Assembly (NCBI GenBank): GCA_030650795.1
Contig: JAUSDJ010000017.1
Span: 388,077-452,076 of the forward strand
Origin: Actinomycetota bacterium
GTDB taxonomy: Bacteria > Actinomycetota > Actinomycetes > S36-B12
DNA length: 64,000 bases
Direction of reading: 5' to 3'
In this document: positions 1 through 64,000 of the stretch, one piece after another
Numbering within the stretch: position 1 is the stretch's first letter
Layout of the letters: each line of letters opens with the position of its first letter
Made by a program: the position numbers and the translations under genes
Notes under the pieces: model-generated
What the model was told of the DNA's origin: nothing
Database searches by the model: none
The model's input: the letters and a program-made list of their open reading frames with translations, nothing else

Positions 1-338
1 TCACGGAAGAGGTGTGGAGTTGGTGGCAGGAAGGATCTGTCCATCGATCAACATGGCCTGATGCTGATGATCTGACCGCACTGGCGCGAGGGGCAGACCC
101 CGCGCTCATCAGCGAGATTGCCAATGCGCTATCGCAAGTGCGCAAGGCCAAGTCAGAGGCGAAGGTCAGCATGCGTGCTGTTGTGGAATCGGCGAACATC
201 GCAGCGACGGAAACACAATTGGCTCGTCTGCAGGGTGCCATTGCCGACTTCAAGGCCGCCGGGTCAATCGGCGAGCTCACTTTCAGCCCTGGCGAGAACA
301 TCGAGGTGGCTGTGGTGCTTGCACCGATCAGCGTCTGA
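1..338 (+). CDS. valS: Valyl-tRNA synthetase, C-terminal end (partial; runs off the 5' edge)
   Basis: Frame is open from the window edge to the stop at 336-338. The tail (WSWWQEGSVH..WP, then a helical region) resembles the C-terminal part of actinobacterial ValS. valS lies upstream of clpX in mycobacterial synteny (from memory). Confidence 0.55.
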   Translation, partial: TEEVWSWWQEGSVHRSTWPDADDLTALARGADPALISEIANALSQVRKAKSEAKVSMRAVVESANIAATETQLARLQGAIADFKAAGSIGELTFSPGENIEVAVVLAPISV

Positions 339-463
339 ACTGCGACACAGCGACGACACTAGCGCTGGCAATTGAGCTATACGCTCAAGAAGGCCGTTGA
401 AACCACAGCGGCTCGGGTATTCACGCGCATCGGCACGCACATCTTTCGTGACAGGAGTCAGAC

Positions 464-616
464 ATGTCTCTATGGATTGTTCTTCTCATCGCAGCAGTGA
501 TCATCGCGATTCTTGGCTTCGCAACAGTTGCGAAATGGCTGTTCATTCTCGCCCTCATCGTGCTCGTCATCGGGCTCGTCGGCTTCGTCATGGGCAGGAG
601 TCGTTCGCGACTTTGA
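464..616 (+). CDS. Small hydrophobic membrane protein (50 aa), missing from the ORF track because it is under 60 aa
   Basis: ATG at 464 is preceded by AGGAG at 453-457. Translation is MSLWIVLLIAAVIIAILGFATVAKWLFILALIVLVIGLVGFVMGRSRSRL, which gives two predicted TM helices and a basic tail. Confidence 0.45.
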   Translation: MSLWIVLLIAAVIIAILGFATVAKWLFILALIVLVIGLVGFVMGRSRSRL

Positions 617-742
617 TTGCGACAGTAATGGGAGCTTTTGCCTATCGAATCGACATAGATGCGTCCTTAGGCTGCAAAGAGATCGCACTGAATTCACACG
701 TCGATCAGAACTCATACGTCTCGCGATTAAGGGAGCAAAGAT

Positions 743-1042
743 ATGACCACATCTCGTGTAAAGAAGATTGCCGTACTAGCGGCATTTGCAGCTATCCCAG
801 CCTTCGGACTCATTGGAACTTCTCCTGCCAGTGCTGTTCCGAATGCTGTTCTGCAACAAGTTGGCGTGCCGTCCGTGGGAGGCTGCGACGCCATATTCAA
901 TCCGGCTCTCAACTTGGCCAACGTCGCTTTCGGCGGTTGGGGACTCAGTTGGGCCCAATGGATCAACAACGGTACCGGCGGTCAGGTTTGCAGCCGACTG
1001 CTCGTATTCGATGCTTCAGCCGTTGACTGGTATTCACTGTAA
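743..1042 (+). CDS. Small secreted protein of unknown function (99 aa)
   Basis: GGGAG RBS lies 8 nt upstream. N-terminal signal peptide (KKIAVLAAFAAIPAFGLIGTSPASA|VP) and two Cys residues. Confidence 0.6.
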   Translation: MTTSRVKKIAVLAAFAAIPAFGLIGTSPASAVPNAVLQQVGVPSVGGCDAIFNPALNLANVAFGGWGLSWAQWINNGTGGQVCSRLLVFDASAVDWYSL

Positions 1043-1212
1043 ATACCGCTTGAGTGCCAGTGGTGTTGGCAATTGTGACCCAACTGCCAACATCACAGGC
1101 ATATCTGGCCCAAGGTGGCAGCGACGCAAATGAGATGAAGTTGGGGCTTCCCCCTGACCCGCCTGCGGCGAGATAGGCGCAACGATGGAAGTAACAGCAA
1201 GACGTCTGCTTC

Positions 1213-1722
1213 ATGAACGTCAGGCGAGACTGCGTTAGCGATTTCTGGGGAAGTGATGACTTGGATACCGATCTGGATCCGTTGGCAGTCTGGCAACAGG
1301 AAGTCGACGAACTCAAGTTCACAGTCGATCTGCCTCTGATTGCTGAACCTGGTGCGATTCGAGCGGTGAGCGCTCGTATTGCCAAGTACATGGCACATCT
1401 TGCGGAGTATCGCGGGATGGTCCAGTCAATTTCAGGAGTGGCGGAGATCGAAGACAGCCACCAACTCCGAGATGCGATTGCGGCAATCGGCCATGAACTG
1501 CAGACTTCGCCTTCTCAACGAGTCGATCTGAAGATTCGCATGGACACTTTGTGCAGCTTGGTTCGCTTGGAGTTGGAGCGGGAGCACGAGTTCATCGAGA
1601 TGCTGTCCACTCACCTCGATGCACCACAGATCAATGCCTTCAGCTCCGAACTTCAACATGCTCTGGCTTCCCAGGATCACTCGCCACAGACCGTGATAGA
1701 GAAAGGCGCGCAACATGACTAG
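1213..1722 (+). CDS. Hypothetical acidic, helical protein (169 aa)
   Basis: Longest sense ORF in this region. Its stop overlaps the next ORF's start by 8 nt. No motif recognised. Confidence 0.45.
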   Translation: MNVRRDCVSDFWGSDDLDTDLDPLAVWQQEVDELKFTVDLPLIAEPGAIRAVSARIAKYMAHLAEYRGMVQSISGVAEIEDSHQLRDAIAAIGHELQTSPSQRVDLKIRMDTLCSLVRLELEREHEFIEMLSTHLDAPQINAFSSELQHALASQDHSPQTVIEKGAQHD

Positions 1723-1915
1723 CACCGCCGACAGCGCCAATGAGATCGATTCTGAGCACGTGGTCGGAAAAGTCCTGGCTGCCGAACCCCCGATTCTGGT
1801 AAGCGCGCTGCTGCTGGCTGTCGGGATCGGATTGGCAGTTATTGCTATGGCGCACATGCGACACAAGCCGCATTCCACGATCCTTCAACGCTTGAGGTTG
1901 GCCCGACATGCCTGA
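1715..1915 (+). CDS. Small single-pass membrane protein (66 aa)
   Basis: ATG overlaps the upstream stop. One hydrophobic helix (PPILVSALLLAVGIGLAVIAMA) is followed by basic residues. Confidence 0.4.
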   Translation: MTSTADSANEIDSEHVVGKVLAAEPPILVSALLLAVGIGLAVIAMAHMRHKPHSTILQRLRLARHA

Positions 1916-2045
1916 TAAACCTGCACCAGAGAAGCATCCGCAACCAGATGGTGAGGAAGTCGGAGATGACATTCCCGACTTCGGCGAAGAGCAGCCTGCC
2001 ACGCCACCCAAGATTCCGATTGTGAACAACGACGACACTCAGTGA
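1908..2045 (+). CDS. Possible small Pro/acid-rich protein (45 aa)
   Basis: ATG at 1908 overlaps the previous stop (1913-1915). Translation is MPDKPAPEKHPQPDGEEVGDDIPDFGEEQPATPPKIPIVNNDDTQ. Not in the ORF track. Weak call. Confidence 0.25.
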   Translation: MPDKPAPEKHPQPDGEEVGDDIPDFGEEQPATPPKIPIVNNDDTQ

Positions 2046-2055
2046 CTTGCTGCCT

Positions 2056-2247
2056 TCAATTACCCTGCACGACTTCGCGCACCTTGTCGACGAGCTTTTC
2101 CCCCGCATCCTCAGCACTCTTGAGGGCGTCCTTGGCCTTGCCGGCGGCCTTGTCTGCGCGGCCTTCATTCTTCAGCTGATCATCGTCAGTCAGATCGCCA
2201 ACGGCTTGCTTGACGCGACCCTTTGCTTCATCCGGGTTGATAGCCAT
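2056..2247 (-). CDS. csbD: CsbD-family general stress protein (63 aa)
   Basis: Typical CsbD sequence (GRVKQAVGDLTDDDQLKNEGRADKAAGKAKDAL). AAGGAG RBS upstream. Confidence 0.85.
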   Translation of the reverse strand: MAINPDEAKGRVKQAVGDLTDDDQLKNEGRADKAAGKAKDALKSAEDAGEKLVDKVREVVQGN

Positions 2248-2282
2248 GATGCCTGTCTCCTTCGAAGGAATGTGACTCTTCA

Positions 2283-2307
2283 GTATCCGAGCGCTTGCAC
2301 CTCAAAA
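2283..2307 (-). promoter_or_regulatory. Candidate SigB/SigF-type stress promoter for csbD (GTTT-N16-GGATAC)
   Basis: The minus strand reads GTTTtgaggtgcaagcgctcGGATAC about 35 nt upstream of the csbD RBS. It resembles the GTTT-N15-17-GGGTAT consensus of stress sigma factors. By-eye match only. Confidence 0.3.
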
Positions 2308-2476
2308 CGACCCCCTTCGAGTCGCATGTCTGTCCCACCTTCCCCTTGCGTCGTGACACGGTAACTCCAGTAGGCAATAGTCGAGAACGAGAAGGGCAGC
2401 GCATAAGCGCGTCGTATGAGCGAAGGCATGGGACTAGCGTTGAACACCGCTTCATACATGCGTTGGGAGGACGTTC

Positions 2477-4066
2477 GTGAGCCAGACTTGGCAAAGTCCA
2501 ATTGAGACGGGCAGCGCTGATCCTGCACGCTGGTTCCTTACCGCCGCAGAGCGCGGCAATCCTGACACCAGCCTTGATTCACGACACTCCGATGGCCTGA
2601 GTTGGACAACTGGAAATTTCATCGAGCCGCTCGTGCACGGCAGTCTCTACTTTCGTCAACTCCTGACTGCAGTGGAAGATCTGCGCGCCGGCGATCGGCT
2701 CATGTTCACTGACTGGCGCGGGGATCCGGACCAGCATCTGGATTCGGCCGGCGCAGAAGTAGGGGCAATGTTCGCTGCGGCGGCCGCGAGGGGCGTCGAT
2801 GTTCGTGGCCTGCTGTGGCGTTCGCATACGTTCATGCAATTCGGCGCGCAGAACAACCGTGGGCTTGGCGAGATTTTGGAGGAGGCCGGCGCAAAGGTCC
2901 TGTTGGACATGCGCGTGCCAGCCTTCGGATCCCATCACCAAAAGCTGGTCGTCTTGCGCCACGGGGACCGACCAGAGTTGGACCTTGCATTCGTCGGCGG
3001 CATCGATCTTTGTCATGGTCGACGAGATGACGCAATGCATGCCGGCGATCCACAGGCATTGCTGATGGCCAAGGTCTACGGAGACCAGCCGCCTTGGCAC
3101 GACATTCAAATGGCAATACGCGGGCCTGCCGTAGGTGATGTCGAAACGGTGTTTCGTGAGCGCTGGGAGGATCCCAGTCCACTCGAGCGTCATCCACTTC
3201 ACGTGCTCACTTCTTGGCTGCATCGCGAGAGCAAGACGTCAACCCCGCTGCCGCCCCAGGGCCCGGATCCCGGGCCAAGAGGCGCTGTTGCCTTGCAGAT
3301 GCTTCGCACCTACCCCGTTCGCCATCCCGGCTATCCATTCGCACGAGAAGGCGAACGCAGCATTGCCCGTGGCTACATCAAAGCGCTCTCCAATGCGAGA
3401 GATTTCGTGTACGTCGAGGACCAATACCTGTGGTCGCATGAGGTCGCCTCGGTGTATGCCGACGCCCTGCGACGAGAACCCGAACTGCAGATGGTCTTTG
3501 TCATCCCCGGCTACCCTGAACAAGATGGGCGCCTGTCGATGCCACCCAATCAACTTGGCAGGCAAGGTGCCCTCGAAGTATTGAATGCCGCTGGCGGTGA
3601 TCGCGTTGCGATCTATTTCCTGGAGAATGACAAGGGAACTCCGGTGTATGTGCATGCCAAAGTTGTGCTGATTGATGACGTGTGGGGCTGCATCGGTTCC
3701 GACAACACCAACCGACGTTCGTGGACTAACGACTCCGAGCTCAGCGCTGCATTCATGGATGCATCTGGTGACGGACACGTGAGAGTACTACGGCTGACGC
3801 TTGCATTGGAGCATCTGGGGGCGGGATTCAATGAGGAGGATCTGCAGGATCCCGGAGCCTTCTTCAAGGCATTTCATGACAGTGCAGCAGCCTTGGATGC
3901 CTGGCATCTTGGTGGCAAGCAAGGTCCTCGACCCACAGGACAATTGCGAGAATTCAACCAGGGGCATGTGCGCCGGCGCACGCAGGTCTGGGCAAAGCCG
4001 ATCTATCGCACGGTCTATGACCCCGACGGACGTACTCGTCGCATGCGCCGCAATCGAGAGTTCTGA
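2477..4066 (+). CDS. Phospholipase D family protein (two HKD-type motifs), no signal peptide
   Basis: HHQKLVVL..GGIDL and HAKVVLIDD..GSDNTN motifs, plus WHDIQMAIRGPAVGDVETVFRERW. GGGAGG RBS lies 6 nt before the GTG at 2477. Confidence 0.85.
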   Translation: MSQTWQSPIETGSADPARWFLTAAERGNPDTSLDSRHSDGLSWTTGNFIEPLVHGSLYFRQLLTAVEDLRAGDRLMFTDWRGDPDQHLDSAGAEVGAMFAAAAARGVDVRGLLWRSHTFMQFGAQNNRGLGEILEEAGAKVLLDMRVPAFGSHHQKLVVLRHGDRPELDLAFVGGIDLCHGRRDDAMHAGDPQALLMAKVYGDQPPWHDIQMAIRGPAVGDVETVFRERWEDPSPLERHPLHVLTSWLHRESKTSTPLPPQGPDPGPRGAVALQMLRTYPVRHPGYPFAREGERSIARGYIKALSNARDFVYVEDQYLWSHEVASVYADALRREPELQMVFVIPGYPEQDGRLSMPPNQLGRQGALEVLNAAGGDRVAIYFLENDKGTPVYVHAKVVLIDDVWGCIGSDNTNRRSWTNDSELSAAFMDASGDGHVRVLRLTLALEHLGAGFNEEDLQDPGAFFKAFHDSAAALDAWHLGGKQGPRPTGQLREFNQGHVRRRTQVWAKPIYRTVYDPDGRTRRMRRNREF

Positions 4067-4072
4067 ACTCAG

Positions 4073-4906
4073 CTACTTGACGCTGCCCTTGACGGATGGT
4101 CGAGGGAAGCGTTGTCGCGCAAAGATCAAGGCCGATTCGGCAAGCGCAACCCAGGCAACACCGAAGAGCCAACCACCAAGCACATCACTTGGCCAGTGCA
4201 CGCCAAGCCAGACGCGACTGGATCCGACCAGCACGGCATAGGCAACAGCAGCGCTGCAGGCCAGGACCCTAGTTCGGGAGGTGTTCAGCCGCGGAGCGAT
4301 TGCCCAAAGGCAGGCTCCGGCGAAGATCGTCGCGGAGGTGGTATGGCCCGAGGGAAAGGTCGGGCCGCCAGCGGATCCAAGCCAGTCGGTCGTATCCGGA
4401 CGCTGGCCGCCCATGAGTGCGTTGATCGACAGCCCCACGTACATGCCCACACTTGCAACGCCAGCCAAGAGAACGCCGCTGCCGATGCGAGAACTCAGAC
4501 GCTTGGGGCCCTTGACGGCCAGGGCTCCAATGACGGCCAGGGCCGGGATAGTGACGATCGTTGCCCCACCCCAGGTGACCATGCGGGCGAAGTCAACGTC
4601 GAGGGCTCCGCGATGCGCAACGACCCATCGGTGGATGTCGCCGTCCACGGTGATCGTTGGAAGCGAATGAGCTCCGACTGCGATAGCGAGCACAGTGAAG
4701 AGCGCTCCTGACCCCAGGCCAATCAATAGCAGCGTTTGACTCGATATGCCGATGTTGGGGACGACTTCCGGGAAATCGACGACGACCCCGGAGGACGCGG
4801 GTTGCGATGGAGCAGTGGGATCCAGCCCCGTCGCAACAGCATCGACGAACTTCTCGGCGCCTTGGGTCACCGCGCCCTTGTCTGTGTCATTCGTCGGCTG
4901 GCTCAT
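4073..4906 (-). CDS. PAP2-family phosphatase (membrane)
   Basis: PSGHTTSA ... [19 protein letters not shown]2 motifs and multiple TM helices. I place the start at the internal ATG at 4906, which forms an ATGA overlap with the upstream stop. The ORF-track start at 5113 would overlap the upstream gene. Confidence 0.8.
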
Positions 4907-5610
4907 GGAACCGATGTGGCCTGGGATGGTGCATCCTTCGGTACTCGCACTTCCCGAGGAAGCAAGGTCGTGATGGCGATAGTCAGCCAAACCGACCCAC
5001 CGATCGCGCCGAAAAGAACGTCGGTGGGAAAGTGCATTCCGCGATAGATCCGCGAAAATCCGACCATCAGCGGGATCGTCCACAGCACAACCGCGAAGAC
5101 AATCGCCAGCCAACGAGGCCGAAGCTCACGCAGAAGGATGATGGCAATGCACCCGTAGAGGGCAATTGCTGCGCCCATGTGACCCGAAGGAAAACTGGAT
5201 GTGGGCGGCGCGAGATCCAGAGGCTCCACCGGTGGACGATCGCGACCCACGAGAGCGGTCACGATGAGAAAGACCCAAAGCTCACCGACGATGGCCGCCA
5301 GGAGAGTCCATGACTCGCGCCAGCGTCCAAGCCAGATTCGAAAGACGACGATCCCAACGAGCAGGACGGCAATGCACACCTTGGTATCGGCGAGATTCGA
5401 CCAGACCATCGTGAGGCTGTTCCAGGCATCCGTGCGGTGCTCAGCGGCCCAGATATTCACCTTTGCTTCTCGAGCAAAGAAGTCCAAACTCTGAGCAGCC
5501 GACAGCGACCATCCAACAATGCAAATGAGCAGGGCAAGCAGCAGCCCACCACCAACCAGTCGCAATGCAACAGGGCGCCAGTGCAACTTTGGATATTGGG
5601 TCGGTGTCAT
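4903..5610 (-). CDS. PAP2-family phosphatase (membrane), second copy
   Basis: PSGHMGAA ... [17 protein letters not shown] motifs. Start set at the ATG at 5610 (ATGA overlap with the DUF1206 stop). The ORF-track N-terminal extension to 5982 lies inside the upstream gene. Confidence 0.8.
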
Positions 5611-6437
5611 GCTGCATCTCCATTCGGCACTCGGCGCCAGGCGGCCTCGGCCAGTCCGTATACGCCGAAGATCAGCAGTCCAGCACCCATCACGAATACC
5701 AGTGCGGGCCCCATGGGCAGGTCGAGTGTGGTCTGCACGACTTCGTTGATGCCGCCGGCTCGCGATGGGTCGTGTGACATTGCACCGAGGATCACCAGAA
5801 CGCCCGCAATCAGGAAGACAGCGCCTCGCGCGATCGTGCCGACCCGCCCAAGGTTGACGACGGCTCTGCGTCTGGCCGGCGGGAGGTAGTCGAAGTACTT
5901 CAGGAACGCAGTGGTGAAGCCCTCGACGATCATGATGAGGCCGGCAATCGCGACGCCCGCTCCCACCAATCCAAGGATCCATTGACCTGCTGGCGCTTCC
6001 AGAGCGGCTTTTGCCAACTTCGCCTGGTCTTTGGCTTGTGGCTGGCGCGCCCCTTGCAACACCAGGAGGGTGCCAATGGCGATGATGGTGTAGGCAATCG
6101 CGCGCAGGAGAGACTTCCCACGGGTCGCAATGCTCGTATCGCCGTCAACGCCGAATGCCGCTTCGCTGAATCGCCACAGCGCATAGGCGACGAAGCCCAG
6201 CAGCATCAGCGCGACAAGCAGAGTGCCCAGGGGTTGGCTCAGGATCTTGGTCAACGCGCCACGTTGATCGACTTTGGCTCCCCCGCCGAGTGCGACGACA
6301 ATGGCCAGCCAGCCCATGACCAGATAGATCAATGCCCGGGCGGTCAGACCCACCCGAGCGATCCAGCCCATGGGGCTGCTGGCTGCGGTGGAGGCAGCAG
6401 CGTCAACGACCCCTGAGTTGCCGGAGGTGGAAGTCAT
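5607..6437 (-). CDS. DUF1206-type membrane protein
   Basis: Repeated ARxxxxxxxxxYLVxGxLA-like TM modules (WIARVGLTARALIYLVMGWLAIV; GTIARGAVFLIAGVLVI). ATGA overlap at both ends. Confidence 0.7.
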   Translation of the reverse strand: MTSTSGNSGVVDAAASTAASSPMGWIARVGLTARALIYLVMGWLAIVVALGGGAKVDQRGALTKILSQPLGTLLVALMLLGFVAYALWRFSEAAFGVDGDTSIATRGKSLLRAIAYTIIAIGTLLVLQGARQPQAKDQAKLAKAALEAPAGQWILGLVGAGVAIAGLIMIVEGFTTAFLKYFDYLPPARRRAVVNLGRVGTIARGAVFLIAGVLVILGAMSHDPSRAGGINEVVQTTLDLPMGPALVFVMGAGLLIFGVYGLAEAAWRRVPNGDAA

Positions 6438-7372
6438 CGGTTCGTCTGCTTCTCGCTCGTCTCAAAGGGAACGCAGATGGTGATGGACTTGGGATGGATC
6501 CTGATGTCCAGTTGCTTGGTTGGCTTGCGAACACTTCCGTCCAGTTCATAGACCACCTTGTGATCAAAGCGAACTTTGAACCTGGTGCCTCGCGTGGTGT
6601 CGATGAAGGGAGAATTCTCAGCGCGACCCACGACGACTCGACTGATGGTACGCAGCCATTGGGTGCGGCTTTTCGCGCTCATCACGCCGATCTCCAGAAT
6701 GCCATCATCTGGACGAGAGCCTTCGAACACCTCAATGCTGCCCATGATCTGACTCAGATTGCCAATCAGAACGCACGTGACCTTGCCCTTGTAGAACTTG
6801 CGACCCTCAACCCAGACCCTGCAGCGAATCGGCGTCGCAGCAAGCTGTCGGGCACCGGTCCACAGATAAGCAGCACGTCCGAACCTGTCCTTCAAGCCTT
6901 TGTCGGCGTCTTCCATAGTCAATGCGTCCATCCCCGCGCCAGCCATGATGGAGAAATGCTCTCCATTGATGGTGCCGGTGTCGATACTTCTGCGATCGCC
7001 ATGCAAGCCGATCTCAACTGCCGCCTTGATGTCCTGGGGGATATTGAGATTGCGGGCCAACAGGTTGCCAGTGCCCGCTGGCAGAATCGCCAGCAGAACA
7101 TCCTCTTTGGCCAGGACGTCCACGCATTTCTGCACTGAGCCATCGCCACCCCAGACGAAAACAATGTCGACACCCGCAGCCATGGCCTTACGGGCCATCG
7201 CCGGCGCGTACTTGCTCTTGGCGACTTCCAGCCACAGCGGCTCAGGAAAGCCAGAGTCGGCAAGAACTTGTCGAAGCTCTGTCAGACCGCCTCCGAGCGT
7301 CTTGCCGCTGTGCGCAATGACGGCGACCTTGGGAAGCTCGCTGGTAGGGGTCTTCGGATTGTGCGAGGACAT
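6434..7372 (-). CDS. Diacylglycerol/lipid kinase family protein (YegS/BmrU/Rv2252-like)
   Basis: VFVWGGDGSV and LPAGTGNLLARNL motifs of the DAGK catalytic domain. Start chosen at the ATG at 7372, which gives a TGATG overlap with the upstream small ORF. The alternative is 7426. Confidence 0.85.
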   Translation of the reverse strand: MSSHNPKTPTSELPKVAVIAHSGKTLGGGLTELRQVLADSGFPEPLWLEVAKSKYAPAMARKAMAAGVDIVFVWGGDGSVQKCVDVLAKEDVLLAILPAGTGNLLARNLNIPQDIKAAVEIGLHGDRRSIDTGTINGEHFSIMAGAGMDALTMEDADKGLKDRFGRAAYLWTGARQLAATPIRCRVWVEGRKFYKGKVTCVLIGNLSQIMGSIEVFEGSRPDDGILEIGVMSAKSRTQWLRTISRVVVGRAENSPFIDTTRGTRFKVRFDHKVVYELDGSVRKPTKQLDIRIHPKSITICVPFETSEKQTNR

Positions 7373-7554
7373 CAGGCGACGTACCTGCTCGTGAGCGTTC
7401 TGTCTCGATACAACTGATTCAGGCAATCGCGGTAGATCCGATGCATCTGCGCGGGATGAGTCTGCTGCACGTGTGAGACGACGCTTGTCACCAGTGCTGC
7501 TTCTGAGTCCGCTGTCATTGAATGGCTACATTCGCACTGCATGTAGAGCGTCAT
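7372..7554 (-). CDS. DUF1059-like small protein (about 60 aa)
   Basis: MQCECSHSMTADSEAALVTSVVSHVQQTHP resembles the DUF1059 pattern (xCxCG...deeL...v..H....HP). AAGGAA lies upstream. First gene of the overlapping lipid operon. Confidence 0.45.
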   Translation of the reverse strand: MTLYMQCECSHSMTADSEAALVTSVVSHVQQTHPAQMHRIYRDCLNQLYRDRTLTSRYVA

Positions 7555-7752
7555 CGGCGTTCCTTTGTTCGATTTGCTAGCAAGTATTCGCCCCTGTCGA
7601 ACCCGTGTCTCCACTGTGAGCATCGCGTTTGTGTCGCAAGACGAACTCAAGGCCGTTGGGGGGGATCTCGATGAATTTCTCGAGCTTGCGACATCGAATC
7701 GAAGGTGGCCATGCTCGCCAAGTCCCGCGAGCGGGCAGCTACGACGATGGAA

Positions 7753-7947
7753 CTAGCCAGTCGGTGGTGACCAGGCCTTGTTCAGTACTCGGTGCACCTT
7801 GCGATCACCTGGATAGGTCTCATCACCGCCGAGAAGATCAAGCATGCTCAACAACAGGTCAGGCAGCTTTTGCAGATTATTCTCGTGGACTTCGCGCAGG
7901 ATTTCGAAGTCTGAGGATGTCATGTCATCCATGCGGTGAAACTGCAT
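7753..7947 (-). CDS. Hypothetical small protein (64 aa), last gene of the pil-associated operon
   Basis: Internal ATG of ORF 7753..8148, starting 19 nt after the upstream stop. No motif recognised. Confidence 0.3.
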   Translation of the reverse strand: MQFHRMDDMTSSDFEILREVHENNLQKLPDLLLSMLDLLGGDETYPGDRKVHRVLNKAWSPPTG

Positions 7948-7966
7948 GTGACCGGCTTCCGTAGAT

Positions 7967-8359
7967 TCAGTCGTCGAGATCGGACAATTCCAGAAGAAGC
8001 CCGATTTGCACGGCACCGGTTGGCTGCTCAGAAACTTGCGCGGATTCCCCTGCAGGGATCTTCTCGGCCCCTGCGCCACCATTCGGCCCAGTGAGTACCT
8101 GGAGTTCAGGGGCAAAAAGCCTGACGAGGTCGACGCCGTCGAGTGCACCTGTCACATCTTTCCCGGCCAACAGCGCTTGCAACTCTGGAGCAATCTCGGG
8201 AAGAGTCGAATCCCCATCGGCAGCTGCGGCAAACCAATGCGGAATCTGCGAACCTGCCATGCGAAACCGGAGTTCAGGGGCAATCTCGGCAATCTCGGCA
8301 AGTGTCAGCGGCTGCTGCAACCCAAACATTGCGAAAGCCGCATCTGAGTACTCGGACAC
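7967..8359 (-). CDS. Hypothetical acidic protein with three (I/F)APEL(R/Q) repeats (130 aa)
   Basis: GTG start with a GGAGGG RBS. Repeats are IAPELRF, IAPELQA and FAPELQV. The DNA shows the matching repeats (gcaatctcg x2, agttcaggggcaa x2). Confidence 0.5.
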   Translation of the reverse strand: MSEYSDAAFAMFGLQQPLTLAEIAEIAPELRFRMAGSQIPHWFAAAADGDSTLPEIAPELQALLAGKDVTGALDGVDLVRLFAPELQVLTGPNGGAGAEKIPAGESAQVSEQPTGAVQIGLLLELSDLDD

Positions 8360-8384
8360 CTATTCCCTCCAGATTCTTATCGTG

Positions 8385-9926
8385 TTAGCGCTGGAAGCTC
8401 ATACGACGACGCTCAGTCTCAGGATCAAAGCCTTCGGTAGCGAGTTGTAGGTGTTGAACCGAGTCCTCAGGAGCCGCATTGCTTGCCCAATCCGCCAAAG
8501 GTCGATCGGCAAGGCATGCATGGGCAAGTTCATAATATGCCGGACCGACATTGGGATGGTCGAGCAATTCATGCATACGATTGAGGTTCGTAGCTGTCAA
8601 GACATCACGAGTCGCAAGCGGAATAACGCCAACAACTGGCATGCCCAGCCCGGCTGCAAGGACTTGTTCCTGCTCCATACCAACATTTGCCGCAGATTGA
8701 TTGACGACAATTCCCAACTTCTCTCGGGAGATGCCTAATCCGGACTCCTCCAGTGGAGACGTGATTTCGCGCAAAGCGCGAGCCATGCCTTGGATTGCTG
8801 TGGAAGCCAAGTTGGTGACGAACAGGATCTCATCTGCTTCCACCAATGCCACACTTGCAATAAGGGGTTCCAGGTACAGAACGCTGGTGTCAATGACAAT
8901 GACATCGAACATTCGCTGGAGACTTCTGACGATCGCCCGGTAGAAATCAGGTCCGACCGCATCTGCTGTACGAGGACGGATTGGCGCCAAGAGGCAGTAC
9001 ACGTCCAAGGTCTCAGCCTTGACAAGGCTGCTCCGGATGCACTCTTCGTCCCATACCGGTTGCACCCTGATGTTCAATGCTGTCGGCATGAACCGGCCAA
9101 TCAGCGATGCAACCTGACCGTCACGAGTGTCCAGATCCACAATGCACACGGACAAGGGAGCGCCCGCCTGCTTAGACGCGCGGGCGATCGCAGCGGCGAG
9201 CATGATGGAGGCGGTGGATTTGCCTGAGCCGCCTTTACTGGAAGTGACGGTGATCGTGGTCTGACCGGGCGGCTTGGCACGATTGAGCAGTTCCATCGAA
9301 GCGGCAGCAGGAACCTCTGGCGTCAAGGAATCTTCTGATTGTGGCTCTCCGATCCCACCAATGAACGGCAGGGCCGGCATTCGAAGGGCAAGAGTTCCAT
9401 TTCTTACTGCATTGGCATCATCGCCCCGCATTCCCAGGATGACATCGATGTCAGCTGGGAGCGGCTCGGGAAACTTCACTAAGTCTTCGGTGTACTGGGC
9501 AATGCCTTGCAGTACCGCCCTCCCTCCAAAATGAAGGTCAAGGAAATGCACAACTATCTGATTGGGATCAAGCTCCTGCGATATCGCATAGGCCTCAACT
9601 TGCGCCCAAAGTGCATCCCGGGTGCGCTGATGTGCAGATGCCACGAAGACTCGCGCACCAGCATCAGCCATCGTCACAATTGCTTGCGCCGTTTGGGCAA
9701 TCTCACGCGCCTCATGAGCCTGACCGACGGCCAGGGAATCCGAGAACACCAGCACTCGAGCACGCGAACTGATGCGGCCAGCAGCCAGCGCTGCCCACAT
9801 CGCCTCAATTGATTCCTGACGTTCTTCCAATCGCCACGATGCACCAGATGCACCGAGCAGAGAATACAACTGCGGTTCCCCGACGACGATGATCTGCGTG
9901 CCGCTCTCCTGCGGTTCAACGCTCAT
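8385..9926 (-). CDS. ParA/MinD-superfamily ATPase with receiver-like N-terminal domain (TadZ/CpaE/Ssd-like)
   Basis: Deviant Walker A (VTSSKGGSGKSTAS) and MinD-like core (IVDLD..., VIVIDT). The N-terminal ~130 aa has a beta-alpha pattern (IIVVGEP.., VLVFSDSL.., RVFVASA). ATGA overlap with the upstream gene. Confidence 0.75.
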   Translation of the reverse strand: MSVEPQESGTQIIVVGEPQLYSLLGASGASWRLEERQESIEAMWAALAAGRISSRARVLVFSDSLAVGQAHEAREIAQTAQAIVTMADAGARVFVASAHQRTRDALWAQVEAYAISQELDPNQIVVHFLDLHFGGRAVLQGIAQYTEDLVKFPEPLPADIDVILGMRGDDANAVRNGTLALRMPALPFIGGIGEPQSEDSLTPEVPAAASMELLNRAKPPGQTTITVTSSKGGSGKSTASIMLAAAIARASKQAGAPLSVCIVDLDTRDGQVASLIGRFMPTALNIRVQPVWDEECIRSSLVKAETLDVYCLLAPIRPRTADAVGPDFYRAIVRSLQRMFDVIVIDTSVLYLEPLIASVALVEADEILFVTNLASTAIQGMARALREITSPLEESGLGISREKLGIVVNQSAANVGMEQEQVLAAGLGMPVVGVIPLATRDVLTATNLNRMHELLDHPNVGPAYYELAHACLADRPLADWASNAAPEDSVQHLQLATEGFDPETERRRMSFQR

Positions 9927-10300
9927 TTCTGGGACCCCCTCCGTTCCGCAATCAAGTTGGCTGGACTGAGTCCGGCCGGCCCGTACAGGAGAAAAGCACG
10001 CTTGTGTTCTTGCTCAACTCTGAAGACGGAGTCACTCAATTCCTCGGCGGATACCGGTGATTCCTGCTGATCCTCGGCTTCCAATCCCGCAGCCCCGGTG
10101 GGAGATCCAGTCTCACCAGAAAAGATCCGGATTCCTTCAATGAGCGCCTGCGAAACTTGCAGATCCCCATGCTCGTCACGATCGGAGAGGAGGCCAATGT
10201 CTGCGTCGTCGATTGGCGAGTGGGTAAGCCGGTCAGCCATTTCGGTCTGATCGACCTTGCCGAATACGGAGCACGAGCCTTCGATGGGTTGATCACTCAT
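9923..10300 (-). CDS. Hypothetical acidic protein (125 aa)
   Basis: Start at the internal ATG at 10300 (8-nt overlap, ATGAGTGA, with the upstream stop). Its stop overlaps the ParA-like start (ATGA). No motif recognised. Confidence 0.5.
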   Translation of the reverse strand: MSDQPIEGSCSVFGKVDQTEMADRLTHSPIDDADIGLLSDRDEHGDLQVSQALIEGIRIFSGETGSPTGAAGLEAEDQQESPVSAEELSDSVFRVEQEHKRAFLLYGPAGLSPANLIAERRGSQK

Positions 10301-10727
10301 GAGCACTCCTCGGTTGTGACTGATCCGAATGCCAGTCGGACTCTGCGAGTTCACCATCGACAAAGTCGTCTAGTTCGGCCAACCAGGCTTGGGTTTCGTG
10401 CTGCAGATCAAGTGATGTGACGGGCACATCGTCGGGAACTCCAGAATGGCGATGCCAGGCGATCGACCAGGAGACCGCACAGTCGCGAGCTTGGCAAGCC
10501 ACCGCCTTGTGGTGGAGTTCGTCGCCCTCACACACACGGGCTTGCGCGCTCAACCGAATGGATCGCGAATGACCCGGCGGGCGATCAACGTCAAGTTCGA
10601 CGGTGTGAAATGAGCGCTTCTCCGTATCGTCATTGTCAGCGACTGGAACGACCGCAGTGACCCGACCGGTCCCCGAGCGCATGACAAACGTGAGCCCCTC
10701 TGCGTCCTTTTTGATCCAGCCCAGCAT
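10293..10727 (-). CDS. Hypothetical protein (144 aa)
   Basis: AAGGAGG RBS 40 nt downstream of the pilD stop. No motif recognised. Confidence 0.55.
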   Translation of the reverse strand: MLGWIKKDAEGLTFVMRSGTGRVTAVVPVADNDDTEKRSFHTVELDVDRPPGHSRSIRLSAQARVCEGDELHHKAVACQARDCAVSWSIAWHRHSGVPDDVPVTSLDLQHETQAWLAELDDFVDGELAESDWHSDQSQPRSAHE

Positions 10728-10767
10728 GGTTCTGCCTCCTTACGATGAGTATCGGTTCCCTTTGACA

Positions 10768-11571
10768 TCACAAGCCCATCAAGTCTGAATAGGCTCCCCA
10801 AACCGGCTCTGCAATGAGCAAGCCGAGAAGGGAGCCGATGAGAAGAAATGGCCCGAACGCCAAACGCGAGCCCCGCTGAGCACGTCCCGAAATCAGATAG
10901 ACGATTCCAACAACTGCGCCAACGAGGAAGCCGGCGAACAAGCCGACCGCCGCATACTCCATCCCCAACCAGCCAAGAGTCGCGCCAAGGATGGGCGCCA
11001 GTTTGACGTCCCCAAAGCCCATCCCACGTCCGGCAGTAAGCAGCCAGAGTCCCCCAATCACCGAAATCCACAGCAGCGCGCCGCCAAGTGCAGGTAGCCA
11101 GTGCCCTACACCTGTGACAAGCTGGCTCGCGGCCAGACCTACCACGGCAATGGGATACAACGGCAGCACAATCGCGTCGGGCAGGCGCTGGGTACGCGCA
11201 TCGATCACTGCCAAGGCCAGACCGGCACTGGCAAGAGTCAGCAGAAGTGGCAGCAGCGATGCCTGCTCCACCACAAACAATGACCAGTACGCCAGAGCAA
11301 CCCACAGAGTTGCATTAGCGAGTTCGACGAGCGGGTACTGCCACGAAATCACGCCGCCGCATGTACGACATCTACCACGCAAGACCAACCAGGAGAGCAC
11401 CGGAATGTTGTCCCGCCAGCGCAACTGACTTCCACAGTCTGGACATGCTGATGCCGGGTGAATGACCGATCGATGCTCTGGCACCCGCGCGATCACCACG
11501 TTCAAGAATGAACCGATCAACAGCCCCAGGACACCGAGCGCGGCGACGATTGCTGCTGCCACATCACTCAC
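10768..11571 (-). CDS. pilD: Prepilin peptidase / N-methyltransferase (A24 family)
   Basis: FLNVVIARVP, CPDCGSQLRWRDNIPVLSW...CRTCG zinc motif, GMGFGDVKL catalytic Asp motif, polytopic membrane protein. GTG start at 11571 (GTGAGTGA overlap with the upstream stop). The ORF-track extension to 11955 lies inside the upstream gene. Confidence 0.85.
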   Translation of the reverse strand: MSDVAAAIVAALGVLGLLIGSFLNVVIARVPEHRSVIHPASACPDCGSQLRWRDNIPVLSWLVLRGRCRTCGGVISWQYPLVELANATLWVALAYWSLFVVEQASLLPLLLTLASAGLALAVIDARTQRLPDAIVLPLYPIAVVGLAASQLVTGVGHWLPALGGALLWISVIGGLWLLTAGRGMGFGDVKLAPILGATLGWLGMEYAAVGLFAGFLVGAVVGIVYLISGRAQRGSRLAFGPFLLIGSLLGLLIAEPVWGAYSDLMGL

Positions 11572-12652
11572 GTAGTGCGGCTCTTCGAGCGATCGCGGCC
11601 TCAAGACGCTCACGCACCTGACGGGCCTGGCTCTCGGCTGCCACGAGTTCAGCTCGCAAGGTTGCGATTGCGAAGTCCCCCCCTCCATCCAAGACTGGCG
11701 CAACTGCAAGGAGGGGAACAGGCAGCACAGCAACCTCGACGATGGAGGGAGGCAGGTTCTGAGGTTCAGATTCCTCGGCTGACTCCTCTGGCTCCTCAAA
11801 CTCGTCGAGCACCAACTGCTGAGTCTGGAGCAAAGGCGTGATGTCGGCATGGAAGGGCACTTGATCGAACGCCTCCGGCACCAAAATGGATTCGCAAGGG
11901 AGCCCGGTGCCCTCACCAATCTCCACGACTCCGGCGTGCACCAAACCAACCACAAGGTGGGTTGCCTCGGCTCGAGTCAGGCCCAGCGCATTGGCCGCCT
12001 TATCAAGGCTTGATTCCAAGGCCAGAGCGGCAAGCAGCGATGCGAATTCTGGTAACTCAAACCCAGTTGGGAGCAGGACACCCGTTGCATTCCAGGTTAT
12101 TTCAGACACTGATGAAGCGGGTGCGATCTGTTCCCACTCCTGGCTCATGCGACGACGGCGAATTCGGGCGGCTTGTTGAAGTTCGTCGAAGTTGAGGGGC
12201 ATGGTGCACACCTCATTTGTCATGGCTCCGTCCACGAATCGTGACGTCACTTCCGAGCATTCGAGTACCGCTCCAAGCCCAGCGAGCAGGAACTCTTGAT
12301 GGATATTGGCCAAGGAGTCAGCAGTGATCCACCCACGCTCCAGGGCCATTCGTCCCAGACTGGCATGAGTCGAATCGGGGTCGGACTCGTGCTCGAGCTG
12401 CGCCAGTTGGCGCGCATCGATCAGACCTGCAGAGACAAGTCGGCGACCTACCGGGACGTCGTACCCCATGAGTTCTATCGCGTAGACTTGGCCGTCCACG
12501 AAGAAGAGTCGGGCCATTGACCCGGACAGGGAGGCAGTCACCTCAAGGCAACCGGTGCGCGAATCAGCGCAAACGCGATCGACCTCCGGATGGGATGCCA
12601 AGGGCAGGCCAATTTTCGTGGGTGGCTTGTGCCGGCCAAGGTGTACGCGCAT
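11564..12652 (-). CDS. DUF4388-like protein with central HTH-like segment and acidic/coiled-coil C-terminus
   Basis: The N-terminus (GCLEVTASLSGSMARLFFVDGQVYAIE...GRRLVSAGLIDARQL) fits the DUF4388 pattern. LGLTRAEATHLVVGLVHAGVVEI looks winged-helix-like. GAGGAGGA RBS. Its stop overlaps the pilD start. Confidence 0.5.
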   Translation of the reverse strand: MRVHLGRHKPPTKIGLPLASHPEVDRVCADSRTGCLEVTASLSGSMARLFFVDGQVYAIELMGYDVPVGRRLVSAGLIDARQLAQLEHESDPDSTHASLGRMALERGWITADSLANIHQEFLLAGLGAVLECSEVTSRFVDGAMTNEVCTMPLNFDELQQAARIRRRRMSQEWEQIAPASSVSEITWNATGVLLPTGFELPEFASLLAALALESSLDKAANALGLTRAEATHLVVGLVHAGVVEIGEGTGLPCESILVPEAFDQVPFHADITPLLQTQQLVLDEFEEPEESAEESEPQNLPPSIVEVAVLPVPLLAVAPVLDGGGDFAIATLRAELVAAESQARQVRERLEAAIARRAALRE

Positions 12653-12682
12653 CGATCCTCCTCATCGGGAGTATCGGACTGC

Positions 12683-13390
12683 TCAGGCGCTGGGGGACTC
12701 TTGCAAGCCGACCTCGTGGATGGGGCACTGCAGTGCCCCAGCGTGATCGACGGTGCCAACGGTGAAGCCCGGACGCCCTGTACACCCAGCGCGTGGATCT
12801 TCCCGATACATCCGACCGATACCGGTATAGGTGTCGGAGCGATTGACGGCTGCGGCTCGATCGGCAGCTTCCGATCGGTTCGTGATCCGCACGACATGCT
12901 CCGGGATGATCTCCAACTGCTGATCGTGAGTGGTGACCAACCATCGATAACGATCGACTGCAAATGTCCCGGCCACGGTGCGCTCAGTTCGATCGGATTG
13001 CAAGACGGTTACCGAGCAGCGGGTCCCGACGTACGGGCCCACATCTACTGTTTCGCCCGAGGCCAGTGCGTAGGTCTGGGCAAGACTGCCAGCGAATTTC
13101 AGGTATCCGAGCCGGAAGTCATAGCACTTTCCCACATGTTCACGAATCCGACTCTCCGCCTCATCGAAGGCAAGAGCGGTTCCCTCAACAAGCAATCGGG
13201 GCATGCCTTGAATGCTGTGCATTCGGTCGCAGAGTTCCCAGTTATAGGCCCGGATGTTTCGTTTCTCGCCGGGGCTCTGTGGATCAACCTCTCGACCTGT
13301 GATGCGGGCAACGAAATGCTCTGTCACCCAGTTCCACATCAGGATTCCCGGCGAGTCGGTGTAGGTCCAGGGGATCACCTGTGCCGGCAT
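12683..13390 (-). CDS. Hypothetical protein (235 aa)
   Basis: Internal ATG at 13390, 5 nt after the upstream stop. The ORF-track start at 13528 would overlap the upstream gene. No motif recognised. Confidence 0.5.
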   Translation of the reverse strand: MPAQVIPWTYTDSPGILMWNWVTEHFVARITGREVDPQSPGEKRNIRAYNWELCDRMHSIQGMPRLLVEGTALAFDEAESRIREHVGKCYDFRLGYLKFAGSLAQTYALASGETVDVGPYVGTRCSVTVLQSDRTERTVAGTFAVDRYRWLVTTHDQQLEIIPEHVVRITNRSEAADRAAAVNRSDTYTGIGRMYREDPRAGCTGRPGFTVGTVDHAGALQCPIHEVGLQESPSA

Positions 13391-13395
13391 GCTCG

Positions 13396-14523
13396 TCAAA
13401 GCAGTTCCGTCGCGTCCATCTGCGCAAGAGCCCGCTTCAGTGCCGCTGTCGCTGTCTTTGGCAGGATTTCGAGTGCCCTTGCCAACTCTGCTCGATTCAA
13501 TCCCTCCCAGAAAGTCATATATGCGCAAGTCAATGCCAGTGGGTCTTGGGCACGGCGGGAATTGGCGTCATCGTCACAGACGGCATCCAGCAATGCGCGG
13601 GTGACTGCTGCAGCCCGGGCATACGATTCGGGTCCATCGGATCCGGCCGAGGAACCCTCCCGTCTGCCGGCGGCGACCGAATCCATGTCGGTCTCCCCCA
13701 CGATGATTTCCTGATAGTTGCGCAGATTCGAGAGCGTGCTGATCGCATCCTGTCGCCTTCGCAGCTCAGTGACCGTCACCCCAAGTGCCAGGGCGCGGTC
13801 GGTTTCACTCGCGGCACGACCGGATGCCGTCATCGCCGCCTCGTTTGCCCGATGCAAGGCGATGCGATCCCCGACCAGAGTTCGCCCATAGGCCGCTCGG
13901 GCTGCATCCTGAGGCCAGGTACGGATTTTGCCGAACATGAACGCCGTGAAATTGAGGGTGCCGTTGCGTCCTGTGCGATCGGCATCGAAGCGATCGGCGT
14001 GATCATGGATGAACAGGTACATCAGCGACCGGACATCTTCGTCTTGGACGAGGTCAAGTTCCGTTGCGAGTTTGCGACGGATTCCATACGATCGCGAGAA
14101 CAGCCAAGCGGTGCACTCGGCAAGCATCTCCGTCATCAGCCCGTCGGGAATCGAGTCCAGATCCCTGAACGGCACTGCCTCCTCTACCCGGGCATTGACG
14201 ATCTCAACTCCATGCTGCTGGCTCCAGTCGCGCACCCGATCCCGGGTCTGATACCCCATTCCCGCCGGCACCCAGATCCGGTATTGGCCGTCACTCCACT
14301 GGCGCGTCCAGACCTGATCCCCAAGGTCGCGCACGAGTGCCGGCAGATCGCACGGCTCTACGGTGGACCAGTGCACACGGTCGCAAGTCATTGCGGGTGC
14401 CATCGCCAGTATTTCCCGCTCATGCCTGCCGCGGACTATGAGATCGGGCACTCGACGCCCCAGCCGCTGGTTGGAAGTGACGATGAGCTCTTCGTCAATA
14501 GGCGGTCTCTGTTCGGTCTTCAC
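13396..14523 (-). CDS. Sigma-70-family-like protein with ~160-aa unrecognised N-terminal domain
   Basis: Region-2-like segment (LMYLFIHDHADRFDADR..NFTAFMFGKIRTWPQDAARAAYGR) and region-4 HTH-like segment (FWEGLNRAELARALEILPKTATAALKRAL). GTG start overlaps the upstream stop (TAGTG). Judged by eye only. Confidence 0.45.
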   Translation of the reverse strand: MKTEQRPPIDEELIVTSNQRLGRRVPDLIVRGRHEREILAMAPAMTCDRVHWSTVEPCDLPALVRDLGDQVWTRQWSDGQYRIWVPAGMGYQTRDRVRDWSQQHGVEIVNARVEEAVPFRDLDSIPDGLMTEMLAECTAWLFSRSYGIRRKLATELDLVQDEDVRSLMYLFIHDHADRFDADRTGRNGTLNFTAFMFGKIRTWPQDAARAAYGRTLVGDRIALHRANEAAMTASGRAASETDRALALGVTVTELRRRQDAISTLSNLRNYQEIIVGETDMDSVAAGRREGSSAGSDGPESYARAAAVTRALLDAVCDDDANSRRAQDPLALTCAYMTFWEGLNRAELARALEILPKTATAALKRALAQMDATELL

Positions 14524-15017
14524 TAGGCCATCTGCTCAAGCTTGGCCACCGGTGGCAGGCTGGAGTCTGCAAGCGCAGTACTCACTTGGAGGCCTCGCGC
14601 CAGCATCGCCATCGGTGCCGCGGGGTCCGGAATCTCGACCAAGCAGGGATCGTAGGCAGCGAGGTCCTCGATGACCCGCCGAACCAGCAGCACAGCCAAG
14701 CATGATCGTGGACTGGCCAACTTGACGTCCACCAGCGAGCCCAGGCTTACTGCGAGGGTCAGATGCAAACGGGTGTCCTCTGCATCCACCCCGATTAGCC
14801 GCGTGGGCACCGACGGGAAGTGCTCAAGAATCACGGCCAGCCCACGCGCCGCAAGACGAGCAGCCTGGTGAGTAGGAGCCAATCTCAGGCCGATCTCGAC
14901 TTCACGTTCAATACCCGAAAACTCGGAACCGAACTGCGACAGGGGAAGCGCATCCGGAATGAATTGTCCGGTCATTTGACTGGTCATAGTAAGACTATGA
15001 CACGGCTTTTGCGTCAC
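14523..15017 (-). CDS. Hypothetical protein (up to 164 aa; start uncertain)
   Basis: First ORF after the pilA hairpin and an AT-rich patch. Alternative ATG starts at 14987 and 14975. No motif recognised. Confidence 0.45.
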   Translation of the reverse strand: MTQKPCHSLTMTSQMTGQFIPDALPLSQFGSEFSGIEREVEIGLRLAPTHQAARLAARGLAVILEHFPSVPTRLIGVDAEDTRLHLTLAVSLGSLVDVKLASPRSCLAVLLVRRVIEDLAAYDPCLVEIPDPAAPMAMLARGLQVSTALADSSLPPVAKLEQMA

Positions 15018-15077
15018 GGCAACTTAAATATGTTTACAAGGCGTGAATTCTTCGAGCCGCAATCTGGCTGCCTGATG

Positions 15078-15118
15078 ACTGTGGGGCCGGTGCCAGACTC
15101 GGCTCCCGGCCCCACAGT
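15078..15118 (-). terminator. Stem-loop downstream of pilA (13-bp perfect stem, 15-nt loop)
   Basis: actgtggggccgg (15078-15090) pairs perfectly with ccggccccacagt (15106-15118), 25 nt after the pilA stop. There is no U-tract, which is common in actinobacterial terminators. Confidence 0.45.
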
Positions 15119-15142
15119 CAGGGTCGTGCTGGGTGGAGTCGG

Positions 15143-15598
15143 CTAGACGACGTCCGCTGCTGGAGCCGTGCCCGCCGGGCAGCCAGCCGCGACTACAGCG
15201 GCTGTCGGAGTGATCAAGCCACCGCCCGCTGAGTCGTAGTAGGTCAGGCTGTCCGCGAGCGCCTCGGAGTTGCAGGCCACGATGGTGAAGGAGTTTCCGG
15301 TGGCCGCAACAGCAACCGACAGCACATTGCCAACGGAGATCTTCGCGTCGTTCGTGGTGATGAGGTTGGTTCCACCGGCAGGGTAGGCGCTGTTCTGCGT
15401 GTACGCCGTCTCCATCAGTGTGGCCACATTGCGCACGTCAGATTCAACTGAAGCCGTACGCGCCGAGTTGCGCTGATTCAAGAAAACGGGGATCGCAATT
15501 GCGGCGAGAATTCCAATGATGATGACGACGACGAGAAGCTCGATCAGGGTGAAACCCGATTCGCGTTCGTCCCGCATCCTTGTTAAGCGAGTGAGCAT
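15143..15598 (-). CDS. pilA: Type IV major pilin
   Basis: Class III signal (..RESG|FTLIELLVVVIIIGILAAIAIP). C-terminal Cys pair (C..C) forms the D-region. AGGAG RBS 8 nt before the ATG at 15598. Confidence 0.85.
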   Translation of the reverse strand: MLTRLTRMRDERESGFTLIELLVVVIIIGILAAIAIPVFLNQRNSARTASVESDVRNVATLMETAYTQNSAYPAGGTNLITTNDAKISVGNVLSVAVAATGNSFTIVACNSEALADSLTYYDSAGGGLITPTAAVVAAGCPAGTAPAADVV

Positions 15599-15649
15599 GT
15601 GATGACTCCTGATCAAACTACCCCTCGTCGGGGTTCAGCCCCCGATGGG

Positions 15650-15679
15650 CTGATACAAAGGGTTTCGGACCGATTGCAG
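15650..15679 (-). promoter_or_regulatory. Candidate pilA promoter: TGCAAT-N17-TATCAG with GTCCGAAAC in the spacer
   Basis: The minus strand reads cTGCAATcgGTCCGAAACcctttgTATCAG, about 50-80 nt upstream of the pilA ATG. The same architecture occurs at 29048-29077. Confidence 0.35.
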
Positions 15680-15690
15680 GAGTTGGCCCC

Positions 15691-16911
15691 TCACTTCTTG
15701 ACGAGGTCGAAGATATTGAAAATAGGCAGGTACATCGCCACGATCATCCCTCCGACAAGTGCACCGAGCATCATGATCATGATGGGTTCAATGAGCGCCA
15801 TCAGTTGCTCCGTTGTCGACTCAACCTCCTCGTCGTAGAAGTCGGCGATCTTTCCCAACATGTGATCTAGGGCTCCGGTGTCTTCGCCCACTGCCATCAT
15901 CTGCACCACCATGTCAGGAAAAACGCCATGCTCGGCAAGTGGTTTTGCGATGCTCGACCCCTGACGCACACTCTCCTTCACGTCATCGACCGCGCGACGG
16001 ATAACAATGTTTCCGGCTGTGTCACCAACGATGTCAAGCGCAACGAGGATCGGGACTCCTGCGCGCAGCAGTGCAGCGAAGTTACGGCTGAAGCGGGCCA
16101 GCGCGATCTTTTGGAAGAGGTGACCGAACACCGGCAAGCGAAACTTCATCGGGTCAACAATTGCGCGCAGCCACGGTTCGCGACTCACATGGTGGTACCA
16201 CCAGACCAGCAGAATGCTTCCGAGGATGATCGGGAAAAGGAAGTACGGATTCTTCACCAGATTTGACAGGTTCACCAGAAATTGGGTGGGAGCGGGAAGC
16301 TGTCCGCCGAGGTTGTTGAACATTTCGGAGAAGACCGGAACCACGAAGATGAGCATCGCTGTGGTGACGATCACTGCAATGACCCCTACTGCGACTGGAT
16401 AGGTCAACGCGGCCTTGATTCGACCACGCAGACGCACATCGGCCTCGATCGACTCAGCGATCTGCAGCATGGTCTCGTCCAGGAAGCCACCGACTTCGCC
16501 TGCTCTAATCATGTTGACCATGATCGGTGGGAATTCCTCATATTCCGCAAGGGATTCCGACAGTGCCGCGCCTCGTTCGACATCGTCACGGACACGAAGG
16601 AGGACTTCGCGAAGCCGTTGGCTCTCAGACTGCTCGGCCAGGATCGCCAGACACCGCAGTATCGGCAGGCCCGCACCGAGCATCGTGGCGAACTGGCGAG
16701 TCATGACAGCGAGGTCCTTGCCCTTGACCTTGGGCTTGCGAAGGTTGATATCACGATTCCAGCCGCCTGCCTTGGCCTCGACCGCTATCGGTGTCAGCCC
16801 GAGTTGACGTATGCGTGCAATGGCATCGGTCTCGCTCGATCCCCTGATCAGTTGCTCGACCAGCCGACCGTTGCGGGCGCGCGCTCTGACGAGGTACTCA
16901 ATCTGAGGCAT
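15691..16911 (-). CDS. pilC: Type IV pilus platform protein (GspF/PilC family)
   Basis: Two T2SS-F domains and polytopic membrane topology, with typical length. Start at ATG 16911 (MPQIEYL...); the alternative is 16944. Confidence 0.9.
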   Translation of the reverse strand: MPQIEYLVRARARNGRLVEQLIRGSSETDAIARIRQLGLTPIAVEAKAGGWNRDINLRKPKVKGKDLAVMTRQFATMLGAGLPILRCLAILAEQSESQRLREVLLRVRDDVERGAALSESLAEYEEFPPIMVNMIRAGEVGGFLDETMLQIAESIEADVRLRGRIKAALTYPVAVGVIAVIVTTAMLIFVVPVFSEMFNNLGGQLPAPTQFLVNLSNLVKNPYFLFPIILGSILLVWWYHHVSREPWLRAIVDPMKFRLPVFGHLFQKIALARFSRNFAALLRAGVPILVALDIVGDTAGNIVIRRAVDDVKESVRQGSSIAKPLAEHGVFPDMVVQMMAVGEDTGALDHMLGKIADFYDEEVESTTEQLMALIEPIMIMMLGALVGGMIVAMYLPIFNIFDLVKK

Positions 16912-18193
16912 TGGTGTCTCTTCCCAGTAGCTGGTCAAGTTCAAGGGCGTCTGAGCATTTCTCGCGCGCTACGTCGTACTCCACTGACCCGGCATTAACC
17001 AATTCAGCGAGGCTCTGATTCAGTGTGTGCATTCCATGTCGCGACCCTGTTTGCAGAGCCGAGGGGATCGACTGCAGCTTGCCCTCGCGGATCAGATTGC
17101 GGATCGCCGGCGTGGCAATCATGACCTCGGTCGCCGCGACGCGCCCTGCTGCATCAACCGTTCGACACAGGGTCTGGCAGACCACCGCTTCGATCGAATT
17201 GGCCAACTGCGTGCGGATCTGCGCCTGCTGCTCCGCCGGGAACACGTCGATTATTCGATCGATGGTGCTGGCAGCAGAGCTCGTATGCAGCGTGGCAAAG
17301 ACAAGGTGGCCTGTCTCCGCGGCCGTCAACGCAATCGAGATCGTCTCCAGATCACGCATCTCACCAACCAGGATCACATCCGGATCCTGACGAAGCGCGT
17401 GCTTGAGCGCATTGGCAAAAGACCAGGTGTCGGTGCCCACTTCGCGCTGATTGACGACGCAGGATCGGTGCTTGTGGACGAATTCGACGGGATCCTCGAT
17501 CGTGATGATGTGCCCCTTGCGCGTGCGATTCACCCGATCAACCATTGCTGCCAAAGTGGTGGACTTCCCCGAACCGGTCGGGCCGGTCACAAGCACCAGG
17601 CCGCGCGCAAGCTTGCACAGCTCGCCTAGTTCTGCCGGCATGTCCAAGGCCTCCAAGGACTTGATCTCCCAGGGAATGGCACGGAGGACTGCCCCCATGA
17701 AGCCTTGCTGCTGCAACAGGTTCACGCGAAAGCGTGCGGCACCGGGCAGCGCATAGGCTAAGTCGAGTTCCTTGTTCTCCTCAAAGACCTGCTTCTGACG
17801 GTCGGTCAGCACCGCGTAGAGCGCCGCCTTGATCTCCTGGCCAGAGAACGGCTGATATCCCACTACCGGTTGCAGATCGCCGTTCACACGAATCAGCGGA
17901 GGTGAGCCCACGCTGAGGTGCAGATCGGAGCCACCACTTTCCAATAGTTGAACGAGCAGCTCATCAAGGACGAAGCCGCCCATCAACCCCGATCGCTCTT
18001 CGCGGGGACGCGCCACGATCCCGATATCACCGGGCGCCGGCGGCAGGGCAGGTGCGACAACCGTCGATCTTGCTGCGGCTTTGGGTGCAGACGCATGGCC
18101 GCCAGGTGACATGAGACCGATCGGCGGCACAGTGGGCAAGACCAGCTCGACTGGCTTGGCCGAGACCGGCAAGTTGAAATCCTCGTCATTCAT
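16898..18193 (-). CDS. pilT: Twitching-motility retraction ATPase PilT with Pro/Ala-rich N-terminal extension
   Basis: Walker A GPTGSGKSTT and the PilT signature AIRNLIREGK. ATG at 18193 (the ORF track uses TTG at 18208). An internal ATG at 17983 would give a canonical-length PilT. Confidence 0.9.
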   Translation of the reverse strand: MNDEDFNLPVSAKPVELVLPTVPPIGLMSPGGHASAPKAAARSTVVAPALPPAPGDIGIVARPREERSGLMGGFVLDELLVQLLESGGSDLHLSVGSPPLIRVNGDLQPVVGYQPFSGQEIKAALYAVLTDRQKQVFEENKELDLAYALPGAARFRVNLLQQQGFMGAVLRAIPWEIKSLEALDMPAELGELCKLARGLVLVTGPTGSGKSTTLAAMVDRVNRTRKGHIITIEDPVEFVHKHRSCVVNQREVGTDTWSFANALKHALRQDPDVILVGEMRDLETISIALTAAETGHLVFATLHTSSAASTIDRIIDVFPAEQQAQIRTQLANSIEAVVCQTLCRTVDAAGRVAATEVMIATPAIRNLIREGKLQSIPSALQTGSRHGMHTLNQSLAELVNAGSVEYDVAREKCSDALELDQLLGRDTNASD

Positions 18194-18220
18194 CGGCGGC
18201 CCTTTCAAGAGTGACCACGA

Positions 18221-19900
18221 CTAGGCGATCACGCGCAGGACTTCGCTGATCGTGGTCAGCCCCTGTGAGACCTTCAGCCAGCCGTCTTGTCGAAGGGTGC
18301 GCATGCCGGCATCGATCGCCACCCGACTTACTTCATCGGAAGTGGCCCGGCCGAATGCGAGTCGGCCGATGTCCTCAGACATTGGCATCACTTCATGCAG
18401 GCCCATGCGCCCTCGGTAGCCGGTGTTCGCGCAGCTCGAGCAGCCTTTCGGCTCGTAGAAGGTGGGATCCAGATCCGGCTGATACTCAAAGTGCACCACC
18501 GCCAATTCAGCAACGCTCTTGTTCACGCGACGCTTGCAGTCAGGGCACAGTCGCCGGGCCAGGCGTTGACTTGTGGCGCAAGCGAGTGCCGAGCTCACCA
18601 GGAATGGCTCGATCCCCATTTCGATGAGCCGCGTGATCACACTCGGTGCATTGTTGGTATGCAGCGTGGTCAGAACCAAATGACCGGTGAGCGCTGATTC
18701 CACCGCGATCTGGGCGGTCTCATAGTCGCGAATCTCACCGATCAGGATGACATCAGGATCGGCACGCAGAATCGAGCGCAGAGCTGAGGCGAAGGTGAGC
18801 CCTGCCTTGGCATTCGTCTGAATCTGGTTGATGCCCGGGATGCGGTACTCGACGGGATCCTCGACCGTCACGATGTTGATCTCAGGCTTTGTGACAGTGT
18901 TCAGAGTCGCGTACAAGGTCGTGGACTTTCCTGATCCGGTCGGGCCACTGACAATCAGCATGCCATTGGGTCGCTCGAAGGAGTCCCGCCAATGACTCAG
19001 GTTCGGCGCAGAGAAGCCGAGATCCGATAACGTCATCTGGGCAGAGGAATTGTCCAGAATGCGCATCACGATCTTCTCGCCCCACACAGTCGGCAAGCAG
19101 TTGACCCGCAGATCGACCTTCTTGCCTTGCCAGATCAATGACAGTCGTCCATCTTGCGGTACTCGGCGTTCGGCGATGTTCATTTCAGCCATGATCTTCA
19201 GTCGCGAGATCAAGGCCGACTGCATCTCCTTGGGTGCCGGCGCCTGCTCTTTGAGCACGCCATCGATCCTGAATCGGATTCGGATGTAGTCCTCGCTGGG
19301 CTCAACGTGGATATCGGAGGCCTTGTCGGAGATCGCCTGATTCAGCAGCAGATTGACATAGCGCACCAGCGGAGCATCAGACGTCGACACCACTGGTGCC
19401 TGGATGTCGATGAGCTTCTCGTCGACGAGCATGTCACGCACGAGTTCGCCGAGTTCATACTCTGCGCGGTACAACTGATTGATGCGAATAGCGATCTCAG
19501 CCTTCATTGCACAGGCGAATCGCACAGAATGATGGGTGATCGTCTCCAGATCCTCACCGATCTGCCAATTGGCCGCCGTCTGCGAATCGGCGACTACGAC
19601 AAGGGTCTGTGCCTCGAATGCGACGGGGATCACCTGGTACCTGCGTGCCTGATCACCCGTGAGCAGGTGCACCGCCGACTCATCCACCTTCAGGCTCATG
19701 ATGTCGATAAACTCCAGTCCAGCGGCTTGCACTGTCGCGCGCACGATGTCCTTCTTTGTGATACTTCCCTGCTGCACCAAGATATTGAGCACAGGCTCGC
19801 CCCGCGAAGTCGCGACCGCTTCCGCGGCCGCCTTCTGCTCTCTCGTGATGAGGCCACTCATCACCAGGATTTCGGCGACAGAGCCTGAAGAACTATTCAC
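18221..19900 (-). CDS. pilB: Type IV pilus assembly ATPase (GspE/PilB family)
   Basis: N-terminal GspE_N/MshEN-like domain, Walker A GPTGSGKSTTLY, tetracysteine CPDC...CSSC motif. GTG start overlaps the upstream stop (GTGAATAG). Confidence 0.9.
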   Translation of the reverse strand: MNSSSGSVAEILVMSGLITREQKAAAEAVATSRGEPVLNILVQQGSITKKDIVRATVQAAGLEFIDIMSLKVDESAVHLLTGDQARRYQVIPVAFEAQTLVVVADSQTAANWQIGEDLETITHHSVRFACAMKAEIAIRINQLYRAEYELGELVRDMLVDEKLIDIQAPVVSTSDAPLVRYVNLLLNQAISDKASDIHVEPSEDYIRIRFRIDGVLKEQAPAPKEMQSALISRLKIMAEMNIAERRVPQDGRLSLIWQGKKVDLRVNCLPTVWGEKIVMRILDNSSAQMTLSDLGFSAPNLSHWRDSFERPNGMLIVSGPTGSGKSTTLYATLNTVTKPEINIVTVEDPVEYRIPGINQIQTNAKAGLTFASALRSILRADPDVILIGEIRDYETAQIAVESALTGHLVLTTLHTNNAPSVITRLIEMGIEPFLVSSALACATSQRLARRLCPDCKRRVNKSVAELAVVHFEYQPDLDPTFYEPKGCSSCANTGYRGRMGLHEVMPMSEDIGRLAFGRATSDEVSRVAIDAGMRTLRQDGWLKVSQGLTTISEVLRVIA

Positions 19901-21056
19901 GGAATCCCGCCCGTCTCAGCGCCACAAGGAGATCCGTCACATTCGATGCCACCGTCTCGGCCTCGCGAAGAGACACGTCGCCTGCGAGTACGAGTCGGAC
20001 GGCATCCTGCTCGAAAGAACGCATGCCGTAGTACTCACCATCGGTGATGATCTCGCCCAGCAGCGCTGTCTTCGTGGAGTCGGCCACAGCCTCCTTTACC
20101 CGTGGAGTCGCCACGGCAACCTCGCATATGAGCACGCGCCCATCTCCACGCGCAGACGCCACCAGTTGCTGGCAGAGGATCCCTTGCAGGGACTCGGCAA
20201 CCGAGGCTCGCGCCTGGCGCTGCTCGTCTGCCGGAAACATGTCGACGATGCGATGAACGGCATCGACGACCGACTTTGCGTGGAGGCTGGCGAGCACCAG
20301 ATGTCCTGTCTCGGCTGCCTGCAAGGCCGTACGCATGGTCTCGACGTCCCTGATCTCACCGATCAGGATGACGTCGGGATCTTGGCGAAGACCGGATCTC
20401 AGTGCCTGCGCAAAGTCGAAAGTGTCGGTATGAAGTTCGCGCTGGCTGATCGTGGCCAACTTGTTCCGATGAATGAACTCAATCGGATCCTCGATGGTGA
20501 GGATGTGACAGCGACGCTCCTCATTGATGAGGTCCACGAGAGCGGCCAGAGTGGTGGACTTGCCCGAGCCCGTCGGTCCGCAGACCAACACCAACCCCGC
20601 AGTGGCGCGCGCGAGGGTGCCTGTCACATTCGGGAGTCCCAGCTCCACCAGACTGGGAACCTGCTCCCGGACAAGTCTCAGGACCATCGCATCTGCCCCG
20701 CGAGCACGGTAGGCATTCACGCGAAATCGGGCTGCCGAGTTCGAGACAAGGGCGAAATCGCACTCGTGGTCGCGAATGAACGCCGCCTGATCGGCTCCAC
20801 TCGTCATCGCCTGCCCGACGAGTGCTGAAGCATCCTGCTCGGTGAGATCGGGCAGATCGAGAGGGAACAACTGACCTGAGACACGCAGGAGCGGTGGGGC
20901 TCCGGCTCGGACATGCACATCGGAAGCGCCAAGCGCCACTGCCGCCGTGAGTATCTGCTCGAGTTCAACAGGCGTAGTCGCCAAGTCACCCTCGACTGCG
21001 CTCGCCCCGGCCTCAAGTGGAGCGGCACCGTCGAATTGCGAAACCAGTAGAGCCAT
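19893..21056 (-). CDS. Second PilT-family ATPase (PilT2/PilU-like); start uncertain
   Basis: Walker A GPTGSGKSTT and a PilT-like core. The AIRNLIRE signature is replaced by ATPRVKEAV. A TTG at 20984 would give a canonical N-terminus (see findings). Confidence 0.8.
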   Translation of the reverse strand: MALLVSQFDGAAPLEAGASAVEGDLATTPVELEQILTAAVALGASDVHVRAGAPPLLRVSGQLFPLDLPDLTEQDASALVGQAMTSGADQAAFIRDHECDFALVSNSAARFRVNAYRARGADAMVLRLVREQVPSLVELGLPNVTGTLARATAGLVLVCGPTGSGKSTTLAALVDLINEERRCHILTIEDPIEFIHRNKLATISQRELHTDTFDFAQALRSGLRQDPDVILIGEIRDVETMRTALQAAETGHLVLASLHAKSVVDAVHRIVDMFPADEQRQARASVAESLQGILCQQLVASARGDGRVLICEVAVATPRVKEAVADSTKTALLGEIITDGEYYGMRSFEQDAVRLVLAGDVSLREAETVASNVTDLLVALRRAGFRE

Positions 21057-21192
21057 ACCAGTGGTTTCGGATCAACTTCGCAGCGCTAGCCCGACCGCGC
21101 GGAAATACCGACACGAGAAGTATCGACCCAAGCAGGCCCTCCGCCCATGGTTGCGCCGATACCCCCGAAGAGGGACGACGAGGAGGATGAGC

Positions 21193-22335
21193 ATGGCCAA
21201 GGGCGAGTTCTGCCTCATAGGGCTCGATATCGGCACGACCGGCATCCGCGCCGTGGAACTTCGCCGATCGCGCTCGACTGCTGATCTCGAAATCGTCCGA
21301 ATGGCCTGCGCGGAATTGCCACCGGGAGTCATGTCCGACGGTGCGGTCATCGACCAGCCCGCGTTGGCCAAGGCCATCCGTGCACTCTGGCGGCAGGGAC
21401 GCTTCCGGACTCGGCGCCTGGCCTTCGCTGTTACTGATCCCAACGTGCTCACGCGTCAGCTGGATCTGGCATGGATGCCCCCAGACGATTTCAAAGCCGC
21501 ACTTCGATACCAGGTGCAAGGCTCACTGCCATTCGACTTCGATTCCGTCGCGCTCGACTACCACCTGCTCGCCGAGATCGAGCGGACGGACACCAAAGGT
21601 CAGGCGACCACCGACAACAGAGTTCTTGTGGTGGCAACGAATCGTGAGCACACGGCCGCGATCGCGTCCGCAATCCGCAAGGCGGGCCTTGAGCCCGTCG
21701 TTGCCGACCACGCGCCCTTTGCTCTCATTCGTTCGGTCTGCCAAGGGCATTTGCCCAACGACGCAAGCGTGCACGCGGTAGTCGATATCGGAGCCGACCA
21801 GATGACCGTGGTCATTCACTCGGAAGGCCAGCCTCGGTTCATCCGCACCCTCAGCCAACTTGGGAGCAATCTTGCCACCCGATCGATCGCGAGTGCGCTC
21901 GATATCGACAGTGACGAGGCCGAGGCGCTCAAGCGCTCAACAGGGTTGAACGGGGCAGCCCCAACCGTGGTCTCCATCGCAGAATCGAGCGTGTTCAGCA
22001 CGATCGTGGATTCGCAAGCCGCCGAGATCGACCAGCGCTCTTTGGTAGCCCTCAGCGAACTCAATACCTGGGCCGCCACCATCGTCGGTGAGATCGCCAA
22101 TTCCATCGACTACTACGCATCGGGCATAGGTGTTGCTCCCGTCGAATCAGTTCTCCTTGTAGGGCGTGCGGCGAATCTCGATGGATTGCGCGAGCGCATT
22201 GCGACTCAATTGCCCTATCCAGTGCAAAGTGCCGACGCAACCATGGGCCTCAGCGTCAATCCGAAGCTTCGAGAGTATGCACAGGATGCTCAGGCCGCGC
22301 TGGCCATAGGTCTGGCCATGGCGGTTAAGACATGA
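21193..22335 (+). CDS. pilM: Type IV pilus assembly protein PilM (actin-like ATPase fold)
   Basis: GLDIGTTGIRAVEL N-terminus. AGGAGGA RBS 5 nt before the ATG at 21193. The ORF-track extension to 20947 overlaps pilT2 on the opposite strand. Confidence 0.85.
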   Translation: MAKGEFCLIGLDIGTTGIRAVELRRSRSTADLEIVRMACAELPPGVMSDGAVIDQPALAKAIRALWRQGRFRTRRLAFAVTDPNVLTRQLDLAWMPPDDFKAALRYQVQGSLPFDFDSVALDYHLLAEIERTDTKGQATTDNRVLVVATNREHTAAIASAIRKAGLEPVVADHAPFALIRSVCQGHLPNDASVHAVVDIGADQMTVVIHSEGQPRFIRTLSQLGSNLATRSIASALDIDSDEAEALKRSTGLNGAAPTVVSIAESSVFSTIVDSQAAEIDQRSLVALSELNTWAATIVGEIANSIDYYASGIGVAPVESVLLVGRAANLDGLRERIATQLPYPVQSADATMGLSVNPKLREYAQDAQAALAIGLAMAVKT

Positions 22336-23174
22336 GTAGGCCGAGGACAGACTGGCGGCAGATTAGCTTCGGCGATGTCCTCAGCCGGATTCGTCGACGG
22401 GAGCCCAAAGACAGCGATGCGCGAACGAAGTTCACTCCCACTCTTCCTATGGTGAATCTGCTTCCAGTCGAAATTCGCGAATCCATCTTCCTGAGCAAGG
22501 TCTTCCGCGCGGGCATGCTCGCTGCAATCGTGCTGATGGCGATCGCAACGCTGATCTGGTTGGTTCAGGCGCCGGCGATCAATTCCTCCAGCGCGGCACT
22601 TGCAGACGCACAGGCGGCAAACGCACATGAACAAGCCCAGGTCCAGGCACTGTCGCCCATTGCGCAGATGCTCAACCAGATCACTAGCCAGAAGAAACTG
22701 GTCGTCACCACTCTCGCTTCTCAACCCAAAGCCGCTGCGATCAGCCGTCGCCTCCTGGCAGCCGCAGCAAGCACCGGCTCGCCTGCCATCACATTCGACA
22801 CGATCTCCGTGACCTATTCCGGTATCCCAAACGGGAGGCCAGTAGCAAACCCCTGCCCTAACCCGGATCCATTCTCATCCCCAGTTGCAATCGGATGCAT
22901 AGTGTTCAGCGCCTCCGCCGGCACCCGCGAGCAGGTCTCCCGACTGCTGACCGCCTTGGGTCGCGATTCCTTGTTCATCGGCCCCTATGTCGGCAACTCA
23001 ACTCTGGCCGCCCCAGGAGTCGGCAGCCGTCAATCCGTGGCGTTCTCAGGCACGGTCGGTATCTCCCTCGGTGGGCTATCAACGCCTCTCAGCTCCGCAC
23101 AACGCAAGGCTCTGCAGGCCGCGGCGACAGCGACCCCCGGCACAGGCCTCGCGGCAACGAAGGCGGGCGCATAG
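22332..23174 (+). CDS. pilN: PilN-like fimbrial assembly protein (280 aa, longer than usual)
   Basis: ATGA overlap with pilM. VNLLPVEIRE motif followed by one TM helix. Confidence 0.6.
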   Translation: MSRPRTDWRQISFGDVLSRIRRREPKDSDARTKFTPTLPMVNLLPVEIRESIFLSKVFRAGMLAAIVLMAIATLIWLVQAPAINSSSAALADAQAANAHEQAQVQALSPIAQMLNQITSQKKLVVTTLASQPKAAAISRRLLAAAASTGSPAITFDTISVTYSGIPNGRPVANPCPNPDPFSSPVAIGCIVFSASAGTREQVSRLLTALGRDSLFIGPYVGNSTLAAPGVGSRQSVAFSGTVGISLGGLSTPLSSAQRKALQAAATATPGTGLAATKAGA

Positions 23175-23176
23175 CG

Positions 23177-23857
23177 ATGCGTATTGGGAGGGTGAAACTT
23201 GCCGTGACTGGAGTGATCGTCGCGCTGATCCTCTTCGCCGCCGCGCTGTGGTCGCTCGTGCTTTCGCCCCGAATCTCGACAGCTGCCCAACTCAAGGAGC
23301 AGTCGGCTCAGGTCGAGCAGGCGAACATCACGCTCGCCCGACGTCATGGCGAGATTCTGGATCTGGCAGCGAAGGCACCCCAGCTGGCTCATGAGGCGCA
23401 GCAACTCTTCTCCAGGATGCCTGAGTCTGCGAAGTTGCCGGCCGTTCTGCGGCAAATCGCTGCTGCAGCAATCGCATCGGGCATCTCGACTCAGAACGTC
23501 CTGTTGATCAACACCTCAATTCCCGAAAGCCTGGACAAGGTCGACAACTCAAGTAACCAGATATCCGCAAACGCGGCCAGCAGTCTGGGAGTCAACCTGG
23601 CCACGATGACGATTGAGATCACGGTGAACGGGAGCCAGGCGCAGCGATTGAGGTTCCTGGACAAGGTCCAGCACCTCGATCGGGGTCTGCTCATCAACGC
23701 TCACAGCACGATCACTGACGGAACTCATGCAACATCTGGAACCCTGACCGTGACCGGCACAATGTTCGTTCTGCAGTCCAAGCTCCCTGATCTGGTGGCC
23801 AAGGCGCAGACGATCATCGACAAAGCGCAACAGGAAGCTGTCGGCCAGAAGCGCTGA
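23177..23857 (+). CDS. pilO: PilO-like pilus assembly protein
   Basis: ATG 2 nt after the pilN stop. N-terminal TM helix, then a coiled coil, then an alpha/beta C-domain (LPAVLRQIAAAAIASGISTQNV). Confidence 0.55.
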   Translation: MRIGRVKLAVTGVIVALILFAAALWSLVLSPRISTAAQLKEQSAQVEQANITLARRHGEILDLAAKAPQLAHEAQQLFSRMPESAKLPAVLRQIAAAAIASGISTQNVLLINTSIPESLDKVDNSSNQISANAASSLGVNLATMTIEITVNGSQAQRLRFLDKVQHLDRGLLINAHSTITDGTHATSGTLTVTGTMFVLQSKLPDLVAKAQTIIDKAQQEAVGQKR

Positions 23858-23874
23858 CCGTGCAATCGAAGCCA

Positions 23875-24669
23875 TCAATCGATGGCGGGAAGTACTCCTG
23901 CGAATCGCGTTCCATCAGGCTGGCCCAGACCATCGGCCAACACTCTTCGAACAGTTTCGACCGCGGCCGGGAATGCATCGGGTAGGCGGGGAACGTCAGC
24001 CATGGCCGTATTCACCAGTTCCCAGCGCAAGACCACCGTCCATAACCTGGCATCTCTTGTTGCCACAGCCGATTCGACCAGATACGCCTCAAGGGATTGA
24101 AAGTCGCTCTCATAGGCGAGTTCTATTGCCAAATGACTTTCGCCTGCAGCCTGTGCGCGCAGTGCGGAAAGCATGCATTCATTGGCCTCCTCCCGCCGGC
24201 GCAGGACGAAGTCCGGAGCACTCAGGCCTCGCAGCAGTTCGGTTGTGCATTGCAGCATCGCCTCTTCGGATGGATGCGGCACATCTGACAGGTAGCTGAG
24301 ACCTGTAACCCGACTCACCAAGACCTGCGCTACCTCGCCTGAAAGAGCACCCACCATCTTCTCGCGTGCGTTGAGCAGCACTTCCGCACTGGATCGATCG
24401 GCCTCGTACCCAACGTGCGCAGCGGCCAAGGCGTTAATTGCGATCTCAGACGCGGCAAAGTATCTGCGTGCAGGCGCGCGCTGCCCGATCACTATGCGTT
24501 CGAACAGGCTGGCTTGAAGCATGGAAACATCGGCTCCCCAGGCAAAGATGACTGCACGGGGTGCATCGCCCGCCGCCGCCTGGCGTCGCGAGGCGAGGTC
24601 ATAAACGCGTGCATGCCGCAGACATTGGACGCGAATTGCATCCGCCGTCGGCCCATCACTCATCTGCAT
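23875..24669 (-). CDS. Hypothetical protein (264 aa), last gene of the minor-pilin operon
   Basis: Starts 42 nt after the PilX-like stop. No signal peptide or motif recognised. Confidence 0.5.
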   Translation of the reverse strand: MQMSDGPTADAIRVQCLRHARVYDLASRRQAAAGDAPRAVIFAWGADVSMLQASLFERIVIGQRAPARRYFAASEIAINALAAAHVGYEADRSSAEVLLNAREKMVGALSGEVAQVLVSRVTGLSYLSDVPHPSEEAMLQCTTELLRGLSAPDFVLRRREEANECMLSALRAQAAGESHLAIELAYESDFQSLEAYLVESAVATRDARLWTVVLRWELVNTAMADVPRLPDAFPAAVETVRRVLADGLGQPDGTRFAGVLPAID

Positions 24670-24711
24670 GGCTTCCCGGCTTGCTGGCTCTCCGGACGTA
24701 TAGCGGGAGCA

Positions 24712-26997
24712 TCAAGTCGTCGAGATCGTCAAGGTCTGTGCAATGTGTGCGCCATCGGGCTTGGTGATCACAAATTCGGCCGTTGTCGTCGCGATGCCAT
24801 TCGGACTGGTGAACTGCACACGGCCGTTGACCACCGTTATCGTGCCGTAGCCCCCGGTGATCCGCGCGAAGTTCAGCACGCTGCCTGAGGGCGCACCGGC
24901 CAGTACGTCATAGAGCACCTCCGTATTTTGCGCCTGCGTTCCCGTGACTGCTGCAACACCGGTACGAGCCTCGGCGTCACGACGGATCGACGTTTCAGAC
25001 ATCGACAACACATGCCAGGGCTCGCTGGAGAGCACCTGCATGAACGGCGGGGGGCTGAGCGTCTTGAAACGGGGGTCATAGTGGACATTCAGATCCTGGT
25101 AGCCAGCATTGCTCGAAGTGTTGGTCAGCTTGCATCTGAAGTCCTGGCCAATGGATCCGACGATAGTCAGGTTGCCCATGGTCGGAGATGACGTGTAGTC
25201 CTGAATGGCGAAGCAGCCTTCACGAGAAAGCACTGCTGCATCGACGATGAGGTTCTGCATATTGGCAGAGATCCACTGGTTGTTGCCCGAGGTGACGGAC
25301 GGATGGAAGATGTACAAATAGGCCCGAGGGACCAGCCCCATGAGGTTTGTTGACGTCGCAGCAGGTACGCCATAGTCAGCGGCTGTCGGTGAGGTATAGG
25401 TCGTGTTCGTCACCGTCGCATCGAGCAGTCGGCCCGTGATCGCGATATCACCGTCGGCCACCATTGTGTACTGCCCAGTATAGGTCCCCTGCGCGTAGAC
25501 CGTGCCCCGGCGGCACATGCTCGAGGTCGGCGTACTCCAGGTATCGATTTGTTGCCCGCTCGCGTTTGTGGTCTCAATAGGAAATCCGTGATTCGTGCCC
25601 GATCCGCTGAATAGTGCATTGTCGTTGTAGGTCAGCGTGGGATCAGGGATCACAAACGGATACGGATTCGTGCCGATCTTGATCTCGCACGTCGGCGGAG
25701 TGACGCTCCAGTAATTGGGATCAGTGGACGTGGTTGGCACATCCTGTACGTAGATGACACCGTTGAAGCCAGCAGCCACCATGGTCGCGTAGTCCAAGAT
25801 TGCCGTCGGATGATGCTGAGCTGTCGTCGGAATGGCGGCATGCGTCGTCCCCTCTAGCGCGGTCCCGACCTGACAGAACGCGTTGGTCGATTTCGTATCG
25901 GGGCTGGTCACTGCAATTTTCCCCGCACCATTGGTGGTGTAAAAGCGGATGCGCGTGGTGCCGGTGAACAAACATCCTGCGGACTGAGCCAGGCTCTTCA
26001 TCGTCGACACTTGTACGGTGGTCGGCATCTCAAGCGAGCTCTCATACGTGGGATTCCACAGCTTCGGCTGGGTCGTGTCGATGATCTCTGCAGCCAGGTA
26101 ACTCTGATTGGAGTTCGAGCCCAGATAGGTCTCGTCGATCCAACGATGGTTCGCCGGACACCCGGCGGTCGTGGTCGTCGGCAATGGGCACGAGCTGGTC
26201 AGCAGGCCATGGAAGACTTGCCCAGACACCCCGGGGTCGGTCGCCGGGTCGATATTGGCGATATCCGAGTCGAAGTACCAGACGTCGTTGGTGTGCATAT
26301 CTCCGTACCAGGACTCAGTACGAGTGATGGCATCGTGCTTGCATTTGAGCGAATTTCGATGCAGGCCAGTCTGCGTCACTGAGACCGTCGATCCTGTCGT
26401 CGTGACCAGCACCGGCCCAGAACTGGCCCAGATCCTGTTGACACACATCACGGCGGCTTCCGCGGCGGTCAGCGATCCTGACTTGCCGTCGTAGGCGTCG
26501 GGATAGTCCACGGGCCAGGTCTCATAGTTGCTGAGATAGGAGTAGTCCGCCGAGGTGCGCTTATTGATCTCCGCCTCGACCGTGCGCACGATGATTTCGG
26601 AGCCGGTGCCCGCCCGCCCTGAAGCGGTCACCCGGATGCGCCCCGAGCGCGAGGCCTGACTGGTGTCGACGCTGTAGATGAACTGGGCAGGACTGGTGCC
26701 GCCGGGCACATTGACCCAGGAAGTGAAAGCCAGATTGGTCGAATCGACCGTTGTGTAGTAGTTGCTATTGGCTGCCAGCCGAGCACGGTAGTCGTCAATG
26801 CCTGCCTCTGCGGCAGCCCAAGCCTGATACGAGATTTCGCTTCGCTCCGATGGGCGAATTTGGTTCACCACCGTTTGGGCAACAACTGCCGACATTGCAA
26901 GGAGCACCGTTGACCAGATGATCACCAGGATCATCGCGGCTCCGCTTTGAGAATCGCCTGTGCGAGCGTCGCATCGTTTCACTTGATCACCGCTCAT
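24712..26997 (-). CDS. Large PilX-N-domain pilus-associated protein (about 760 aa), candidate tip/adhesin
   Basis: N-terminal hydrophobic pseudopilin-like helix (GAAMILVIIWSTVLLAMSAVVAQTVV...AAAEAGIDDY). The remainder is long, Thr/Ser-rich and probably beta-rich. Start is ATG 26997, GTG 26990 (GTGA overlap) or TTG 27003. Confidence 0.65.
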   Translation of the reverse strand: MSGDQVKRCDARTGDSQSGAAMILVIIWSTVLLAMSAVVAQTVVNQIRPSERSEISYQAWAAAEAGIDDYRARLAANSNYYTTVDSTNLAFTSWVNVPGGTSPAQFIYSVDTSQASRSGRIRVTASGRAGTGSEIIVRTVEAEINKRTSADYSYLSNYETWPVDYPDAYDGKSGSLTAAEAAVMCVNRIWASSGPVLVTTTGSTVSVTQTGLHRNSLKCKHDAITRTESWYGDMHTNDVWYFDSDIANIDPATDPGVSGQVFHGLLTSSCPLPTTTTAGCPANHRWIDETYLGSNSNQSYLAAEIIDTTQPKLWNPTYESSLEMPTTVQVSTMKSLAQSAGCLFTGTTRIRFYTTNGAGKIAVTSPDTKSTNAFCQVGTALEGTTHAAIPTTAQHHPTAILDYATMVAAGFNGVIYVQDVPTTSTDPNYWSVTPPTCEIKIGTNPYPFVIPDPTLTYNDNALFSGSGTNHGFPIETTNASGQQIDTWSTPTSSMCRRGTVYAQGTYTGQYTMVADGDIAITGRLLDATVTNTTYTSPTAADYGVPAATSTNLMGLVPRAYLYIFHPSVTSGNNQWISANMQNLIVDAAVLSREGCFAIQDYTSSPTMGNLTIVGSIGQDFRCKLTNTSSNAGYQDLNVHYDPRFKTLSPPPFMQVLSSEPWHVLSMSETSIRRDAEARTGVAAVTGTQAQNTEVLYDVLAGAPSGSVLNFARITGGYGTITVVNGRVQFTSPNGIATTTAEFVITKPDGAHIAQTLTISTT

Positions 26998-27652
26998 TGA
27001 CAAGGTAGACCGTCTGGTCGAGCGTCTGGGCGGACGAAGAATCGGTGATGAGGAGCTCGACTTTGGACAGTGAATCGCGCTGCAATGCAGTCAGAGTCCC
27101 GTCCGCTGCTGGGGCGACAATGGTCGAGACTCCATTCACTGTCGTCCAATACTGGAAGTGCAATGACGGTAATTGATTGCCCTCAACTTGAACCAGCACT
27201 CGCGTATTGGCCGAACTTGCATAGGTCGGGACTCCGTTGGTGAGCACGGCGGCTCCCGATGCAAAGTCCGGTGTCCACACCTGGCTGGTGATGCCGCTCA
27301 AGGTATTCAGCAGACGGACCTTGTACGGGATTCGGTCTACTGGCCCCGTGCCGGAGTAGGTCGTGAATGTCATCGCTGTCGTGGTCGCCTCAGTGATCGC
27401 CTCTGGCGGTGTTGGCCCCTCGACGGGATTGTCGGCGTATCGCAGCAAGCGCGACATCCACTCCATTGCATTCTGCTGCTGAATCTGAGTTGCTGAACTC
27501 TGCTCAGCCACCTGGATCGTCTGGATGCCTCGAATGAACAGAGTCGTGACGATTGCCATGAGCAAACTGAAGATCCCCATGGCGACGATCAACTCAATCA
27601 AGGTGAATCCTGCGTCGTCAGCGGTAACTGTGCCGCGCAACCTATTCCTCAT
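26987..27652 (-). CDS. Minor pilin (PilW-like) with prepilin-type N-terminus
   Basis: ..DDAG|FTLIELIVAMGIFSLLMAIV. ATG at 27652 forms an ATGA overlap with the upstream stop. Confidence 0.75.
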   Translation of the reverse strand: MRNRLRGTVTADDAGFTLIELIVAMGIFSLLMAIVTTLFIRGIQTIQVAEQSSATQIQQQNAMEWMSRLLRYADNPVEGPTPPEAITEATTTAMTFTTYSGTGPVDRIPYKVRLLNTLSGITSQVWTPDFASGAAVLTNGVPTYASSANTRVLVQVEGNQLPSLHFQYWTTVNGVSTIVAPAADGTLTALQRDSLSKVELLITDSSSAQTLDQTVYLVNER

Positions 27653-29016
27653 GCGGGCACCGGACAATTCGCACTCACCGTGGGATAGATCAGCAGCGGC
27701 GAGCTACTTGGAGTAGGGCTCGGGCTAGGGGTGGGACTTGGAGCGGGGGTTTGCGTTGCCTGACTTGCCGTGACGGAACCAGGGATCGGCCATTGGGCGC
27801 TGCAGGTTCCGGTCTCGGGGAGAACCTTGACGGCAACCTTGGTCGTGCTCCCGCTGACAGCAATTGACCACGTGCCAAAAGGCAGCCGGTTGCGCAGCAC
27901 CATGCTGCTGCCAACGGTGCCGAGGGCGTAGCTTTCGGTGCATCCACCAGTACCGCCCAGGGCGTCGCTGTGCGTAGCGATGGCCGTGGTCCCCTGGGCC
28001 GCGACAATCTCGATCTTGGCACTGGCCAGAGTCGCGACCGAAGTCTGGCCGGCTTCAGTGTTGATCACACTGGCAGCTGTGGTCGCCGCATCTGAGCACC
28101 TACCCAGCCACGCGGTGTAGCCAGCTGGTCTTGGCCACAGCCCAGCGACCGTTATCGGATAACTCGGCACCTGCACAGGGGTGAGTCCAAGGGGGTCCGG
28201 CGTCAGCGTAAACGGCACATTGGGCGGAACGACAAACGCATCAGTATCGGTGTTGAACTCAATTGCAGCTGGCAGGTCATAGGCGAATGAATAGGGCGTA
28301 TTGGCAAGGGATTGCACCTGCTTGACCACCACATTCGTGCCCGTGGCCTCAGTGATGTAGCCAGTCTTCGTGATCTGCACCCGCCACTGGGTGCTCGTGC
28401 CGACATTGGGAATGAAGACACAGCCGTCAGCGCCAGTAGCAAAGCTGAACGGGCTCGCCTGTCCAGTGAGATCGGTTCCGACAACTGTGACGCCAGCGAC
28501 CGGTGTGCCCCGCGAATCAACGACTTCGGCCGTCACGGTTCCCGTGTCATTCACGGCTGGGATCGGATCCAGCGGATAGACCAGGGTGTCGCTTGTCTGG
28601 GGACTGTCGAGCTTGTCGCTCATCACCTCGACATGCACCCGGACGTAACTCTGCCCAGGCACCACCCCACTGCCCACATGGCAGGGGTTGGTCGTCTGGC
28701 CAATGCCAACCCAGTTGGCCGTGGTACTCACGGTGTATTGCCCTTGAGTCGTTGCGACCGTGCTCACATGCAGACCAAGAGGGATCGCATAGGCGCCATC
28801 GGCTCGAAGACTCTCAGCCTGACTACGGGCGATCGAGGCTGAAGCAACTCGATCCGCGTTGCCGCGAATTGTCTTCAATGCTCCAACCACCATCGTCAGG
28901 GATGCCCCAGCAACAATCAAGAAGATGACCATCGCGGCCATCACCTCAATGAGCGTGAAACCATCCTCCGCAGACGCGGATTTGGCCCGGTTTGTCTGCA
29001 GATTGATCACCGCCAC
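27649..29016 (-). CDS. Large minor pilin (PilV-like, 455 aa) with Ig/CarboxypepD_reg-like middle and PT-rich C-terminus
   Basis: ..AEDG|FTLIEVMAAMVIFLIVAG. VTAEVVDSRGTPVAGVTVVGTDL is typical of carboxypeptidase-regulatory-like beta-sandwiches. The tail reads TPAPSPTPSPSPTPSSSP. GTG start at 29016 or 29010. Confidence 0.75.
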   Translation of the reverse strand: MAVINLQTNRAKSASAEDGFTLIEVMAAMVIFLIVAGASLTMVVGALKTIRGNADRVASASIARSQAESLRADGAYAIPLGLHVSTVATTQGQYTVSTTANWVGIGQTTNPCHVGSGVVPGQSYVRVHVEVMSDKLDSPQTSDTLVYPLDPIPAVNDTGTVTAEVVDSRGTPVAGVTVVGTDLTGQASPFSFATGADGCVFIPNVGTSTQWRVQITKTGYITEATGTNVVVKQVQSLANTPYSFAYDLPAAIEFNTDTDAFVVPPNVPFTLTPDPLGLTPVQVPSYPITVAGLWPRPAGYTAWLGRCSDAATTAASVINTEAGQTSVATLASAKIEIVAAQGTTAIATHSDALGGTGGCTESYALGTVGSSMVLRNRLPFGTWSIAVSGSTTKVAVKVLPETGTCSAQWPIPGSVTASQATQTPAPSPTPSPSPTPSSSPLLIYPTVSANCPVPA

Positions 29017-29047
29017 CCTCTATTCGATCAATCCCACGTTCGAACGA

Positions 29048-29077
29048 CTTATAGGGAGTTTCGGACAGATATTGCAG
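29048..29077 (-). promoter_or_regulatory. Candidate minor-pilin operon promoter: TGCAAT-N17-TATAAG with GTCCGAAAC in the spacer
   Basis: The minus strand reads cTGCAATatctGTCCGAAACtcccTATAAG, about 30-60 nt upstream of the start, inside an AT-rich intergenic region. Confidence 0.35.
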
Positions 29078-29140
29078 CAACGGTGTCGGGAGAAGATATG
29101 AATTCTGTTCACCGAAATAATTCCAGCCAACAGAGGCAGA

Positions 29141-30418
29141 TTAGGCAGACTTGTCGCGACGTTCCTCTTCACGAGGAATGAGCGTGGGATGCACGTTGTC
29201 ACGCACGACCTCGTCAGTGATGACCACCTTGCCGACGTCATCGCGGCTTGGCACGTCGTACATCACGTTAAGCAGAACTTCTTCAAGAATTGATCTCAAT
29301 CCGCGAGCACCGGTGCCACGCAGCAATGCCTGATCGGCAATTTCCTGCAGAGCTCCATCGGTGAACTCGAGCTCGACATTGTCCAGATCGAACAGGCGTT
29401 GATACTGCTTGATGAGCGCATTGCGAGGCTCAGTGAGCACTGCGACGAGCGCATCGCGATCAAGTTTGCTTACAGCCGTGAACACAGGCAGACGGCCGAT
29501 GAACTCAGGAATCATGCCGAACTTCAAGAGATCTTCGGGCATGACCTGGCTGAAGATGTCAAGGGGATTCGTATCGACCTCGGGGCGCTCACCATCAACG
29601 AGATCAAAGGTGAATCCCATGGCCTTCTTGCCAGTGCGCTGCTCGATGATGTGATCCAGCCCGGCAAAGGCTCCACCAACAATGAACAACACGTTTGTGG
29701 TGTCGATCTGAATGAACTCCTGATGAGGATGCTTACGACCACCCTGCGGTGGCACTGATGCTGTGGTGCCTTCAAGGATCTTCAACAGAGCCTGCTGCAC
29801 GCCCTCACCTGAAACGTCTCGAGTGATCGATGGGTTCTCGCTCTTGCGAGCGACCTTGTCGATCTCGTCGATGTAGATGATGCCGGTCTCGGCCTTCTTC
29901 ACATCAAAGTCAGCGGCCTGGATGAGTTTCAACAGGATGTTCTCAACATCCTCACCAACGTAGCCGGCTTCAGTCAATGCGGTGGCATCAGCAATGGCAA
30001 AGGGAACATTGAGCATGCGCGCAAGGGTCTGCGCGAGCAAGGTCTTGCCAGAACCCGTGGGACCCAGCAGCAAGATATTCGACTTCGCCAGTTCGATGGC
30101 ATCGTCCTTGGCACCTTCGCCGCCAGCCTGCACTCGCTTGTAGTGGTTGTACACGGCAACTGCCAAGGCCTTCTTTGCAGTCTCCTGGCCGATCACATAC
30201 TGATCGAGGAATTCAAAAATCTCACGAGGCTTGGGCAGTTCGCCCAGACCAAGTTCAAGACTCTCGCTGAACTCTTCTTCGATGATCTCGTTGCACAGAT
30301 CGATGCACTCATCGCAGATGTAGACGCCGGGGCCAGCAATGAGCTTCTTGACCTGCTTCTGGCTCTTTCCACAGAAAGAACACTTCAGCAGATCACCGCT
30401 CTCGCCGATGCGCGCCAC
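29141..30418 (-). CDS. clpX: ATP-dependent Clp protease ATP-binding subunit ClpX
   Basis: N-terminal zinc finger (CSFCGK...CDECIDLC), Walker [12 protein letters not shown], full-length similarity to ClpX. Confidence 0.95.
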
Positions 30419-30455
30419 GCAAGTGCCCCTTTCAATGCCCCAAGGGGCTCTCCTA

Positions 30456-30521
30456 CTGCAATTTGGCCGGGTGTGAAGCCCGACTAGGAATGACCGTACC
30501 TTCCCGGCGCCACAATTGCAG
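30456..30521 (-). other. Long imperfect hairpin in the clpP2-clpX spacer
   Basis: ctgcaatttggccggg (30456-30471) pairs with cccggcgccacaattgcag (30503-30521): 16 bp with a 2-nt bulge and a 31-nt loop. Confidence 0.3.
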
Positions 30522-30586
30522 CCTCACGGCACGCCGAATCCGCCGTCAACACCATGCGTTTGCTTAGAGAAGTGGCCTGCCAGCGA

Positions 30587-31198
30587 CTAGGCCTTGCGCG
30601 AAGCGATGACCTGATCGATGATCCCGTACTCCTTGGCGTCTGACGCGGTCAGAATCTTGTCGCGCTCGATGTCCTTGGCAACCTGCTCAGGGGTGCGGCC
30701 GGAATGCTTGGCGAGCATCCCTTCCATCTCAAGGCGCATCCGCAGTATCTCGTTGGCTTGGATCTCGATATCGGAACCCTGACCGCCACCTTCGGTGTAG
30801 GGCTGGTGGATCAGAACGCGAGCATGCGGGAGAGCGAAGCGCTTGCCAGGGGTTCCAGCTGCCAGCACCACAGCGGCAGCAGAAGCGGCCTGACCAAGGC
30901 AGACCGTCTGGATCTGCGGCTTGACGAACTGCATGGTGTCGTAGATCGCGGTCATCGCGGTGTATGAGCCACCGGGTGAGTTGATATAGATCTGAATATC
31001 ACGATCAGGATCCATCGACTCAAGGCAGAGCAACTGCGCCATCACGTCATCAGCCGAAGCGTCGTCAATCTGCACGCCCAGGAAGATGATGCGCTCTTCG
31101 AACAGCTTGGTGTAGGGGTTGTGCGTGCGCTCGCCATTGGCGTGACGCTCGCGGAACTCCGGCAGAATGTAGCGACTCTGAGGACTCAAGCTGTTCAC
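30587..31198 (-). CDS. clpP2: ATP-dependent Clp protease proteolytic subunit (downstream paralog)
   Basis: ClpP family (IFLGVQIDD..., [14 protein letters not shown] catalytic Ser region). GTG start in a GTGA overlap with clpP1. Confidence 0.9.
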
Positions 31199-31842
31199 TT
31201 CTCTTCTCCCTTGGAGCTCTTCTTGGGTGCCGCATCTGGTGCATCAACTGGTCCGGCGTAGACGTGATCGATGAGTCCGTAGGCCTTCGCCTCTTCTGCA
31301 TCAAACCAACGGTCGCGATCGGAGTCAGACTCGATCTGCTCAAGTGGCTGACCACTGTGCTCGGAAATCAGCTTGGCCAGACGCTTCTTGATAAAGAGCA
31401 TCTGCTCAGCTTGAATCTTGATGTCACTTGCCGTACCACCGATGCCACCCAGCGGCTGGTGCATGAGGATGCGGGTGTTCGGGGTTGCGTAGCGCTTGCC
31501 AGTGGTACCTGCGCAGAGCAGGAATTGCCCCATCGAAGCCGCCAGGCCCATCGCGATGGTGGTCACGTCATTTGGGATCAATTGCATGGTGTCGTAGATG
31601 ACCATGCCTGCAGTGACCGAACCACCCGGAGAGTTGATGTAGAGGGTGATGTCAGCATCCGGGTCTTCAGCCGCGAGCACCTGAAGCTGCTTGGCGATGC
31701 GGTTGGAGTTCTCATCGCGCACCTCGCCCTCGAGCCAAACGATGCGCTCGCGCAGGAGTCGCTCGTCAAGCATGTCACCGAAACCCGACGGGGCTCCGGC
31801 GGCCATGACCGGACCCGAACCAGCTAAGAATATTTGCGTCAC
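31195..31842 (-). CDS. clpP1: ATP-dependent Clp protease proteolytic subunit (upstream paralog)
   Basis: ClpP family ([14 protein letters not shown]). The tandem clpP1-clpP2 arrangement is typical of Actinomycetota. Confidence 0.9.
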
Positions 31843-32018
31843 GCGAACCTCCTGAAGAGAACTGCACTGACCCTAACCTGCAAGGACTCCGAGAACTTCC
31901 CAAGATGGCGCATGTTCGCCGCGAGCCAAAAGCGGCTTCCCGCATCCCGGACTTAAATGAATTTGCAGGCGTCGCCAAAAGGCAACACCCGCAAATCGAT
32001 GGTCAGAATTTGAGCTGA

Positions 32019-33395
32019 TTATGCGTGGTCATGTCCTTCGTGATCATGGCCTTCGTGATCATGACCTTCATGGTCTTCCTCAGTGGCGTCACCGATCGAG
32101 AAGTCCTCAAGGCCGGGGATCTCATTGAGTTCAGCTTCAAGCGCCTCAAGGTCAACGGCATTGCCATCGGCATCCACAATCGACACCTGCTTCATAGCAG
32201 CAGCGAGAGCCTTGCCGCGGCGAATGTCTTGAATTGCCATCGGCACCTGATCGGCTTCGACCAAAGCCTGGGCAAACTGCTCTGGCGCCATGCCGTAGCG
32301 AGGTGCGTTCTGCACCAACCACGATGACAACTCCGACTCGCCGACGGAGATCTCCTCAGACTCAGCGATCTTGTCGAGGATGAACTGACTCTTCAATGAC
32401 TTGCGTGCCTGCTCTTCGACCTCGGCACGGTGGTTCTCATCACCCTCGTGTCCGTCATGGAAGTGATCTTCGACTTCAGCGGTAATGACGCCTTCCGGCA
32501 GCGGAATGTCTATGAGTTCAAGCAGCGCCTCATGCGTCTTCTCACGAGCCTCGCCAACCTGCTCGATCTTCTTCATGCGCACCAGACGCTCTGAATAATC
32601 CGCACGCAATTCAGCGACATTGTCGAACTCCGAGGCCAACTGAGCGAAGTCATCGTCGAGCTCAGGCAACTCTCGTTCGCGCACTGCCTGCACCTTGACG
32701 TGAACATCGAGATCGACGTTGGTCCAGTCGCCGTTCTGCGGGACGAAGGTGAACGTCACTTCACCATCCTTTGCAAGGCCCCGAACTGCGTCATCGAATC
32801 CCGGAAGCATGCCGTCGCTGCCAAGTTCATACGAGAGCGCATTGCCCACGAGGTCTTCGACGGAGTCGCCCTCCGGGGTCATGCCGGCGATGTCCACCAA
32901 CAGCACGTCACCGTCTTCGGCGCCGCGCTCAACATCCTTGAGGGTGGCAAAGCGGGTGCGCAGCGAAGTCAGTTGCGCATCAACATCTTCATCGGTTGGA
33001 GTGGCATTGCCGACCTCAACCTTGACAGTGTCAAGGGCAGGCAGTTCAAACTCGGGGCGAACATCGACCTCTGCGGTGAATGCGATGTGCTCGCCATCCT
33101 TGACTTCAGTCACTTCAACATCTGGGCGCCCAACTGGCGTGATGTTGTTGCTGCGCAGAGCCTCGGTATATGCCTTGGGCACGTGGTTGTTCACCGCCTC
33201 ATCAAGGACCGCGCCGCGGCCAAAGCGCTGCTCGATGACTCGCGCCGGAACCTTTCCCTTGCGGAAGCCAGGCACGCTGACCTGCTTGCCGATGGTGGCG
33301 TAGGCCTCGTCAAACGAGGGCTTGAGCTCGTCGAAGGGGACCTCAATGGTCAACTTGACTCGGGTGGGCGAGAGGGTCTCGACGTCGCTCTTCAC
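32019..33395 (-). CDS. tig: Trigger factor with His-rich C-terminal tail
   Basis: MKSDVETLSPTRVKLTIEVPFDEL N-terminus, FKBP-type middle domain, conserved position upstream of clpP1. The tail reads EEDHEGHDHEGHDHEGHDHA. Confidence 0.9.
   Translation of the reverse strand: MKSDVETLSPTRVKLTIEVPFDELKPSFDEAYATIGKQVSVPGFRKGKVPARVIEQRFGRGAVLDEAVNNHVPKAYTEALRSNNITPVGRPDVEVTEVKDGEHIAFTAEVDVRPEFELPALDTVKVEVGNATPTDEDVDAQLTSLRTRFATLKDVERGAEDGDVLLVDIAGMTPEGDSVEDLVGNALSYELGSDGMLPGFDDAVRGLAKDGEVTFTFVPQNGDWTNVDLDVHVKVQAVRERELPELDDDFAQLASEFDNVAELRADYSERLVRMKKIEQVGEAREKTHEALLELIDIPLPEGVITAEVEDHFHDGHEGDENHRAEVEEQARKSLKSQFILDKIAESEEISVGESELSSWLVQNAPRYGMAPEQFAQALVEADQVPMAIQDIRRGKALAAAMKQVSIVDADGNAVDLEALEAELNEIPGLEDFSIGDATEEDHEGHDHEGHDHEGHDHA
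32025..32075 (-). repeat. 15-bp tandem repeat (about 3.3 units) encoding (HEGHD)n at the tig 3' end
   Basis: Plus-strand units are gtggtcatgtccttc, gtgatcatggccttc, gtgatcatgaccttc, then atggtc. Confidence 0.8.
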
Positions 33396-33451
33396 AACAG
33401 TTCACTCCTGATTGGTGGGGCTACCAAATCCGAGCAAGGAACTCGGTTTGA

Positions 33452-33527
33452 TGGTCGGGGCGACAGGACTCGAACCTGCGATTTCCTGCTCCCAAAGCAG
33501 GCGCGCTAGCCACTACGCTACGCCCCG
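33452..33527 (-). tRNA. tRNA-Pro (anticodon UGG), CCA encoded
   Basis: Hand-folded cloverleaf: acceptor CGGGGCG/CGCCCCG, anticodon arm CCTGC-TTTGGGA-GCAGG, T-arm GCAGG-TTCGAGT-CCTGT. 76 nt. Confidence 0.85.
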
Positions 33528-33581
33528 CGTTGGCCGAGTGAGCAGTGTAGACGTACCGCTAGACTCCCGTTCGCACTGCCC

Positions 33582-33655
33582 GCGGGTGTAGCTCAATGGT
33601 AGAGCCCCAGCCTTCCAAGCTGGCCATGCCGGTTCGATCCCGGTCACCCGCTCCA
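33582..33655 (+). tRNA. tRNA-Gly (anticodon UCC), CCA encoded
   Basis: Hand-folded cloverleaf: acceptor GCGGGTG/CACCCGC, anticodon arm CCAGC-CTTCCAA-GCTGG, T-arm GCCGG-TTCGATC-CCGGT. 74 nt. Confidence 0.85.
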
Positions 33656-33727
33656 CCTATGAATATCGGGCAAGATCAGGCCTTCCTGCGTCTGGCTGGC
33701 TCGCTGTCGCACGTACTTGTGAATTTC

Positions 33728-34459
33728 TCAACTGCCCTGGCCCATGCTCCAAATCGTCCAGACACATGTGCGAAGTGTCCGCGGCTGACGAAGGGTGGTG
33801 ACAACGGCTGCAGCCACGTCTTCGGGTTGTAGGTATTGTGCAAAGCGCGGGTCGTCGGGCACGCGCCCAGTTCCGACCGCGAACTCGGTGGCCGTGCCGG
33901 CCGGGCAGATGAGCGTGACGCGTACACCACTCTCGCGCAGCTCGCGATCCAGAGACCCAGCGAGTCCCACTTGTGCATGCTTGGTGGCTGCATAGACGGC
34001 CTCGTCCGGGCCGCCTCTGAAGCCGGCGACGCTGGAGACGATCACGACATCGCCGCCGCCGGCGGCAAGCATGGTGGGCAGGGCTGCCCGCACGGTCCAT
34101 ACGGTGCCCGTAAAATTTGTCTCCATCATCGTGGTGAGCTGCTCGTCACTTTGTTCAAGGATTCCCCCGTGCAGCCCGATGCCGGCGTTTGGCACGACGG
34201 AGTCCAAGCGGCCCCAGCGATCGACCGCTGTGTTGATCAGCCGTGCGTTGTCCAAGGGCGTACGCACGTCCATGGCTACCCCAACAGCGTTATCCGCGCC
34301 GAGCTCGGTCACGAGCGCCTCCAGACGCTCGGTGCGACGGCCACCGAGCGCGACGCGAGCACCCTCGGCAACTAATTGTCTGGCCGTCTCGCGTCCGATC
34401 CCGGATGTGGCACCCGTGATTGCGATGACCGTGCCTGCCAGATCTCGATTGAAACTCAT
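33728..34459 (-). CDS. SDR-family oxidoreductase
   Basis: TGATSGIGRET cofactor motif, NAG, and Y..ATKHA (YxxxK) catalytic motif. Confidence 0.85.
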   Translation of the reverse strand: MSFNRDLAGTVIAITGATSGIGRETARQLVAEGARVALGGRRTERLEALVTELGADNAVGVAMDVRTPLDNARLINTAVDRWGRLDSVVPNAGIGLHGGILEQSDEQLTTMMETNFTGTVWTVRAALPTMLAAGGGDVVIVSSVAGFRGGPDEAVYAATKHAQVGLAGSLDRELRESGVRVTLICPAGTATEFAVGTGRVPDDPRFAQYLQPEDVAAAVVTTLRQPRTLRTCVWTIWSMGQGS

Positions 34460-42202: not shown

Positions 42203-44764
42203 ATGGCGAACAACGAGAACCTCACCCGTGCAGAAGCAGCCGACAGAGCTGTCCTGCTGAGCAGTCAGCGCTACGTCGTTGACCTGGATCTTTCAGGAGC
42301 CCAAGCGACCTTCCCAGTTGTCACGACCGTCACCTTTGGCTGCGCCACCCCGGGTACATCTACCTGGCTCGACCACATTGCCGATGTTCTGTCAGTCGAA
42401 TTGAACGGCGAACAACTTGATGTGACAAAGGTCGTCAATGGCGCGCGCATCGAATTGCCCAAGCTGCTTGCTGAGAACAGCGCCACAATCACTGCGAATG
42501 CCACATATATGAATACCGGCGAAGGACTGCATCGCTTTGTGGATCCCGTAGACAACGAGACCTACCTGTACACCCAGTTCGAATCCGCAGATGCCCGGCG
42601 CATGTATGCCTGCTTCGAGCAGCCCGACCTCAAGGCCGAATTTGAATTGCGCGTCACTGCGCCATCGCATTGGCAGGTCGTGTCCAACAATCCGACCCCA
42701 ACTTCAACAGTCGTTCGCGATGGCGTTGCCCGCTGGGAGTTCGAGCCGACACCGGTCATGTCCACGTACATCACCGCGCTTGTCGCAGGGCCCTACCACC
42801 GCGTTGACGATGTGTACGAAGGTGCGCATGGCACCTACCCACTCGGCGTCTACTGCCGCAATTCTCTCGCGCAGTACCTGGACGTCGATGACATCCTGCT
42901 GATCACCAAACAGGGTTTCGCATTCTTCGAAGAGCAGTTCAAGGTTCCGTATCCCTTCGCGAAGTACGACCAACTCTTCGTCCCTGAGTTCAATGCCGGT
43001 GCAATGGAGAACGCTGGATGTGTCACCTTCTTGGAAGATCTCATCTTTCGTTCGCGCGTGACTGATGCTTCATACGAACAGCGCGCCAACACCATCCTTC
43101 ACGAGATGGCACACATGTGGTTCGGCGATCTTGTAACAATGACGTGGTGGGATGACCTCTGGCTCAATGAGTCCTTCGCCGAATGGGCTGCTCATTACGC
43201 GAACGTCAATGCCACCCGATACAGCGACGCTTGGACCACCTTCGCCAATCAGCGCAAGGCTTGGGCGTACCGCCAAGATCAACTTCCATCCACACACCCG
43301 ATCGCCGCAGACATGGTCGATCTGAATTCAGTGCGCGTGAACTTTGATGGCATCACCTACGCCAAGGGTGCTTCCGCGCTGCGCCAACTCGTTGCCTGGG
43401 TTGGCGAGAAGGAGTTCCTCGACGGTCTCCACCAATACTTCGTCAAGCATGCATGGAAGAACACTCAACTTCCTGATCTGTTGGTCGAGTTGGAAGCAAC
43501 TTCAGGACGCGACCTGTCCTCGTGGACTGACGAATGGCTGCGCACCAGTGGCGTGAACTTGCTACGACCCTTGGTAGCCGTTGATGCTGACGGCAAGTAC
43601 ACATCGGTCGTCGTCGAACAAGAACCGCCAAGCTCGCCTGCCGGGATCACGCCGATTCTGCGCTCACACCGACTCGGCATCGGGCTATATGACTTGACCG
43701 TCGGTCGCCTCGTTTTGCGCAAGCGACTCGAGGTCGACATCAGCGGAGCGAAGGCCGAAATCGCTGAATTGATTGGCGAGAAGCAGCCAGACTTGCTGCT
43801 GCTCAATGACGGTGACCTCACTTTCGCAAAGATTCGCCTGGATGAGCGTTCATGGGCAACAGCCGTTAATCATCTAGGCGACATGGACGATTCACTCGGA
43901 CGCGCCGTCATCTGGGGAGCGGCTTGGGACATGACTCGCGATGCCGAAGTCTCAACTGGCGACTACCTTGCGCTTGTGCTCAGTGGAACTGCACGAGAGA
44001 CAGACATCGGAGTTGTGCAGGGAGTCCTCCGCCAACTCAAGAGTGCAATCGATCAGTACGCATCCGTACAGAATCGCGATGCATACAACGACCGACTCGC
44101 GTCGGCCATGTTGGAACTGGCGCAGTCTGCCGAGGCCGGGAGCGACCATCAACTCGCATACACGCGGGCATTTGTGGGCGCAGCGCGAACGGATGCAGAT
44201 CTTGCAGTGGTTGCTGCGCTTCTCGATGGCTCAACTTCATGGGTCGGGCTCGAAGTCGACACCGATCTGCGCTGGTTCCTGCTTCACCGCCTCGTCATCA
44301 CCGGCAAGCTGAGCGAAGCAGCCATTGCTGCCGAATTGGCAACAGATGACACGGCAACAGGCCGTCGTCACGCCGCACTGGCCCGCGCTGCACGACCGGA
44401 ACGCGCAGCCAAGGAAACCGCCTGGTCTGACTTGTTTGAGCGCACAGATCTTCCGAACGCAATTGTCGGTGCGACTCTGGCTGGCTTCGTGCAGCCGGAT
44501 CAGCGAGAACTGCTTGCCGACTTCCGTCAGCGCTATTTCACGGAGATCGCACGCATCTGGCGCGATCGCACCCATGAAATTGCGCAAGAGCTCACCGTCG
44601 GCATGTACCCGTTCTTGCTTGCGGACGCCGAGACCTTGAAGCTTACCGATGATCTTCTGTCAGGTCCGGAGGCTGCAGATCTCAGTACGGCAGGTCGACG
44701 CCTGGTCAGCGAGGGGCGAGATGGCGTCGAACGCTCCATCCGCACCCAAGCTCGCGATGCCTAA
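42203..44764 (+). CDS. pepN: Aminopeptidase N (M1 family)
   Basis: GAMEN motif (NAGAMENAG) and HEMAHMWFGD...WLNESFAEW zinc motif. 853 aa. Confidence 0.95.
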   Translation: MANNENLTRAEAADRAVLLSSQRYVVDLDLSGAQATFPVVTTVTFGCATPGTSTWLDHIADVLSVELNGEQLDVTKVVNGARIELPKLLAENSATITANATYMNTGEGLHRFVDPVDNETYLYTQFESADARRMYACFEQPDLKAEFELRVTAPSHWQVVSNNPTPTSTVVRDGVARWEFEPTPVMSTYITALVAGPYHRVDDVYEGAHGTYPLGVYCRNSLAQYLDVDDILLITKQGFAFFEEQFKVPYPFAKYDQLFVPEFNAGAMENAGCVTFLEDLIFRSRVTDASYEQRANTILHEMAHMWFGDLVTMTWWDDLWLNESFAEWAAHYANVNATRYSDAWTTFANQRKAWAYRQDQLPSTHPIAADMVDLNSVRVNFDGITYAKGASALRQLVAWVGEKEFLDGLHQYFVKHAWKNTQLPDLLVELEATSGRDLSSWTDEWLRTSGVNLLRPLVAVDADGKYTSVVVEQEPPSSPAGITPILRSHRLGIGLYDLTVGRLVLRKRLEVDISGAKAEIAELIGEKQPDLLLLNDGDLTFAKIRLDERSWATAVNHLGDMDDSLGRAVIWGAAWDMTRDAEVSTGDYLALVLSGTARETDIGVVQGVLRQLKSAIDQYASVQNRDAYNDRLASAMLELAQSAEAGSDHQLAYTRAFVGAARTDADLAVVAALLDGSTSWVGLEVDTDLRWFLLHRLVITGKLSEAAIAAELATDDTATGRRHAALARAARPERAAKETAWSDLFERTDLPNAIVGATLAGFVQPDQRELLADFRQRYFTEIARIWRDRTHEIAQELTVGMYPFLLADAETLKLTDDLLSGPEAADLSTAGRRLVSEGRDGVERSIRTQARDA

Positions 44765-46905
44765 GTCAGCAGGAAATTGAGGAAGTTTCTCACCGTTGGG
44801 GTTTGGGAGAAGAGATCCTCGAGCAGCACTGGAGTGCCGTTCGCATCGGTCATCGGCACCCGCCAGTTCGGATACTCCTGATCAGTGCCGGGCTGGTTCT
44901 GGGCCCTGCGGTCGCCAATGACATCAGGAAGAGCAACACCCAACAGTCGAGCAGGTGAAGCTGCAAGAGCTCGATGCAGTGCGATCGCCATCGCATCTAG
45001 CCCAGCATCGGTGCTCAAGTCAGCATCCGCCGCAAGCCAGCCTTGCTCGCGCAGATGATTGGCCCACGCTTCGCGGTTGGCGCCAGAGTCAGCACGCTCA
45101 GCTTCAAAAGATTGCGAGAGCAGTTTGAGCTCGTGCCGAATCCGCACATGCTCATCCCGCAGGAATCCAGCCGTTGGCGGGAGATCGTGCACGGTGACAG
45201 AGGCGAGCACTTCTCGGCGCCAATCAGTTGGGAGCTTGATCGCGCCGGAATCCCACTCCTCAAACCAGAGAATGCTCGTGCCAAGGATTCCGCGCTCGCG
45301 GAGCAGCTCTTGCACCCAAGGTTCCACGGTTCCGAGGTCTTCACCGATCACCAACACCTCTGCGCGATGTGCCTCCAACAAGAGAATGCCAATCATCGCC
45401 TCGTGATCCAGGGTCACGAAAGTGCCCTTGTCAGCAGCCATCCCGGCCGGAACCCACCACAAGCGGAACAGACCCAGCACGTGATCGATGCGCAAGCCTC
45501 CTGCGTGACGCATCACGGTGCGCAGCATGTCGCGGTACGGAACGTAGGCGGCTTTCGCCAAGGCTTCGGGCTGCCATGGCGGCTGATGCCAGTTTTGACC
45601 AAGCTGGTTGTACATGTCAGGTGGAGCACCCACCCCCATGCCTTGCGCCAGAACATGGCGCAAAGACCAGGCGTCAGCACCTTCGGGATGCACCCCTACG
45701 GCCAGATCGTGGATGATCCCGATTGCCATGCCGGAGGACTTGCTTGCGGCCTGGGTGAGTTGCAGTTGCTCATTGAGCATCCACTGCAGCCACATATGGA
45801 ACTGCACATCCATTGAGTACTTCGCCAGGAAGATCCTTACTGCTGGCGAACGCACATCGGCGTACTCAGCAGGCCATTGCGCTGGCTTATTACCGTAAAC
45901 ATCGCAGAGAGTTGACCACAGGGCGAAGTCGACAAGGCCTTGGCCTTCCTTCAGGCAATACTCAGCGAACTGTGCCGCGCGCTGCCTGGACAAGCCAGCC
46001 TCGAAGATGCGCTTCAAGGCATCGCGTTTGGCTGTCCACACTGCGTCGCGATCAAGAAATTCTGTTGATCTATTTGTTGCCTGAAGAGTCTCTGCGGATT
46101 GCTTGATGCGCTTGCGATCCTTGCGTCGCAGCTCGTGAACTTCAGGAATGTCTGCAATGCGCAAGTACATCGGATTGGCGAATCGGCGCGTGACTGGCAG
46201 ATAGGGCGAGGGCGCCATCGGACCCGAAGGGGCTGCGGCATGGAGTGGATTGATCAGAAGAAAGCCCGCTCCAAATTCATGTGAACTCCATGCTGCCAAT
46301 TGCCCCGCATCGTGCAGATCTCCAAGGCCCCAAGATTGAGTTGAACGAGTCGCATAGAGCTGGGTCATGAAACCCCACTGGCGATCACCTGCAATCGCTT
46401 CGGGCTCCAAGCGCGCCGGCGTCATAGCCAAAGTCGTAGTTGCCTGGAAATCACCCGAGAGCGCATGCACCGTGTAGTAGCCGATCGGCAGATCGCCAGG
46501 CACAGCAAAACTTGCCTCACCCATGAGTCCGCCATCGACTTCGAGAGGCTCGACCCAGAAGTCCATCTGTGCCAAATCAGTGCGTTCCCCAGACTCCCCC
46601 ACGACCCACGCCTGCGCAGGGGATCCGTCAGGCACGTGCATCCAGATCCGTCGTGCCTGCCCTTGAATTCCTACGACGAAGTCCGGAAGCATTCGACGCC
46701 AATTGCGCAACTGCAGCTCAACAAGCGACTTCTCGATCAACTCCGGTGTCGATACTTCGTGGCCGAGGGAGGCGATGACCGCAATCAACGTCTCTTCCTG
46801 CACGGAAATCTGATTGCCAGCCTGATCCCAATACTCAGTGGCGACCCCGCAGGCAGCGGCCAACTCGACAAGCCCTAGGAGTCGCGGGGTATGAGTCATG
46901 CGCAC
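44761..46905 (-). CDS. malQ: 4-alpha-glucanotransferase (GH77, amylomaltase), long actinobacterial form
   Basis: GH77 blocks (LRIDHVLGLFRLWW, IGEDLGTV, YPNWR). Start is GTG 46905 or ATG 46899. Confidence 0.9.
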   Translation of the reverse strand: MRMTHTPRLLGLVELAAACGVATEYWDQAGNQISVQEETLIAVIASLGHEVSTPELIEKSLVELQLRNWRRMLPDFVVGIQGQARRIWMHVPDGSPAQAWVVGESGERTDLAQMDFWVEPLEVDGGLMGEASFAVPGDLPIGYYTVHALSGDFQATTTLAMTPARLEPEAIAGDRQWGFMTQLYATRSTQSWGLGDLHDAGQLAAWSSHEFGAGFLLINPLHAAAPSGPMAPSPYLPVTRRFANPMYLRIADIPEVHELRRKDRKRIKQSAETLQATNRSTEFLDRDAVWTAKRDALKRIFEAGLSRQRAAQFAEYCLKEGQGLVDFALWSTLCDVYGNKPAQWPAEYADVRSPAVRIFLAKYSMDVQFHMWLQWMLNEQLQLTQAASKSSGMAIGIIHDLAVGVHPEGADAWSLRHVLAQGMGVGAPPDMYNQLGQNWHQPPWQPEALAKAAYVPYRDMLRTVMRHAGGLRIDHVLGLFRLWWVPAGMAADKGTFVTLDHEAMIGILLLEAHRAEVLVIGEDLGTVEPWVQELLRERGILGTSILWFEEWDSGAIKLPTDWRREVLASVTVHDLPPTAGFLRDEHVRIRHELKLLSQSFEAERADSGANREAWANHLREQGWLAADADLSTDAGLDAMAIALHRALAASPARLLGVALPDVIGDRRAQNQPGTDQEYPNWRVPMTDANGTPVLLEDLFSQTPTVRNFLNFLLT

Positions 46906-46906
46906 C

Positions 46907-48319
46907 TCACCAAATAGCCGGTCGTCGAGTCGTCCATGGTTGAGCAGATTCGAGTTGTGCAGCCAGCGAGATCAAGGTGTATTCGTCGTAGATGCGGCCA
47001 ACGAGCTGCACGCCAACCGGCAAACCTGCCGCCGTCCAATGCAGAGGCAGGTTGATGGCTGGTTGCCCTGTCAGGTTGAACGGTGCGGTGAATGGTGTGA
47101 ACTGGCTCTGCGCCGCGAAATCGGCAGCAGGATCAGAGTCATTGCGCATCGAGCCAATCTCGGGCGGCAGTTGGGCAAGACCTGGCGTCAAGATCACGTC
47201 GTAGGCGCTCGTCCGCTGCATCGCTTTGCGCGCCAATGTTCGAAGCGCTGAGATCGCTACCGTGAGCTCCGGGCCGGTGACTTGATTTCCCTCCGCCCGA
47301 AGCCATCGGGTCAGCGGCGTGACTTCTTCCTCCTGAGCCGCATCGAGAGGGATTGCGGCGGCAAGGCAACTCCAGACCATCGCGAAGCATGCGAAGAGTT
47401 CCGCTCCGAACGGCATCTCAATTTCCTCGACTTCATGGCCAAGTTCAGCAAGTAGGACGCTTGCGGATTCATATGCATTCAAGCAGTCGGTGCCAACAGT
47501 TGTCGGTACGAGGATTGGGGTGGCAAACCGGGCGACGCGCAAGCTTCTCGGTTGATGCTTACTGGCCAGCAGAAACGAATCGCCGGCTGCCAAGGCTGGC
47601 GCGGGCGAGCGATCACCAGCGAACGATCCACAAAGAGCGTCCAACACAGCTGCCGCATCAGCAACTGTGCGAGCAAGCGGACCGTGGACACCAAGTTCGC
47701 CCAGGCTCTCGCCTGATGGCCCCACTGAAACTCGCCCGCGGCTGGGCTTGATGCCAACGAGGCCACAGCAACTTGCCGGGATTCGAATTGAGCCACCACC
47801 ATCGGAACCAACGGCAGCTGCCGCCAAGCCGGACGCAACTGCCGCAGCAGCTCCGCCACTCGAACCCCCAGCCGATCGCTGCAAATCCCACGGAGTTCTC
47901 GCGGGAGGGCTGACCTCTGATTCGGTGTAGGCAGGCAGCCCAAATTCCGAAGTATTCGTCTTGCCAGTAAAGACGAAGCCGGCTTCTCGCATGCGTATCA
48001 CTGGGTAGTCATCAGCATCAGGAACAAAGTCAATAGCTCGGGATCCCAAACGACAGCGCACGCCGGCCCACGAATGCAAATCCTTGGGTGGGATTACGAC
48101 TCCGTGCAAAGGTGAGAAGTCCACTCCACCGACTTCAGCGTCGGCACGGACAGCGTGTTTGCGCGCCAATTCGGGAGTGCGAATTGCAAAGGCCCCTACC
48201 GTCGCATCGAGTTGCTCGGCTCTAGCGAGATAGTGCTCAGTCAACTCAAGCGAAGACACCTCGCGGCGTGCGATCGCCTGCCCCTGCTCCAGAGCTGTGA
48301 GGTCATGCAACTGCGCCAC
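46907..48319 (-). CDS. Amidase (amidase-signature family)
   Basis: AS signature GGSSGGAAAAVASGL...GSDGGGSIRIPA. Confidence 0.85.
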   Translation of the reverse strand: MAQLHDLTALEQGQAIARREVSSLELTEHYLARAEQLDATVGAFAIRTPELARKHAVRADAEVGGVDFSPLHGVVIPPKDLHSWAGVRCRLGSRAIDFVPDADDYPVIRMREAGFVFTGKTNTSEFGLPAYTESEVSPPARTPWDLQRSAGGSSGGAAAAVASGLAAAAVGSDGGGSIRIPASCCGLVGIKPSRGRVSVGPSGESLGELGVHGPLARTVADAAAVLDALCGSFAGDRSPAPALAAGDSFLLASKHQPRSLRVARFATPILVPTTVGTDCLNAYESASVLLAELGHEVEEIEMPFGAELFACFAMVWSCLAAAIPLDAAQEEEVTPLTRWLRAEGNQVTGPELTVAISALRTLARKAMQRTSAYDVILTPGLAQLPPEIGSMRNDSDPAADFAAQSQFTPFTAPFNLTGQPAINLPLHWTAAGLPVGVQLVGRIYDEYTLISLAAQLESAQPWTTRRPAIW

Positions 48320-48341
48320 AGGAGCACCCTATGGTGGTTCC

Positions 48342-50408
48342 GTGACCAAGCCGACCTATCCGATTGCCCCACGCTCCGACGTAGCGGACACCTACCACGG
48401 CACAGTCGTTCCTGATCCATATCGCTGGCTTGAAGACCCGCAAGATCCCTCAACGCTGGCTTGGCTGGAAGCACAGGCGCTGCTCATGCATGAGGAGCGC
48501 GAAGGCTGGCAGATGCGCGACAAGTTCGCTGAGCGCATGGAAGCACTACTTGGTGCAGGCACCATCTCGCCTCCGTACTACCGAGGCAATCGCACCTTCT
48601 TTCTGCGCCGATTGCCCGGCGAGCAATTTGCCTCGCTGCTGGTGACCGAGAACGACGTCGAGCGCACTCTTATTGATCCCATGGCGCTTGATCCCAATGG
48701 CTTGACCACCCTCGACAACTGGCAGCCCACAAAAGAGGGCGATCGCATCGCGTATCAAATCTCTGAAGGCGGAACAGAAGAATCAGTTCTGTACGTGATG
48801 GATGTTGTAACTGGCGAGATACTCGACGGACCACTTGATCGCTGCCGGTTCTCACCCATCGCCTGGCTTGTCGGCGGCGAGGCCTTCTACTACGTACGAC
48901 GCATCGCACCTGAACTCCTGCCACAGTCTGAGCAGAACTTCCATCGTCGGGTCTATCTGCATCGCGTTGGTTCCAAAGAAGATGTGCTCGTATTCGGTGC
49001 CGGCATGAACAAGACCAACTACTACGGAGTGCATGTCAGTCGCGATGGTCGTTGGCTTGAGATCACGGCTTCCGAAGGAACCGAGCCGCGCAATGACCTG
49101 TGGGTTGCTGACCTCAGCGAGTGCTCGCCTGAACAACCTGCATTCACTCTTGTTCAAGGAGATGTTGATGCGCAGTCGTCAATTTCATTTGGACGTGATG
49201 GCCGCGTGTACGTAAGCACCGACCTCGATGCGCCGCGAGCCCGCCTTGCACTCGTTGATCCGCAGGACTGGACGACCTGGGCTGATTTGATCCCAGAGGA
49301 TCCGGATGCAGTGTTTGATTCATTCGCCCTGCTCGATGGAGACGAGCTTGAATTCCCAATGCTGCTGATCGCCAAGACCAGACATGGCGTTGGCGAACTC
49401 ACGCTGCATCGAGCCGACGATGGAGCCTTCATCGAGCAAGTGACGCTGCCTGGTGCTGGCACGACAAGCGGACCGATCGAACATATTGACGGTGGCCCAG
49501 TCATCTGGTTTGTCTACACCGATCAAGTCACCGTGCCACACGTGTATCAATTCGATGGGCGCACCCGCGAAGTCACGCTCTTTGCTTCTCCCCCTGGTGC
49601 AGTCGAAGTCCCCACTGTGCACTCGTCGCTCGTCACTTATCAATCACCTGACGGCGCCACCGTGCGTATGTTCATCATCGCGCCGACACAAAGCCCCGAC
49701 AAACCGCGACCAACAGTGCTGTACGGCTATGGCGGTTTCGGCATTCCCATGACTCCTGGCTACTCCGCCGCAACCCTCGCCTGGGTCGAAGCCGGAGGGG
49801 TGTGGGCAGTTGCCTGCTTGCGCGGAGGCAGCGAAGAGGGCGAGGAATGGCATCGCGATGGCATGCTCGATCGCAAGCAGAATGTGTACGACGATTTCCA
49901 CGCAGCGGCTCGCTACCTCGCATCCGAAGGCTGGACCACGCCTGAGCAACTTGCTGTCTATGGCGGTTCAAACGGTGGGCTACTTGTGGGCGCAGCGATC
50001 ACTCAAGAGCCAACTCTGTTCACTGCCGTGGTGTGCGTGGCTCCGTTGCTCGACATGATTCGCTACGTCGAATCTGAACTCGGTCCAACTTGGACTGTCG
50101 AATATGGCGATCCGGACGATCCTGAGCAGTTCAAGTGGCTGCACAGCTATTCGCCGTATCACCATGTCAAAGATGGCACCGACTATCCGGCAGCCATGAT
50201 TGCGGTGTTCGACAACGACACGCGGACTGATCCCATGCATGGTCGCAAGATGGCTGCCGCCTTGCAAGCGGCTACTTCCGGTGACCGTCCGATCTTGCTG
50301 CGCGCTGAAGGCGATGTCGGTCACGGAGCTCGCTCGATGAGCAAGTCGGTGCAGGAATCCGCGGAGACCTTGGCCTTCATGGCGAGGTGGACAGGCATGC
50401 AGGGCTGA
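48342..50408 (+). CDS. Prolyl oligopeptidase family serine peptidase (S9A)
   Basis: DPYRWLEDP N-terminal hallmark, beta-propeller region, catalytic GGSNGGLLVGA. GTG at 48342 is preferred. GTG at 48297 would overlap the divergent amidase start. Confidence 0.85.
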   Translation: MTKPTYPIAPRSDVADTYHGTVVPDPYRWLEDPQDPSTLAWLEAQALLMHEEREGWQMRDKFAERMEALLGAGTISPPYYRGNRTFFLRRLPGEQFASLLVTENDVERTLIDPMALDPNGLTTLDNWQPTKEGDRIAYQISEGGTEESVLYVMDVVTGEILDGPLDRCRFSPIAWLVGGEAFYYVRRIAPELLPQSEQNFHRRVYLHRVGSKEDVLVFGAGMNKTNYYGVHVSRDGRWLEITASEGTEPRNDLWVADLSECSPEQPAFTLVQGDVDAQSSISFGRDGRVYVSTDLDAPRARLALVDPQDWTTWADLIPEDPDAVFDSFALLDGDELEFPMLLIAKTRHGVGELTLHRADDGAFIEQVTLPGAGTTSGPIEHIDGGPVIWFVYTDQVTVPHVYQFDGRTREVTLFASPPGAVEVPTVHSSLVTYQSPDGATVRMFIIAPTQSPDKPRPTVLYGYGGFGIPMTPGYSAATLAWVEAGGVWAVACLRGGSEEGEEWHRDGMLDRKQNVYDDFHAAARYLASEGWTTPEQLAVYGGSNGGLLVGAAITQEPTLFTAVVCVAPLLDMIRYVESELGPTWTVEYGDPDDPEQFKWLHSYSPYHHVKDGTDYPAAMIAVFDNDTRTDPMHGRKMAAALQAATSGDRPILLRAEGDVGHGARSMSKSVQESAETLAFMARWTGMQG

Positions 50409-50410
50409 TC

Positions 50411-51367
50411 ATGGATTCCTTCTCGCTGAACGCCGCCCAGCAGTCCACTTGGGAGACCGTGTGGAACACCATCGCCAATTGGCATTGGGACATCCCGTTG
50501 AAGCTGCTCATCATCGTCGTGAGCGCGGTCATTGCTCAGCTGGTGATCACGCGGGCGATCCGCAAGGTCGTGAACAGCATGGTGTCGAGGTCTCGCGCTC
50601 CTCGACCAAGCGACTTGAGATCCCTGGACAGCACTTCCGAGCTGACGAACATCGTCATGACCCAGCGCACAGAACAGCGTTCGCAGGCCATGGGTGCCTT
50701 GCTTCGCAGCATTGCGATCATTTCAATCTGGACCATCGCATTCATGACCATGCTGACAACGGTCGGCATCAACATCGGTCCGCTGCTGGCAAGTGCGGGC
50801 GTGCTCGGTGTCATTCTCGGGTTCGGCGCTCAACAACTCGTTGCCGACTACCTCGCCGGTATCTCAATGATCTTCGAGGATCAACTCGGAGTTGGCGATG
50901 TCGTCAACGTCGGCACGGTGACGGGCACTGTTGAGGATGTCGCACTGCGATGCACGCGCATTCGCGACTTCGATGGAACGGTTTGGTATATCCGAAATGG
51001 CCAGATGACCTTCGTCGCCAATCAGTCCAAGGGGTGGACGATTGCTCGCATCGACTTTCCGCTGTCCTACGACGCTGATCTCGAACAGGTCCGTGCCGTG
51101 ATCGATAAGGAAGGCCAGCGGATGAGCAAGGATTCCCAGTACGACCGAATCCTGCTCGATGCGCCCACCTATGCAGGAGTTGAGATTGTTCGCGGGGATG
51201 CAGTGGTCATCCGCATCATCGCCAAAACTGCGCCTGAGCAGCAGTTCATTGCAACTCGTGTTCTTCGACAGGCAATGAAGCAAGCCCTCGATGCGGCCGG
51301 CATCAAGATGCCGGTGCAGACGGTGCGCTTCGCGCAAGATCCGCACGATGGGACAATGGGCCGGTGA
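50411..51367 (+). CDS. Mechanosensitive ion channel (MscS family)
   Basis: TM helices followed by the MscS beta-domain (GDVVNVGTVTGTVEDVALRCTRIRDFDGTVWYIRNG). ATG 2 nt after the upstream stop. Confidence 0.85.
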   Translation: MDSFSLNAAQQSTWETVWNTIANWHWDIPLKLLIIVVSAVIAQLVITRAIRKVVNSMVSRSRAPRPSDLRSLDSTSELTNIVMTQRTEQRSQAMGALLRSIAIISIWTIAFMTMLTTVGINIGPLLASAGVLGVILGFGAQQLVADYLAGISMIFEDQLGVGDVVNVGTVTGTVEDVALRCTRIRDFDGTVWYIRNGQMTFVANQSKGWTIARIDFPLSYDADLEQVRAVIDKEGQRMSKDSQYDRILLDAPTYAGVEIVRGDAVVIRIIAKTAPEQQFIATRVLRQAMKQALDAAGIKMPVQTVRFAQDPHDGTMGR

Positions 51368-51780
51368 CTTCAGAGCCAACGCCATATGAGCTATTCGGAG
51401 GAGCGGAGTTCTTTCGCAGCCTCGTCCACTCCTTCTACCTCAAGGTGGCAAGCGACGATGTCCTGAGACCGATGTACCCCGAAGGCCATCTTGGTGAAGC
51501 AGAGGATCGCCTTCGACTGTTTCTTGAGCAGTACTGGGGCGGACCAAAGACCTACGGCGAATTGCGCGGGCACCCTCGACTCCGAATGCGGCATGCAGAT
51601 TTCCAAATTGCCTCAACAGCGCGCGATCGCTGGCTTGTGCACATGCACGCTGCCCTTGAGGAGCAGGACATTCCATTCGAATTGGGCCAGGAGTTGTGGG
51701 AGTACCTCGCATCGGCGGCGTTCGCGATGCAGAACATCGACGACGATCTTCCGCCAGCTCAAGCCAACACCCCGAGCTAA
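51364..51780 (+). CDS. glbO: Group II truncated hemoglobin
   Basis: LFGGAEFFRSLVHSFY...MYP...LFLEQYWGGPKTYGELRGHPRLRMRHADF is typical of trHbO. GTGA overlap with the MscS stop. Confidence 0.85.
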   Translation: MTSEPTPYELFGGAEFFRSLVHSFYLKVASDDVLRPMYPEGHLGEAEDRLRLFLEQYWGGPKTYGELRGHPRLRMRHADFQIASTARDRWLVHMHAALEEQDIPFELGQELWEYLASAAFAMQNIDDDLPPAQANTPS

Positions 51781-51786
51781 ACAACG

Positions 51787-52191
51787 TTAGGAAGCTGGCT
51801 GCTCCAGAGCTGCTTCGAGAATCGCACGGACGTCTTCCGCAATTTCGCAAGAGGCGCCGCCCGAAGTGGCGACCATCGTGCTCTTGGCTTCGAGTGAGAC
51901 TCGACCCTGCTCGTCATAGAGCACGTAGTTGATGTCGTAGGACTTGGTGCCAATGCGCGAAACCCAGGCATCAATCGGCACAAGCTCTGAGCCATGAAGA
52001 AGTGAGACCTTGTAGTTGATCTCCATCTTGGCAACGACCTGACCAAAGGACGCAGCACGCTCCTTCATCAGCGCATTCTTGAGATTGACCCGCGCTTCCT
52101 GGATGAACTCGCTGTAGTTCACGTTGTTCACGTGTCCTTGTCCATCCAGATCGCTGATCCGTCGCTGCATCATGAGCCGTACGACTGTCAT
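51787..52191 (-). CDS. Acyl-CoA thioesterase (4HBT/hotdog fold)
   Basis: DLDGQGHVNNVNY catalytic motif. 134 aa. Confidence 0.75.
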   Translation of the reverse strand: MTVVRLMMQRRISDLDGQGHVNNVNYSEFIQEARVNLKNALMKERAASFGQVVAKMEINYKVSLLHGSELVPIDAWVSRIGTKSYDINYVLYDEQGRVSLEAKSTMVATSGGASCEIAEDVRAILEAALEQPAS

Positions 52192-52193
52192 GT

Positions 52194-53888
52194 TTATCCT
52201 CGTGTCAGTTTGCGGTAGGTAGCGCGATGCGGACGAGCTGCGTCTGCTCCCAGTCGCTCGACCTTATTTGCCTCGTATGACTCAAAGTTGCCTTCGAACC
52301 AAAACCATTCGGAATCGCCCTCATAGGCCAGAATGTGCGTCGCTATCCGGTCAAGGAACCAGCGATCATGCGAGGTGATCACAGCGCAACCGGGGAACTC
52401 CAGCAAAGCATTTTCGAGGGATCCGAGGGTCTCAACGTCGAGGTCATTGGTCGGCTCGTCGAGCAGCAGCAGATTGCCACCCATCTTCAAAGTCAGCGCC
52501 AGGTTCAGCCGATTTCGCTCGCCACCAGAAAGCACCTTGGCTGACTTCTGCTGATCGGGGCCCTTGAAGCCGAACACCGACACGTATGCCCGCGAGGGCA
52601 TCTCAACATTGCCAACCTTGATCCAGTCCAGGCCATCAGAGACGAGCTCCCAGACATTCTTTGTTGGGTCCAGCCCGGAACGGTTCTGGTCAACATAGGA
52701 AAGCTTGACCGTCTCGCCGATTTTCAATTCACCCGATGTTGGCTGCGCATCGACATCGCCTTCGCTAGTTGCGGCATCAACAATCATCTTGAACAAGGTG
52801 GTCTTGCCAACACCATTGGGACCGATGACACCGACGATGCCGTTGCGCGGCAGAGTGAAGCTGAGATTGTCAATCAGGAGGCGATCGCCGAACGCCTTGG
52901 TCAGGCCGTCGGCTTCGACCACAACTGAACCCAAACGCGGGCCTGGCGGGATCTGGATCTCCTCCATGTCGAGCTTGCGAGCCTTATCGGCTTCTGCCGC
53001 CATCTCCTCGTATCGATCAAGGCGTGCACGGCTCTTGGTCTGGCGAGCCTTCGCATTGGATCGGACCCACTGGAGTTCGTCGGTCAGACGCTTTTGCAGT
53101 TTGACGTCCTTTTGGCCCTCAACTTTCAAGCGAGCAGCCTTGGTCTCCAAGTAGGTGGAGTAGTTGCCCTCGTAAGGGAAAGCGCGACCGCGATCGAGTT
53201 CAAGAATCCACTCAGCCACGTTGTCCAGGAAGTACCTATCGTGGGTGATGGCGATGACGGTGCCGGGGTACTTCTCCAGATGCTGTTCGAGCCACTGGAC
53301 ACTCTCAGCATCGAGGTGGTTGGTCGGCTCATCGAGCAGCAGCAGATCAGGCTGACGCAGTAGCAATTGGCAGAGAGCAACGCGACGCTTCTCACCACCG
53401 GAGAGCACAGCGATCTCGGAGTCACTTGGCGGGCACCGCAGGGCATCCATCGCCTGCTCCAGTTGGGCATCCAGATCCCAAGCGTTCTTGTGATCGATCG
53501 CCTCCTGCAATTTGCCCATCTCCGTGAGCAGGACGTCGTAGTCAGCATCGGGAGCGCCCAGTTCAACCGAGATCTCATTGAACCGATCAACCATCGCCTT
53601 GATCTCAGAGACACCGTCCTGAACGTTTTCAAGCACATTCTTGGTCTCATCGAGCTTCGGCTCCTGCTGGAGGAAGCCAACGGTGAAGCCCTCCATGAGC
53701 ATCGCCTCACCGTTGGAGACGTCGTCGAGCCCGGCCATGATCTTCAGCAAGCTCGACTTTCCAGCGCCATTCGGGCCGACCACGCCGATCTTGGCTCCGG
53801 GGAGAAACGAAAGAGTCACATTGTCGAGAACGACCTTGTCGCCATGGGCTTTACGGGCCTTACTGAGGGTATAAATGAACTCGGCCAT
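52194..53888 (-). CDS. ettA: ABC-F ATPase, energy-dependent translational throttle protein EttA
   Basis: MAEFIYTLSKARKAHGDKVVLDNVTLSF N-terminus, two ABC cassettes (GPNGAGKSS; GPNGVGKTT; LSGGE), about 560 aa. Confidence 0.9.
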   Translation of the reverse strand: MAEFIYTLSKARKAHGDKVVLDNVTLSFLPGAKIGVVGPNGAGKSSLLKIMAGLDDVSNGEAMLMEGFTVGFLQQEPKLDETKNVLENVQDGVSEIKAMVDRFNEISVELGAPDADYDVLLTEMGKLQEAIDHKNAWDLDAQLEQAMDALRCPPSDSEIAVLSGGEKRRVALCQLLLRQPDLLLLDEPTNHLDAESVQWLEQHLEKYPGTVIAITHDRYFLDNVAEWILELDRGRAFPYEGNYSTYLETKAARLKVEGQKDVKLQKRLTDELQWVRSNAKARQTKSRARLDRYEEMAAEADKARKLDMEEIQIPPGPRLGSVVVEADGLTKAFGDRLLIDNLSFTLPRNGIVGVIGPNGVGKTTLFKMIVDAATSEGDVDAQPTSGELKIGETVKLSYVDQNRSGLDPTKNVWELVSDGLDWIKVGNVEMPSRAYVSVFGFKGPDQQKSAKVLSGGERNRLNLALTLKMGGNLLLLDEPTNDLDVETLGSLENALLEFPGCAVITSHDRWFLDRIATHILAYEGDSEWFWFEGNFESYEANKVERLGADAARPHRATYRKLTRG

Positions 53889-53940
53889 AGTGCGCGAGCC
53901 TAACGGCCGCGGCCTATGGCCGAGTTCGAGGGCAGATCCC

Positions 53941-54486
53941 TCAGGCGCCTATCGGGACGCTGTTCATCTGATCTGCACCAAGACTCTCGAACTCTTCCAA
54001 GATCTCACCTGTCTCAGGATCAATTCCCTCCGGAACCTCATCAAGTTCCGCCAAGGCCAACTCAGCACCCTGCAGATCGGCGATCAGCCGCTCCTCGCTT
54101 TCGACCACCGCCTGACGCTTGACGCGATTGAAAGAGGAGATGCCGCGCGCAAGGTCCGGACCAACCGAACGGGCCTCAATATCTTGATAACGAATGCGGT
54201 GCGAGGACTCCCCGCAAGGGCGCTCAACCTCTCGTGAGCGCAAGCGACCGTGCACTACGACCGGCATACCTTTGGTCACAGACTGCACGACGTTTTGAGC
54301 CATGTCACGCCAGCAGGACACCCCGAAATAGTGCGTATCGCTATCGATCCACCGATCAGTGGCTCGATCGAATCGGCGTGGAGTGCAGGCGATGCGAAAA
54401 GAGGCGACGGGATCGCCAGCTGCGCTGAATCTCAGCGAAACCTCGCTGACCACATTGCCCACAACGGTAAGAGTGATGTCGTGCAT
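53941..54486 (-). CDS. Single-stranded DNA-binding protein paralog (OB fold), non-canonical C-terminus
   Basis: ITLTVVGNVVSEVSLRF...DTHYFGVSCWRDMAQNV...KGMPVVVHGRL OB-fold pattern. GGGAGG RBS before the ATG at 54486. The ORF-track extension to 54741 overlaps hemCD. Confidence 0.75.
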   Translation of the reverse strand: MHDITLTVVGNVVSEVSLRFSAAGDPVASFRIACTPRRFDRATDRWIDSDTHYFGVSCWRDMAQNVVQSVTKGMPVVVHGRLRSREVERPCGESSHRIRYQDIEARSVGPDLARGISSFNRVKRQAVVESEERLIADLQGAELALAELDEVPEGIDPETGEILEEFESLGADQMNSVPIGA

Positions 54487-54619
54487 GAGACCTCCCTGTT
54501 GCGCATCGAGCTCGTTCTCGATGCCGCAACCATGCGGTGCATTTAGAGGACTGCGCGAGCGACTCGTCCGGATTGTGGATGGCGACCAGGGCGCGCAAGA
54601 GCAGTGGAAGATTTGTAGG

Positions 54620-56257
54620 TCAGCCGCCGATTGCTGCTGAAACGGCGGCGGCAACATCCGAAGCCGAAGGACTGCTGGCGATTGCCACCACGATGAAGCC
54701 CAGGCCACGCGCCGCTTCAGCTGTTGTGGGGCCAGAGACAATCACCGGAATCGATGTTTCGCTTCCAAGGTGCTGAGCGACTGCTCGAGCCGCACTTGGA
54801 GACCGCAGGATGATCGCGCTGATGTCTCCGCTGCGGAGCAATGTGGTCGAGAGAGGCTCTCGCCGCACGACGCTGGTCTCGTACACCACGCCTTCAGTGA
54901 CCTTCCAACCGCGACTCATGAGCCCATCGGGCAGCGCCCGAATCGCAATGCTGCCATGCGGAAACACCAAAGTGCCGGCTTTAGTCGGCAGCTCGGCCAA
55001 GAGACCAGCTGCTGACGGCACCATGGGGATGAGATCGATCGAAGCACCCAAGGCCTCAATACTCTCGGCCGTCTTGGCTCCCACGGCTGCGACTCTCGTT
55101 CCCTTTGACTTTGCGTCGGCGAGCGCGCTCGCAAGTCGTTCGCGCCCCACCAGCGACGCCCAGCTGGACATCGCCACCTGTGAGGTGACCACGAGCCAGT
55201 CCACTCCCTCTTCAAGCCTCAGTAAGAGCGCGTCGGCATTCGCGCGCGATAGCGAAGTTGACATGTTCAAGTACGAGTCGGTGATTGATCCAATACCGAG
55301 AGCAGCAAGTGCCTGCTCGTCAGCCTCGTTGTCATGTGCCCTAACGAGCAATACCGGATTCACATCACTTGCGAGCATCAATTTCGATGCAGCCCACAAG
55401 CCCATTGCGCGAGCAGTGTTCACATCGCCAAGCTCAACCTTGCGACTTGTTCGCACACGCGCGTGCTGACTCTCATCAAACAGTTCTGCAACGAGATGCA
55501 ATTCGGAGCCATCGAAGGTCGCGTAGGCGCCAACTGCCGTCGTGCACTCGGCTGAGATGCCAACCAGCACTTCACGCTCTGCCGCCGTAGTCAACTGAGC
55601 CAGCGGATCTTGAAGCTGAGCAACCAAGAGCGCAAGCGGATCACCCTCACGGCACTCCACCGCTAGGGCACCCTGCGCTGGAGCAGGCACCACTACCTCT
55701 GGGTCGAGAACTTCGCTGATGACTTCAGTTCGACCGATGCGAGCAATGCCTGCATAAGCAAGGACCACTGCATCTACTTCGCCCTCGAGAGCTTTGCGAA
55801 TTCGCGTATCGACATTTCCGCGTATTGCTTCGATTCTCAGATCCGGACGCTGAGCAAGCAGCATTGCCGAACGACGCGGTGAACTCGTGCCAACCCGTGC
55901 GCCCTTCGGAAGAGTCGCCAGCGTCAGTCCATCGCGGCACACCAGCACATCGCGTGGGTTCTCACGTTCAGGTACAGCCGCCAGCACGATCCCTTGCTCC
56001 GGTGCACTCGGCAGATCTTTGAAGGAGTGGACGATGACGTCGACCTCACCGGCCAGCAGCGCCCGGCGCAGAGAGGAGACGAAGAGTCCCGGATTGCCCG
56101 GTTGGTTCAACGACGTGGTGGTGTCGTCGCCGTCTGTGCGGATGTGGATTTCTTCCCAGGGCCTACTTGCGAGTTCAGCGAGCGCCTTGCCAACAGTGGC
56201 CGATTGCGTCCGGGCGAGCAGACTTGCGCGGGTGCCAAGTCGGATCGGCTTAGCCAC
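54620..56257 (-). CDS. hemC: Fused hydroxymethylbilane synthase (HemC) and uroporphyrinogen-III synthase (HemD)
   Basis: The N-half has IRLGTRASLLARTQS...GNVDTR...ECT(C) HemC blocks. The C-half follows the HemD pattern (WLVVTSQVAMSSW; AAVGAKTAESIEALG; VVYET; AIILRSPSAARA). GTG at 56257 overlaps the hemA stop (GTGGCTAA). Confidence 0.85.
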   Translation of the reverse strand: MAKPIRLGTRASLLARTQSATVGKALAELASRPWEEIHIRTDGDDTTTSLNQPGNPGLFVSSLRRALLAGEVDVIVHSFKDLPSAPEQGIVLAAVPERENPRDVLVCRDGLTLATLPKGARVGTSSPRRSAMLLAQRPDLRIEAIRGNVDTRIRKALEGEVDAVVLAYAGIARIGRTEVISEVLDPEVVVPAPAQGALAVECREGDPLALLVAQLQDPLAQLTTAAEREVLVGISAECTTAVGAYATFDGSELHLVAELFDESQHARVRTSRKVELGDVNTARAMGLWAASKLMLASDVNPVLLVRAHDNEADEQALAALGIGSITDSYLNMSTSLSRANADALLLRLEEGVDWLVVTSQVAMSSWASLVGRERLASALADAKSKGTRVAAVGAKTAESIEALGASIDLIPMVPSAAGLLAELPTKAGTLVFPHGSIAIRALPDGLMSRGWKVTEGVVYETSVVRREPLSTTLLRSGDISAIILRSPSAARAVAQHLGSETSIPVIVSGPTTAEAARGLGFIVVAIASSPSASDVAAAVSAAIGG

Positions 56258-57509
56258 GGGCGTCGAGGTCGATACCAAAGAGCGTATGAATCGCCTTTTG
56301 GTAGTCCGCGAAATCTCCGGTGCGTGCAAGTTCCTGTGCTCGAATTGAGGGAGTGTGCAAGATCGTATTCGAGACGCGGTGCAAGGCTCGCGCAACTTCT
56401 TCAGCTGTCTCGGCATCGACGCGAGTGCGGATGCGTTCCATCTCTTCATTGATGATCGCCATCACGTGGGTGCGCATCGCCACTACCGCGTGATCGGCAC
56501 TGCGGCCTGACTCGGTGAGCTCAAATTCAGAGACTGCCTGCAACACAATGTCTTGAGCTTCGAGAATCGCAGACGAATGCTCGCGAGGGGCGAATTCACG
56601 AATGACTTCAAGGTCAATCACATCCGCCCATCCGCAATCAGCAACATCCGGCGCAACGTCTGGCGTCAGTGCAAGATCAATGATTGGGATCACAGGCGCG
56701 TCGCCTGTTCCGCGCAACTCGCGAGCGGCGACCAAGACTGAACGATCAACGAGGTATGCGGCTGTGCCACTGCACGCAGCAATGAGTTGGGCATCTGCAA
56801 TAGCTGAGACGAGTTGATCGCCTTCAACCGCAACGAGTTCGCGAGTCTGCGCGAACTGTGCTGCTCGGCCGGAAGATGAATACACGTGGATATCGACGCA
56901 GCCACGCTTCTGCAGCGCCGCAGTCACAACCCGCGCATAGGAACCGGTTCCAAGAATGAGCGCGCGTCTGCCTTCAAGTGCTCCGAAGCGCTGCTCAGCA
57001 ACATCCAGACCAACGCTGACGATGGAACGACCAGCGGCACCTAGGCCAGTTGAACTCGTCACCGCCTTTGAAGTAGCCAGTGCCCGCTGCATCAATCGCT
57101 CAAGGGTCGGTGAAGTTGTCTGCTCATCTTGCGCGGTCGCCAGAGATTGCCGAACCTGTCCGGCAATCTCGTCCTCGCCGACGACCATCGATTCAAGTCC
57201 CGAGGCAACAGAGAAGAGGTGCTGACCAACAGCCGTTCCCACGACAACGCGCATGGCATCAACGACGAAATCGGGATCGATATTCGCTGCTTCGGCGACC
57301 GAGGCCGTCGTGAGTTCGACAGCATCGTGAAAGCGCTCAAGATCTAGGTAGACCTCGAAGCGGTTGCAAGTCGAGAGCACAACTGCACCGTTGATATCTG
57401 GACTGGAGTGAGTCAGCTTCAGTGCCAGACCCCGGCCAGCAGCGGCCAGTCGAGAGATCTCATCGAGGGTGACGTCATGATGGCTCGCGCCGACCAGGAC
57501 CATCACCAT
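56250..57509 (-). CDS. hemA: Glutamyl-tRNA reductase
   Basis: VLSTCNRFEVY catalytic Cys block, NAD-binding GTGSYARV, typical length. Confidence 0.9.
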   Translation of the reverse strand: MVMVLVGASHHDVTLDEISRLAAAGRGLALKLTHSSPDINGAVVLSTCNRFEVYLDLERFHDAVELTTASVAEAANIDPDFVVDAMRVVVGTAVGQHLFSVASGLESMVVGEDEIAGQVRQSLATAQDEQTTSPTLERLMQRALATSKAVTSSTGLGAAGRSIVSVGLDVAEQRFGALEGRRALILGTGSYARVVTAALQKRGCVDIHVYSSSGRAAQFAQTRELVAVEGDQLVSAIADAQLIAACSGTAAYLVDRSVLVAARELRGTGDAPVIPIIDLALTPDVAPDVADCGWADVIDLEVIREFAPREHSSAILEAQDIVLQAVSEFELTESGRSADHAVVAMRTHVMAIINEEMERIRTRVDAETAEEVARALHRVSNTILHTPSIRAQELARTGDFADYQKAIHTLFGIDLDARG

Positions 57510-57584
57510 GGTCTGATTCTAGGGCTGGCTGGCCTTCGCGATCTCGCGCAACCGTCCTCAGAATGGTTCTACTAAGTTTCAGTC

Positions 57585-58655
57585 ATGAATTCCCCCGACG
57601 CCCTGCCGGCAGAACACCCGCTCATGAACGGTTCGACGGCAGATTCGGCTCTCATTACGGCATATCGAGGCGGTCGCCCCACACCTCGACCGATTTGGAT
57701 GATGCGTCAGGCTGGTCGTTCACTGCCTGAATATCGCGCCCTTCGCGAGGGCACAGAGATGCTGGACTCCTGCCTGCGACCCGACATGGTGGCCGAGATC
57801 ACAATCCAGCCAGTGCGTCGTCACAAGGTGGACGCGGCGATCTTCTTCAGCGACATCGTGATTCCGTTGAAGTTGGCCGGCATCGATGTCGACATCGTCG
57901 CCGGAGTCGGTCCGGTGATGGCAGAGCCCATTCGAACTGTTCAGCAGGTGGGCGGCCTCCCAGAACTAGACCCGGCAGCACTCGCACCAATCATTGAAGC
58001 GGTCGGGATTCTCGTTGGCGAACTGGGTTCGACACCGCTCATTGGGTTTGCCGGAGCACCATTCACTCTGGCTTCCTACCTCGTCGAGGGTCAACCGTCG
58101 CGCGACTACGTGCACACCAAGGCCTTGATGCGTGAGGACCCACAAACGTGGCATGCACTTCTGGCTTGGGTGGCAAGAACGACAGGAACCTTTCTTCGCA
58201 CTCAGGCCATTGCCGGTGCAAGCGCAGTTCAGCTGTTCGATTCTTGGGCGGGCGCATTGACCCTGGAGGAGTACCAGACATACGTGGCACCGCACTCTGC
58301 TGCCGTCATGAAGCAGGTCGAAGATCTGCCGGTTCCGCGAATTCACTTTGGCACCAAGACCGGACACTTGCTTGTCGCGATGCGCGATGTTGGTGCAACT
58401 GTCGTTGGCGTTGATCAATTCACGCCACTGGACGTCGCAAACGACCTGCTCGGCGGAACAACCGCGCTGCAGGGCAACATTGATCCTGAACTGCTGGCTG
58501 GTCCGTGGGAACTGCTCGCCTCCAACGTTCGTGATGTCCTCAAGCGCGGACTCTCAGCACCAGGCCACGTGGTGAACCTTGGCCACGGAGTGCCGCCGGA
58601 CACTGACCCTGATGTACTCACTCGTATGGTCGCGCTCGTTCACGAGGAAGGTTGA
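57585..58655 (+). CDS. hemE: Uroporphyrinogen decarboxylase
   Basis: PIWMMRQAGRSLPEYR hallmark and full-length URO-D pattern. Confidence 0.9.
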   Translation: MNSPDALPAEHPLMNGSTADSALITAYRGGRPTPRPIWMMRQAGRSLPEYRALREGTEMLDSCLRPDMVAEITIQPVRRHKVDAAIFFSDIVIPLKLAGIDVDIVAGVGPVMAEPIRTVQQVGGLPELDPAALAPIIEAVGILVGELGSTPLIGFAGAPFTLASYLVEGQPSRDYVHTKALMREDPQTWHALLAWVARTTGTFLRTQAIAGASAVQLFDSWAGALTLEEYQTYVAPHSAAVMKQVEDLPVPRIHFGTKTGHLLVAMRDVGATVVGVDQFTPLDVANDLLGGTTALQGNIDPELLAGPWELLASNVRDVLKRGLSAPGHVVNLGHGVPPDTDPDVLTRMVALVHEEG

Positions 58656-58658
58656 AAC

Positions 58659-60029
58659 GTGGTCCAGAAACACGATGTCGTCATTGTCGGTGGCGGAGTA
58701 GCCGGCTTAGTTGCAGCGCTAGAGGCCTCAAATAGTGGCCTTTCGGTACTCCTGCTTGAAGCAAGCGATCGACTTGGTGGCGCAGTCCAGGGCGCGAGTC
58801 TTGCCGGAGTGACCGTGGATGTTGGTGCGGAGTCATTCGCGGTAACGCGTCCGGAAACGCTCGCGCTCATCGAACAACTGGGGCTGACCTCGCAATCAGT
58901 CCAGCCTCGCCGAACGGACTCACGGCTTGTGGTTCCCACTGGAATCTTCCCGATGCCACACGCCCTTCTTGGCATTCCGACCGATCCCCTCGCCCCCGAA
59001 GTTGTCGCGATCATCGGAAATGAGGCCGCCCAGGCCGCAGTCAAGCTCGACGAAGCACCAGTGCCGGCCGAATGGGATCCGCAACTCACACTCGGTGCGC
59101 TCGTACGTCAACGCCTCGGTAATCCCATCGCCGACTTGATCACTACACCCGTTGTGGGTGGAGTTCACGCCTTGCATCCAGACCTGGCTGAGGCCGAGGC
59201 AACCAGTCCAGGCATTACTGCAGCCACCTTCAAGTACGGCGGACTTTCGAATGCGGCTGCAGCTATGCGATCGGCCTCTGGCATTCCGGGCTCAGCAGTG
59301 CGTGGACTGCGTGGCGGAATGTCCACACTCATTCCTGCGCTTGTCGACGTGCTCCATGCAAACGGCGTGGAACTTCGTACGGGCATTGCCGCGGTGAACG
59401 TGAGCCCGGTCGGTTCGCAATGGACAGTGCAGACAACGAGCGGTGCGTTCGCAGCCGACCAGGTCATCGTCGCTCTGGACGCCCGCAGCGCAGCCGCAGT
59501 ACTGACAGAACTGCCTGCGATTCACGCTCCACTGAGTCAAATGCACGTTGGCGACGTCATCGTCTTTGCCGCTGTCGTTAACTGCGAGCTCCTTGATGAG
59601 GATCCGCTCGGCTCCGGAGCGCTGATCGCTCCGAGTACCCCAGGCCTGCGAGCCAAGGCCATCACTCATGCCTCGTCTAAGTGGGGCTGGGTACGCGAGG
59701 CATACGGACCCGGTCGCCACGTGATTCGTCTGTCGTATGGTCGCGACGGAGTGATTCAGGAATCTCTCGACGCACTACCCACGATCGCTCACGCCGATCT
59801 CGAATTACTCCTGAGCGCCAAGATCGCCGCATTTGAAGGCATCTACATTGCACGCTGGAATGGCTCCCTGCTGCACCCCCGAGTCGGGCATCGCGCGAAT
59901 GCTGCAGCCCTGCGAGCAGCAGTCGCAAATACTCCAGGACTTTCGGTTGCCGTGTCAGGCATGGCGGGCAACGGCTTGGCCGGGACCATCGGGCAGGCGC
60001 GTGCCAGCATCGATGGGGTGCGAAACTAA
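58659..60029 (+). CDS. hemY: Coproporphyrinogen III oxidase / protoporphyrinogen oxidase family (HemY, CgoX)
   Basis: FAD motif VVIVGGGVAGLVAA. Length and position between hemE and hemQ match the arrangement in Actinomycetota. Confidence 0.85.
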   Translation: MVQKHDVVIVGGGVAGLVAALEASNSGLSVLLLEASDRLGGAVQGASLAGVTVDVGAESFAVTRPETLALIEQLGLTSQSVQPRRTDSRLVVPTGIFPMPHALLGIPTDPLAPEVVAIIGNEAAQAAVKLDEAPVPAEWDPQLTLGALVRQRLGNPIADLITTPVVGGVHALHPDLAEAEATSPGITAATFKYGGLSNAAAAMRSASGIPGSAVRGLRGGMSTLIPALVDVLHANGVELRTGIAAVNVSPVGSQWTVQTTSGAFAADQVIVALDARSAAAVLTELPAIHAPLSQMHVGDVIVFAAVVNCELLDEDPLGSGALIAPSTPGLRAKAITHASSKWGWVREAYGPGRHVIRLSYGRDGVIQESLDALPTIAHADLELLLSAKIAAFEGIYIARWNGSLLHPRVGHRANAAALRAAVANTPGLSVAVSGMAGNGLAGTIGQARASIDGVRN

Positions 60030-60032
60030 GCC

Positions 60033-60743
60033 ATGGTCACTTCCGACGTACGAGTCGCCTCTGCGCCAAATCTCACCGCGCGCGAGGCCAACGAGATCAT
60101 TCGCTACACCTGCTGGACTGCCTTCAAGCGCACCGGCCAGCCCAGCGCTGAAGCAGGCGAGCAACTTGAGAAGCTCCTGGCAAGCTGGGCCGAGTTGGAC
60201 ATCGTTGTGCGGGGCCTCTATGACACGTCCGCAATGCGCGCCGACGCCGACGTGATGACCTGGATTCACGCACCGAGCGCCGAGGCAATCCAGAAAGCAC
60301 TACGTGAACTGCGTCGCAGCGAGTTGGGCAAGGTTCTCGAGATCACCTGGTCAGGTATGGCCTTGCATCGGCCCGCCGAGTTCAACAAATCACACGTGCC
60401 CTCTTTCATGCTCGGCAAGGAGCCAAAAGATTGGGTATCGGTCTATCCCTTTGTTCGGTCATATGAGTGGTATTTACTGCCTGACGAAGAGCGCCGCGAA
60501 ATGCTCTCAGAGCACGGGATGATGGGCCGCGACTATGCCGGCATTCAGTCCAACACCGTTGCCGCATTTGCACTTGGCGACTACGAGTGGCTGCTTGCGC
60601 TCGAGTCTGATGATCTCGATGAGATTGTCGACATGATGCGGACCCTTCGCTCGGCCAAGGCGCGCCTGCATGTGCGCGAGGAAGTGCCCTTCTTCACTGG
60701 CCGTCGTGTGGAAGCAGCCGAATGGGTCGACAGCCTTCGATGA
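60033..60743 (+). CDS. hemQ: Coproheme decarboxylase (HemQ/ChdC, chlorite-dismutase family)
   Basis: YTCWTAFK...VSVYPFVRSYEWYLLPDEERREML...FTGRR is typical of actinobacterial HemQ. Confidence 0.85.
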   Translation: MVTSDVRVASAPNLTAREANEIIRYTCWTAFKRTGQPSAEAGEQLEKLLASWAELDIVVRGLYDTSAMRADADVMTWIHAPSAEAIQKALRELRRSELGKVLEITWSGMALHRPAEFNKSHVPSFMLGKEPKDWVSVYPFVRSYEWYLLPDEERREMLSEHGMMGRDYAGIQSNTVAAFALGDYEWLLALESDDLDEIVDMMRTLRSAKARLHVREEVPFFTGRRVEAAEWVDSLR

Positions 60744-61801
60744 GTTACGACTCGATTCTGCTCGCCTCATTCGGTGGGCCCGAGGGCCCCGATGACGTCA
60801 TTCCCTTTCTCGAGCGAGTGACTGAGGGACGAGGTGTTCCCCACGAGCGTCTCGAGAGCGTCAGCCAGCGCTACCTCCGATTTGGTGGCGTGAGTCCGAT
60901 CAATCAGCAGAACCGCGAGTTGATGAATGCCCTGCATCACGAACTGATGGATCGAGGCATCGACCTGCCGATCTACTGGGGCAACCGCAACTGGGATCCC
61001 GACTTCACCGACGCCATTCGCACCCTCGATGAAGATGGTCATTCCAGGGTGCTCGCCATTGCGACGAGTGCCTACCCGTCGTACAGCGGATGCCGCCAAT
61101 ACCGCGAGAACATTGCGGCTGCATTAGACGAGGCAGCCGCTCCACAGATCAGCATCGATATGGCCTTTCCGTACAGCAACCGACACGGTTTCACAGCGCA
61201 CATCATTGAGGTGCTTGCCAATGCACTCGTCTATCTCGTAAACGACAACCACATGGAATCCGCGATTGACGTGCTCTTCACAACTCATTCGCTGCCCGTA
61301 ACGAGCGCTGAGTCCTCAGGGCCTGAACCACACAACTCCCCCGGTTTGTATCTGCAGCAGCACGAAGAGGCCATCGCGAAGGTGATGCGCGTTGTTGGTA
61401 TCGCCACCGGATTGCATCCGCGCAGCCGACTTGTCTTCCAATCACGCAGCGGTTCTCCTGAGACTCCATGGCTTGAACCTGATGTCAATGACGCTCTGCG
61501 CGAACTTGCTGCAGAAGGCCAATCCACGGCAGTGGTACTGGTACCGATCGGCTTCGTAAGCGACCACATTGAGGTGCTGTGGGATCTGGACACCGAGGCG
61601 ATGGCGACGGCCGAAGAGCTCAATCTGGCCTGCGTGCGTATTCCAACTCCTGGTACTTCGCCTGCATTCGTCAGTGCTCTTGCCGATTTGATCGAGGACG
61701 CCCGAATAGGCCAGCCAACGCGCACGGATCTGATTGACCTGTGTTCGGGCACCTGCTGCCCCAACCCCCGAGCAGAATTGCCGACGATCCCCGGGGTCTA
61801 G
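60740..61801 (+). CDS. hemH: Coproporphyrin ferrochelatase with C-terminal Cys cluster (probable [2Fe-2S])
   Basis: LLASFGGPEGPDDVIPFL, HSLP and the FVSDHIEVLWDLD block. Cys residues at GCRQY and CSGTCCPNP. ATG at 60740 forms an ATGA overlap with the hemQ stop. Confidence 0.9.
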   Translation: MSYDSILLASFGGPEGPDDVIPFLERVTEGRGVPHERLESVSQRYLRFGGVSPINQQNRELMNALHHELMDRGIDLPIYWGNRNWDPDFTDAIRTLDEDGHSRVLAIATSAYPSYSGCRQYRENIAAALDEAAAPQISIDMAFPYSNRHGFTAHIIEVLANALVYLVNDNHMESAIDVLFTTHSLPVTSAESSGPEPHNSPGLYLQQHEEAIAKVMRVVGIATGLHPRSRLVFQSRSGSPETPWLEPDVNDALRELAAEGQSTAVVLVPIGFVSDHIEVLWDLDTEAMATAEELNLACVRIPTPGTSPAFVSALADLIEDARIGQPTRTDLIDLCSGTCCPNPRAELPTIPGV

Positions 61802-61813
61802 GCTCCCAGCATC

Positions 61814-62788
61814 ATGAATCTCAGCGAGCGCCCGCGGCGACTTCGTCGCACTGACGGTCTGCGCAAGCTCGTGCGCCAAGTTCATCTGGACCCTGCCAAC
61901 CTGATTCTGCCAATGTTCATCCGCGAAGGCGCGACAGATCCAATCGCTATTGGCTCAATGCCGGGAGTCGTGCAGCACTCACAGTCTTCGCTTGCCAAAG
62001 CCGTCAACGAAGCCGCCGTTGCAGGGGTTGGTGCAGTGATGCTCTTTGGGGTTCCGTCGATCAAGGACGCCAACGGCGACGCCGCCTGCGACCCCAACAG
62101 CATCCTGGCTCAGGCAATCCGATGGACCAAGGCTGAACTGGGCGATGCAATGCCTGTGATCGCCGACCTTTGCCTCGACGAATTCACCACCCATGGTCAC
62201 TGCGGCGTGCTCGATGCGCACGGCAATGTCGATAACGACGCAACGCTGACCCAGTACCAGCGGATGTCACTCACGCTGGCTGATGCTGGAGCCGACATTC
62301 TTGGCTTGAGCGGCATGATGGATGGACAGGTCGGTGCCGTGCGCGAAGCCCTCGATGCTGCCAATGCCACCGACACAGTTCTCTTGGCCTACGCGGCCAA
62401 GTTTGCCAGCGCGTTCTACGGCCCTTTCCGCGATGCAGTGGAATCAAGCCTTGATGGCGATCGTCGTGCGTACCAACAAGATCCGGCGAACATCACCGAA
62501 GCCATCCGCGAGGTACGGCTCGATGTGGCCGAGGGCGCTGACATCGTGATGGTCAAACCAGGCTTGCCCTATCTGGACATCATCGCTCGCGTTGCTGCTG
62601 ATGTGGACGTCCCTGTTGCGGCCTACGTCGTCTCAGGTGAATCGTCAATGATCGAAGCCGCAGCTGCAGCCGGAATGCTCGACCGCGAGCGCGCCATTCT
62701 GGAAACCCTGACTTCCGTCAAGCGAGCAGGCGCCGACATCATCGCCACCTACTGGGCAACCGAGGTCGCCCACCTGCTGAATCGATAA
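61814..62788 (+). CDS. hemB: Porphobilinogen synthase (ALA dehydratase)
   Basis: RPRRLRRT...LILPMFI N-terminus, [12 protein letters not shown] active-site Lys block, 324 aa. Confidence 0.9.
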
Positions 62789-62791
62789 GTG

Positions 62792-64000: not shown

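What the first reader, a model, noticed from the sequence alone, without database searches (positions are those of the whole stretch)
7753..10727. Tail of the pil operon: a TadZ/CpaE-like ParA ATPase embedded among four orphan acidic proteins in a type IVa (not Tad) locus
Five co-directional genes follow pilD.

- A 144-aa orphan, preceded by an AAGGAGG RBS.
- A 125-aa very acidic orphan (8-nt overlap).
- A 513-aa ParA/MinD ATPase (KGGSGKST) with a receiver-like N-domain (ATGA overlap).
- A 130-aa acidic protein with three (I/F)APEL(R/Q) repeats.
- A possible 64-aa ORF.

Receiver-plus-MinD proteins of this layout are known as TadZ/CpaE (or mycobacterial Ssd), where they position Tad/Flp pili. 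Here there is no TadA/B/C or Flp. The partners are PilB/PilT/PilC instead.

This hybrid arrangement suggests a ParA-based positioning or counting device for a type IVa pilus. The small acidic proteins could be adaptor or activator (MinE/ParB-like) candidates.
Basis: partly seen in the sequence, partly recalled or inferred. Interest (0 to 1): 0.65.

Follow-up and report, generated by a model that had tools for sequence, protein, structure and literature searches.

The report
Tad-type positioning ATPase inside pilus operon
A MinD/ParA-type ATPase descended from TadZ/CpaE, a protein regarded as specific to Tad pili, sits with three conserved unknown small proteins at the end of a type IVa pilus operon in many uncultured freshwater and soil Actinomycetota, so it is probably an unrecognised assembly or positioning module for that pilus.

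Summary
Five co-directional minus-strand ORFs follow pilD, with the stated RBS and overlaps.

- **ATPase identity.** The 513-aa ATPase has three parts: a confidently folded (βα)5 N-domain, a disordered linker, and a MinD-type ATPase (KGGSGKST). Curated TadZ, Ssd and MinD models all miss it.
- **Lineage.** Nine of the ten more distant relatives whose DNA context I looked up lie beside Tad genes. Eight lie beside RcpC or a TadA-type ATPase, or between TadA, TadB and TadC. One is fused to a TadA-like ATPase. Both domains are homologous. In a bootstrapped NJ tree the pil-linked clade nests inside the Tad-linked proteins (175/200).
- **Locus.** The surrounding genes are type IVa: PilB with MshEN, two PilT, one PilC, PilMNO, PilD and an N-methyl pilin. 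The order is conserved in about 40 species-level MAGs.
- **Small proteins.** A, B and D are real, clade-specific families with no known homologs.
- **D partner.** D always follows the ATPase (30/30 in loci found from a D motif). It also follows an N-domain-less form outside pil loci, so D is the likely partner.
- **64-aa ORF.** It is an in-frame deletion remnant of an HD-domain gene, not a pilus gene.

The positioning function is inferred, not shown. Novelty: a new variant of a known kind.

The parts
8385..9926 (-). 513-aa TadZ-lineage MinD/ParA-type ATPase
   Evidence: Pfam AAA_31, CbiA and MipZ. AF2 model, mean pLDDT 76. Nearest outgroups lie in Tad loci beside RcpC and T2SSE genes. Nested within Tad-linked proteins in 175/200 NJ bootstraps.
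9477..9899 (-). N-terminal (βα)5 domain, residues 10-150, pseudo-receiver-like
   Evidence: AF2 pLDDT 89 when modelled alone. No significant PDB fold match and no Pfam match. Homologous to the N-domains of Tad-linked relatives, E 3e-22 to 5e-5. Asp63 is invariant in the pil-linked clade.
8493..9284 (-). MinD-type ATPase domain, residues 215-478
   Evidence: Foldseek top hits are ParA-family 3EA0, MinD, FlhG and FleN. phmmer against PDB gives MinD at 5e-7. Residues aligned to E. coli MinD: K231 and K236 with Walker A K11 and K16, D264/D266 with the DFD segment, D346 with the CDSP segment. About 75% identity across the family.
9213..9236 (-). Deviant Walker A, KGGSGKST (residues 231-238)
   Evidence: Invariant in A1. 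Both lysines are present, as in 109 of 111 motif matches among the representative hits.
8388..8411 (-). C-terminal basic/aromatic tail: RRRMSFQR here, RRRGLFRR in the family consensus
   Evidence: Conserved at the extreme C-terminus after a variable linker. Shared by some Tad-linked relatives. Its role, membrane or partner docking, is inferred.
7967..8359 (-). D, 130 aa: disordered acidic protein, the candidate cognate partner of the ATPase
   Evidence: Invariant P-x-WF-x-AA, APEL and a C-terminal GLLxELxxLD. Follows the ATPase in 46/50 genome loci. It does so in 30/30 metagenome loci that were found from a D motif and have enough upstream DNA. It also follows the N-domain-less ATPase outside pil loci.
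9923..10300 (-). B, 125 aa: acidic, mostly disordered, translationally coupled to A and to the ATPase
   Evidence: The family has an N-terminal SVFGxVDQ...DDLxSxFF and a C-terminal R-x-AFILxGPxG. An ORF carrying the C-terminal motif was found within 2.6 kb upstream of the ATPase in 47 of 52 loci. Both motifs were recovered in 39. No Pfam hit.
10293..10727 (-). A, 144 aa: conserved protein of unknown fold
   Evidence: Family of 38 with GTGxVTAV and WHRHxWIPxDLPIxSLxL motifs. Present in 38/44 loci. No Pfam or PDB homolog. Not related to RcpC.
7753..7947 (-). E, 64-aa ORF: in-frame deletion remnant of an HD-domain gene, not part of the pilus module
   Evidence: Residues 1-52 and 51-64 match the two ends of a 182-aa protein in L002, which gives a sub-threshold Pfam HD match (E 1e-3, 19.7 bits against a cut-off of 22). 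The ~354-nt gap is flanked by GGnGCAC microhomology.
10768..11571 (-). pilD prepilin peptidase (start approximate)
   Evidence: Pfam A24_N_bact 2.7e-35 and Peptidase_A24.
11564..12652 (-). 362-aa DUF4388/PATAN protein with a sub-threshold MshEN-related match; co-conserved with the module
   Evidence: Pfam DUF4388 1.6e-8. NCBIfam c-di-GMP-binding, MshE-related domain, 4.9e-5 at 23 bits against a cut-off of 38. Present in 37/39 loci, including the reduced alternative loci L044-L046 and L052.
15143..21056 (-). Upstream genes of the operon: pilT2, pilB, pilT1, pilC, pilA
   Evidence: Pfam T2SSE with or without MshEN, T2SSF x2 in one protein, N_methyl.
21250..23857 (+). Divergent pilM, pilN, pilO
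   Evidence: Pfam PilM_2 2e-37 and a weak PilO hit. pilN is assigned from its position between pilM and pilO.

Best explanation
The 513-aa protein belongs to the TadZ/CpaE lineage of MinD/ParA-type ATPases. That lineage has left the Tad system and become a fixed component of a type IVa pilus operon in a clade of uncultured Actinomycetota (Nanopelagicales and relatives).

**Shown here**
- Its descent from Tad-linked proteins.
- Its domain layout.
- Its conserved place after pilD.
- The existence of three clade-specific co-conserved proteins, A, B and D.
- The strict ATPase-D pairing.

**Inferred**
- It works as TadZ does in Tad systems, as a hub. It binds ATP and forms a sandwich dimer; the residues that align to E. 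coli MinD's Walker A lysines and acidic motifs are retained.
- It attaches to the membrane or to a partner through the C-terminal basic tail.
- It uses the pseudo-receiver N-domain to find a site or a partner.
- It recruits or licenses the PilB/PilT/PilC/PilM motor complex, possibly through the adjacent PATAN protein.
- D acts as its dedicated partner, as a regulator of ATP turnover or as an adaptor to the cargo. D lies immediately downstream (25 nt after the ATPase stop in the window) and is translationally coupled to the short ATPase form in L033 and L034. This resembles MinE after MinD or ParB after ParA.
- B and A are further clade-specific accessory factors.

A locus such as L067 suggests an origin. 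There pilMNO and pilB-pilT-pilC-pilA sit directly beside rcpC-tadZ-tadA-tadB-tadC. Juxtaposition of the two systems, followed by loss of the Tad core, would give the window's arrangement.
For: **Architecture.** AF2 gives an N-domain of (βα)5 (pLDDT 89-95), a disordered linker at 167-207 and a MinD-like fold. The best Foldseek matches are ParA-family 3EA0, MinD, FlhG and FleN.

**Lineage.**
- The A1 profile finds 186 cluster representatives at E<=1e-30.
- Ten more distant relatives were looked up. Eight lie in Tad-type contexts: P0144, P0148, P0154, P0156, P0166, P0171, P0176 and P0194/P0215. They sit as RcpC-[it]-T2SSE-T2SSF-T2SSF or in similar orders.
- P0151 is fused to a TadA-like ATPase. 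This parallels the Bdellovibrio TadZA fusion.
- The N-domain HMM hits these proteins at E 3e-22 to 5e-5.
- Family-specific motifs (PTALNIRV, LLAPxRPR, GMARALRE) are shared with them and absent from MinD.
- ATPase-domain identity to the window protein is 63% for Tad-linked P0144 and 23% for E. coli MinD.
- The pil-linked clade is monophyletic and nested in 175/200 NJ bootstraps.

**Host locus.** It is type IVa. Order is conserved in 52 genome loci: PATAN 37/39, PilD 34/41, A 38/44, D 46/50, PilB or PilT 27/31.

**Coupling.** The A/B 8-nt and B/ATPase 4-nt overlaps are confirmed.

**D.** The ATPase is adjacent in 30/30 D-seeded metagenome loci. ATPase(ΔN)-D pairs with a 4-nt overlap occur outside pil loci (L033, L034).

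**Selection.** There are about 160 invariant columns across 24 diverse homologs.

**Literature.** TadZ localises to a pole, is needed for TadA positioning and acts as a hub. It is described as unique to Tad systems.
Against:
- Curated TadZ-type models fail: there is no Pfam TadZ_N hit, and TIGR03815 scores 18.9 bits against a cut-off of 154. TadZ 3FKQ is not among the top 50 Foldseek hits, nor among phmmer hits at E<=10.
- The Walker A keeps the canonical GK[ST] lysine. That is typical of active MinD/ParA proteins rather than of the low-activity proteobacterial TadZ, so the protein may cycle rather than act as a static hub.
- I could not inspect the rest of the genome for a Tad locus.
- The tree is neighbour-joining on one domain, and context is known for only about 25 tips.
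- The C-terminal tail is short, with two hydrophobic residues, and is degenerate in the window protein.
Confidence: 0.6

Rival explanations
1. The ATPase and D form a cycling MinD/MinE-like or FlhG-like regulator. It would control how many pili are made, or switch between the extension motor (PilB) and the retraction motors (two PilT), rather than marking a location.
For: - The Walker A is canonical, with both lysines, and the acidic residues aligned to MinD are retained.
- The closest solved sequences are MinD. FlhG and FleN are among the best fold matches.
- A small partner gene sits immediately downstream and is strictly linked.
- The operon has one PilB and two PilT.
Against: The lineage is TadZ, and the documented role of TadZ is localisation and recruitment. 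Nothing in the sequence tells counting apart from positioning. No FlhF-like or MinC-like gene is present.
Confidence: 0.2
2. The ATPase is a general cell-organisation protein, such as an Ssd-like septum-site or division/segregation factor. It would merely be co-transcribed with pilus genes.
For: - Actinobacterial TadZ-like Ssd carries the name 'septum site-determining protein' in NCBIfam TIGR03815.
- The ATPase(ΔN)-D pair can live outside pil loci.
- A FliA/WhiG sigma-factor gene is inserted beside it in 14 loci.
Against: - Order with pilD, PATAN and PilB is kept in about 40 species-level genomes and in the reduced alternative loci.
- It is translationally coupled to clade-specific genes.
- All relatives whose context I looked up pair with type IV filament ATPases.
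- TIGR03815 scores far below its cut-off.
Confidence: 0.1
3. The gene serves, in trans, a Tad pilus encoded elsewhere in the genome that lacks its own TadZ.
For: The lineage is TadZ. Only 64 kb of a 452-kb contig, and none of the rest of the genome, could be examined.
Against: - A, B and D have no detectable homologs in the Tad-linked loci, and D is strictly tied to this ATPase.
- The clade is monophyletic and always pil-linked or PilB/PATAN-linked.
- Tad-linked relatives keep their TadZ-like gene next to tadA.
Confidence: 0.07

Closest known systems
TadZ / CpaE of Tad (type IVc) pili
   Same: It has a two-domain layout: an N-terminal non-canonical receiver-like α/β domain and a MinD/ParA-type ATPase. 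The Walker A fits K/RGGxGxS/T. Both domains are homologous to proteins encoded beside RcpC and TadA-type genes in Tad loci. It pairs with a type IV filament assembly ATPase.
   Different: - It is encoded in a type IVa operon (PilB, PilT, PilC, PilMNO) with no tadA, tadB, tadC, rcpC or flp nearby.
- It keeps the canonical GK[ST] lysine.
- It is not recognised by Pfam TadZ_N or NCBIfam TIGR03815.
- It is followed by a dedicated small protein (D) rather than by tadA.
- It has a long disordered interdomain linker and a basic C-terminal tail.
MinD with MinE
   Same: It has a deviant Walker A with the signature lysine. E. coli and P. aeruginosa MinD are the best solved-sequence matches (E about 1e-6). 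It has a short basic/hydrophobic C-terminal tail after a linker. A small partner gene lies directly downstream.
   Different: ATPase-domain identity is 23%, and the score is far below the minD_bact cut-off (56 against 213 bits). It carries an extra 150-aa N-domain. There is no minC or minE. D has no similarity to MinE.
FlhG / FleN (numerical regulators of flagella)
   Same: It has a MinD-like fold (4RZ2 and 5J1J are among the top Foldseek hits). It is associated with a surface-appendage machine. Control by short peptide motifs of partner proteins is plausible.
   Different: There is no FlhF and no flagellar gene. An N-domain is present. The lineage is TadZ, not FlhG.
Actinobacterial Ssd (Rv3660c-type, TIGR03815 'CpaE_hom_Actino')
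   Same: It is an actinobacterial TadZ-like ATPase with an N-terminal extension. The two are distant family relatives.
   Different: It scores 18.9 bits against a cut-off of 154. Its genomic context is different. No 'helicase/secretion neighbourhood' genes are present.
Bdellovibrio TadZA fusion (bioRxiv 10.64898/2026.07.08.737194)
   Same: It shows that the TadZ module couples physically to the filament ATPase and to polarity factors. One relative here (P0151) has an analogous fusion of a TadZ-like to a TadA-like ATPase.
   Different: The window protein is not fused, and its presumed partner ATPase is PilB rather than TadA.

Membership tests
TadZ/CpaE | N-terminal receiver-like α/β domain followed by a C-terminal MinD/ParA-type ATPase domain | tested here: met
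   AF2 models show a (βα)5 N-domain at residues 10-150 and an ATPase at residues 215-478. Foldseek matches the C-domain to MinD, ParA and FlhG.
TadZ/CpaE | Homology to proteins encoded beside rcpC/cpaB, tadA/cpaF and tadB/tadC in Tad loci | tested here: met
   Eight relatives lie in such contexts. N-domain HMM E-values run from 3e-22 to 5e-5. Identity to P0144 is 63% in the ATPase domain, and the clade is nested in 175/200 bootstraps.
TadZ/CpaE | Encoded within a tad/cpa locus | tested here: not met
   It lies after pilD in a pilB-pilT-pilC-pilA operon. The window holds no further T2SSE or T2SSF genes. The same holds in about 40 related loci.
TadZ/CpaE | Walker A-like motif K/RGGxGxS/T | tested here: met
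   KGGSGKS fits the consensus. The variable position is the canonical P-loop lysine, so the motif is the ordinary deviant Walker A of MinD/ParA rather than an atypical one.
TadZ/CpaE | Recognition by curated TadZ-type models (Pfam TadZ_N; NCBIfam TIGR03815) | tested here: not met
   No TadZ_N hit at E<=0.1. TIGR03815 gives E 6.6e-4 and 18.9 bits against a cut-off of 154. The Tad-linked relatives fail these models as well.
TadZ/CpaE | Localises to a defined site and is required to place or assemble the pilus machine | not testable with these tools
   This needs genetics and microscopy.
MinD | NCBIfam minD_bact equivalog score | tested here: not met
   55.9 bits against a cut-off of 212.9.
MinD | Deviant Walker A with signature lysine, plus the conserved acidic motifs | tested here: met
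   K231, K236, D264/D266 and D346 align to the corresponding residues of E. coli MinD.
MinD | C-terminal amphipathic membrane-targeting helix | tested here: inconclusive
   A conserved tail (RRRGLFRR) follows a variable linker. It has only two hydrophobic residues, low pLDDT, and is degenerate in the window protein (RRRMSFQR).
MinD | minC and minE neighbours | tested here: not met
   The neighbours are A, B and D, which have no Pfam, NCBIfam or PDB homologs.
CheY-like receiver domain | Sequence or fold match to receiver domains | tested here: not met
   No Pfam Response_reg hit at E<=10. hhalign against CheY gives probability 1.4%. Foldseek against PDB gives a best E of 4e-3, to an SGNH esterase, with no receiver in the top 50.
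CheY-like receiver domain | Phospho-acceptor Asp at the end of β3 | tested here: met
   D63 follows β3 (58-62) and is invariant in the pil-linked clade. It is replaced by A, T, N or R in some Tad-linked relatives.
CheY-like receiver domain | Conserved acidic pair after β1, Thr/Ser after β4, Lys after β5 | tested here: not met
   There is a single Glu after β1. The residue after β4 varies. There is no Lys after β5, where the consensus is LPxxxGG.
Type IVa pilus system (host locus) | PilB with MshEN, PilT, a single PilC with two T2SSF domains, PilM/N/O, PilD, and an N-methyl pilin that is not Flp-type | tested here: met
   Pfam hits. pilN is assigned by position only.

The most novel reading that the evidence does not exclude
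The ATPase and protein D are a new two-component ParA/MinD-type patterning pair, with D as a previously unknown class of partner protein. A and B would be further clade-specific factors. The pair would have been captured from a Tad system by fusion of adjacent pil and tad loci. It would now decide where, when or how many type IVa pili are built in ultra-small planktonic Actinomycetota.
Probability: 0.3. Interest if true: 0.75.

Novelty: new variant of a known kind. Interest (0 to 1): 0.6.

Why it matters
**Breaks a working rule.** TadZ is described as unique to Tad pili. It was once a 'forbidden' gene in the detection model for type IVa pili. The type IV pili studied so far in Actinobacteria are all of the Tad type. 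Here a TadZ-lineage ATPase is a stable part of a type IVa operon that also has PilMNO. So the two ways of organising the cytoplasmic face of the machine are not mutually exclusive.

**Offers an evolutionary route.** The L067-type locus, with pil and tad clusters side by side, gives a concrete route for exchange of modules between filament classes.

**Defines testable parts.** It defines three conserved protein families of unknown function (A, B, D). One of them (D) is a clear candidate partner of the ATPase.

**Concerns widespread organisms.** The carriers, Nanopelagicales and relatives, recur in freshwater and soil metagenomes, and their surface appendages are essentially unstudied.

Tried and rejected
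- **N-domain as a receiver.** I looked for a true receiver or a known fold with Pfam, hhalign against CheY and Foldseek against PDB. Nothing was significant.
- **N-domain in other architectures.** A search with the N-domain alone returned only fragments.
- **A or D as remnants of RcpC, D as a remnant of the TadA N-terminus.** hhalign probabilities were <=0.14%.
- **A, B, D against Pfam; A, D against PDB sequences.** No hits.
- **E as a fifth pilus gene.** Rejected. It is an internally deleted HD-domain gene.
- **Extra ~300-aa ORF between B and the ATPase in some loci.** Rejected. It is the antisense shadow of a FliA/WhiG sigma-factor gene on the other strand.
- **Large ORFs downstream of D in other loci.** No informative domains.
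- **Literature.** Searches found no report of a TadZ-like protein in a type IVa locus. The two 2012 TadZ papers are not held.
- **Profile scan of metagenomes with D.** I replaced it with a DNA pattern.

Full report
**1. What is there**

All genes of the finding are on the minus strand.
- pilD ends at 10768. Its Pfam hits are A24_N_bact at 2.7e-35 and Peptidase_A24.
- A (10293..10727, 144 aa) has AAGGAGG 7 nt before its ATG.
- B (9923..10300, 125 aa) starts inside the end of A. The overlap is 8 nt, ATGAGTGA, and an AGGAG precedes it.
- The ATPase (8385..9926, 513 aa) starts with an ATGA overlap on the stop of B.
- D (7967..8359, 130 aa) starts at a GTG after GGAGGG.
- E (7753..7947, 64 aa) follows D.

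The description is therefore accurate. 'Acidic' is not distinctive. Every protein in the operon is acidic (the ATPase has pI 4.9), although B (4.35) and D (4.05) are the most acidic.

**2. The host locus is type IVa**

Upstream on the same strand lie:
- pilT2;
- pilB (MshEN + T2SSE);
- pilT1;
- pilC (one protein with two T2SSF domains);
- a 157-aa N-methyl pilin;
- a DUF4388/PATAN protein with a sub-threshold MshEN-related match;
- pilD.

pilM, pilN and pilO are divergent, and minor pilins lie further on. The window holds no further PilB/TadA-type ATPase or platform gene.

**3. The ATPase**

Sequence-family matches:
- Pfam sees only generic P-loop families: AAA_31, CbiA, MipZ.
- The best NCBIfam hit is minD_bact, at 56 bits against a cut-off of 213.
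- The actinobacterial CpaE/Ssd model scores 19 bits against a cut-off of 154.

AlphaFold2 with a 24-sequence alignment gives three parts:
- an N-domain at residues 10-150 with β-α-β-α-β-α-β-α-β-α order and pLDDT above 90;
- a disordered linker at 167-207;
- a MinD-like domain at 215-478.

Comparison with solved structures:
- The Foldseek matches are a ParA-family protein (3EA0), MinD, FlhG and FleN. TadZ 3FKQ is not in the top 50.
- By sequence, the nearest solved proteins are P. aeruginosa MinD (5e-7) and E. coli MinD (1e-6). TadZ is not found at E<=10.

The residues that align to E. coli MinD's Walker A lysines and acidic motifs are retained: K231, K236, D264/D266 and D346.

The N-domain modelled alone has pLDDT 89.
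- It has no significant PDB fold match. The best is E 4e-3 at TM about 0.45, with no receiver in the top 50.
- It has no Pfam match.
- hhalign against CheY gives 1.4% probability.
- Asp63, at the end of β3, is invariant in the clade.
- The Thr/Ser and Lys of true receivers are missing.

I therefore call it a pseudo-receiver-like domain and nothing stronger.

The C-terminus carries a conserved basic tail after a variable linker. It reads RRRGLFRR in the consensus and RRRMSFQR in the window.

**4. Where the ATPase comes from**

Hundreds of close homologs exist, all from uncultured Actinomycetota. A profile search of 1.84 billion cluster representatives finds 186 at E<=1e-30. I looked up the DNA context of ten of the more distant ones.
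- P0171, P0154 and P0156: RcpC-[protein]-T2SSE-T2SSF-T2SSF.
- P0166 and P0144: RcpC-[protein]-T2SSE.
- P0148: RcpC-[protein].
- P0176: between two T2SSF genes and a T2SSE gene.
- P0194 and P0215: T2SSF-T2SSE-T2SSF...RcpC-[protein].
- P0151: fused to a TadA-like ATPase.

These are the genes expected around TadZ/CpaE in a Tad locus.
- The N-domain HMM hits these proteins at E 3e-22 to 5e-5.
- They share family-specific motifs that MinD lacks.
- They share the same SSKGGSGKST Walker A.
- ATPase-domain identity to the window protein is 63% for Tad-linked P0144 and 23% for E. coli MinD.
- In NJ trees rooted on MinD, the pil-linked proteins form a shallow clade nested among Tad-linked ones. Support is 175/200 bootstraps, and the sister group includes P0144, P0151 or P0148 in 167/200.

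The protein is therefore of the TadZ lineage, even though the curated TadZ models miss it. Those models also miss the Tad-linked relatives.

**5. Conservation of the arrangement**

A scan of one genome per species returned 52 loci, all from MAGs of Nanopelagicales and related Actinomycetota. The common order is pilB-pilT-pilC-pilA-Z-Y-X-PATAN-pilD-A-B-ATPase-D.

Counting only loci with enough flanking DNA gives these frequencies:

| Gene | Present / assessable |
|---|---|
| D | 46/50 |
| A | 38/44 |
| PilD | 34/41 |
| PATAN | 37/39 |
| PilB or PilT | 27/31 |

An ORF carrying B's C-terminal motif lies upstream of the ATPase in 47 of 52 loci. Four loci (L044-L046, L052) show a reduced form, PilB-(PilT)-PATAN-B-ATPase-D. 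So the stable core is PATAN-B-ATPase-D beside a PilB.

**6. The small proteins**

None of the three families has a Pfam match. A and D have no PDB sequence match. None has a BLAST-detectable homolog in the Tad-linked loci.

*A.* The family (38 sequences) has motifs such as GTGxVTAV and WHRHxWIPxDLPIxSLxL.

*B.* The family (40 sequences) has three parts:
- an N-terminal SVFGxVDQ...DDLxSxFF;
- a variable acidic middle;
- R-x-AFILxGPxG at the C-terminus.

*D.* The family (46 sequences) has these features:
- an invariant P-x-WF-x-AA and an invariant APEL;
- a second YAPEL;
- a variable Pro- and acid-rich stretch;
- a C-terminal GLLxELxxLD.

The first APEL of the window protein is not conserved.

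*D is tied to the ATPase.* A DNA pattern built from D alone found 36 D genes in metagenomes. The ATPase was directly upstream in all 30 that had enough sequence. In L033 and L034, a 298-aa form of the ATPase without the N-domain is followed by D with a 4-nt overlap. In L033 this pair sits in a non-pil context.

*E is not a fifth gene of the set.* Its two ends match the two ends of a 182-aa protein in L002. That protein gives a sub-threshold Pfam HD match (E 1e-3, 19.7 bits against a cut-off of 22). The window copy lacks about 354 nt in frame, between GGnGCAC repeats.

**7. How it most likely works**

*Shown:*
- the lineage;
- the domain layout;
- the operon position;
- the translational coupling;
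- the co-conservation;
- the strict ATPase-D pairing;
- very strong purifying selection (about 160 invariant columns).

*From the literature.* TadZ localises to a pole. It is needed to position TadA and the machine, and it acts as a recruiting hub. It can even be fused to TadA. PATAN-domain proteins bind the PilB/PilC motor in cyanobacteria (bioRxiv 10.1101/2021.06.11.447907, listed).

*Inferred.* The ATPase forms an ATP-dependent dimer. It docks at the membrane or on a partner by its basic tail. It uses the N-domain for site or partner recognition. It then recruits or licenses the type IVa motor. D would act as its partner, either regulating the ATPase or linking it to the cargo. B and A would be accessory factors.

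Because the Walker A is fully canonical, a cycling role like that of MinD or FlhG is a serious alternative (rival 1). It would control pilus number or the choice between extension and retraction.

I rate two further rivals as less likely, because of the synteny and the D linkage. One is a role in cell division of the Ssd type. The other is service to a distant Tad locus. I could not exclude the second, since the rest of the genome was out of reach.

**8. Origin**

L067 (GCA_965111645.1) carries pilO-pilN-pilM, divergent from pilB-pilT-pilC-pilA. These are followed directly by rcpC-tadZ-like-tadA-tadB-tadC-tadE. Loss of the Tad core from such a composite locus would leave a TadZ-like gene inside a pil operon. 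This is a hypothesis, not a reconstruction.

**9. Novelty**

In the held literature TadZ is called unique to Tad systems. tadZ was at first a forbidden gene in the type IVa detection model. The type IV pili studied in Actinobacteria are all of the Tad type. Searches found no report of this arrangement. It is a new variant of a known kind: a known ATPase lineage in a new machine, with three new partner families. Interest is 0.6.

Noticed in passing
window 7753..7947 (-); L002:3468-4016: The 64-aa ORF after D is an in-frame remnant of a 182-aa gene that is intact in L002 and gives a sub-threshold Pfam HD match there. About 354 nt are missing, and the deletion is flanked by GGnGCAC microhomology.
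   Followed up: yes
L038:8924-9778 (-); also L005, L006, L007, L008, L011, L015, L035, L036, L037, L040, L041, L042, L051, L078, L082, L086: In 14 genome loci and 3 metagenome loci, a FliA/WhiG-family sigma-factor gene sits on the opposite strand between B and the ATPase (TIGR02479, 229 bits, above its cut-off). It is absent from the 64-kb window. It may regulate the pilus genes.
   Followed up: partly
L067 (GCA_965111645.1, CBCOOQ010000002.1) 1563-16192: A type IVa cluster (pilONM, pilB, pilT, pilC, pilA) lies directly beside a complete Tad cluster (rcpC, tadZ-like, tadA, tadB, tadC, tadE). This is a possible evolutionary intermediate for the window's arrangement.
   Followed up: partly
L033:10112-11409; L034:544-1838: A 298-aa form of the ATPase lacking the N-domain is followed by a D homolog with a 4-nt overlap. 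In L033 the 10 kb upstream holds no homolog of the window's pil genes.
   Followed up: partly
Proteins P0153, P0155, P0162, P0163, P0165, P0167, P0182, P0273, P0279: These family members are 800-1020 aa long, and their ATPase match resumes just after the Walker A. P0163 carries an intein with a LAGLIDADG endonuclease at that point. The others were not checked.
   Followed up: partly
L053:6849-10109 (protein P0151): A single 1086-aa ORF joins three parts: a close homolog of this ATPase domain (59% identity), a TadA-family secretion ATPase, and a second CpaE/Ssd-like domain. It may be a real fusion, like Bdellovibrio TadZA, or a frameshift artefact.
   Followed up: no
[not shown]
   Followed up: partly
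L057, L058, L060: More distant family members sit in loci that mix Tad genes (T2SSF, T2SSE) with TcpE and AAA_10 (conjugation-type) genes. This suggests the wider family serves several kinds of secretion ATPase machines.
   Followed up: no
L044, L052, L038, L051 (Microflora Danica and other long-read MAGs): The ATPase gene appears split or fused with D in several long-read assemblies, for example a 700-aa ORF in L038. These are probably indel errors in the low-complexity linker, not real variants.
   Followed up: no

Follow-up and report, generated by a model that had tools for sequence, protein, structure and literature searches.

A conserved four-gene block with a divergent sigma-28-like protein between pilA and pilD in a type IVa pilus cluster from Actinomycetota

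Between the major pilin gene pilA and the prepilin peptidase gene pilD of an actinobacterial type IV pilus locus lie four genes, designated here O164, O375, O235 and O362, that are real far beyond chance: the same four-gene order was found by tblastn in about 40 related species-level genomes of uncultured freshwater actinobacteria. Tentatively, and with a confidence slightly short of even, they are read as a conserved, two-layered regulatory sub-operon of the actinobacterial type IVa pilus cluster in which O375 would be an accessory sigma-28-type factor. The first layer would be an ancient core, a translationally coupled pair formed by the small, predicted alpha/beta protein O164 and by O375, a very distant side line of FliA/WhiG (sigma-28) within the sigma-70 family, with an N-terminal alpha/beta domain found in its own family only. 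The second layer, restricted to this clade, would add O235 and the PATAN protein O362.

Organization and conservation of the pilA-pilD interval

The window analysed is a 64,000-nucleotide stretch of DNA from an Actinomycetota bacterium. All four ORFs are present on its minus strand, tightly chained and at the positions proposed in a sequence-only reading of the same DNA: O164 at 14523-15017 (164 aa counted from a GTG), O375 at 13396-14523 (375 aa), O235 at 12683-13390 (235 aa) and O362 at 11564-12652 (362 aa). The junctions were also exactly as described in that reading. The O164 stop overlaps the O375 GTG (TAGTG), a 5-nt gap separates O375 from O235, a 30-nt gap with GAGGAGGA separates O235 from O362, and GTGAGTGA leads into the translationally coupled pilD (10768-11571, minus strand), the O362 stop overlapping the pilD start. 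In profile searches, the product of pilA (15143-15598, minus strand; start ATG 15598, leader MLTRLTRMRDERESG followed by FTLIE) matched N_methyl at 7e-8 and is thus a prepilin, and that of pilD matched A24_N_bact (2.7e-35) and Peptidase_A24 (1.3e-13), which identifies it as a prepilin peptidase. Directly after the pilA stop, a strong hairpin with a 15-bp perfect outer stem (15075-15120, minus strand; z -3.4, none of 200 shuffles folding equally well) stands between pilA and the four-gene block and separates them. A conserved 144-aa gene (O144) comes after pilD.

When only loci of sufficient length to show the gene concerned were taken in, tblastn found O164 in the same order in 36 of 37 related loci, O235 in 38 of 39, O362 in 36 of 38 and PilD in 31 of 33. 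The four genes thus occur together in related pilD/pilA neighbourhoods, and this conserved order bears out the earlier view that the block is integral to the pilus locus and no passenger.

The length first given for the O164 product probably needs correction. The ORF is there, but a start at ATG 14987 (154 aa) is more likely than the GTG, since NCBI calls a 154-aa protein, the relatives begin at this position and a promoter-like layout lies just upstream. By inspection, TTGCCG-N17-CATAGT (14994-15022, minus strand), 6 nt before ATG 14987, is a candidate housekeeping-like promoter, and the upstream region in one related locus (L001) shows the same layout, TTGTGT-N17-CATGCT-N6-GTG.

The sigma-like protein O375 and its partner O164

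O375 had been described as sigma regions 2-4 behind an unfamiliar N-terminal domain, and on this the AF2 layout, Foldseek and profile matches agree. The AF2 model (pLDDT 82) predicts an N-terminal alpha/beta domain (residues ~12-125), sigma2 and sigma3 (129-267) and sigma4 (298-374), sigma3 and sigma4 being joined by a disordered acidic, 3.2-like linker (269-297). The top 50 Foldseek matches of this model in the PDB were all sigma factors, with SigD (1.8e-5), WhiG (1e-4) and sigma28 best; the probability was 1.0 for the leading matches and ~0.84 by rank 50, over ~240-340 aligned columns. As modelled, the protein has a sigma fold with sigma2, sigma3, sigma4 and a 3.2-type linker. The O375-family profile returned group-3 sigmas only from the PDB (SigF, WhiG, FliA), and hhalign of the family against the in-locus WhiG gave an E value of 8e-5 over 176 columns at 20% identity.

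At the sequence level the sigma resemblance is real but weak. O375 itself matched only Sigma70_r4_2 in Pfam (E 0.065, 13.3 bits against a cut-off of 25.7) and nothing in NCBIfam. Among 30 family members, 25 matched Sigma70_r4_2 and 16 matched Sigma70_r3, all below threshold (best 3e-6 and 7e-5, respectively), and distant members reached 41.8 bits against TIGR02479, whose cut-off is 189.6. The profile check therefore upheld a sigma signal, but O375 clears none of the curated thresholds of Pfam Sigma70_r2/r3/r4 and NCBIfam TIGR02479.

The O375 family is small, and its family-specific N-domain (~115 aa) and sigma part always occur together. Invariant basic/aromatic residues in region 2.3-3.0 are K199, W203, R209, G213 and R214; because this region is strongly conserved, a nucleic-acid-facing surface is suggested. 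In the hhalign alignment, the residues with which sigma-28 factors read the -10 and -35 elements (TYA..RIRGAI.DELR..DW.PRSVR and, in sigma4.2, SESR..Q) are not kept in O375: in their place stand NF.AFM.GKLRTWPQDAAR.AYGR and LPKTAAAAV.R, with no more than a D..R....GR skeleton surviving. For the sigma4.2 helix, WhiG has VSESRACQVHGRAI and the O375 family VLPKTAAAAVxRVL. Since the WhiG -10 and -35 reading residues are replaced, O375 sigma4 may recognize DNA weakly or in a different way. The promoter analysis turned up no class assignable to O375 alone.

The sigma-like gene has O164 as its constant upstream partner, and the pairing is conserved in three different contexts. Where distant homologues of the sigma-like gene occur, an O164-family HMM matched the gene immediately before them (5e-25 to 4e-6), and it found a member in the Blastococcus flagellar cluster (3e-19), while profile searches of Pfam, NCBIfam and the PDB found no relatives of O164. 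Besides the pilus loci, distant relatives have the pair adjacent to A24 peptidase genes that neighbour Flp-like pilins, with no whiG within 10 kb. Locus L033 and very distant relatives alike show the order O164-like gene, sigma-like gene, A24 peptidase. In Blastococcus, as in a second locus of metagenomic origin, the pair is at the end of a flgN-flgK-flgL-fliW-csrA operon and is adjoined by a FliA/WhiG gene with a CTCA-N16-17-GCCGA promoter; the Blastococcus context contains no peptidase.

The two orphans flanking O375 had been proposed as its partners, possibly of the anti-sigma or partner-switching kind. As a universal gene partner O164 fits the first part of this proposal, but O235 is absent from the distant sigma-like loci and from Blastococcus. 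The second part found no support: Pfam, NCBIfam and PDB profiles, motif searches and, for O235, a fold comparison revealed no STAS, RsbW/SpoIIAB, FlgM, ZAS or RsiG features in O164 or O235. The RsiG motif E(X)3S(X)2R(X)3Q(X)3D was sought across the window and related loci L001-L040 and is carried by none of the plausible partner genes; its sole match is an unrelated 497-codon ORF in L006. Like the partners in the RsiG-(c-di-GMP)-WhiG and FlgM-FliA systems, O164 is small, and its gene adjoins and is translationally coupled to one for a sigma-28-type protein in a motility/pilus regulon, but it is predicted to be alpha/beta and lacks FlgM or RsiG similarity.

The clade-specific proteins O235 and O362

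O235 appears from its sequence to be a novel protein without known relatives outside its own clade. None of its 163 homologues has a Pfam domain, and its AF2 model (pLDDT 82.5) has no significant match in the PDB by fold, nor has the protein one by sequence profile. The model predicts a five-stranded sheet with a helix (residues 9-89), a small Sm/SH3-like barrel (106-170) and a low-confidence tail, in which C203, H216, C222 and H225 are invariant in the homologue alignment. The gene is missing from L033.

The last gene of the block, adjoining pilD, had been called a DUF4388 gene, and its product indeed scored above the Pfam cut-off (PF14332, 35.1 bits against 25, E 1.6e-8, residues 28-158). 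A weak HTH_IclR match (Pfam, E 0.054) covers residues 212-244. The layout of O362 comprises a PATAN domain with a helical alpha-clip insertion, a winged-helix-like segment and a conserved L.VPE.F motif; beyond the winged-helix-like segment, the C-terminal half consists of a low-complexity linker and then a coiled coil. Within the insertion, residues 68-119 gave an MshEN/GspE_N-like match (NF053729, 23 bits, below the cut-off of 38). MshEN c-di-GMP receptors carry the 24-residue motif RLGxx(L/V/I)(L/V/I)xxG(L/V/I)(L/V/I)xxxxLxxxLxxQ, and by eye its leading Arg is variable among O362 orthologues. MshEN/GspE_N-like resemblance arising from such insertions has been described for PATAN domains (bioRxiv 10.1101/2021.06.11.447907).

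None of the four genes had been counted in the canonical type IV pilus set. DUF4388, however, is the PATAN domain, for which a tie to the PilB/PilC motor has already been published. In Synechocystis, PATAN makes contact with PilB1 and PilC through their N-terminal domains, and the PATAN proteins PixE, PixG and LsiR interact with PilB and/or PilC (bioRxiv 10.1101/2021.06.11.447907). With these PatA-type regulators and other DUF4388 proteins such as SgnC of M. xanthus, O362 shares the PATAN domain and alpha-clip insertion, and like the PatA-type regulators it is genetically tied to the type IV pilus motor. In contrast to the PatA-type proteins, which are cyanobacterial, O362 is actinobacterial, is encoded inside the pilus operon and is coupled to pilD; moreover, in place of their C-terminal CheY-like receiver, of which Pfam and NCBIfam searches found none, it has the winged-helix-like segment, linker and coiled coil. 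By analogy, and given the gene linkage, O362 may contact the pilus motor.

Putative WhiG-type promoters and the probable place of O375 in the locus

A WhiG-type -10 element, CCGA(A/T)AC, is present at six pilus promoters in the window. Upstream of pilA it reads GGTCCGAAAC (15662-15671, minus strand) and is in the same place in 36 of 36 loci. Between O235 and O362, the 30-nt gap contains a CCGATAC (12671-12677, minus strand) that is shared by nine loci including the window and is possibly an internal WhiG-type promoter for O362-pilD. Upstream of O144, CCGATAC (10749-10755, minus strand) is shared by 28 related loci and the window. CCGAAAC at 21064-21070 (minus strand) lies 7 nt before ATG 21056 of the first pilT gene, pilT1, with the same spacing in 23 loci, which implies a leaderless transcript. 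The motif search also found CCGATAC upstream of the divergent pilM operon (21156-21162, plus strand) and CCGAAAC (29058-29064, minus strand) 42 nt upstream of a minor-pilin operon, whose genes at 27649-29016 and 26987-27667 are both N_methyl.

The published WhiG1 promoter consensus is CTCA-N16-17-GCCGA (PMC12871210). Promoters were counted as WhiG1-type when they had CGA at positions 3-5 of GCCGA and a TCA-type -35 16-17 nt upstream, and lay less than 200 bp from the start codon. Across loci, nCCGA(A/T)AC upstream of pilA, pilT1 and O144 fits this description, with GGTTCA 16-17 nt upstream in many; the pilA promoter of the window itself is without a clear TCA -35. These pilus promoters are putatively WhiG-type. 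Moreover, a canonical FliA/WhiG gene that passes TIGR02479 is found inside the cluster, together with the O375 gene, in 13 of 27 related loci; none is found within the 64-kb window or in 14 of the 27. WhiG is known to control type IV pili in Rubrobacter, and such control has been predicted in other Actinomycetota (PMC8325347, PMC12871210).

Because of the WhiG-type -10 elements and the canonical WhiG in 13 of 27 loci, O375 is probably not the main sigma factor of the locus; it is more likely an accessory sigma, or a regulator within the WhiG circuit. A circuit analogous to that of FliA had been expected here, and the promoter motif speaks for one, but it looks like an ordinary WhiG circuit and O375 is not simply a pilus FliA. 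WhiG would drive the pilus structural genes, and O375 would bind core RNAP as an accessory sigma-28-type factor in another tier of the same cascade. Its activity would be set by O164 and, within this clade, also by O235, while O362 would work at a post-transcriptional step, docking to the PilB/PilC motor. O375 shares with FliA, SigD and WhiG the sigma2-sigma3-linker-sigma4 fold and a location in a filament locus with GCCGA-type -10 elements at its promoters, but it differs from them in its scores well short of the TIGR02479 and Pfam thresholds, its extra conserved N-terminal domain, its promoter-reading residues, its coexistence with a true WhiG and its constant pairing with an O164-family gene. 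More than one sigma-28-type protein for flagellar and pilus genes in one actinobacterium is also the situation in Actinoplanes missouriensis, which has multiple FliA paralogues (cited in PMC12871210). According to the text of that paper these are canonical-length FliA/WhiG proteins, whereas the O375 family is much more divergent, with its own N-domain and partner gene.

The original proposal made O375 a dedicated pilus sigma, here taken to read CCGA(A/T)AC, with the orphans as possible anti-sigma or partner-switching components. It would account for the presence of O375, alone among sigma-like genes, in every locus and for the loci without whiG; O375 is nearest by fold and sequence to sigma-28 factors, whose -10 is GCCGATAA, the sigma-28 -10-reading skeleton D..R....(G/P)R(T/S) is partly kept, and in one subclade the O164 operon itself bears CCGATAC, which would fit autoregulation. 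However, with WhiG encoded together with O375 in 13 related loci and a motif that matches the WhiG1 consensus, a second reader is not needed; the recognition residues of O375 differ strongly from those of WhiG, and the orphans lack the features of the regulators proposed. This account is unlikely.

A second alternative is that O164 and O375 are the missing WhiG1 regulator, a degenerate sigma-28 paralogue and a partner that restrain or release WhiG. In the literature no anti-sigma partner of WhiG1 has been identified, and nearly every flagellar cluster in actinobacteria lacks FlgM. By binding to WhiG, as a competitor for core RNAP or as a decoy, the pair could in principle take over the function of FlgM. 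The flagellar contexts beside a FliA/WhiG gene favour this alternative, as does the position of the pair among WhiG1-type promoters in pilus loci, often with whiG in the same locus; the alanine-rich sigma4 recognition helix is as expected if DNA reading has been lost. However, its basis is guilt by association, the distant A24-linked relatives have no whiG nearby, and the conservation of region 2.3-3.0 suggests that O375 retains a nucleic-acid-facing surface. We know of no sigma-derived anti-sigma, which also counts against it and leaves it doubtful.

That O375 is a pseudo-sigma scaffold acting outside transcription in filament biogenesis, for instance with the prepilin peptidase, would suit its failure in all curated sigma models, the peptidase downstream in two of the three contexts and the gene order shared by L033 and far-off relatives, but it is quite improbable given the full sigma2/3/4 fold and 3.2-like linker modelled at high confidence, the peptidase-free Blastococcus context and the cytoplasmic appearance of all four block proteins, the peptidase being an integral membrane enzyme.

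On the preferred reading, with O375 as an accessory sigma-28-type factor, the pair would travel with surface-filament loci in Actinomycetota: the type IVa pilus, A24 peptidases with Flp-like pilins and the late flagellar operon of Blastococcus.

Organization and conservation of the pilus locus

ORF, Pfam and NCBIfam reading of the window showed that the four-gene block sits in a large type IV pilus locus on the minus strand. In 5'-3' order, this locus comprises a PilT-family ATPase gene (the first pilT, pilT1, 19893-21056), pilB (18221-19900), a second PilT-like ATPase gene (16898-18208), pilC (15691-16944), pilA (15143-15598), the block itself and, directly 3' of it, pilD (10768-11571). These are followed by a 144-aa gene (O144, 10293-10727), whose product contains Cys/His and which has its own putative WhiG-type promoter, by a poorly conserved 146-aa gene and, at the locus end, by a 513-aa ParA/MinD-like gene (8385-9926). 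All of them lie on the minus strand. The pilM gene, which begins at about 21200, is divergent to them, and a minor-pilin operon occupies positions 24712 to 29016 of the minus strand. The last gene of this operon (24712-27003, minus strand) encodes a protein of 763 aa in which Pfam recognizes no domain, possibly a tip component or an adhesin. The locus-end ATPase is reminiscent of the Tad-pilus protein TadZ/CpaE; about 200 aa at its N-terminus are unassigned. A strong hairpin lies 3' of the pilA stop codon, and a scan for sigma-70 consensus promoters gave no match in the locus.

The four ORFs that the sequence-only reading had placed between pilA and pilD match exactly, in coordinates as well as in junctions. 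The first ORF (O164) is real, but its proposed length of 164 aa is not retained, since the NCBI call and the start point of its relatives make ATG 14987 the more likely start (154 aa). The second ORF product, the 375-aa sigma-like protein (O375), is identical to Q7L55_05770 of an uncultured Actinomycetota MAG, the source of the window.

A scan with one genome per species yielded 40 related loci, all of them from MAGs labelled Nanopelagicales, Actinomycetes or Actinomycetota. Gene order was identical across these loci in tblastn searches with the window proteins. When only loci long enough for a given gene are counted, PilA was present in 34/34, O164 in 36/37, the 235-aa orphan (O235) in 38/39, the 362-aa DUF4388 protein (O362) in 36/38, PilD in 31/33, O144 in 32/33 and the ParA-like protein in 26/27. 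Locus L033 is without O235 and O362, so that its sigma-like gene abuts pilD. The order fixed in about 40 genomes bears out the earlier claim as far as the block being part of the pilus locus; together with an unremarkable base composition, it also rules out a passenger or mobile insertion.

Proteins of the four-gene block

Sequence models hardly recognize O375: Pfam returned Sigma70_r4_2 alone (E 0.065) and NCBIfam no match. Among 30 family members, 25 matched r4_2 and 16 matched r3, most of these matches falling short of the threshold, and the family profile matched only group-3 sigma factors (SigF, WhiG, FliA) among PDB sequences, with E-values of 0.006-0.5. An AlphaFold model built with 118 sequences (mean pLDDT 82) predicted an alpha/beta domain at residues 12-125 and two helical blocks (129-267 and 298-374) separated by a disordered acidic linker (269-297). 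When this model was compared with the PDB by Foldseek, the top 50 places were all taken by sigma factors, led by Bacillus subtilis SigD, Streptomyces venezuelae WhiG and sigma-28/FlgM complexes, whose alignments span about 250-270 columns; their TM-scores are low, as fits differing domain orientations. Model and matches thus confirm, at the level of the fold, the sigma regions 2-4 that had been read from the sequence. O375 has a sigma-28-like fold and a private N-domain, and the modelled structure places FliA/WhiG as its nearest sigma branch.

The family is small. When 1.84 billion representative proteins were searched exhaustively with a profile, only 92 relatives emerged, and in the full-length ones the N-domain and the sigma part were never separated. 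No clearly canonical sigma factor was apparent among the 92, a few of which were short, weak matches to the sigma part only. The best NCBIfam match of distant members was TIGR02479 (FliA_WhiG), with 41.8 bits against a cut-off of 189.6. Profile-profile comparison with the WhiG encoded in some of the pilus loci pointed to no more than a distant relationship, with an E-value of 8e-5 (20% identity over 176 columns), and showed that the promoter-reading residues of WhiG are largely substituted in the O375 family.

In the window, O164 is translationally coupled to O375 via TAGTG. An HMM of O164 matched the gene directly upstream of each distant sigma-like homologue examined, so O164 and the sigma-like gene form a fixed pair and O164 is an obligate neighbour of O375. 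Within the sigma-70 family, O375 falls into the FliA/WhiG lineage, in which both its architecture and its fixed partner are new.

O235 is strongly conserved (48-66% identity across loci) and restricted to pilus-type loci. Its model (pLDDT 82.5) predicts three parts: a five-stranded sheet with a helix, a small barrel and a tail of low confidence. Neither fold nor sequence comparison with the PDB gave a significant match, and the small barrel alone resembles Sm/SH3 folds. PilZ or another known c-di-GMP receptor was rejected as an identity for O235, as there was neither a Pfam match nor a significant fold match. The tail (residues 203-225, window 12683-12790, minus strand) reads GCTGxPGFxVGTVDHAGxxRCPxHE, in which C203, H216, C222 and H225 are invariant; these residues may form a metal site in this tail modelled at low confidence.

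Neither O164 nor O235 is an internal duplication of O375, as hhalign against the sigma-like protein gave probabilities of 0.2%. The sequence-only reading had proposed anti-sigma or partner-switching roles for the orphans. A canonical identity of this kind was rejected, as there was no family, PDB or motif match for O164 (Pfam, NCBIfam, PDB) or O235.

O362 passes Pfam DUF4388, in agreement with its earlier description, and belongs to an already known kind of protein. DUF4388 is the PATAN domain, which in Synechocystis binds the N-terminal domains of PilB1 and PilC and has a helical insertion that resembles the N-terminus of PilB-type ATPases (bioRxiv 10.1101/2021.06.11.447907). This resemblance explains a weak MshEN-like match of O362. 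No receiver domain was found in it with Pfam or NCBIfam; past the PATAN domain come a segment resembling a winged helix, the conserved motif L.VPE.F, a linker of low complexity and a coiled coil. O362 would be expected to act on the PilB/PilC motor.

WhiG-type promoter motifs

When the sequences upstream of pilA were aligned for all loci, they revealed an invariant G(G/T)(T/C)CCGA(A/T)AC. The core CCGA(A/T)AC precedes pilA in 36/36 loci, O144 in 28, the first pilT in 23 including the window, O362 in nine and O164 in one subclade, and GGTTCA sits 16-17 nt upstream of many copies. In the window, it fronts six units: the minor-pilin operon (29058-29064, minus strand), pilM (21156-21162, plus strand), pilT1 (21064-21070, minus), pilA (15662-15668, minus), O362 (12671-12677, minus) and the 144-aa gene (10749-10755, minus). 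These six copies are intergenic and each points at its downstream operon; in total, the window contains 18 copies against 11.2 expected. At the first pilT the motif lies each time 7 nt before the ATG, a signature of a leaderless transcript, and this gene thus appears to be leaderless (window 21056-21070, minus strand). A leaderless start is likewise predicted for O164. The published flagellar/WhiG consensus is -35 TAAA, -10 GCCGATAA, and the WhiG1-type one, for the flagellar-clade WhiG, is CTCA-N16-17-GCCGA (PMC12871210). The pilus-locus motif fits both, the latter more closely. By its motifs, the pilus locus uses putative WhiG-type promoters.

A tblastn search with Escherichia coli FliA as query showed that the pilus cluster itself includes a canonical FliA/WhiG gene in 13 of the 27 loci reaching that far (L005-L012, L018, L020, L025, L034 and L036; e.g. 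L012:15061-15861, minus strand). The gene occupies the opposite strand at a site flanked by the 144-aa and ParA-like genes, and one of the encoded proteins passes TIGR02479 (234.8 bits vs 189.6). The same search found no such gene within the 64-kb window, where the slot is taken by the poorly conserved 146-aa gene. As a rival explanation, O375 itself may possibly read the CCGA promoters where a locus has no whiG. An RsiG-type c-di-GMP motif was absent from all plausible genes.

All loci share a conserved pilA 5' leader of about 60 nt (window 15599-15661, minus strand). Its first hairpin varies by compensatory changes at 4/6 predicted pairs, and a conserved CCCC...GAGGGG hairpin lies ahead of the RBS. 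A riboswitch or known RNA was rejected, as Rfam gave nothing at E <= 1 for this leader or elsewhere in 9000-22000. A conserved element, TAGCCGGnTATATCC-N8-9-GGGACCAAnTACCC, which includes the palindrome GGATATATCC, precedes the O164 gene by about 100-150 nt in one subclade (L003-L012, L014, L018, L020, L025, L027 and L036; e.g. L006:9417) and does not occur in the window. It may serve as an operator or promoter. A second promoter class for O375 was rejected as its identity, because each locus of one subclade has a single copy, placed before the O164 operon, and whiG has none upstream.

The pair in other loci and its possible role

Distant O375 relatives of 500-570 aa occupy another conserved neighbourhood, with a core of an O164-like gene, the sigma-like gene and an A24-type peptidase-like gene, Flp-like pilins of 71-74 aa (G/AETIE) upstream, and sbcCD and FtsK/TraB-like genes nearby. 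It is shared by L041, L043, L044/L045, L051 and L052, all with relatives of the pair, and also contains genes for a multi-pass membrane protein, a coiled-coil protein and Amidoligase_2/KTSC proteins; the FtsK/TraB-like gene contains an intein. This sbcD-sbcC/Flp-like/A24-like neighbourhood may be a mobile element.

WP_200492754.1, from Blastococcus sp. TML/M2B, belongs to another branch and is named 'flagellar biosynthesis protein FliA' at NCBI. Its gene and an O164 homologue stand at the end of a flgN-flgK-flgL-fliW-csrA operon, from which a canonical FliA/WhiG gene is divergent. WhiG1-type motifs precede this canonical sigma gene, csrA and the genes downstream of the pair. In Blastococcus-type loci, CTCA-N16-17-GCCGA lies upstream of the canonical gene (L046:5473-5501, minus strand), and GCCGATAT, with GTCCA 17 nt upstream, lies 3' of the sigma-like gene (L046:11122-11153 and L048:7249-7280), preceding two unknown genes of 113 and 253 aa. 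A conserved CTGCCGAAG block is found upstream of the O164-like gene. Given these pilus, A24/Flp-like and flagellar neighbourhoods, the pair goes with surface-filament loci of three kinds. It stands amid WhiG1-type promoters in two of them, and in one of these, that of Blastococcus, it is beside a canonical WhiG as well.

WhiG is known to control pilus structural genes in Rubrobacter and has been predicted to do so in other families (PMC8325347, PMC12871210). In the simplest reading, WhiG would drive the pilus structural genes here, and the sigma-like pair would work at another tier of the same WhiG circuit. The mechanism proposed for the pair rests on association. Of the sequence-only interpretation, the conserved block, the sigma fold and the DUF4388 domain stand, and the anti-sigma or partner-switching orphans do not. 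We favour O375 as a candidate accessory sigma factor whose control would lie with O164 and, within this clade, also with O235.

Another rival reading makes the pair a regulator of WhiG1. A 2026 analysis stated the partner controlling flagellar-clade WhiG1 as unknown and found FlgM missing from almost all actinobacterial flagellar clusters, which speaks for this reading. In its full form, which we regard as rather unlikely, the pair, a sigma-28-derived protein bearing a sensor-like N-domain and its small partner, would regulate WhiG1 in Actinomycetota, replacing the missing FlgM checkpoint and coupling late flagellar or type IV pilus filament-gene transcription to the state of the machine. A further rival takes O375 as a non-transcriptional pseudo-sigma.

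A literature search gave no description of the O375 family or of the four-gene block. For sigma-factor evolution, this family represents a sigma-28-like core with a fixed extra N-terminal domain, missed by current Pfam and NCBIfam models. If O375 is only an accessory sigma factor, it would be a modest addition to known sigma diversity. O362 would carry the link between PATAN and the pilus motor, so far one of cyanobacteria and myxobacteria, to actinobacteria. The control of pili, flagella and sporulation by WhiG/FliA in Actinomycetota is an active field, in which the pair, genetically tied to WhiG1-type regulons in two different filament systems, is a concrete candidate for the stated gap in WhiG1 regulation. 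As one copy is found in the cultured genus Blastococcus, this candidate role is testable there.

Follow-up and report, generated by a model that had tools for sequence, protein, structure and literature searches.

Control of actinobacterial type IV pili by sigma factors of the WhiG/FliA type is already known. In Rubrobacter, three transcription units of the type IV pilus cluster are driven by WhiG promoters whose start sites were mapped (PMC8325347); in Actinoplanes, pil genes are under the control of FliA-family sigma factors (PMC8325347). WhiG/FliA control of type IV pili was predicted in five further families (PMC8325347; PMC12871210). The published actinobacterial consensus is T(A/C)AA-N16-GCCGATAA for WhiG2 and CTCA-N16-17-GCCGAACT for WhiG1, both with an invariant central CGA (PMC12871210). 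What is new in the locus described here is a promoter variant with a different -35 element. With a probability of roughly 0.65, the 9-mer GTCCGAAAC represents the sigma-28-type -10 element of six pil promoters, most likely read by o369, a divergent sigma-like protein encoded in the same locus.

The arrangement resembled that of the WhiG promoters of Rubrobacter radiotolerans (Schumacher et al., PNAS 2021, PMC8325347). Both organisms are actinobacteria, several sigma-28-type promoters lie or are predicted inside the pil cluster and head separate transcription units, and the -10 element is built around CCGA in both. In Rubrobacter, the -35 element is TAAA and the -10 element GCCGATAA, whereas the locus studied here has GGnnC at -35 and a -10 element that usually ends in AC. 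Start sites were mapped in Rubrobacter, whereas the promoters described here are predicted from sequence. The Rubrobacter promoters depend on a canonical WhiG under RsiG and c-di-GMP (PMC8325347); the candidate sigma factor of the present locus is, in contrast, divergent and locus-encoded. None of the seven locus proteins checked, o164, o241 and o264 among them, contained the c-di-GMP motif of RsiG, E(X)3S(X)2R(X)3Q(X)3D. Likeness was also found to the FliA-family (WhiG1) promoters of Actinoplanes missouriensis, CTCA-N16-17-GCCGAACT, whose -10 element likewise begins with GCCGAA after a spacer of 16-17 nt and where the same sigma family drives pil genes (PMC12871210). Their -35 element CTCA was, however, absent from all sites of the type described here (0/91), and the sigma factors at work in Actinoplanes are canonical paralogues of FliA with links to flagella and to the development of sporangia (PMC12871210).

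The locus was analysed in a window of 64 kb, by which the whole stretch of DNA is meant. It originated from a MAG of an uncultured member of the Actinomycetota, the relatives of which include Nanopelagicales-like lineages. The gene map was supported by Pfam. The minus strand carried pilD, a DUF4388 gene, three ORFs without assigned function (o241, o369 and o164), pilA, pilC, pilT, pilB and pilT2, and the plus strand pilM, pilN and pilO. A further minus-strand block comprised o264, three minor-pilin genes, clpX, clpP2 and clpP1. The features around pilA and the candidate sigma gene were as follows.

12683-13405, minus strand: o241, third gene of the sigma operon, with a conserved C-terminal Cys/His-rich segment.
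13396-14523, minus strand: o369, candidate sigma factor of 375 aa; an alpha/beta domain at the N-terminus (about residues 10-125) precedes the predicted sigma2-sigma3-sigma4 domains.
14523-15017, minus strand: o164, which opens the conserved o164-o369-o241 operon downstream of pilA.
15076-15120, minus strand: terminator-like perfect inverted repeat of 15 bp that follows the stop codon of pilA, between pilA and the sigma operon.
15596-15652, minus strand: pilA leader with hairpin 1 (15636-15652), hairpin 2 (15621-15633), a CAGGAG Shine-Dalgarno sequence (15606-15611) and the ATG.

The synteny of o164, o369 and o241 was kept in 17 loci. No Pfam match was obtained for o164. One locus, L004, had motifs with no sigma operon beside pilC. 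The pilA leader had a predicted fold of -22.9 kcal/mol (z = -2.4); compensatory changes affected 3 pairs of hairpin 1 across 14 loci, and the CAGGAG sequence was invariant. The inverted repeat after pilA folded at -42.2 kcal/mol (z = -5.2) and was followed by an A/T-rich stretch. An Rfam scan of the window at the gathering threshold returned two tRNAs only and no riboswitch or leader family.

Six copies of the motif were located upstream of genes of the locus. Scores are those of a weight matrix built from other genomes only.

15662-15670, minus strand: putative -10 element of PpilA, an exact match to GTCCGAAAC with the core CCGAAAC at 15662-15668, between pilC and pilA and 63 nt before the pilA ATG (15598); top weight-matrix match of the window, 24.8 bits.
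29058-29066, minus strand: putative -10 element GTCCGAAAC of the minor-pilin operon promoter, between clpX and the first minor pilin; 15.2 bits.
21054-21072, minus strand: PpilT2, with the putative -10 element ATCCGAAAC at 21064-21072, then 7 nt, then the pilT2 ATG at 21054-21056; 20.7 bits.
21155-21162, plus strand: putative -10 element GCCGATAC of PpilM, 30 nt before the pilM ATG; 17.4 bits.
12671-12679, minus strand: putative -10 element GTCCGATAC of the DUF4388-pilD promoter, 18 nt before the ATG; 14.9 bits.
10749-10757, minus strand: weak copy AACCGATAC upstream of o144, a 144-aa ORF after pilD, at 21 nt from its ATG; 7.7 bits.

The four copies claimed by an earlier sequence-only reading, namely those upstream of pilA, the minor pilins, pilT2 and the DUF4388 gene, were all found in place on the minus strand. 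Two copies had been overlooked in that reading. One was PpilM, which sits in the divergent pilM/pilT2 intergenic region on the strand opposite PpilT2, and the other was the weak AACCGATAC copy before o144.

The 8-mer TCCGAAAC occurred five times in the window, compared with a shuffle mean of 1.77, and at least five copies were reached in 3 of 100 shuffles. Taken alone, this count is only suggestive and amounts to weak evidence, whereas the location of the copies is strong evidence. The five best of about 128,000 window positions were the five main pil operon heads, so the claim that the copies exceed chance was borne out. Two further 8-mer copies, at 34863 and 41396, scored 9.5 and 7.4 bits. 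The sequence-only reading had described the former as intragenic, which was correct, and as the only other copy, which was not, since the copy at 41396 on the plus strand is also intragenic. Both were treated as chance occurrences on account of their low scores and absent flanks. Matches at 12816 (plus strand) and 12837 (minus strand) were judged non-functional, as they fall on a conserved peptide encoded in the 3' part of o241.

Conservation was assessed in 36 orthologous actinobacterial type IV pilus loci, 3 of which were obtained via PilC homologues and 33 via a metagenome scan with the PilT2 alignment. These loci and the window were mapped with tblastn. A match was defined as at least 10 bits within 150 nt upstream of the gene start, using a leave-one-locus-out weight matrix. 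The motif was present at all heads of pilA (19/19) and pilT2 (33/33), at 27 of 29 pilM heads and at 11 of 12 heads of minA, the first minor pilin gene. DUF4388 heads carried it in 6 of 10 cases and heads of o144 in 5 of 7. Twelve gene classes without a motif of their own, ten operon-internal ones together with o164 and o264, held 1 match in 231: o164 1/17, o264 0/20, pilB 0/33, pilT 0/20, pilC 0/21, pilN 0/27, pilO 0/26, minB 0/15, minC 0/15, o369 0/15, o241 0/12 and pilD 0/10. The element noticed upstream of pil genes in the window was hence kept at the heads of pil operons when orthologous loci were compared.

Across 454 kb of orthologous loci, 121 matches of at least 12 bits were counted against 5 in a reversed-sequence control, and 104 of the 121 were located at the six classes of pil operon head. 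The core (G/T)CCGA(A/T)AC was kept and co-oriented with the downstream gene, and the surrounding sequence diverged. The motif accompanied the minor-pilin operon despite its different place and orientation in other genomes. In the pilA orthologues, CCGA[AT]AC was found 60-69 nt before the ATG (19/19), and several pilM heads read GCCGATAA exactly. CCGA was present in all 91 non-redundant sites, partly via the search pattern, and core positions 0-6 of the logo were likewise partly pattern-selected; independently of the search pattern, CCGA was confirmed at 19/19 pilA and 33/33 pilT2 heads. The distance between motif and start codon ranged from 7 to about 94 nt, depending on the gene. The interpretation of the element as a presumably functional, locus-specific cis-regulatory signal is supported.

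The consensus (G/T)CCGA(A/T)A(C/A/T) corresponds to a GCCGATAA-like -10 element with an invariant central CGA. Positions -5 to -1, upstream of CCGA, add (a)TCGG(G/T). Further upstream, GG..C peaked only at offsets -23 to -21, with 13, 19 and 19 of the 91 non-redundant sites compared with about 2 elsewhere, which is where a spacer of 16 nt would place it. This -35-like box is weak, at about 0.4 bit per position. Its copy at PpilA was the following.

15686-15690, minus strand: -35-like box of PpilA, sequence GGGGC, which follows immediately on the stop codon of pilC and stands 16 nt upstream of the G/T in front of CCGA.

The canonical sigma-28 -35 element, T[AC]AA or CTCA, was found at the N16 offset in 0 of the 91 sites. 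As a predicted promoter, the full signal reads GGnnC-N16-(a)TCGG(G/T)CCGA(A/T)AC. In the divergent pilM/pilT2 region two copies were present, each pointing at its own gene.

The spacing at pilT2 was particularly strict: in all non-redundant loci (30/30), exactly 7 nt separated the motif from an ATG or GTG. No Shine-Dalgarno sequence was visible at pilT2, and other genes carried GGAGG or CAGGAG. Because none was visible, the pilT2 mRNA appears to be leaderless, starting at or next to the ATG. A motif 7 nt before the start codon fits such an mRNA, so the 9-mer would match a -10 element. In locus L003, the database gene call begins upstream of the motif; N-terminal alignment favours the downstream pilT2 ATG. 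Leaderless genes of actinobacteria are usually described with a housekeeping TANNNT -10 element. The pilT2 head shares with actinobacterial leaderless mRNAs the -10 element 6-8 nt from the ATG or GTG and the lack of a visible Shine-Dalgarno sequence, and differs from them in that its putative -10 element is assigned to an alternative sigma class. Taken as a whole, the 9-mer is probably the -10 box of an alternative sigma factor, judging from its conservation and position. Two other promoter types were also weighed and rejected. Against an ECF-type promoter with the 9-mer as its -35 element (GAAAC) stood the lack of any conserved element 16-17 nt further on and the pilT2 ATG at a distance of just 7 nt. 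A Mycobacterium SigK-type promoter, for which the motif is CCGAAT, was set aside, with no CCATCC-like -35 element noticed.

The sigma-like protein that the sequence-only reading had proposed for the locus was present as o369 and was divergent. The alignment of the o369 family contained segments resembling sigma regions 2, 3.0 and 4.2. A PDB profile search with the family gave 6 matches, all of them sigma factors and including WhiG and FliA. In the profile alignment to WhiG, residues 173-355 of o369 were co-linear with residues 84-254 over regions 2 to 4. The AlphaFold2 model of o369 had a mean pLDDT of 77.7 and showed an N-terminal alpha/beta domain followed by helical domains. In Foldseek, the best matches were SigD (6e-6), WhiG (2e-4), FliA (7e-4) and a Pseudomonas sigma-28, followed by SigS, SigB and SigA. 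For SigD, WhiG and FliA, the alignment covered about 250 columns at a probability of 1.00. Foldseek and the profile alignment together placed sigma2, sigma3 and sigma4 domains in this order. TM-scores to solved sigma factors were low (0.17-0.28); they count as a doubt about the assignment even though a flexible multidomain protein would be expected to give such values.

TIGR02479 (FliA_WhiG) was the most frequent NCBIfam match of the family, found in 33 of 39 members below threshold with a best E-value of 2e-6. The o369 of the window itself had no NCBIfam match at E <= 0.1; its sole match was Sigma70_r4_2 (E = 0.065). It remained below every curated sigma-factor threshold (TIGR02479, Pfam Sigma70_r2/r4) and was not filed as a FliA/WhiG member because every curated cut-off failed. 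With the group 3 sigma factors FliA, WhiG and SigD (TIGR02479; PDB 1RP3, 6PFV, 6PMI, 9WSM), o369 shares the sigma2-sigma3-sigma4 order and segments like regions 2.x, 3.0 and 4.2, and they are its best structural and profile matches. Unlike this group, it has an extra N-terminal alpha/beta domain of about 125 aa. The recognition helix of region 4 is PKTAAAAV in o369, whereas it is ESRVSQ in FliA, WhiG and SigD. A faint acylphosphatase match in 4 of 39 members was the sole lead for the N-terminal domain. Profile and model comparisons characterise o369 as a predicted, divergent sigma-28-like protein.

The family was rare, with 92 representatives (E <= 1e-3, at 50% identity) among 1.84 billion cluster representatives. 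Searches of a phage collection and a plasmid collection with the o369 family by tblastn found nothing, and a GTDB genome scan with PilM returned only one distant Ignavibacteria locus. No canonical sigma gene was detected by tblastn with RpoD region 2, RpoD region 4 and FliA queries in the window or any fetched locus; all that this search yielded was weak FliA-like similarity within orthologues of o369.

Away from pilus loci, two distant relatives within the o369 family shared another conserved neighbourhood, in which the sigma-like gene is preceded by SbcD, SbcC and small ORFs. Downstream of it, L085 carried a gene for an A24 peptidase and an intein-bearing FtsK/SpoIIIE gene. Around the family member of this locus, P0249 (502 aa), 10 of 17 [GT]CCGA[AT]A matches fell into the 3.6% of strand positions that are co-oriented and at most 130 nt upstream of a gene (p = 5e-11). 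Two L085 matches had an ATG 7-8 nt further on. GCCGA[AT] was likewise enriched upstream of genes around P0261 (569 aa, L086; p = 9e-4), where a case of GCCGATAC-N7-GTG was included. On these counts, the o369 family and the putative -10 motif co-occur in unrelated gene neighbourhoods. This co-occurrence is the main argument for favouring o369, rather than a distant canonical WhiG, as the reader of the promoters. The odds that o369 is the sigma factor reading the pil promoters appear slightly better than even.

Sigma-28-type promoters might instead be served by a canonical WhiG/FliA whose gene lies elsewhere in the genome, with o369 acting as a regulator, decoy or anti-sigma partner. Such control of pil genes is established in Rubrobacter and Actinoplanes (PMC8325347; PMC12871210), a perfect GCCGATAA occurs at several pilM heads, L004 has motifs without an adjacent sigma operon, and the search for sigma genes covered 64 kb of the genome only. 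This assignment is nonetheless unlikely, given that T[AC]AA/CTCA is absent from the N16 offset in 91 of 91 sites, with GGnnC enriched there instead, that the window and the fetched loci hold no canonical sigma gene, and that the o369 family and the motif appear together in two unrelated neighbourhoods. The sequence-only reading had implied housekeeping sigma-70-type promoters, TGCAAT-N17-TATCAG/TATAAG, with the 9-mer as an element in the spacer. The hexamers and their 17-nt spacing are indeed present in the window at pilA and the minor-pilin head, but the hexamers were conserved in no orthologue. TGCAAT was unique to the window, the orthologues (15 pilA, 10 minA and 29 pilT2 sites) never sharing more than 4 of its 6 bases, and TAnnnT stood at the position proposed for TATCAG/TATAAG in 0 of 57 orthologous sites. 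The TATGGC suggested as the -10 element of pilT2 turned out to be the ATG start codon plus an Ala codon, and a sigma-70 consensus scan of 14900-15800 around pilA found no site. Housekeeping promoters are thus very improbable, and the 9-mer itself, instead of lying between two hexamers, is read as the -10 element.

An operator for a locus-specific regulator had been one of two roles offered by the sequence-only reading. The DUF4388 protein or o241, for example, would bind the partly palindromic TCGG-N-CCGA and overlap promoters of another type. TCGG at -5 to -2 is conserved without selection by the search and forms an inverted repeat with CCGA, and several uncharacterised proteins are encoded in the locus. 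The motif is always co-oriented with the downstream gene, however, and the divergent region holds two copies instead of one shared copy. The distance to the leaderless start codon is fixed at 7 nt in 30 of 30 loci, the right half plus (A/T)AC is near-invariant compared with 61-87% conservation of the left half, and the symmetry stops at TCGG-N-CCGA, with no GTT opposite AAC. No other promoter signal is conserved nearby. Strict orientation, fixed start distance, asymmetric conservation and the -35-like box together make an operator improbable. A role at the RNA level, as a protein-binding site, small-RNA-binding site or piece of a riboswitch in the 5' leader, is suggested by the structured, covarying pilA leader downstream of the motif. 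It is hardly credible, as there was no Rfam match, the motif lies outside the conserved hairpins, the pilT2 motif is only 7 nt from an ATG with no visible ribosome-binding site, and the distance to the start codon varies from 7 to about 94 nt between genes. The other role offered by the sequence-only reading, a specificity element for the locus-encoded sigma-like protein, comes close to the best-supported reading.

Under the preferred reading, a sigma-28-type -10 element read by o369, the six promoters would head the minor pilins, pilMNO, pilT2-pilB-pilT-pilC, pilA, DUF4388-pilD and the small ORF after pilD. RNA polymerase with a sigma-28-like sigma factor would bind the promoter, with sigma regions 2 to 3 recognising the invariant CGA and its flanks. 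The DNA would then melt at the -10 element, and transcription would begin at predicted start sites about 7 nt downstream. The sigma factor would most likely be o369. Its operon had no motif upstream in 16 of 17 loci. Since such a motif is missing in most genomes and the hairpin separates the operon from pilA, the operon would stand one step further up in the hierarchy, and it probably has its own promoter. More broadly, o369 may be the founder of an unrecognised, rare family derived from sigma-28, with a fused, possibly sensory N-terminal domain and the promoter grammar GGnnC-N16-TCGGKCCGAWAC, often leaderless, acting as a cassette-borne master switch. One branch would control the type IV pilus locus of freshwater and soil Actinomycetota and another, longer one most genes of SbcCD-containing mobile-element-like islands. 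For this wider proposal, the chances are considered to be evenly balanced.

The analysis provides a complete, testable regulatory map of the type IV pilus locus in an abundant uncultured actinobacterial group. It predicts six promoters, one of which heads a leaderless operon, along with structure in the pilA leader and a candidate for a dedicated sigma factor. Published searches for WhiG regulons that require TAAA, TCAA or CTCA would miss promoters of the GGnnC type. If the pairing of o369 with these promoters is confirmed, it would represent a compact orthogonal sigma/promoter pair with a distinctive -35 element and would account for the control of unrelated gene islands by one and the same family of proteins. 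Control of pili by sigma factors of the flagellar type appears to reach beyond the lineages with canonical WhiG/FliA, and it would pass through a sigma factor that current annotation pipelines label as hypothetical.

The N-terminal residues 1-130 of o369, the 375-aa candidate divergent sigma-28-like protein encoded downstream of pilA, form an alpha/beta domain (14134-14523, minus strand). It carries two near-invariant motifs, CDRVHW and WSDGQxRxWV; the only lead to a domain family was a faint acylphosphatase-like match in 4 of 39 members. The domain could have a sensory or autoinhibitory function. In o241, the product of the last gene of the same operon, the C-terminal segment is conserved and rich in Cys and His (GCTGRPGF.VGTVDHAG...CP.HE; 12683-12800, minus strand), which suggests metal binding. 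Because its gene adjoins the sigma gene, o241 is a candidate anti-sigma factor or partner.

The pilA 5' leader (15596-15652, minus strand) lies downstream of the promoter motif and folds into two hairpins, after which comes the invariant Shine-Dalgarno sequence CAGGAG. Among the 14 loci compared, three pairs of hairpin 1 showed compensatory base changes. This hairpin would be located at the transcript 5' end or close to it and may stabilise the mRNA. Directly 3' of the pilA stop codon, a perfect 15-bp inverted repeat was present (15076-15120, minus strand), with a folding energy of -42 kcal/mol (z = -5.2). The repeat lacks a T-tract, and the sequence after it is rich in A/T. It is likely a terminator that insulates pilA from the downstream o164-o369-o241 operon.

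In the divergent pilM/pilT2 region, an additional, weaker motif copy, GGGTCGATAC, was detected at 21120-21126 (minus strand) with 11.7 bits; the main promoter of pilT2 lies approximately 55 nt further downstream. This copy could represent a second promoter or a chance match. In the orthologous locus L003, pilT2 as called in the database begins 12 codons upstream of the motif (region 4824-4862). Alignment and the rule that the pilT2 start codon follows the motif by 7 nt point to the downstream ATG as the true start. Some leaderless starts in this family are probably mis-annotated.

The placement of the minor-pilin operon differed among genomes. In the window, the operon (23875-29016) adjoins clpX and has the o264 gene at its 3' end, whereas it was placed after pilO in L002 and oriented away from o264 in L003-L005; in L008, L011 and others it shared the strand of o264 and preceded that gene. 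The promoter motif travels with the head of the rearranged operon. The pilus locus is flanked by tig-clpP1-clpP2-clpX with tRNA-Pro and tRNA-Gly upstream (29141-33655), an arrangement typical of Actinobacteria, which agrees with the taxonomic assignment.

Outside pilus loci, longer members of the sigma-like family, of about 500-570 aa, were present on L085 (1-20883) and L086 (1-11742). The conserved gene neighbourhood in both consists of SbcD, SbcC and small ORFs; L085 additionally carried an A24 peptidase and an intein-bearing FtsK/SpoIIIE gene nearby. Nearly every gene in the SbcCD neighbourhood was preceded by a GCCGA(A/T)A-type motif. The region may constitute a mobile element.
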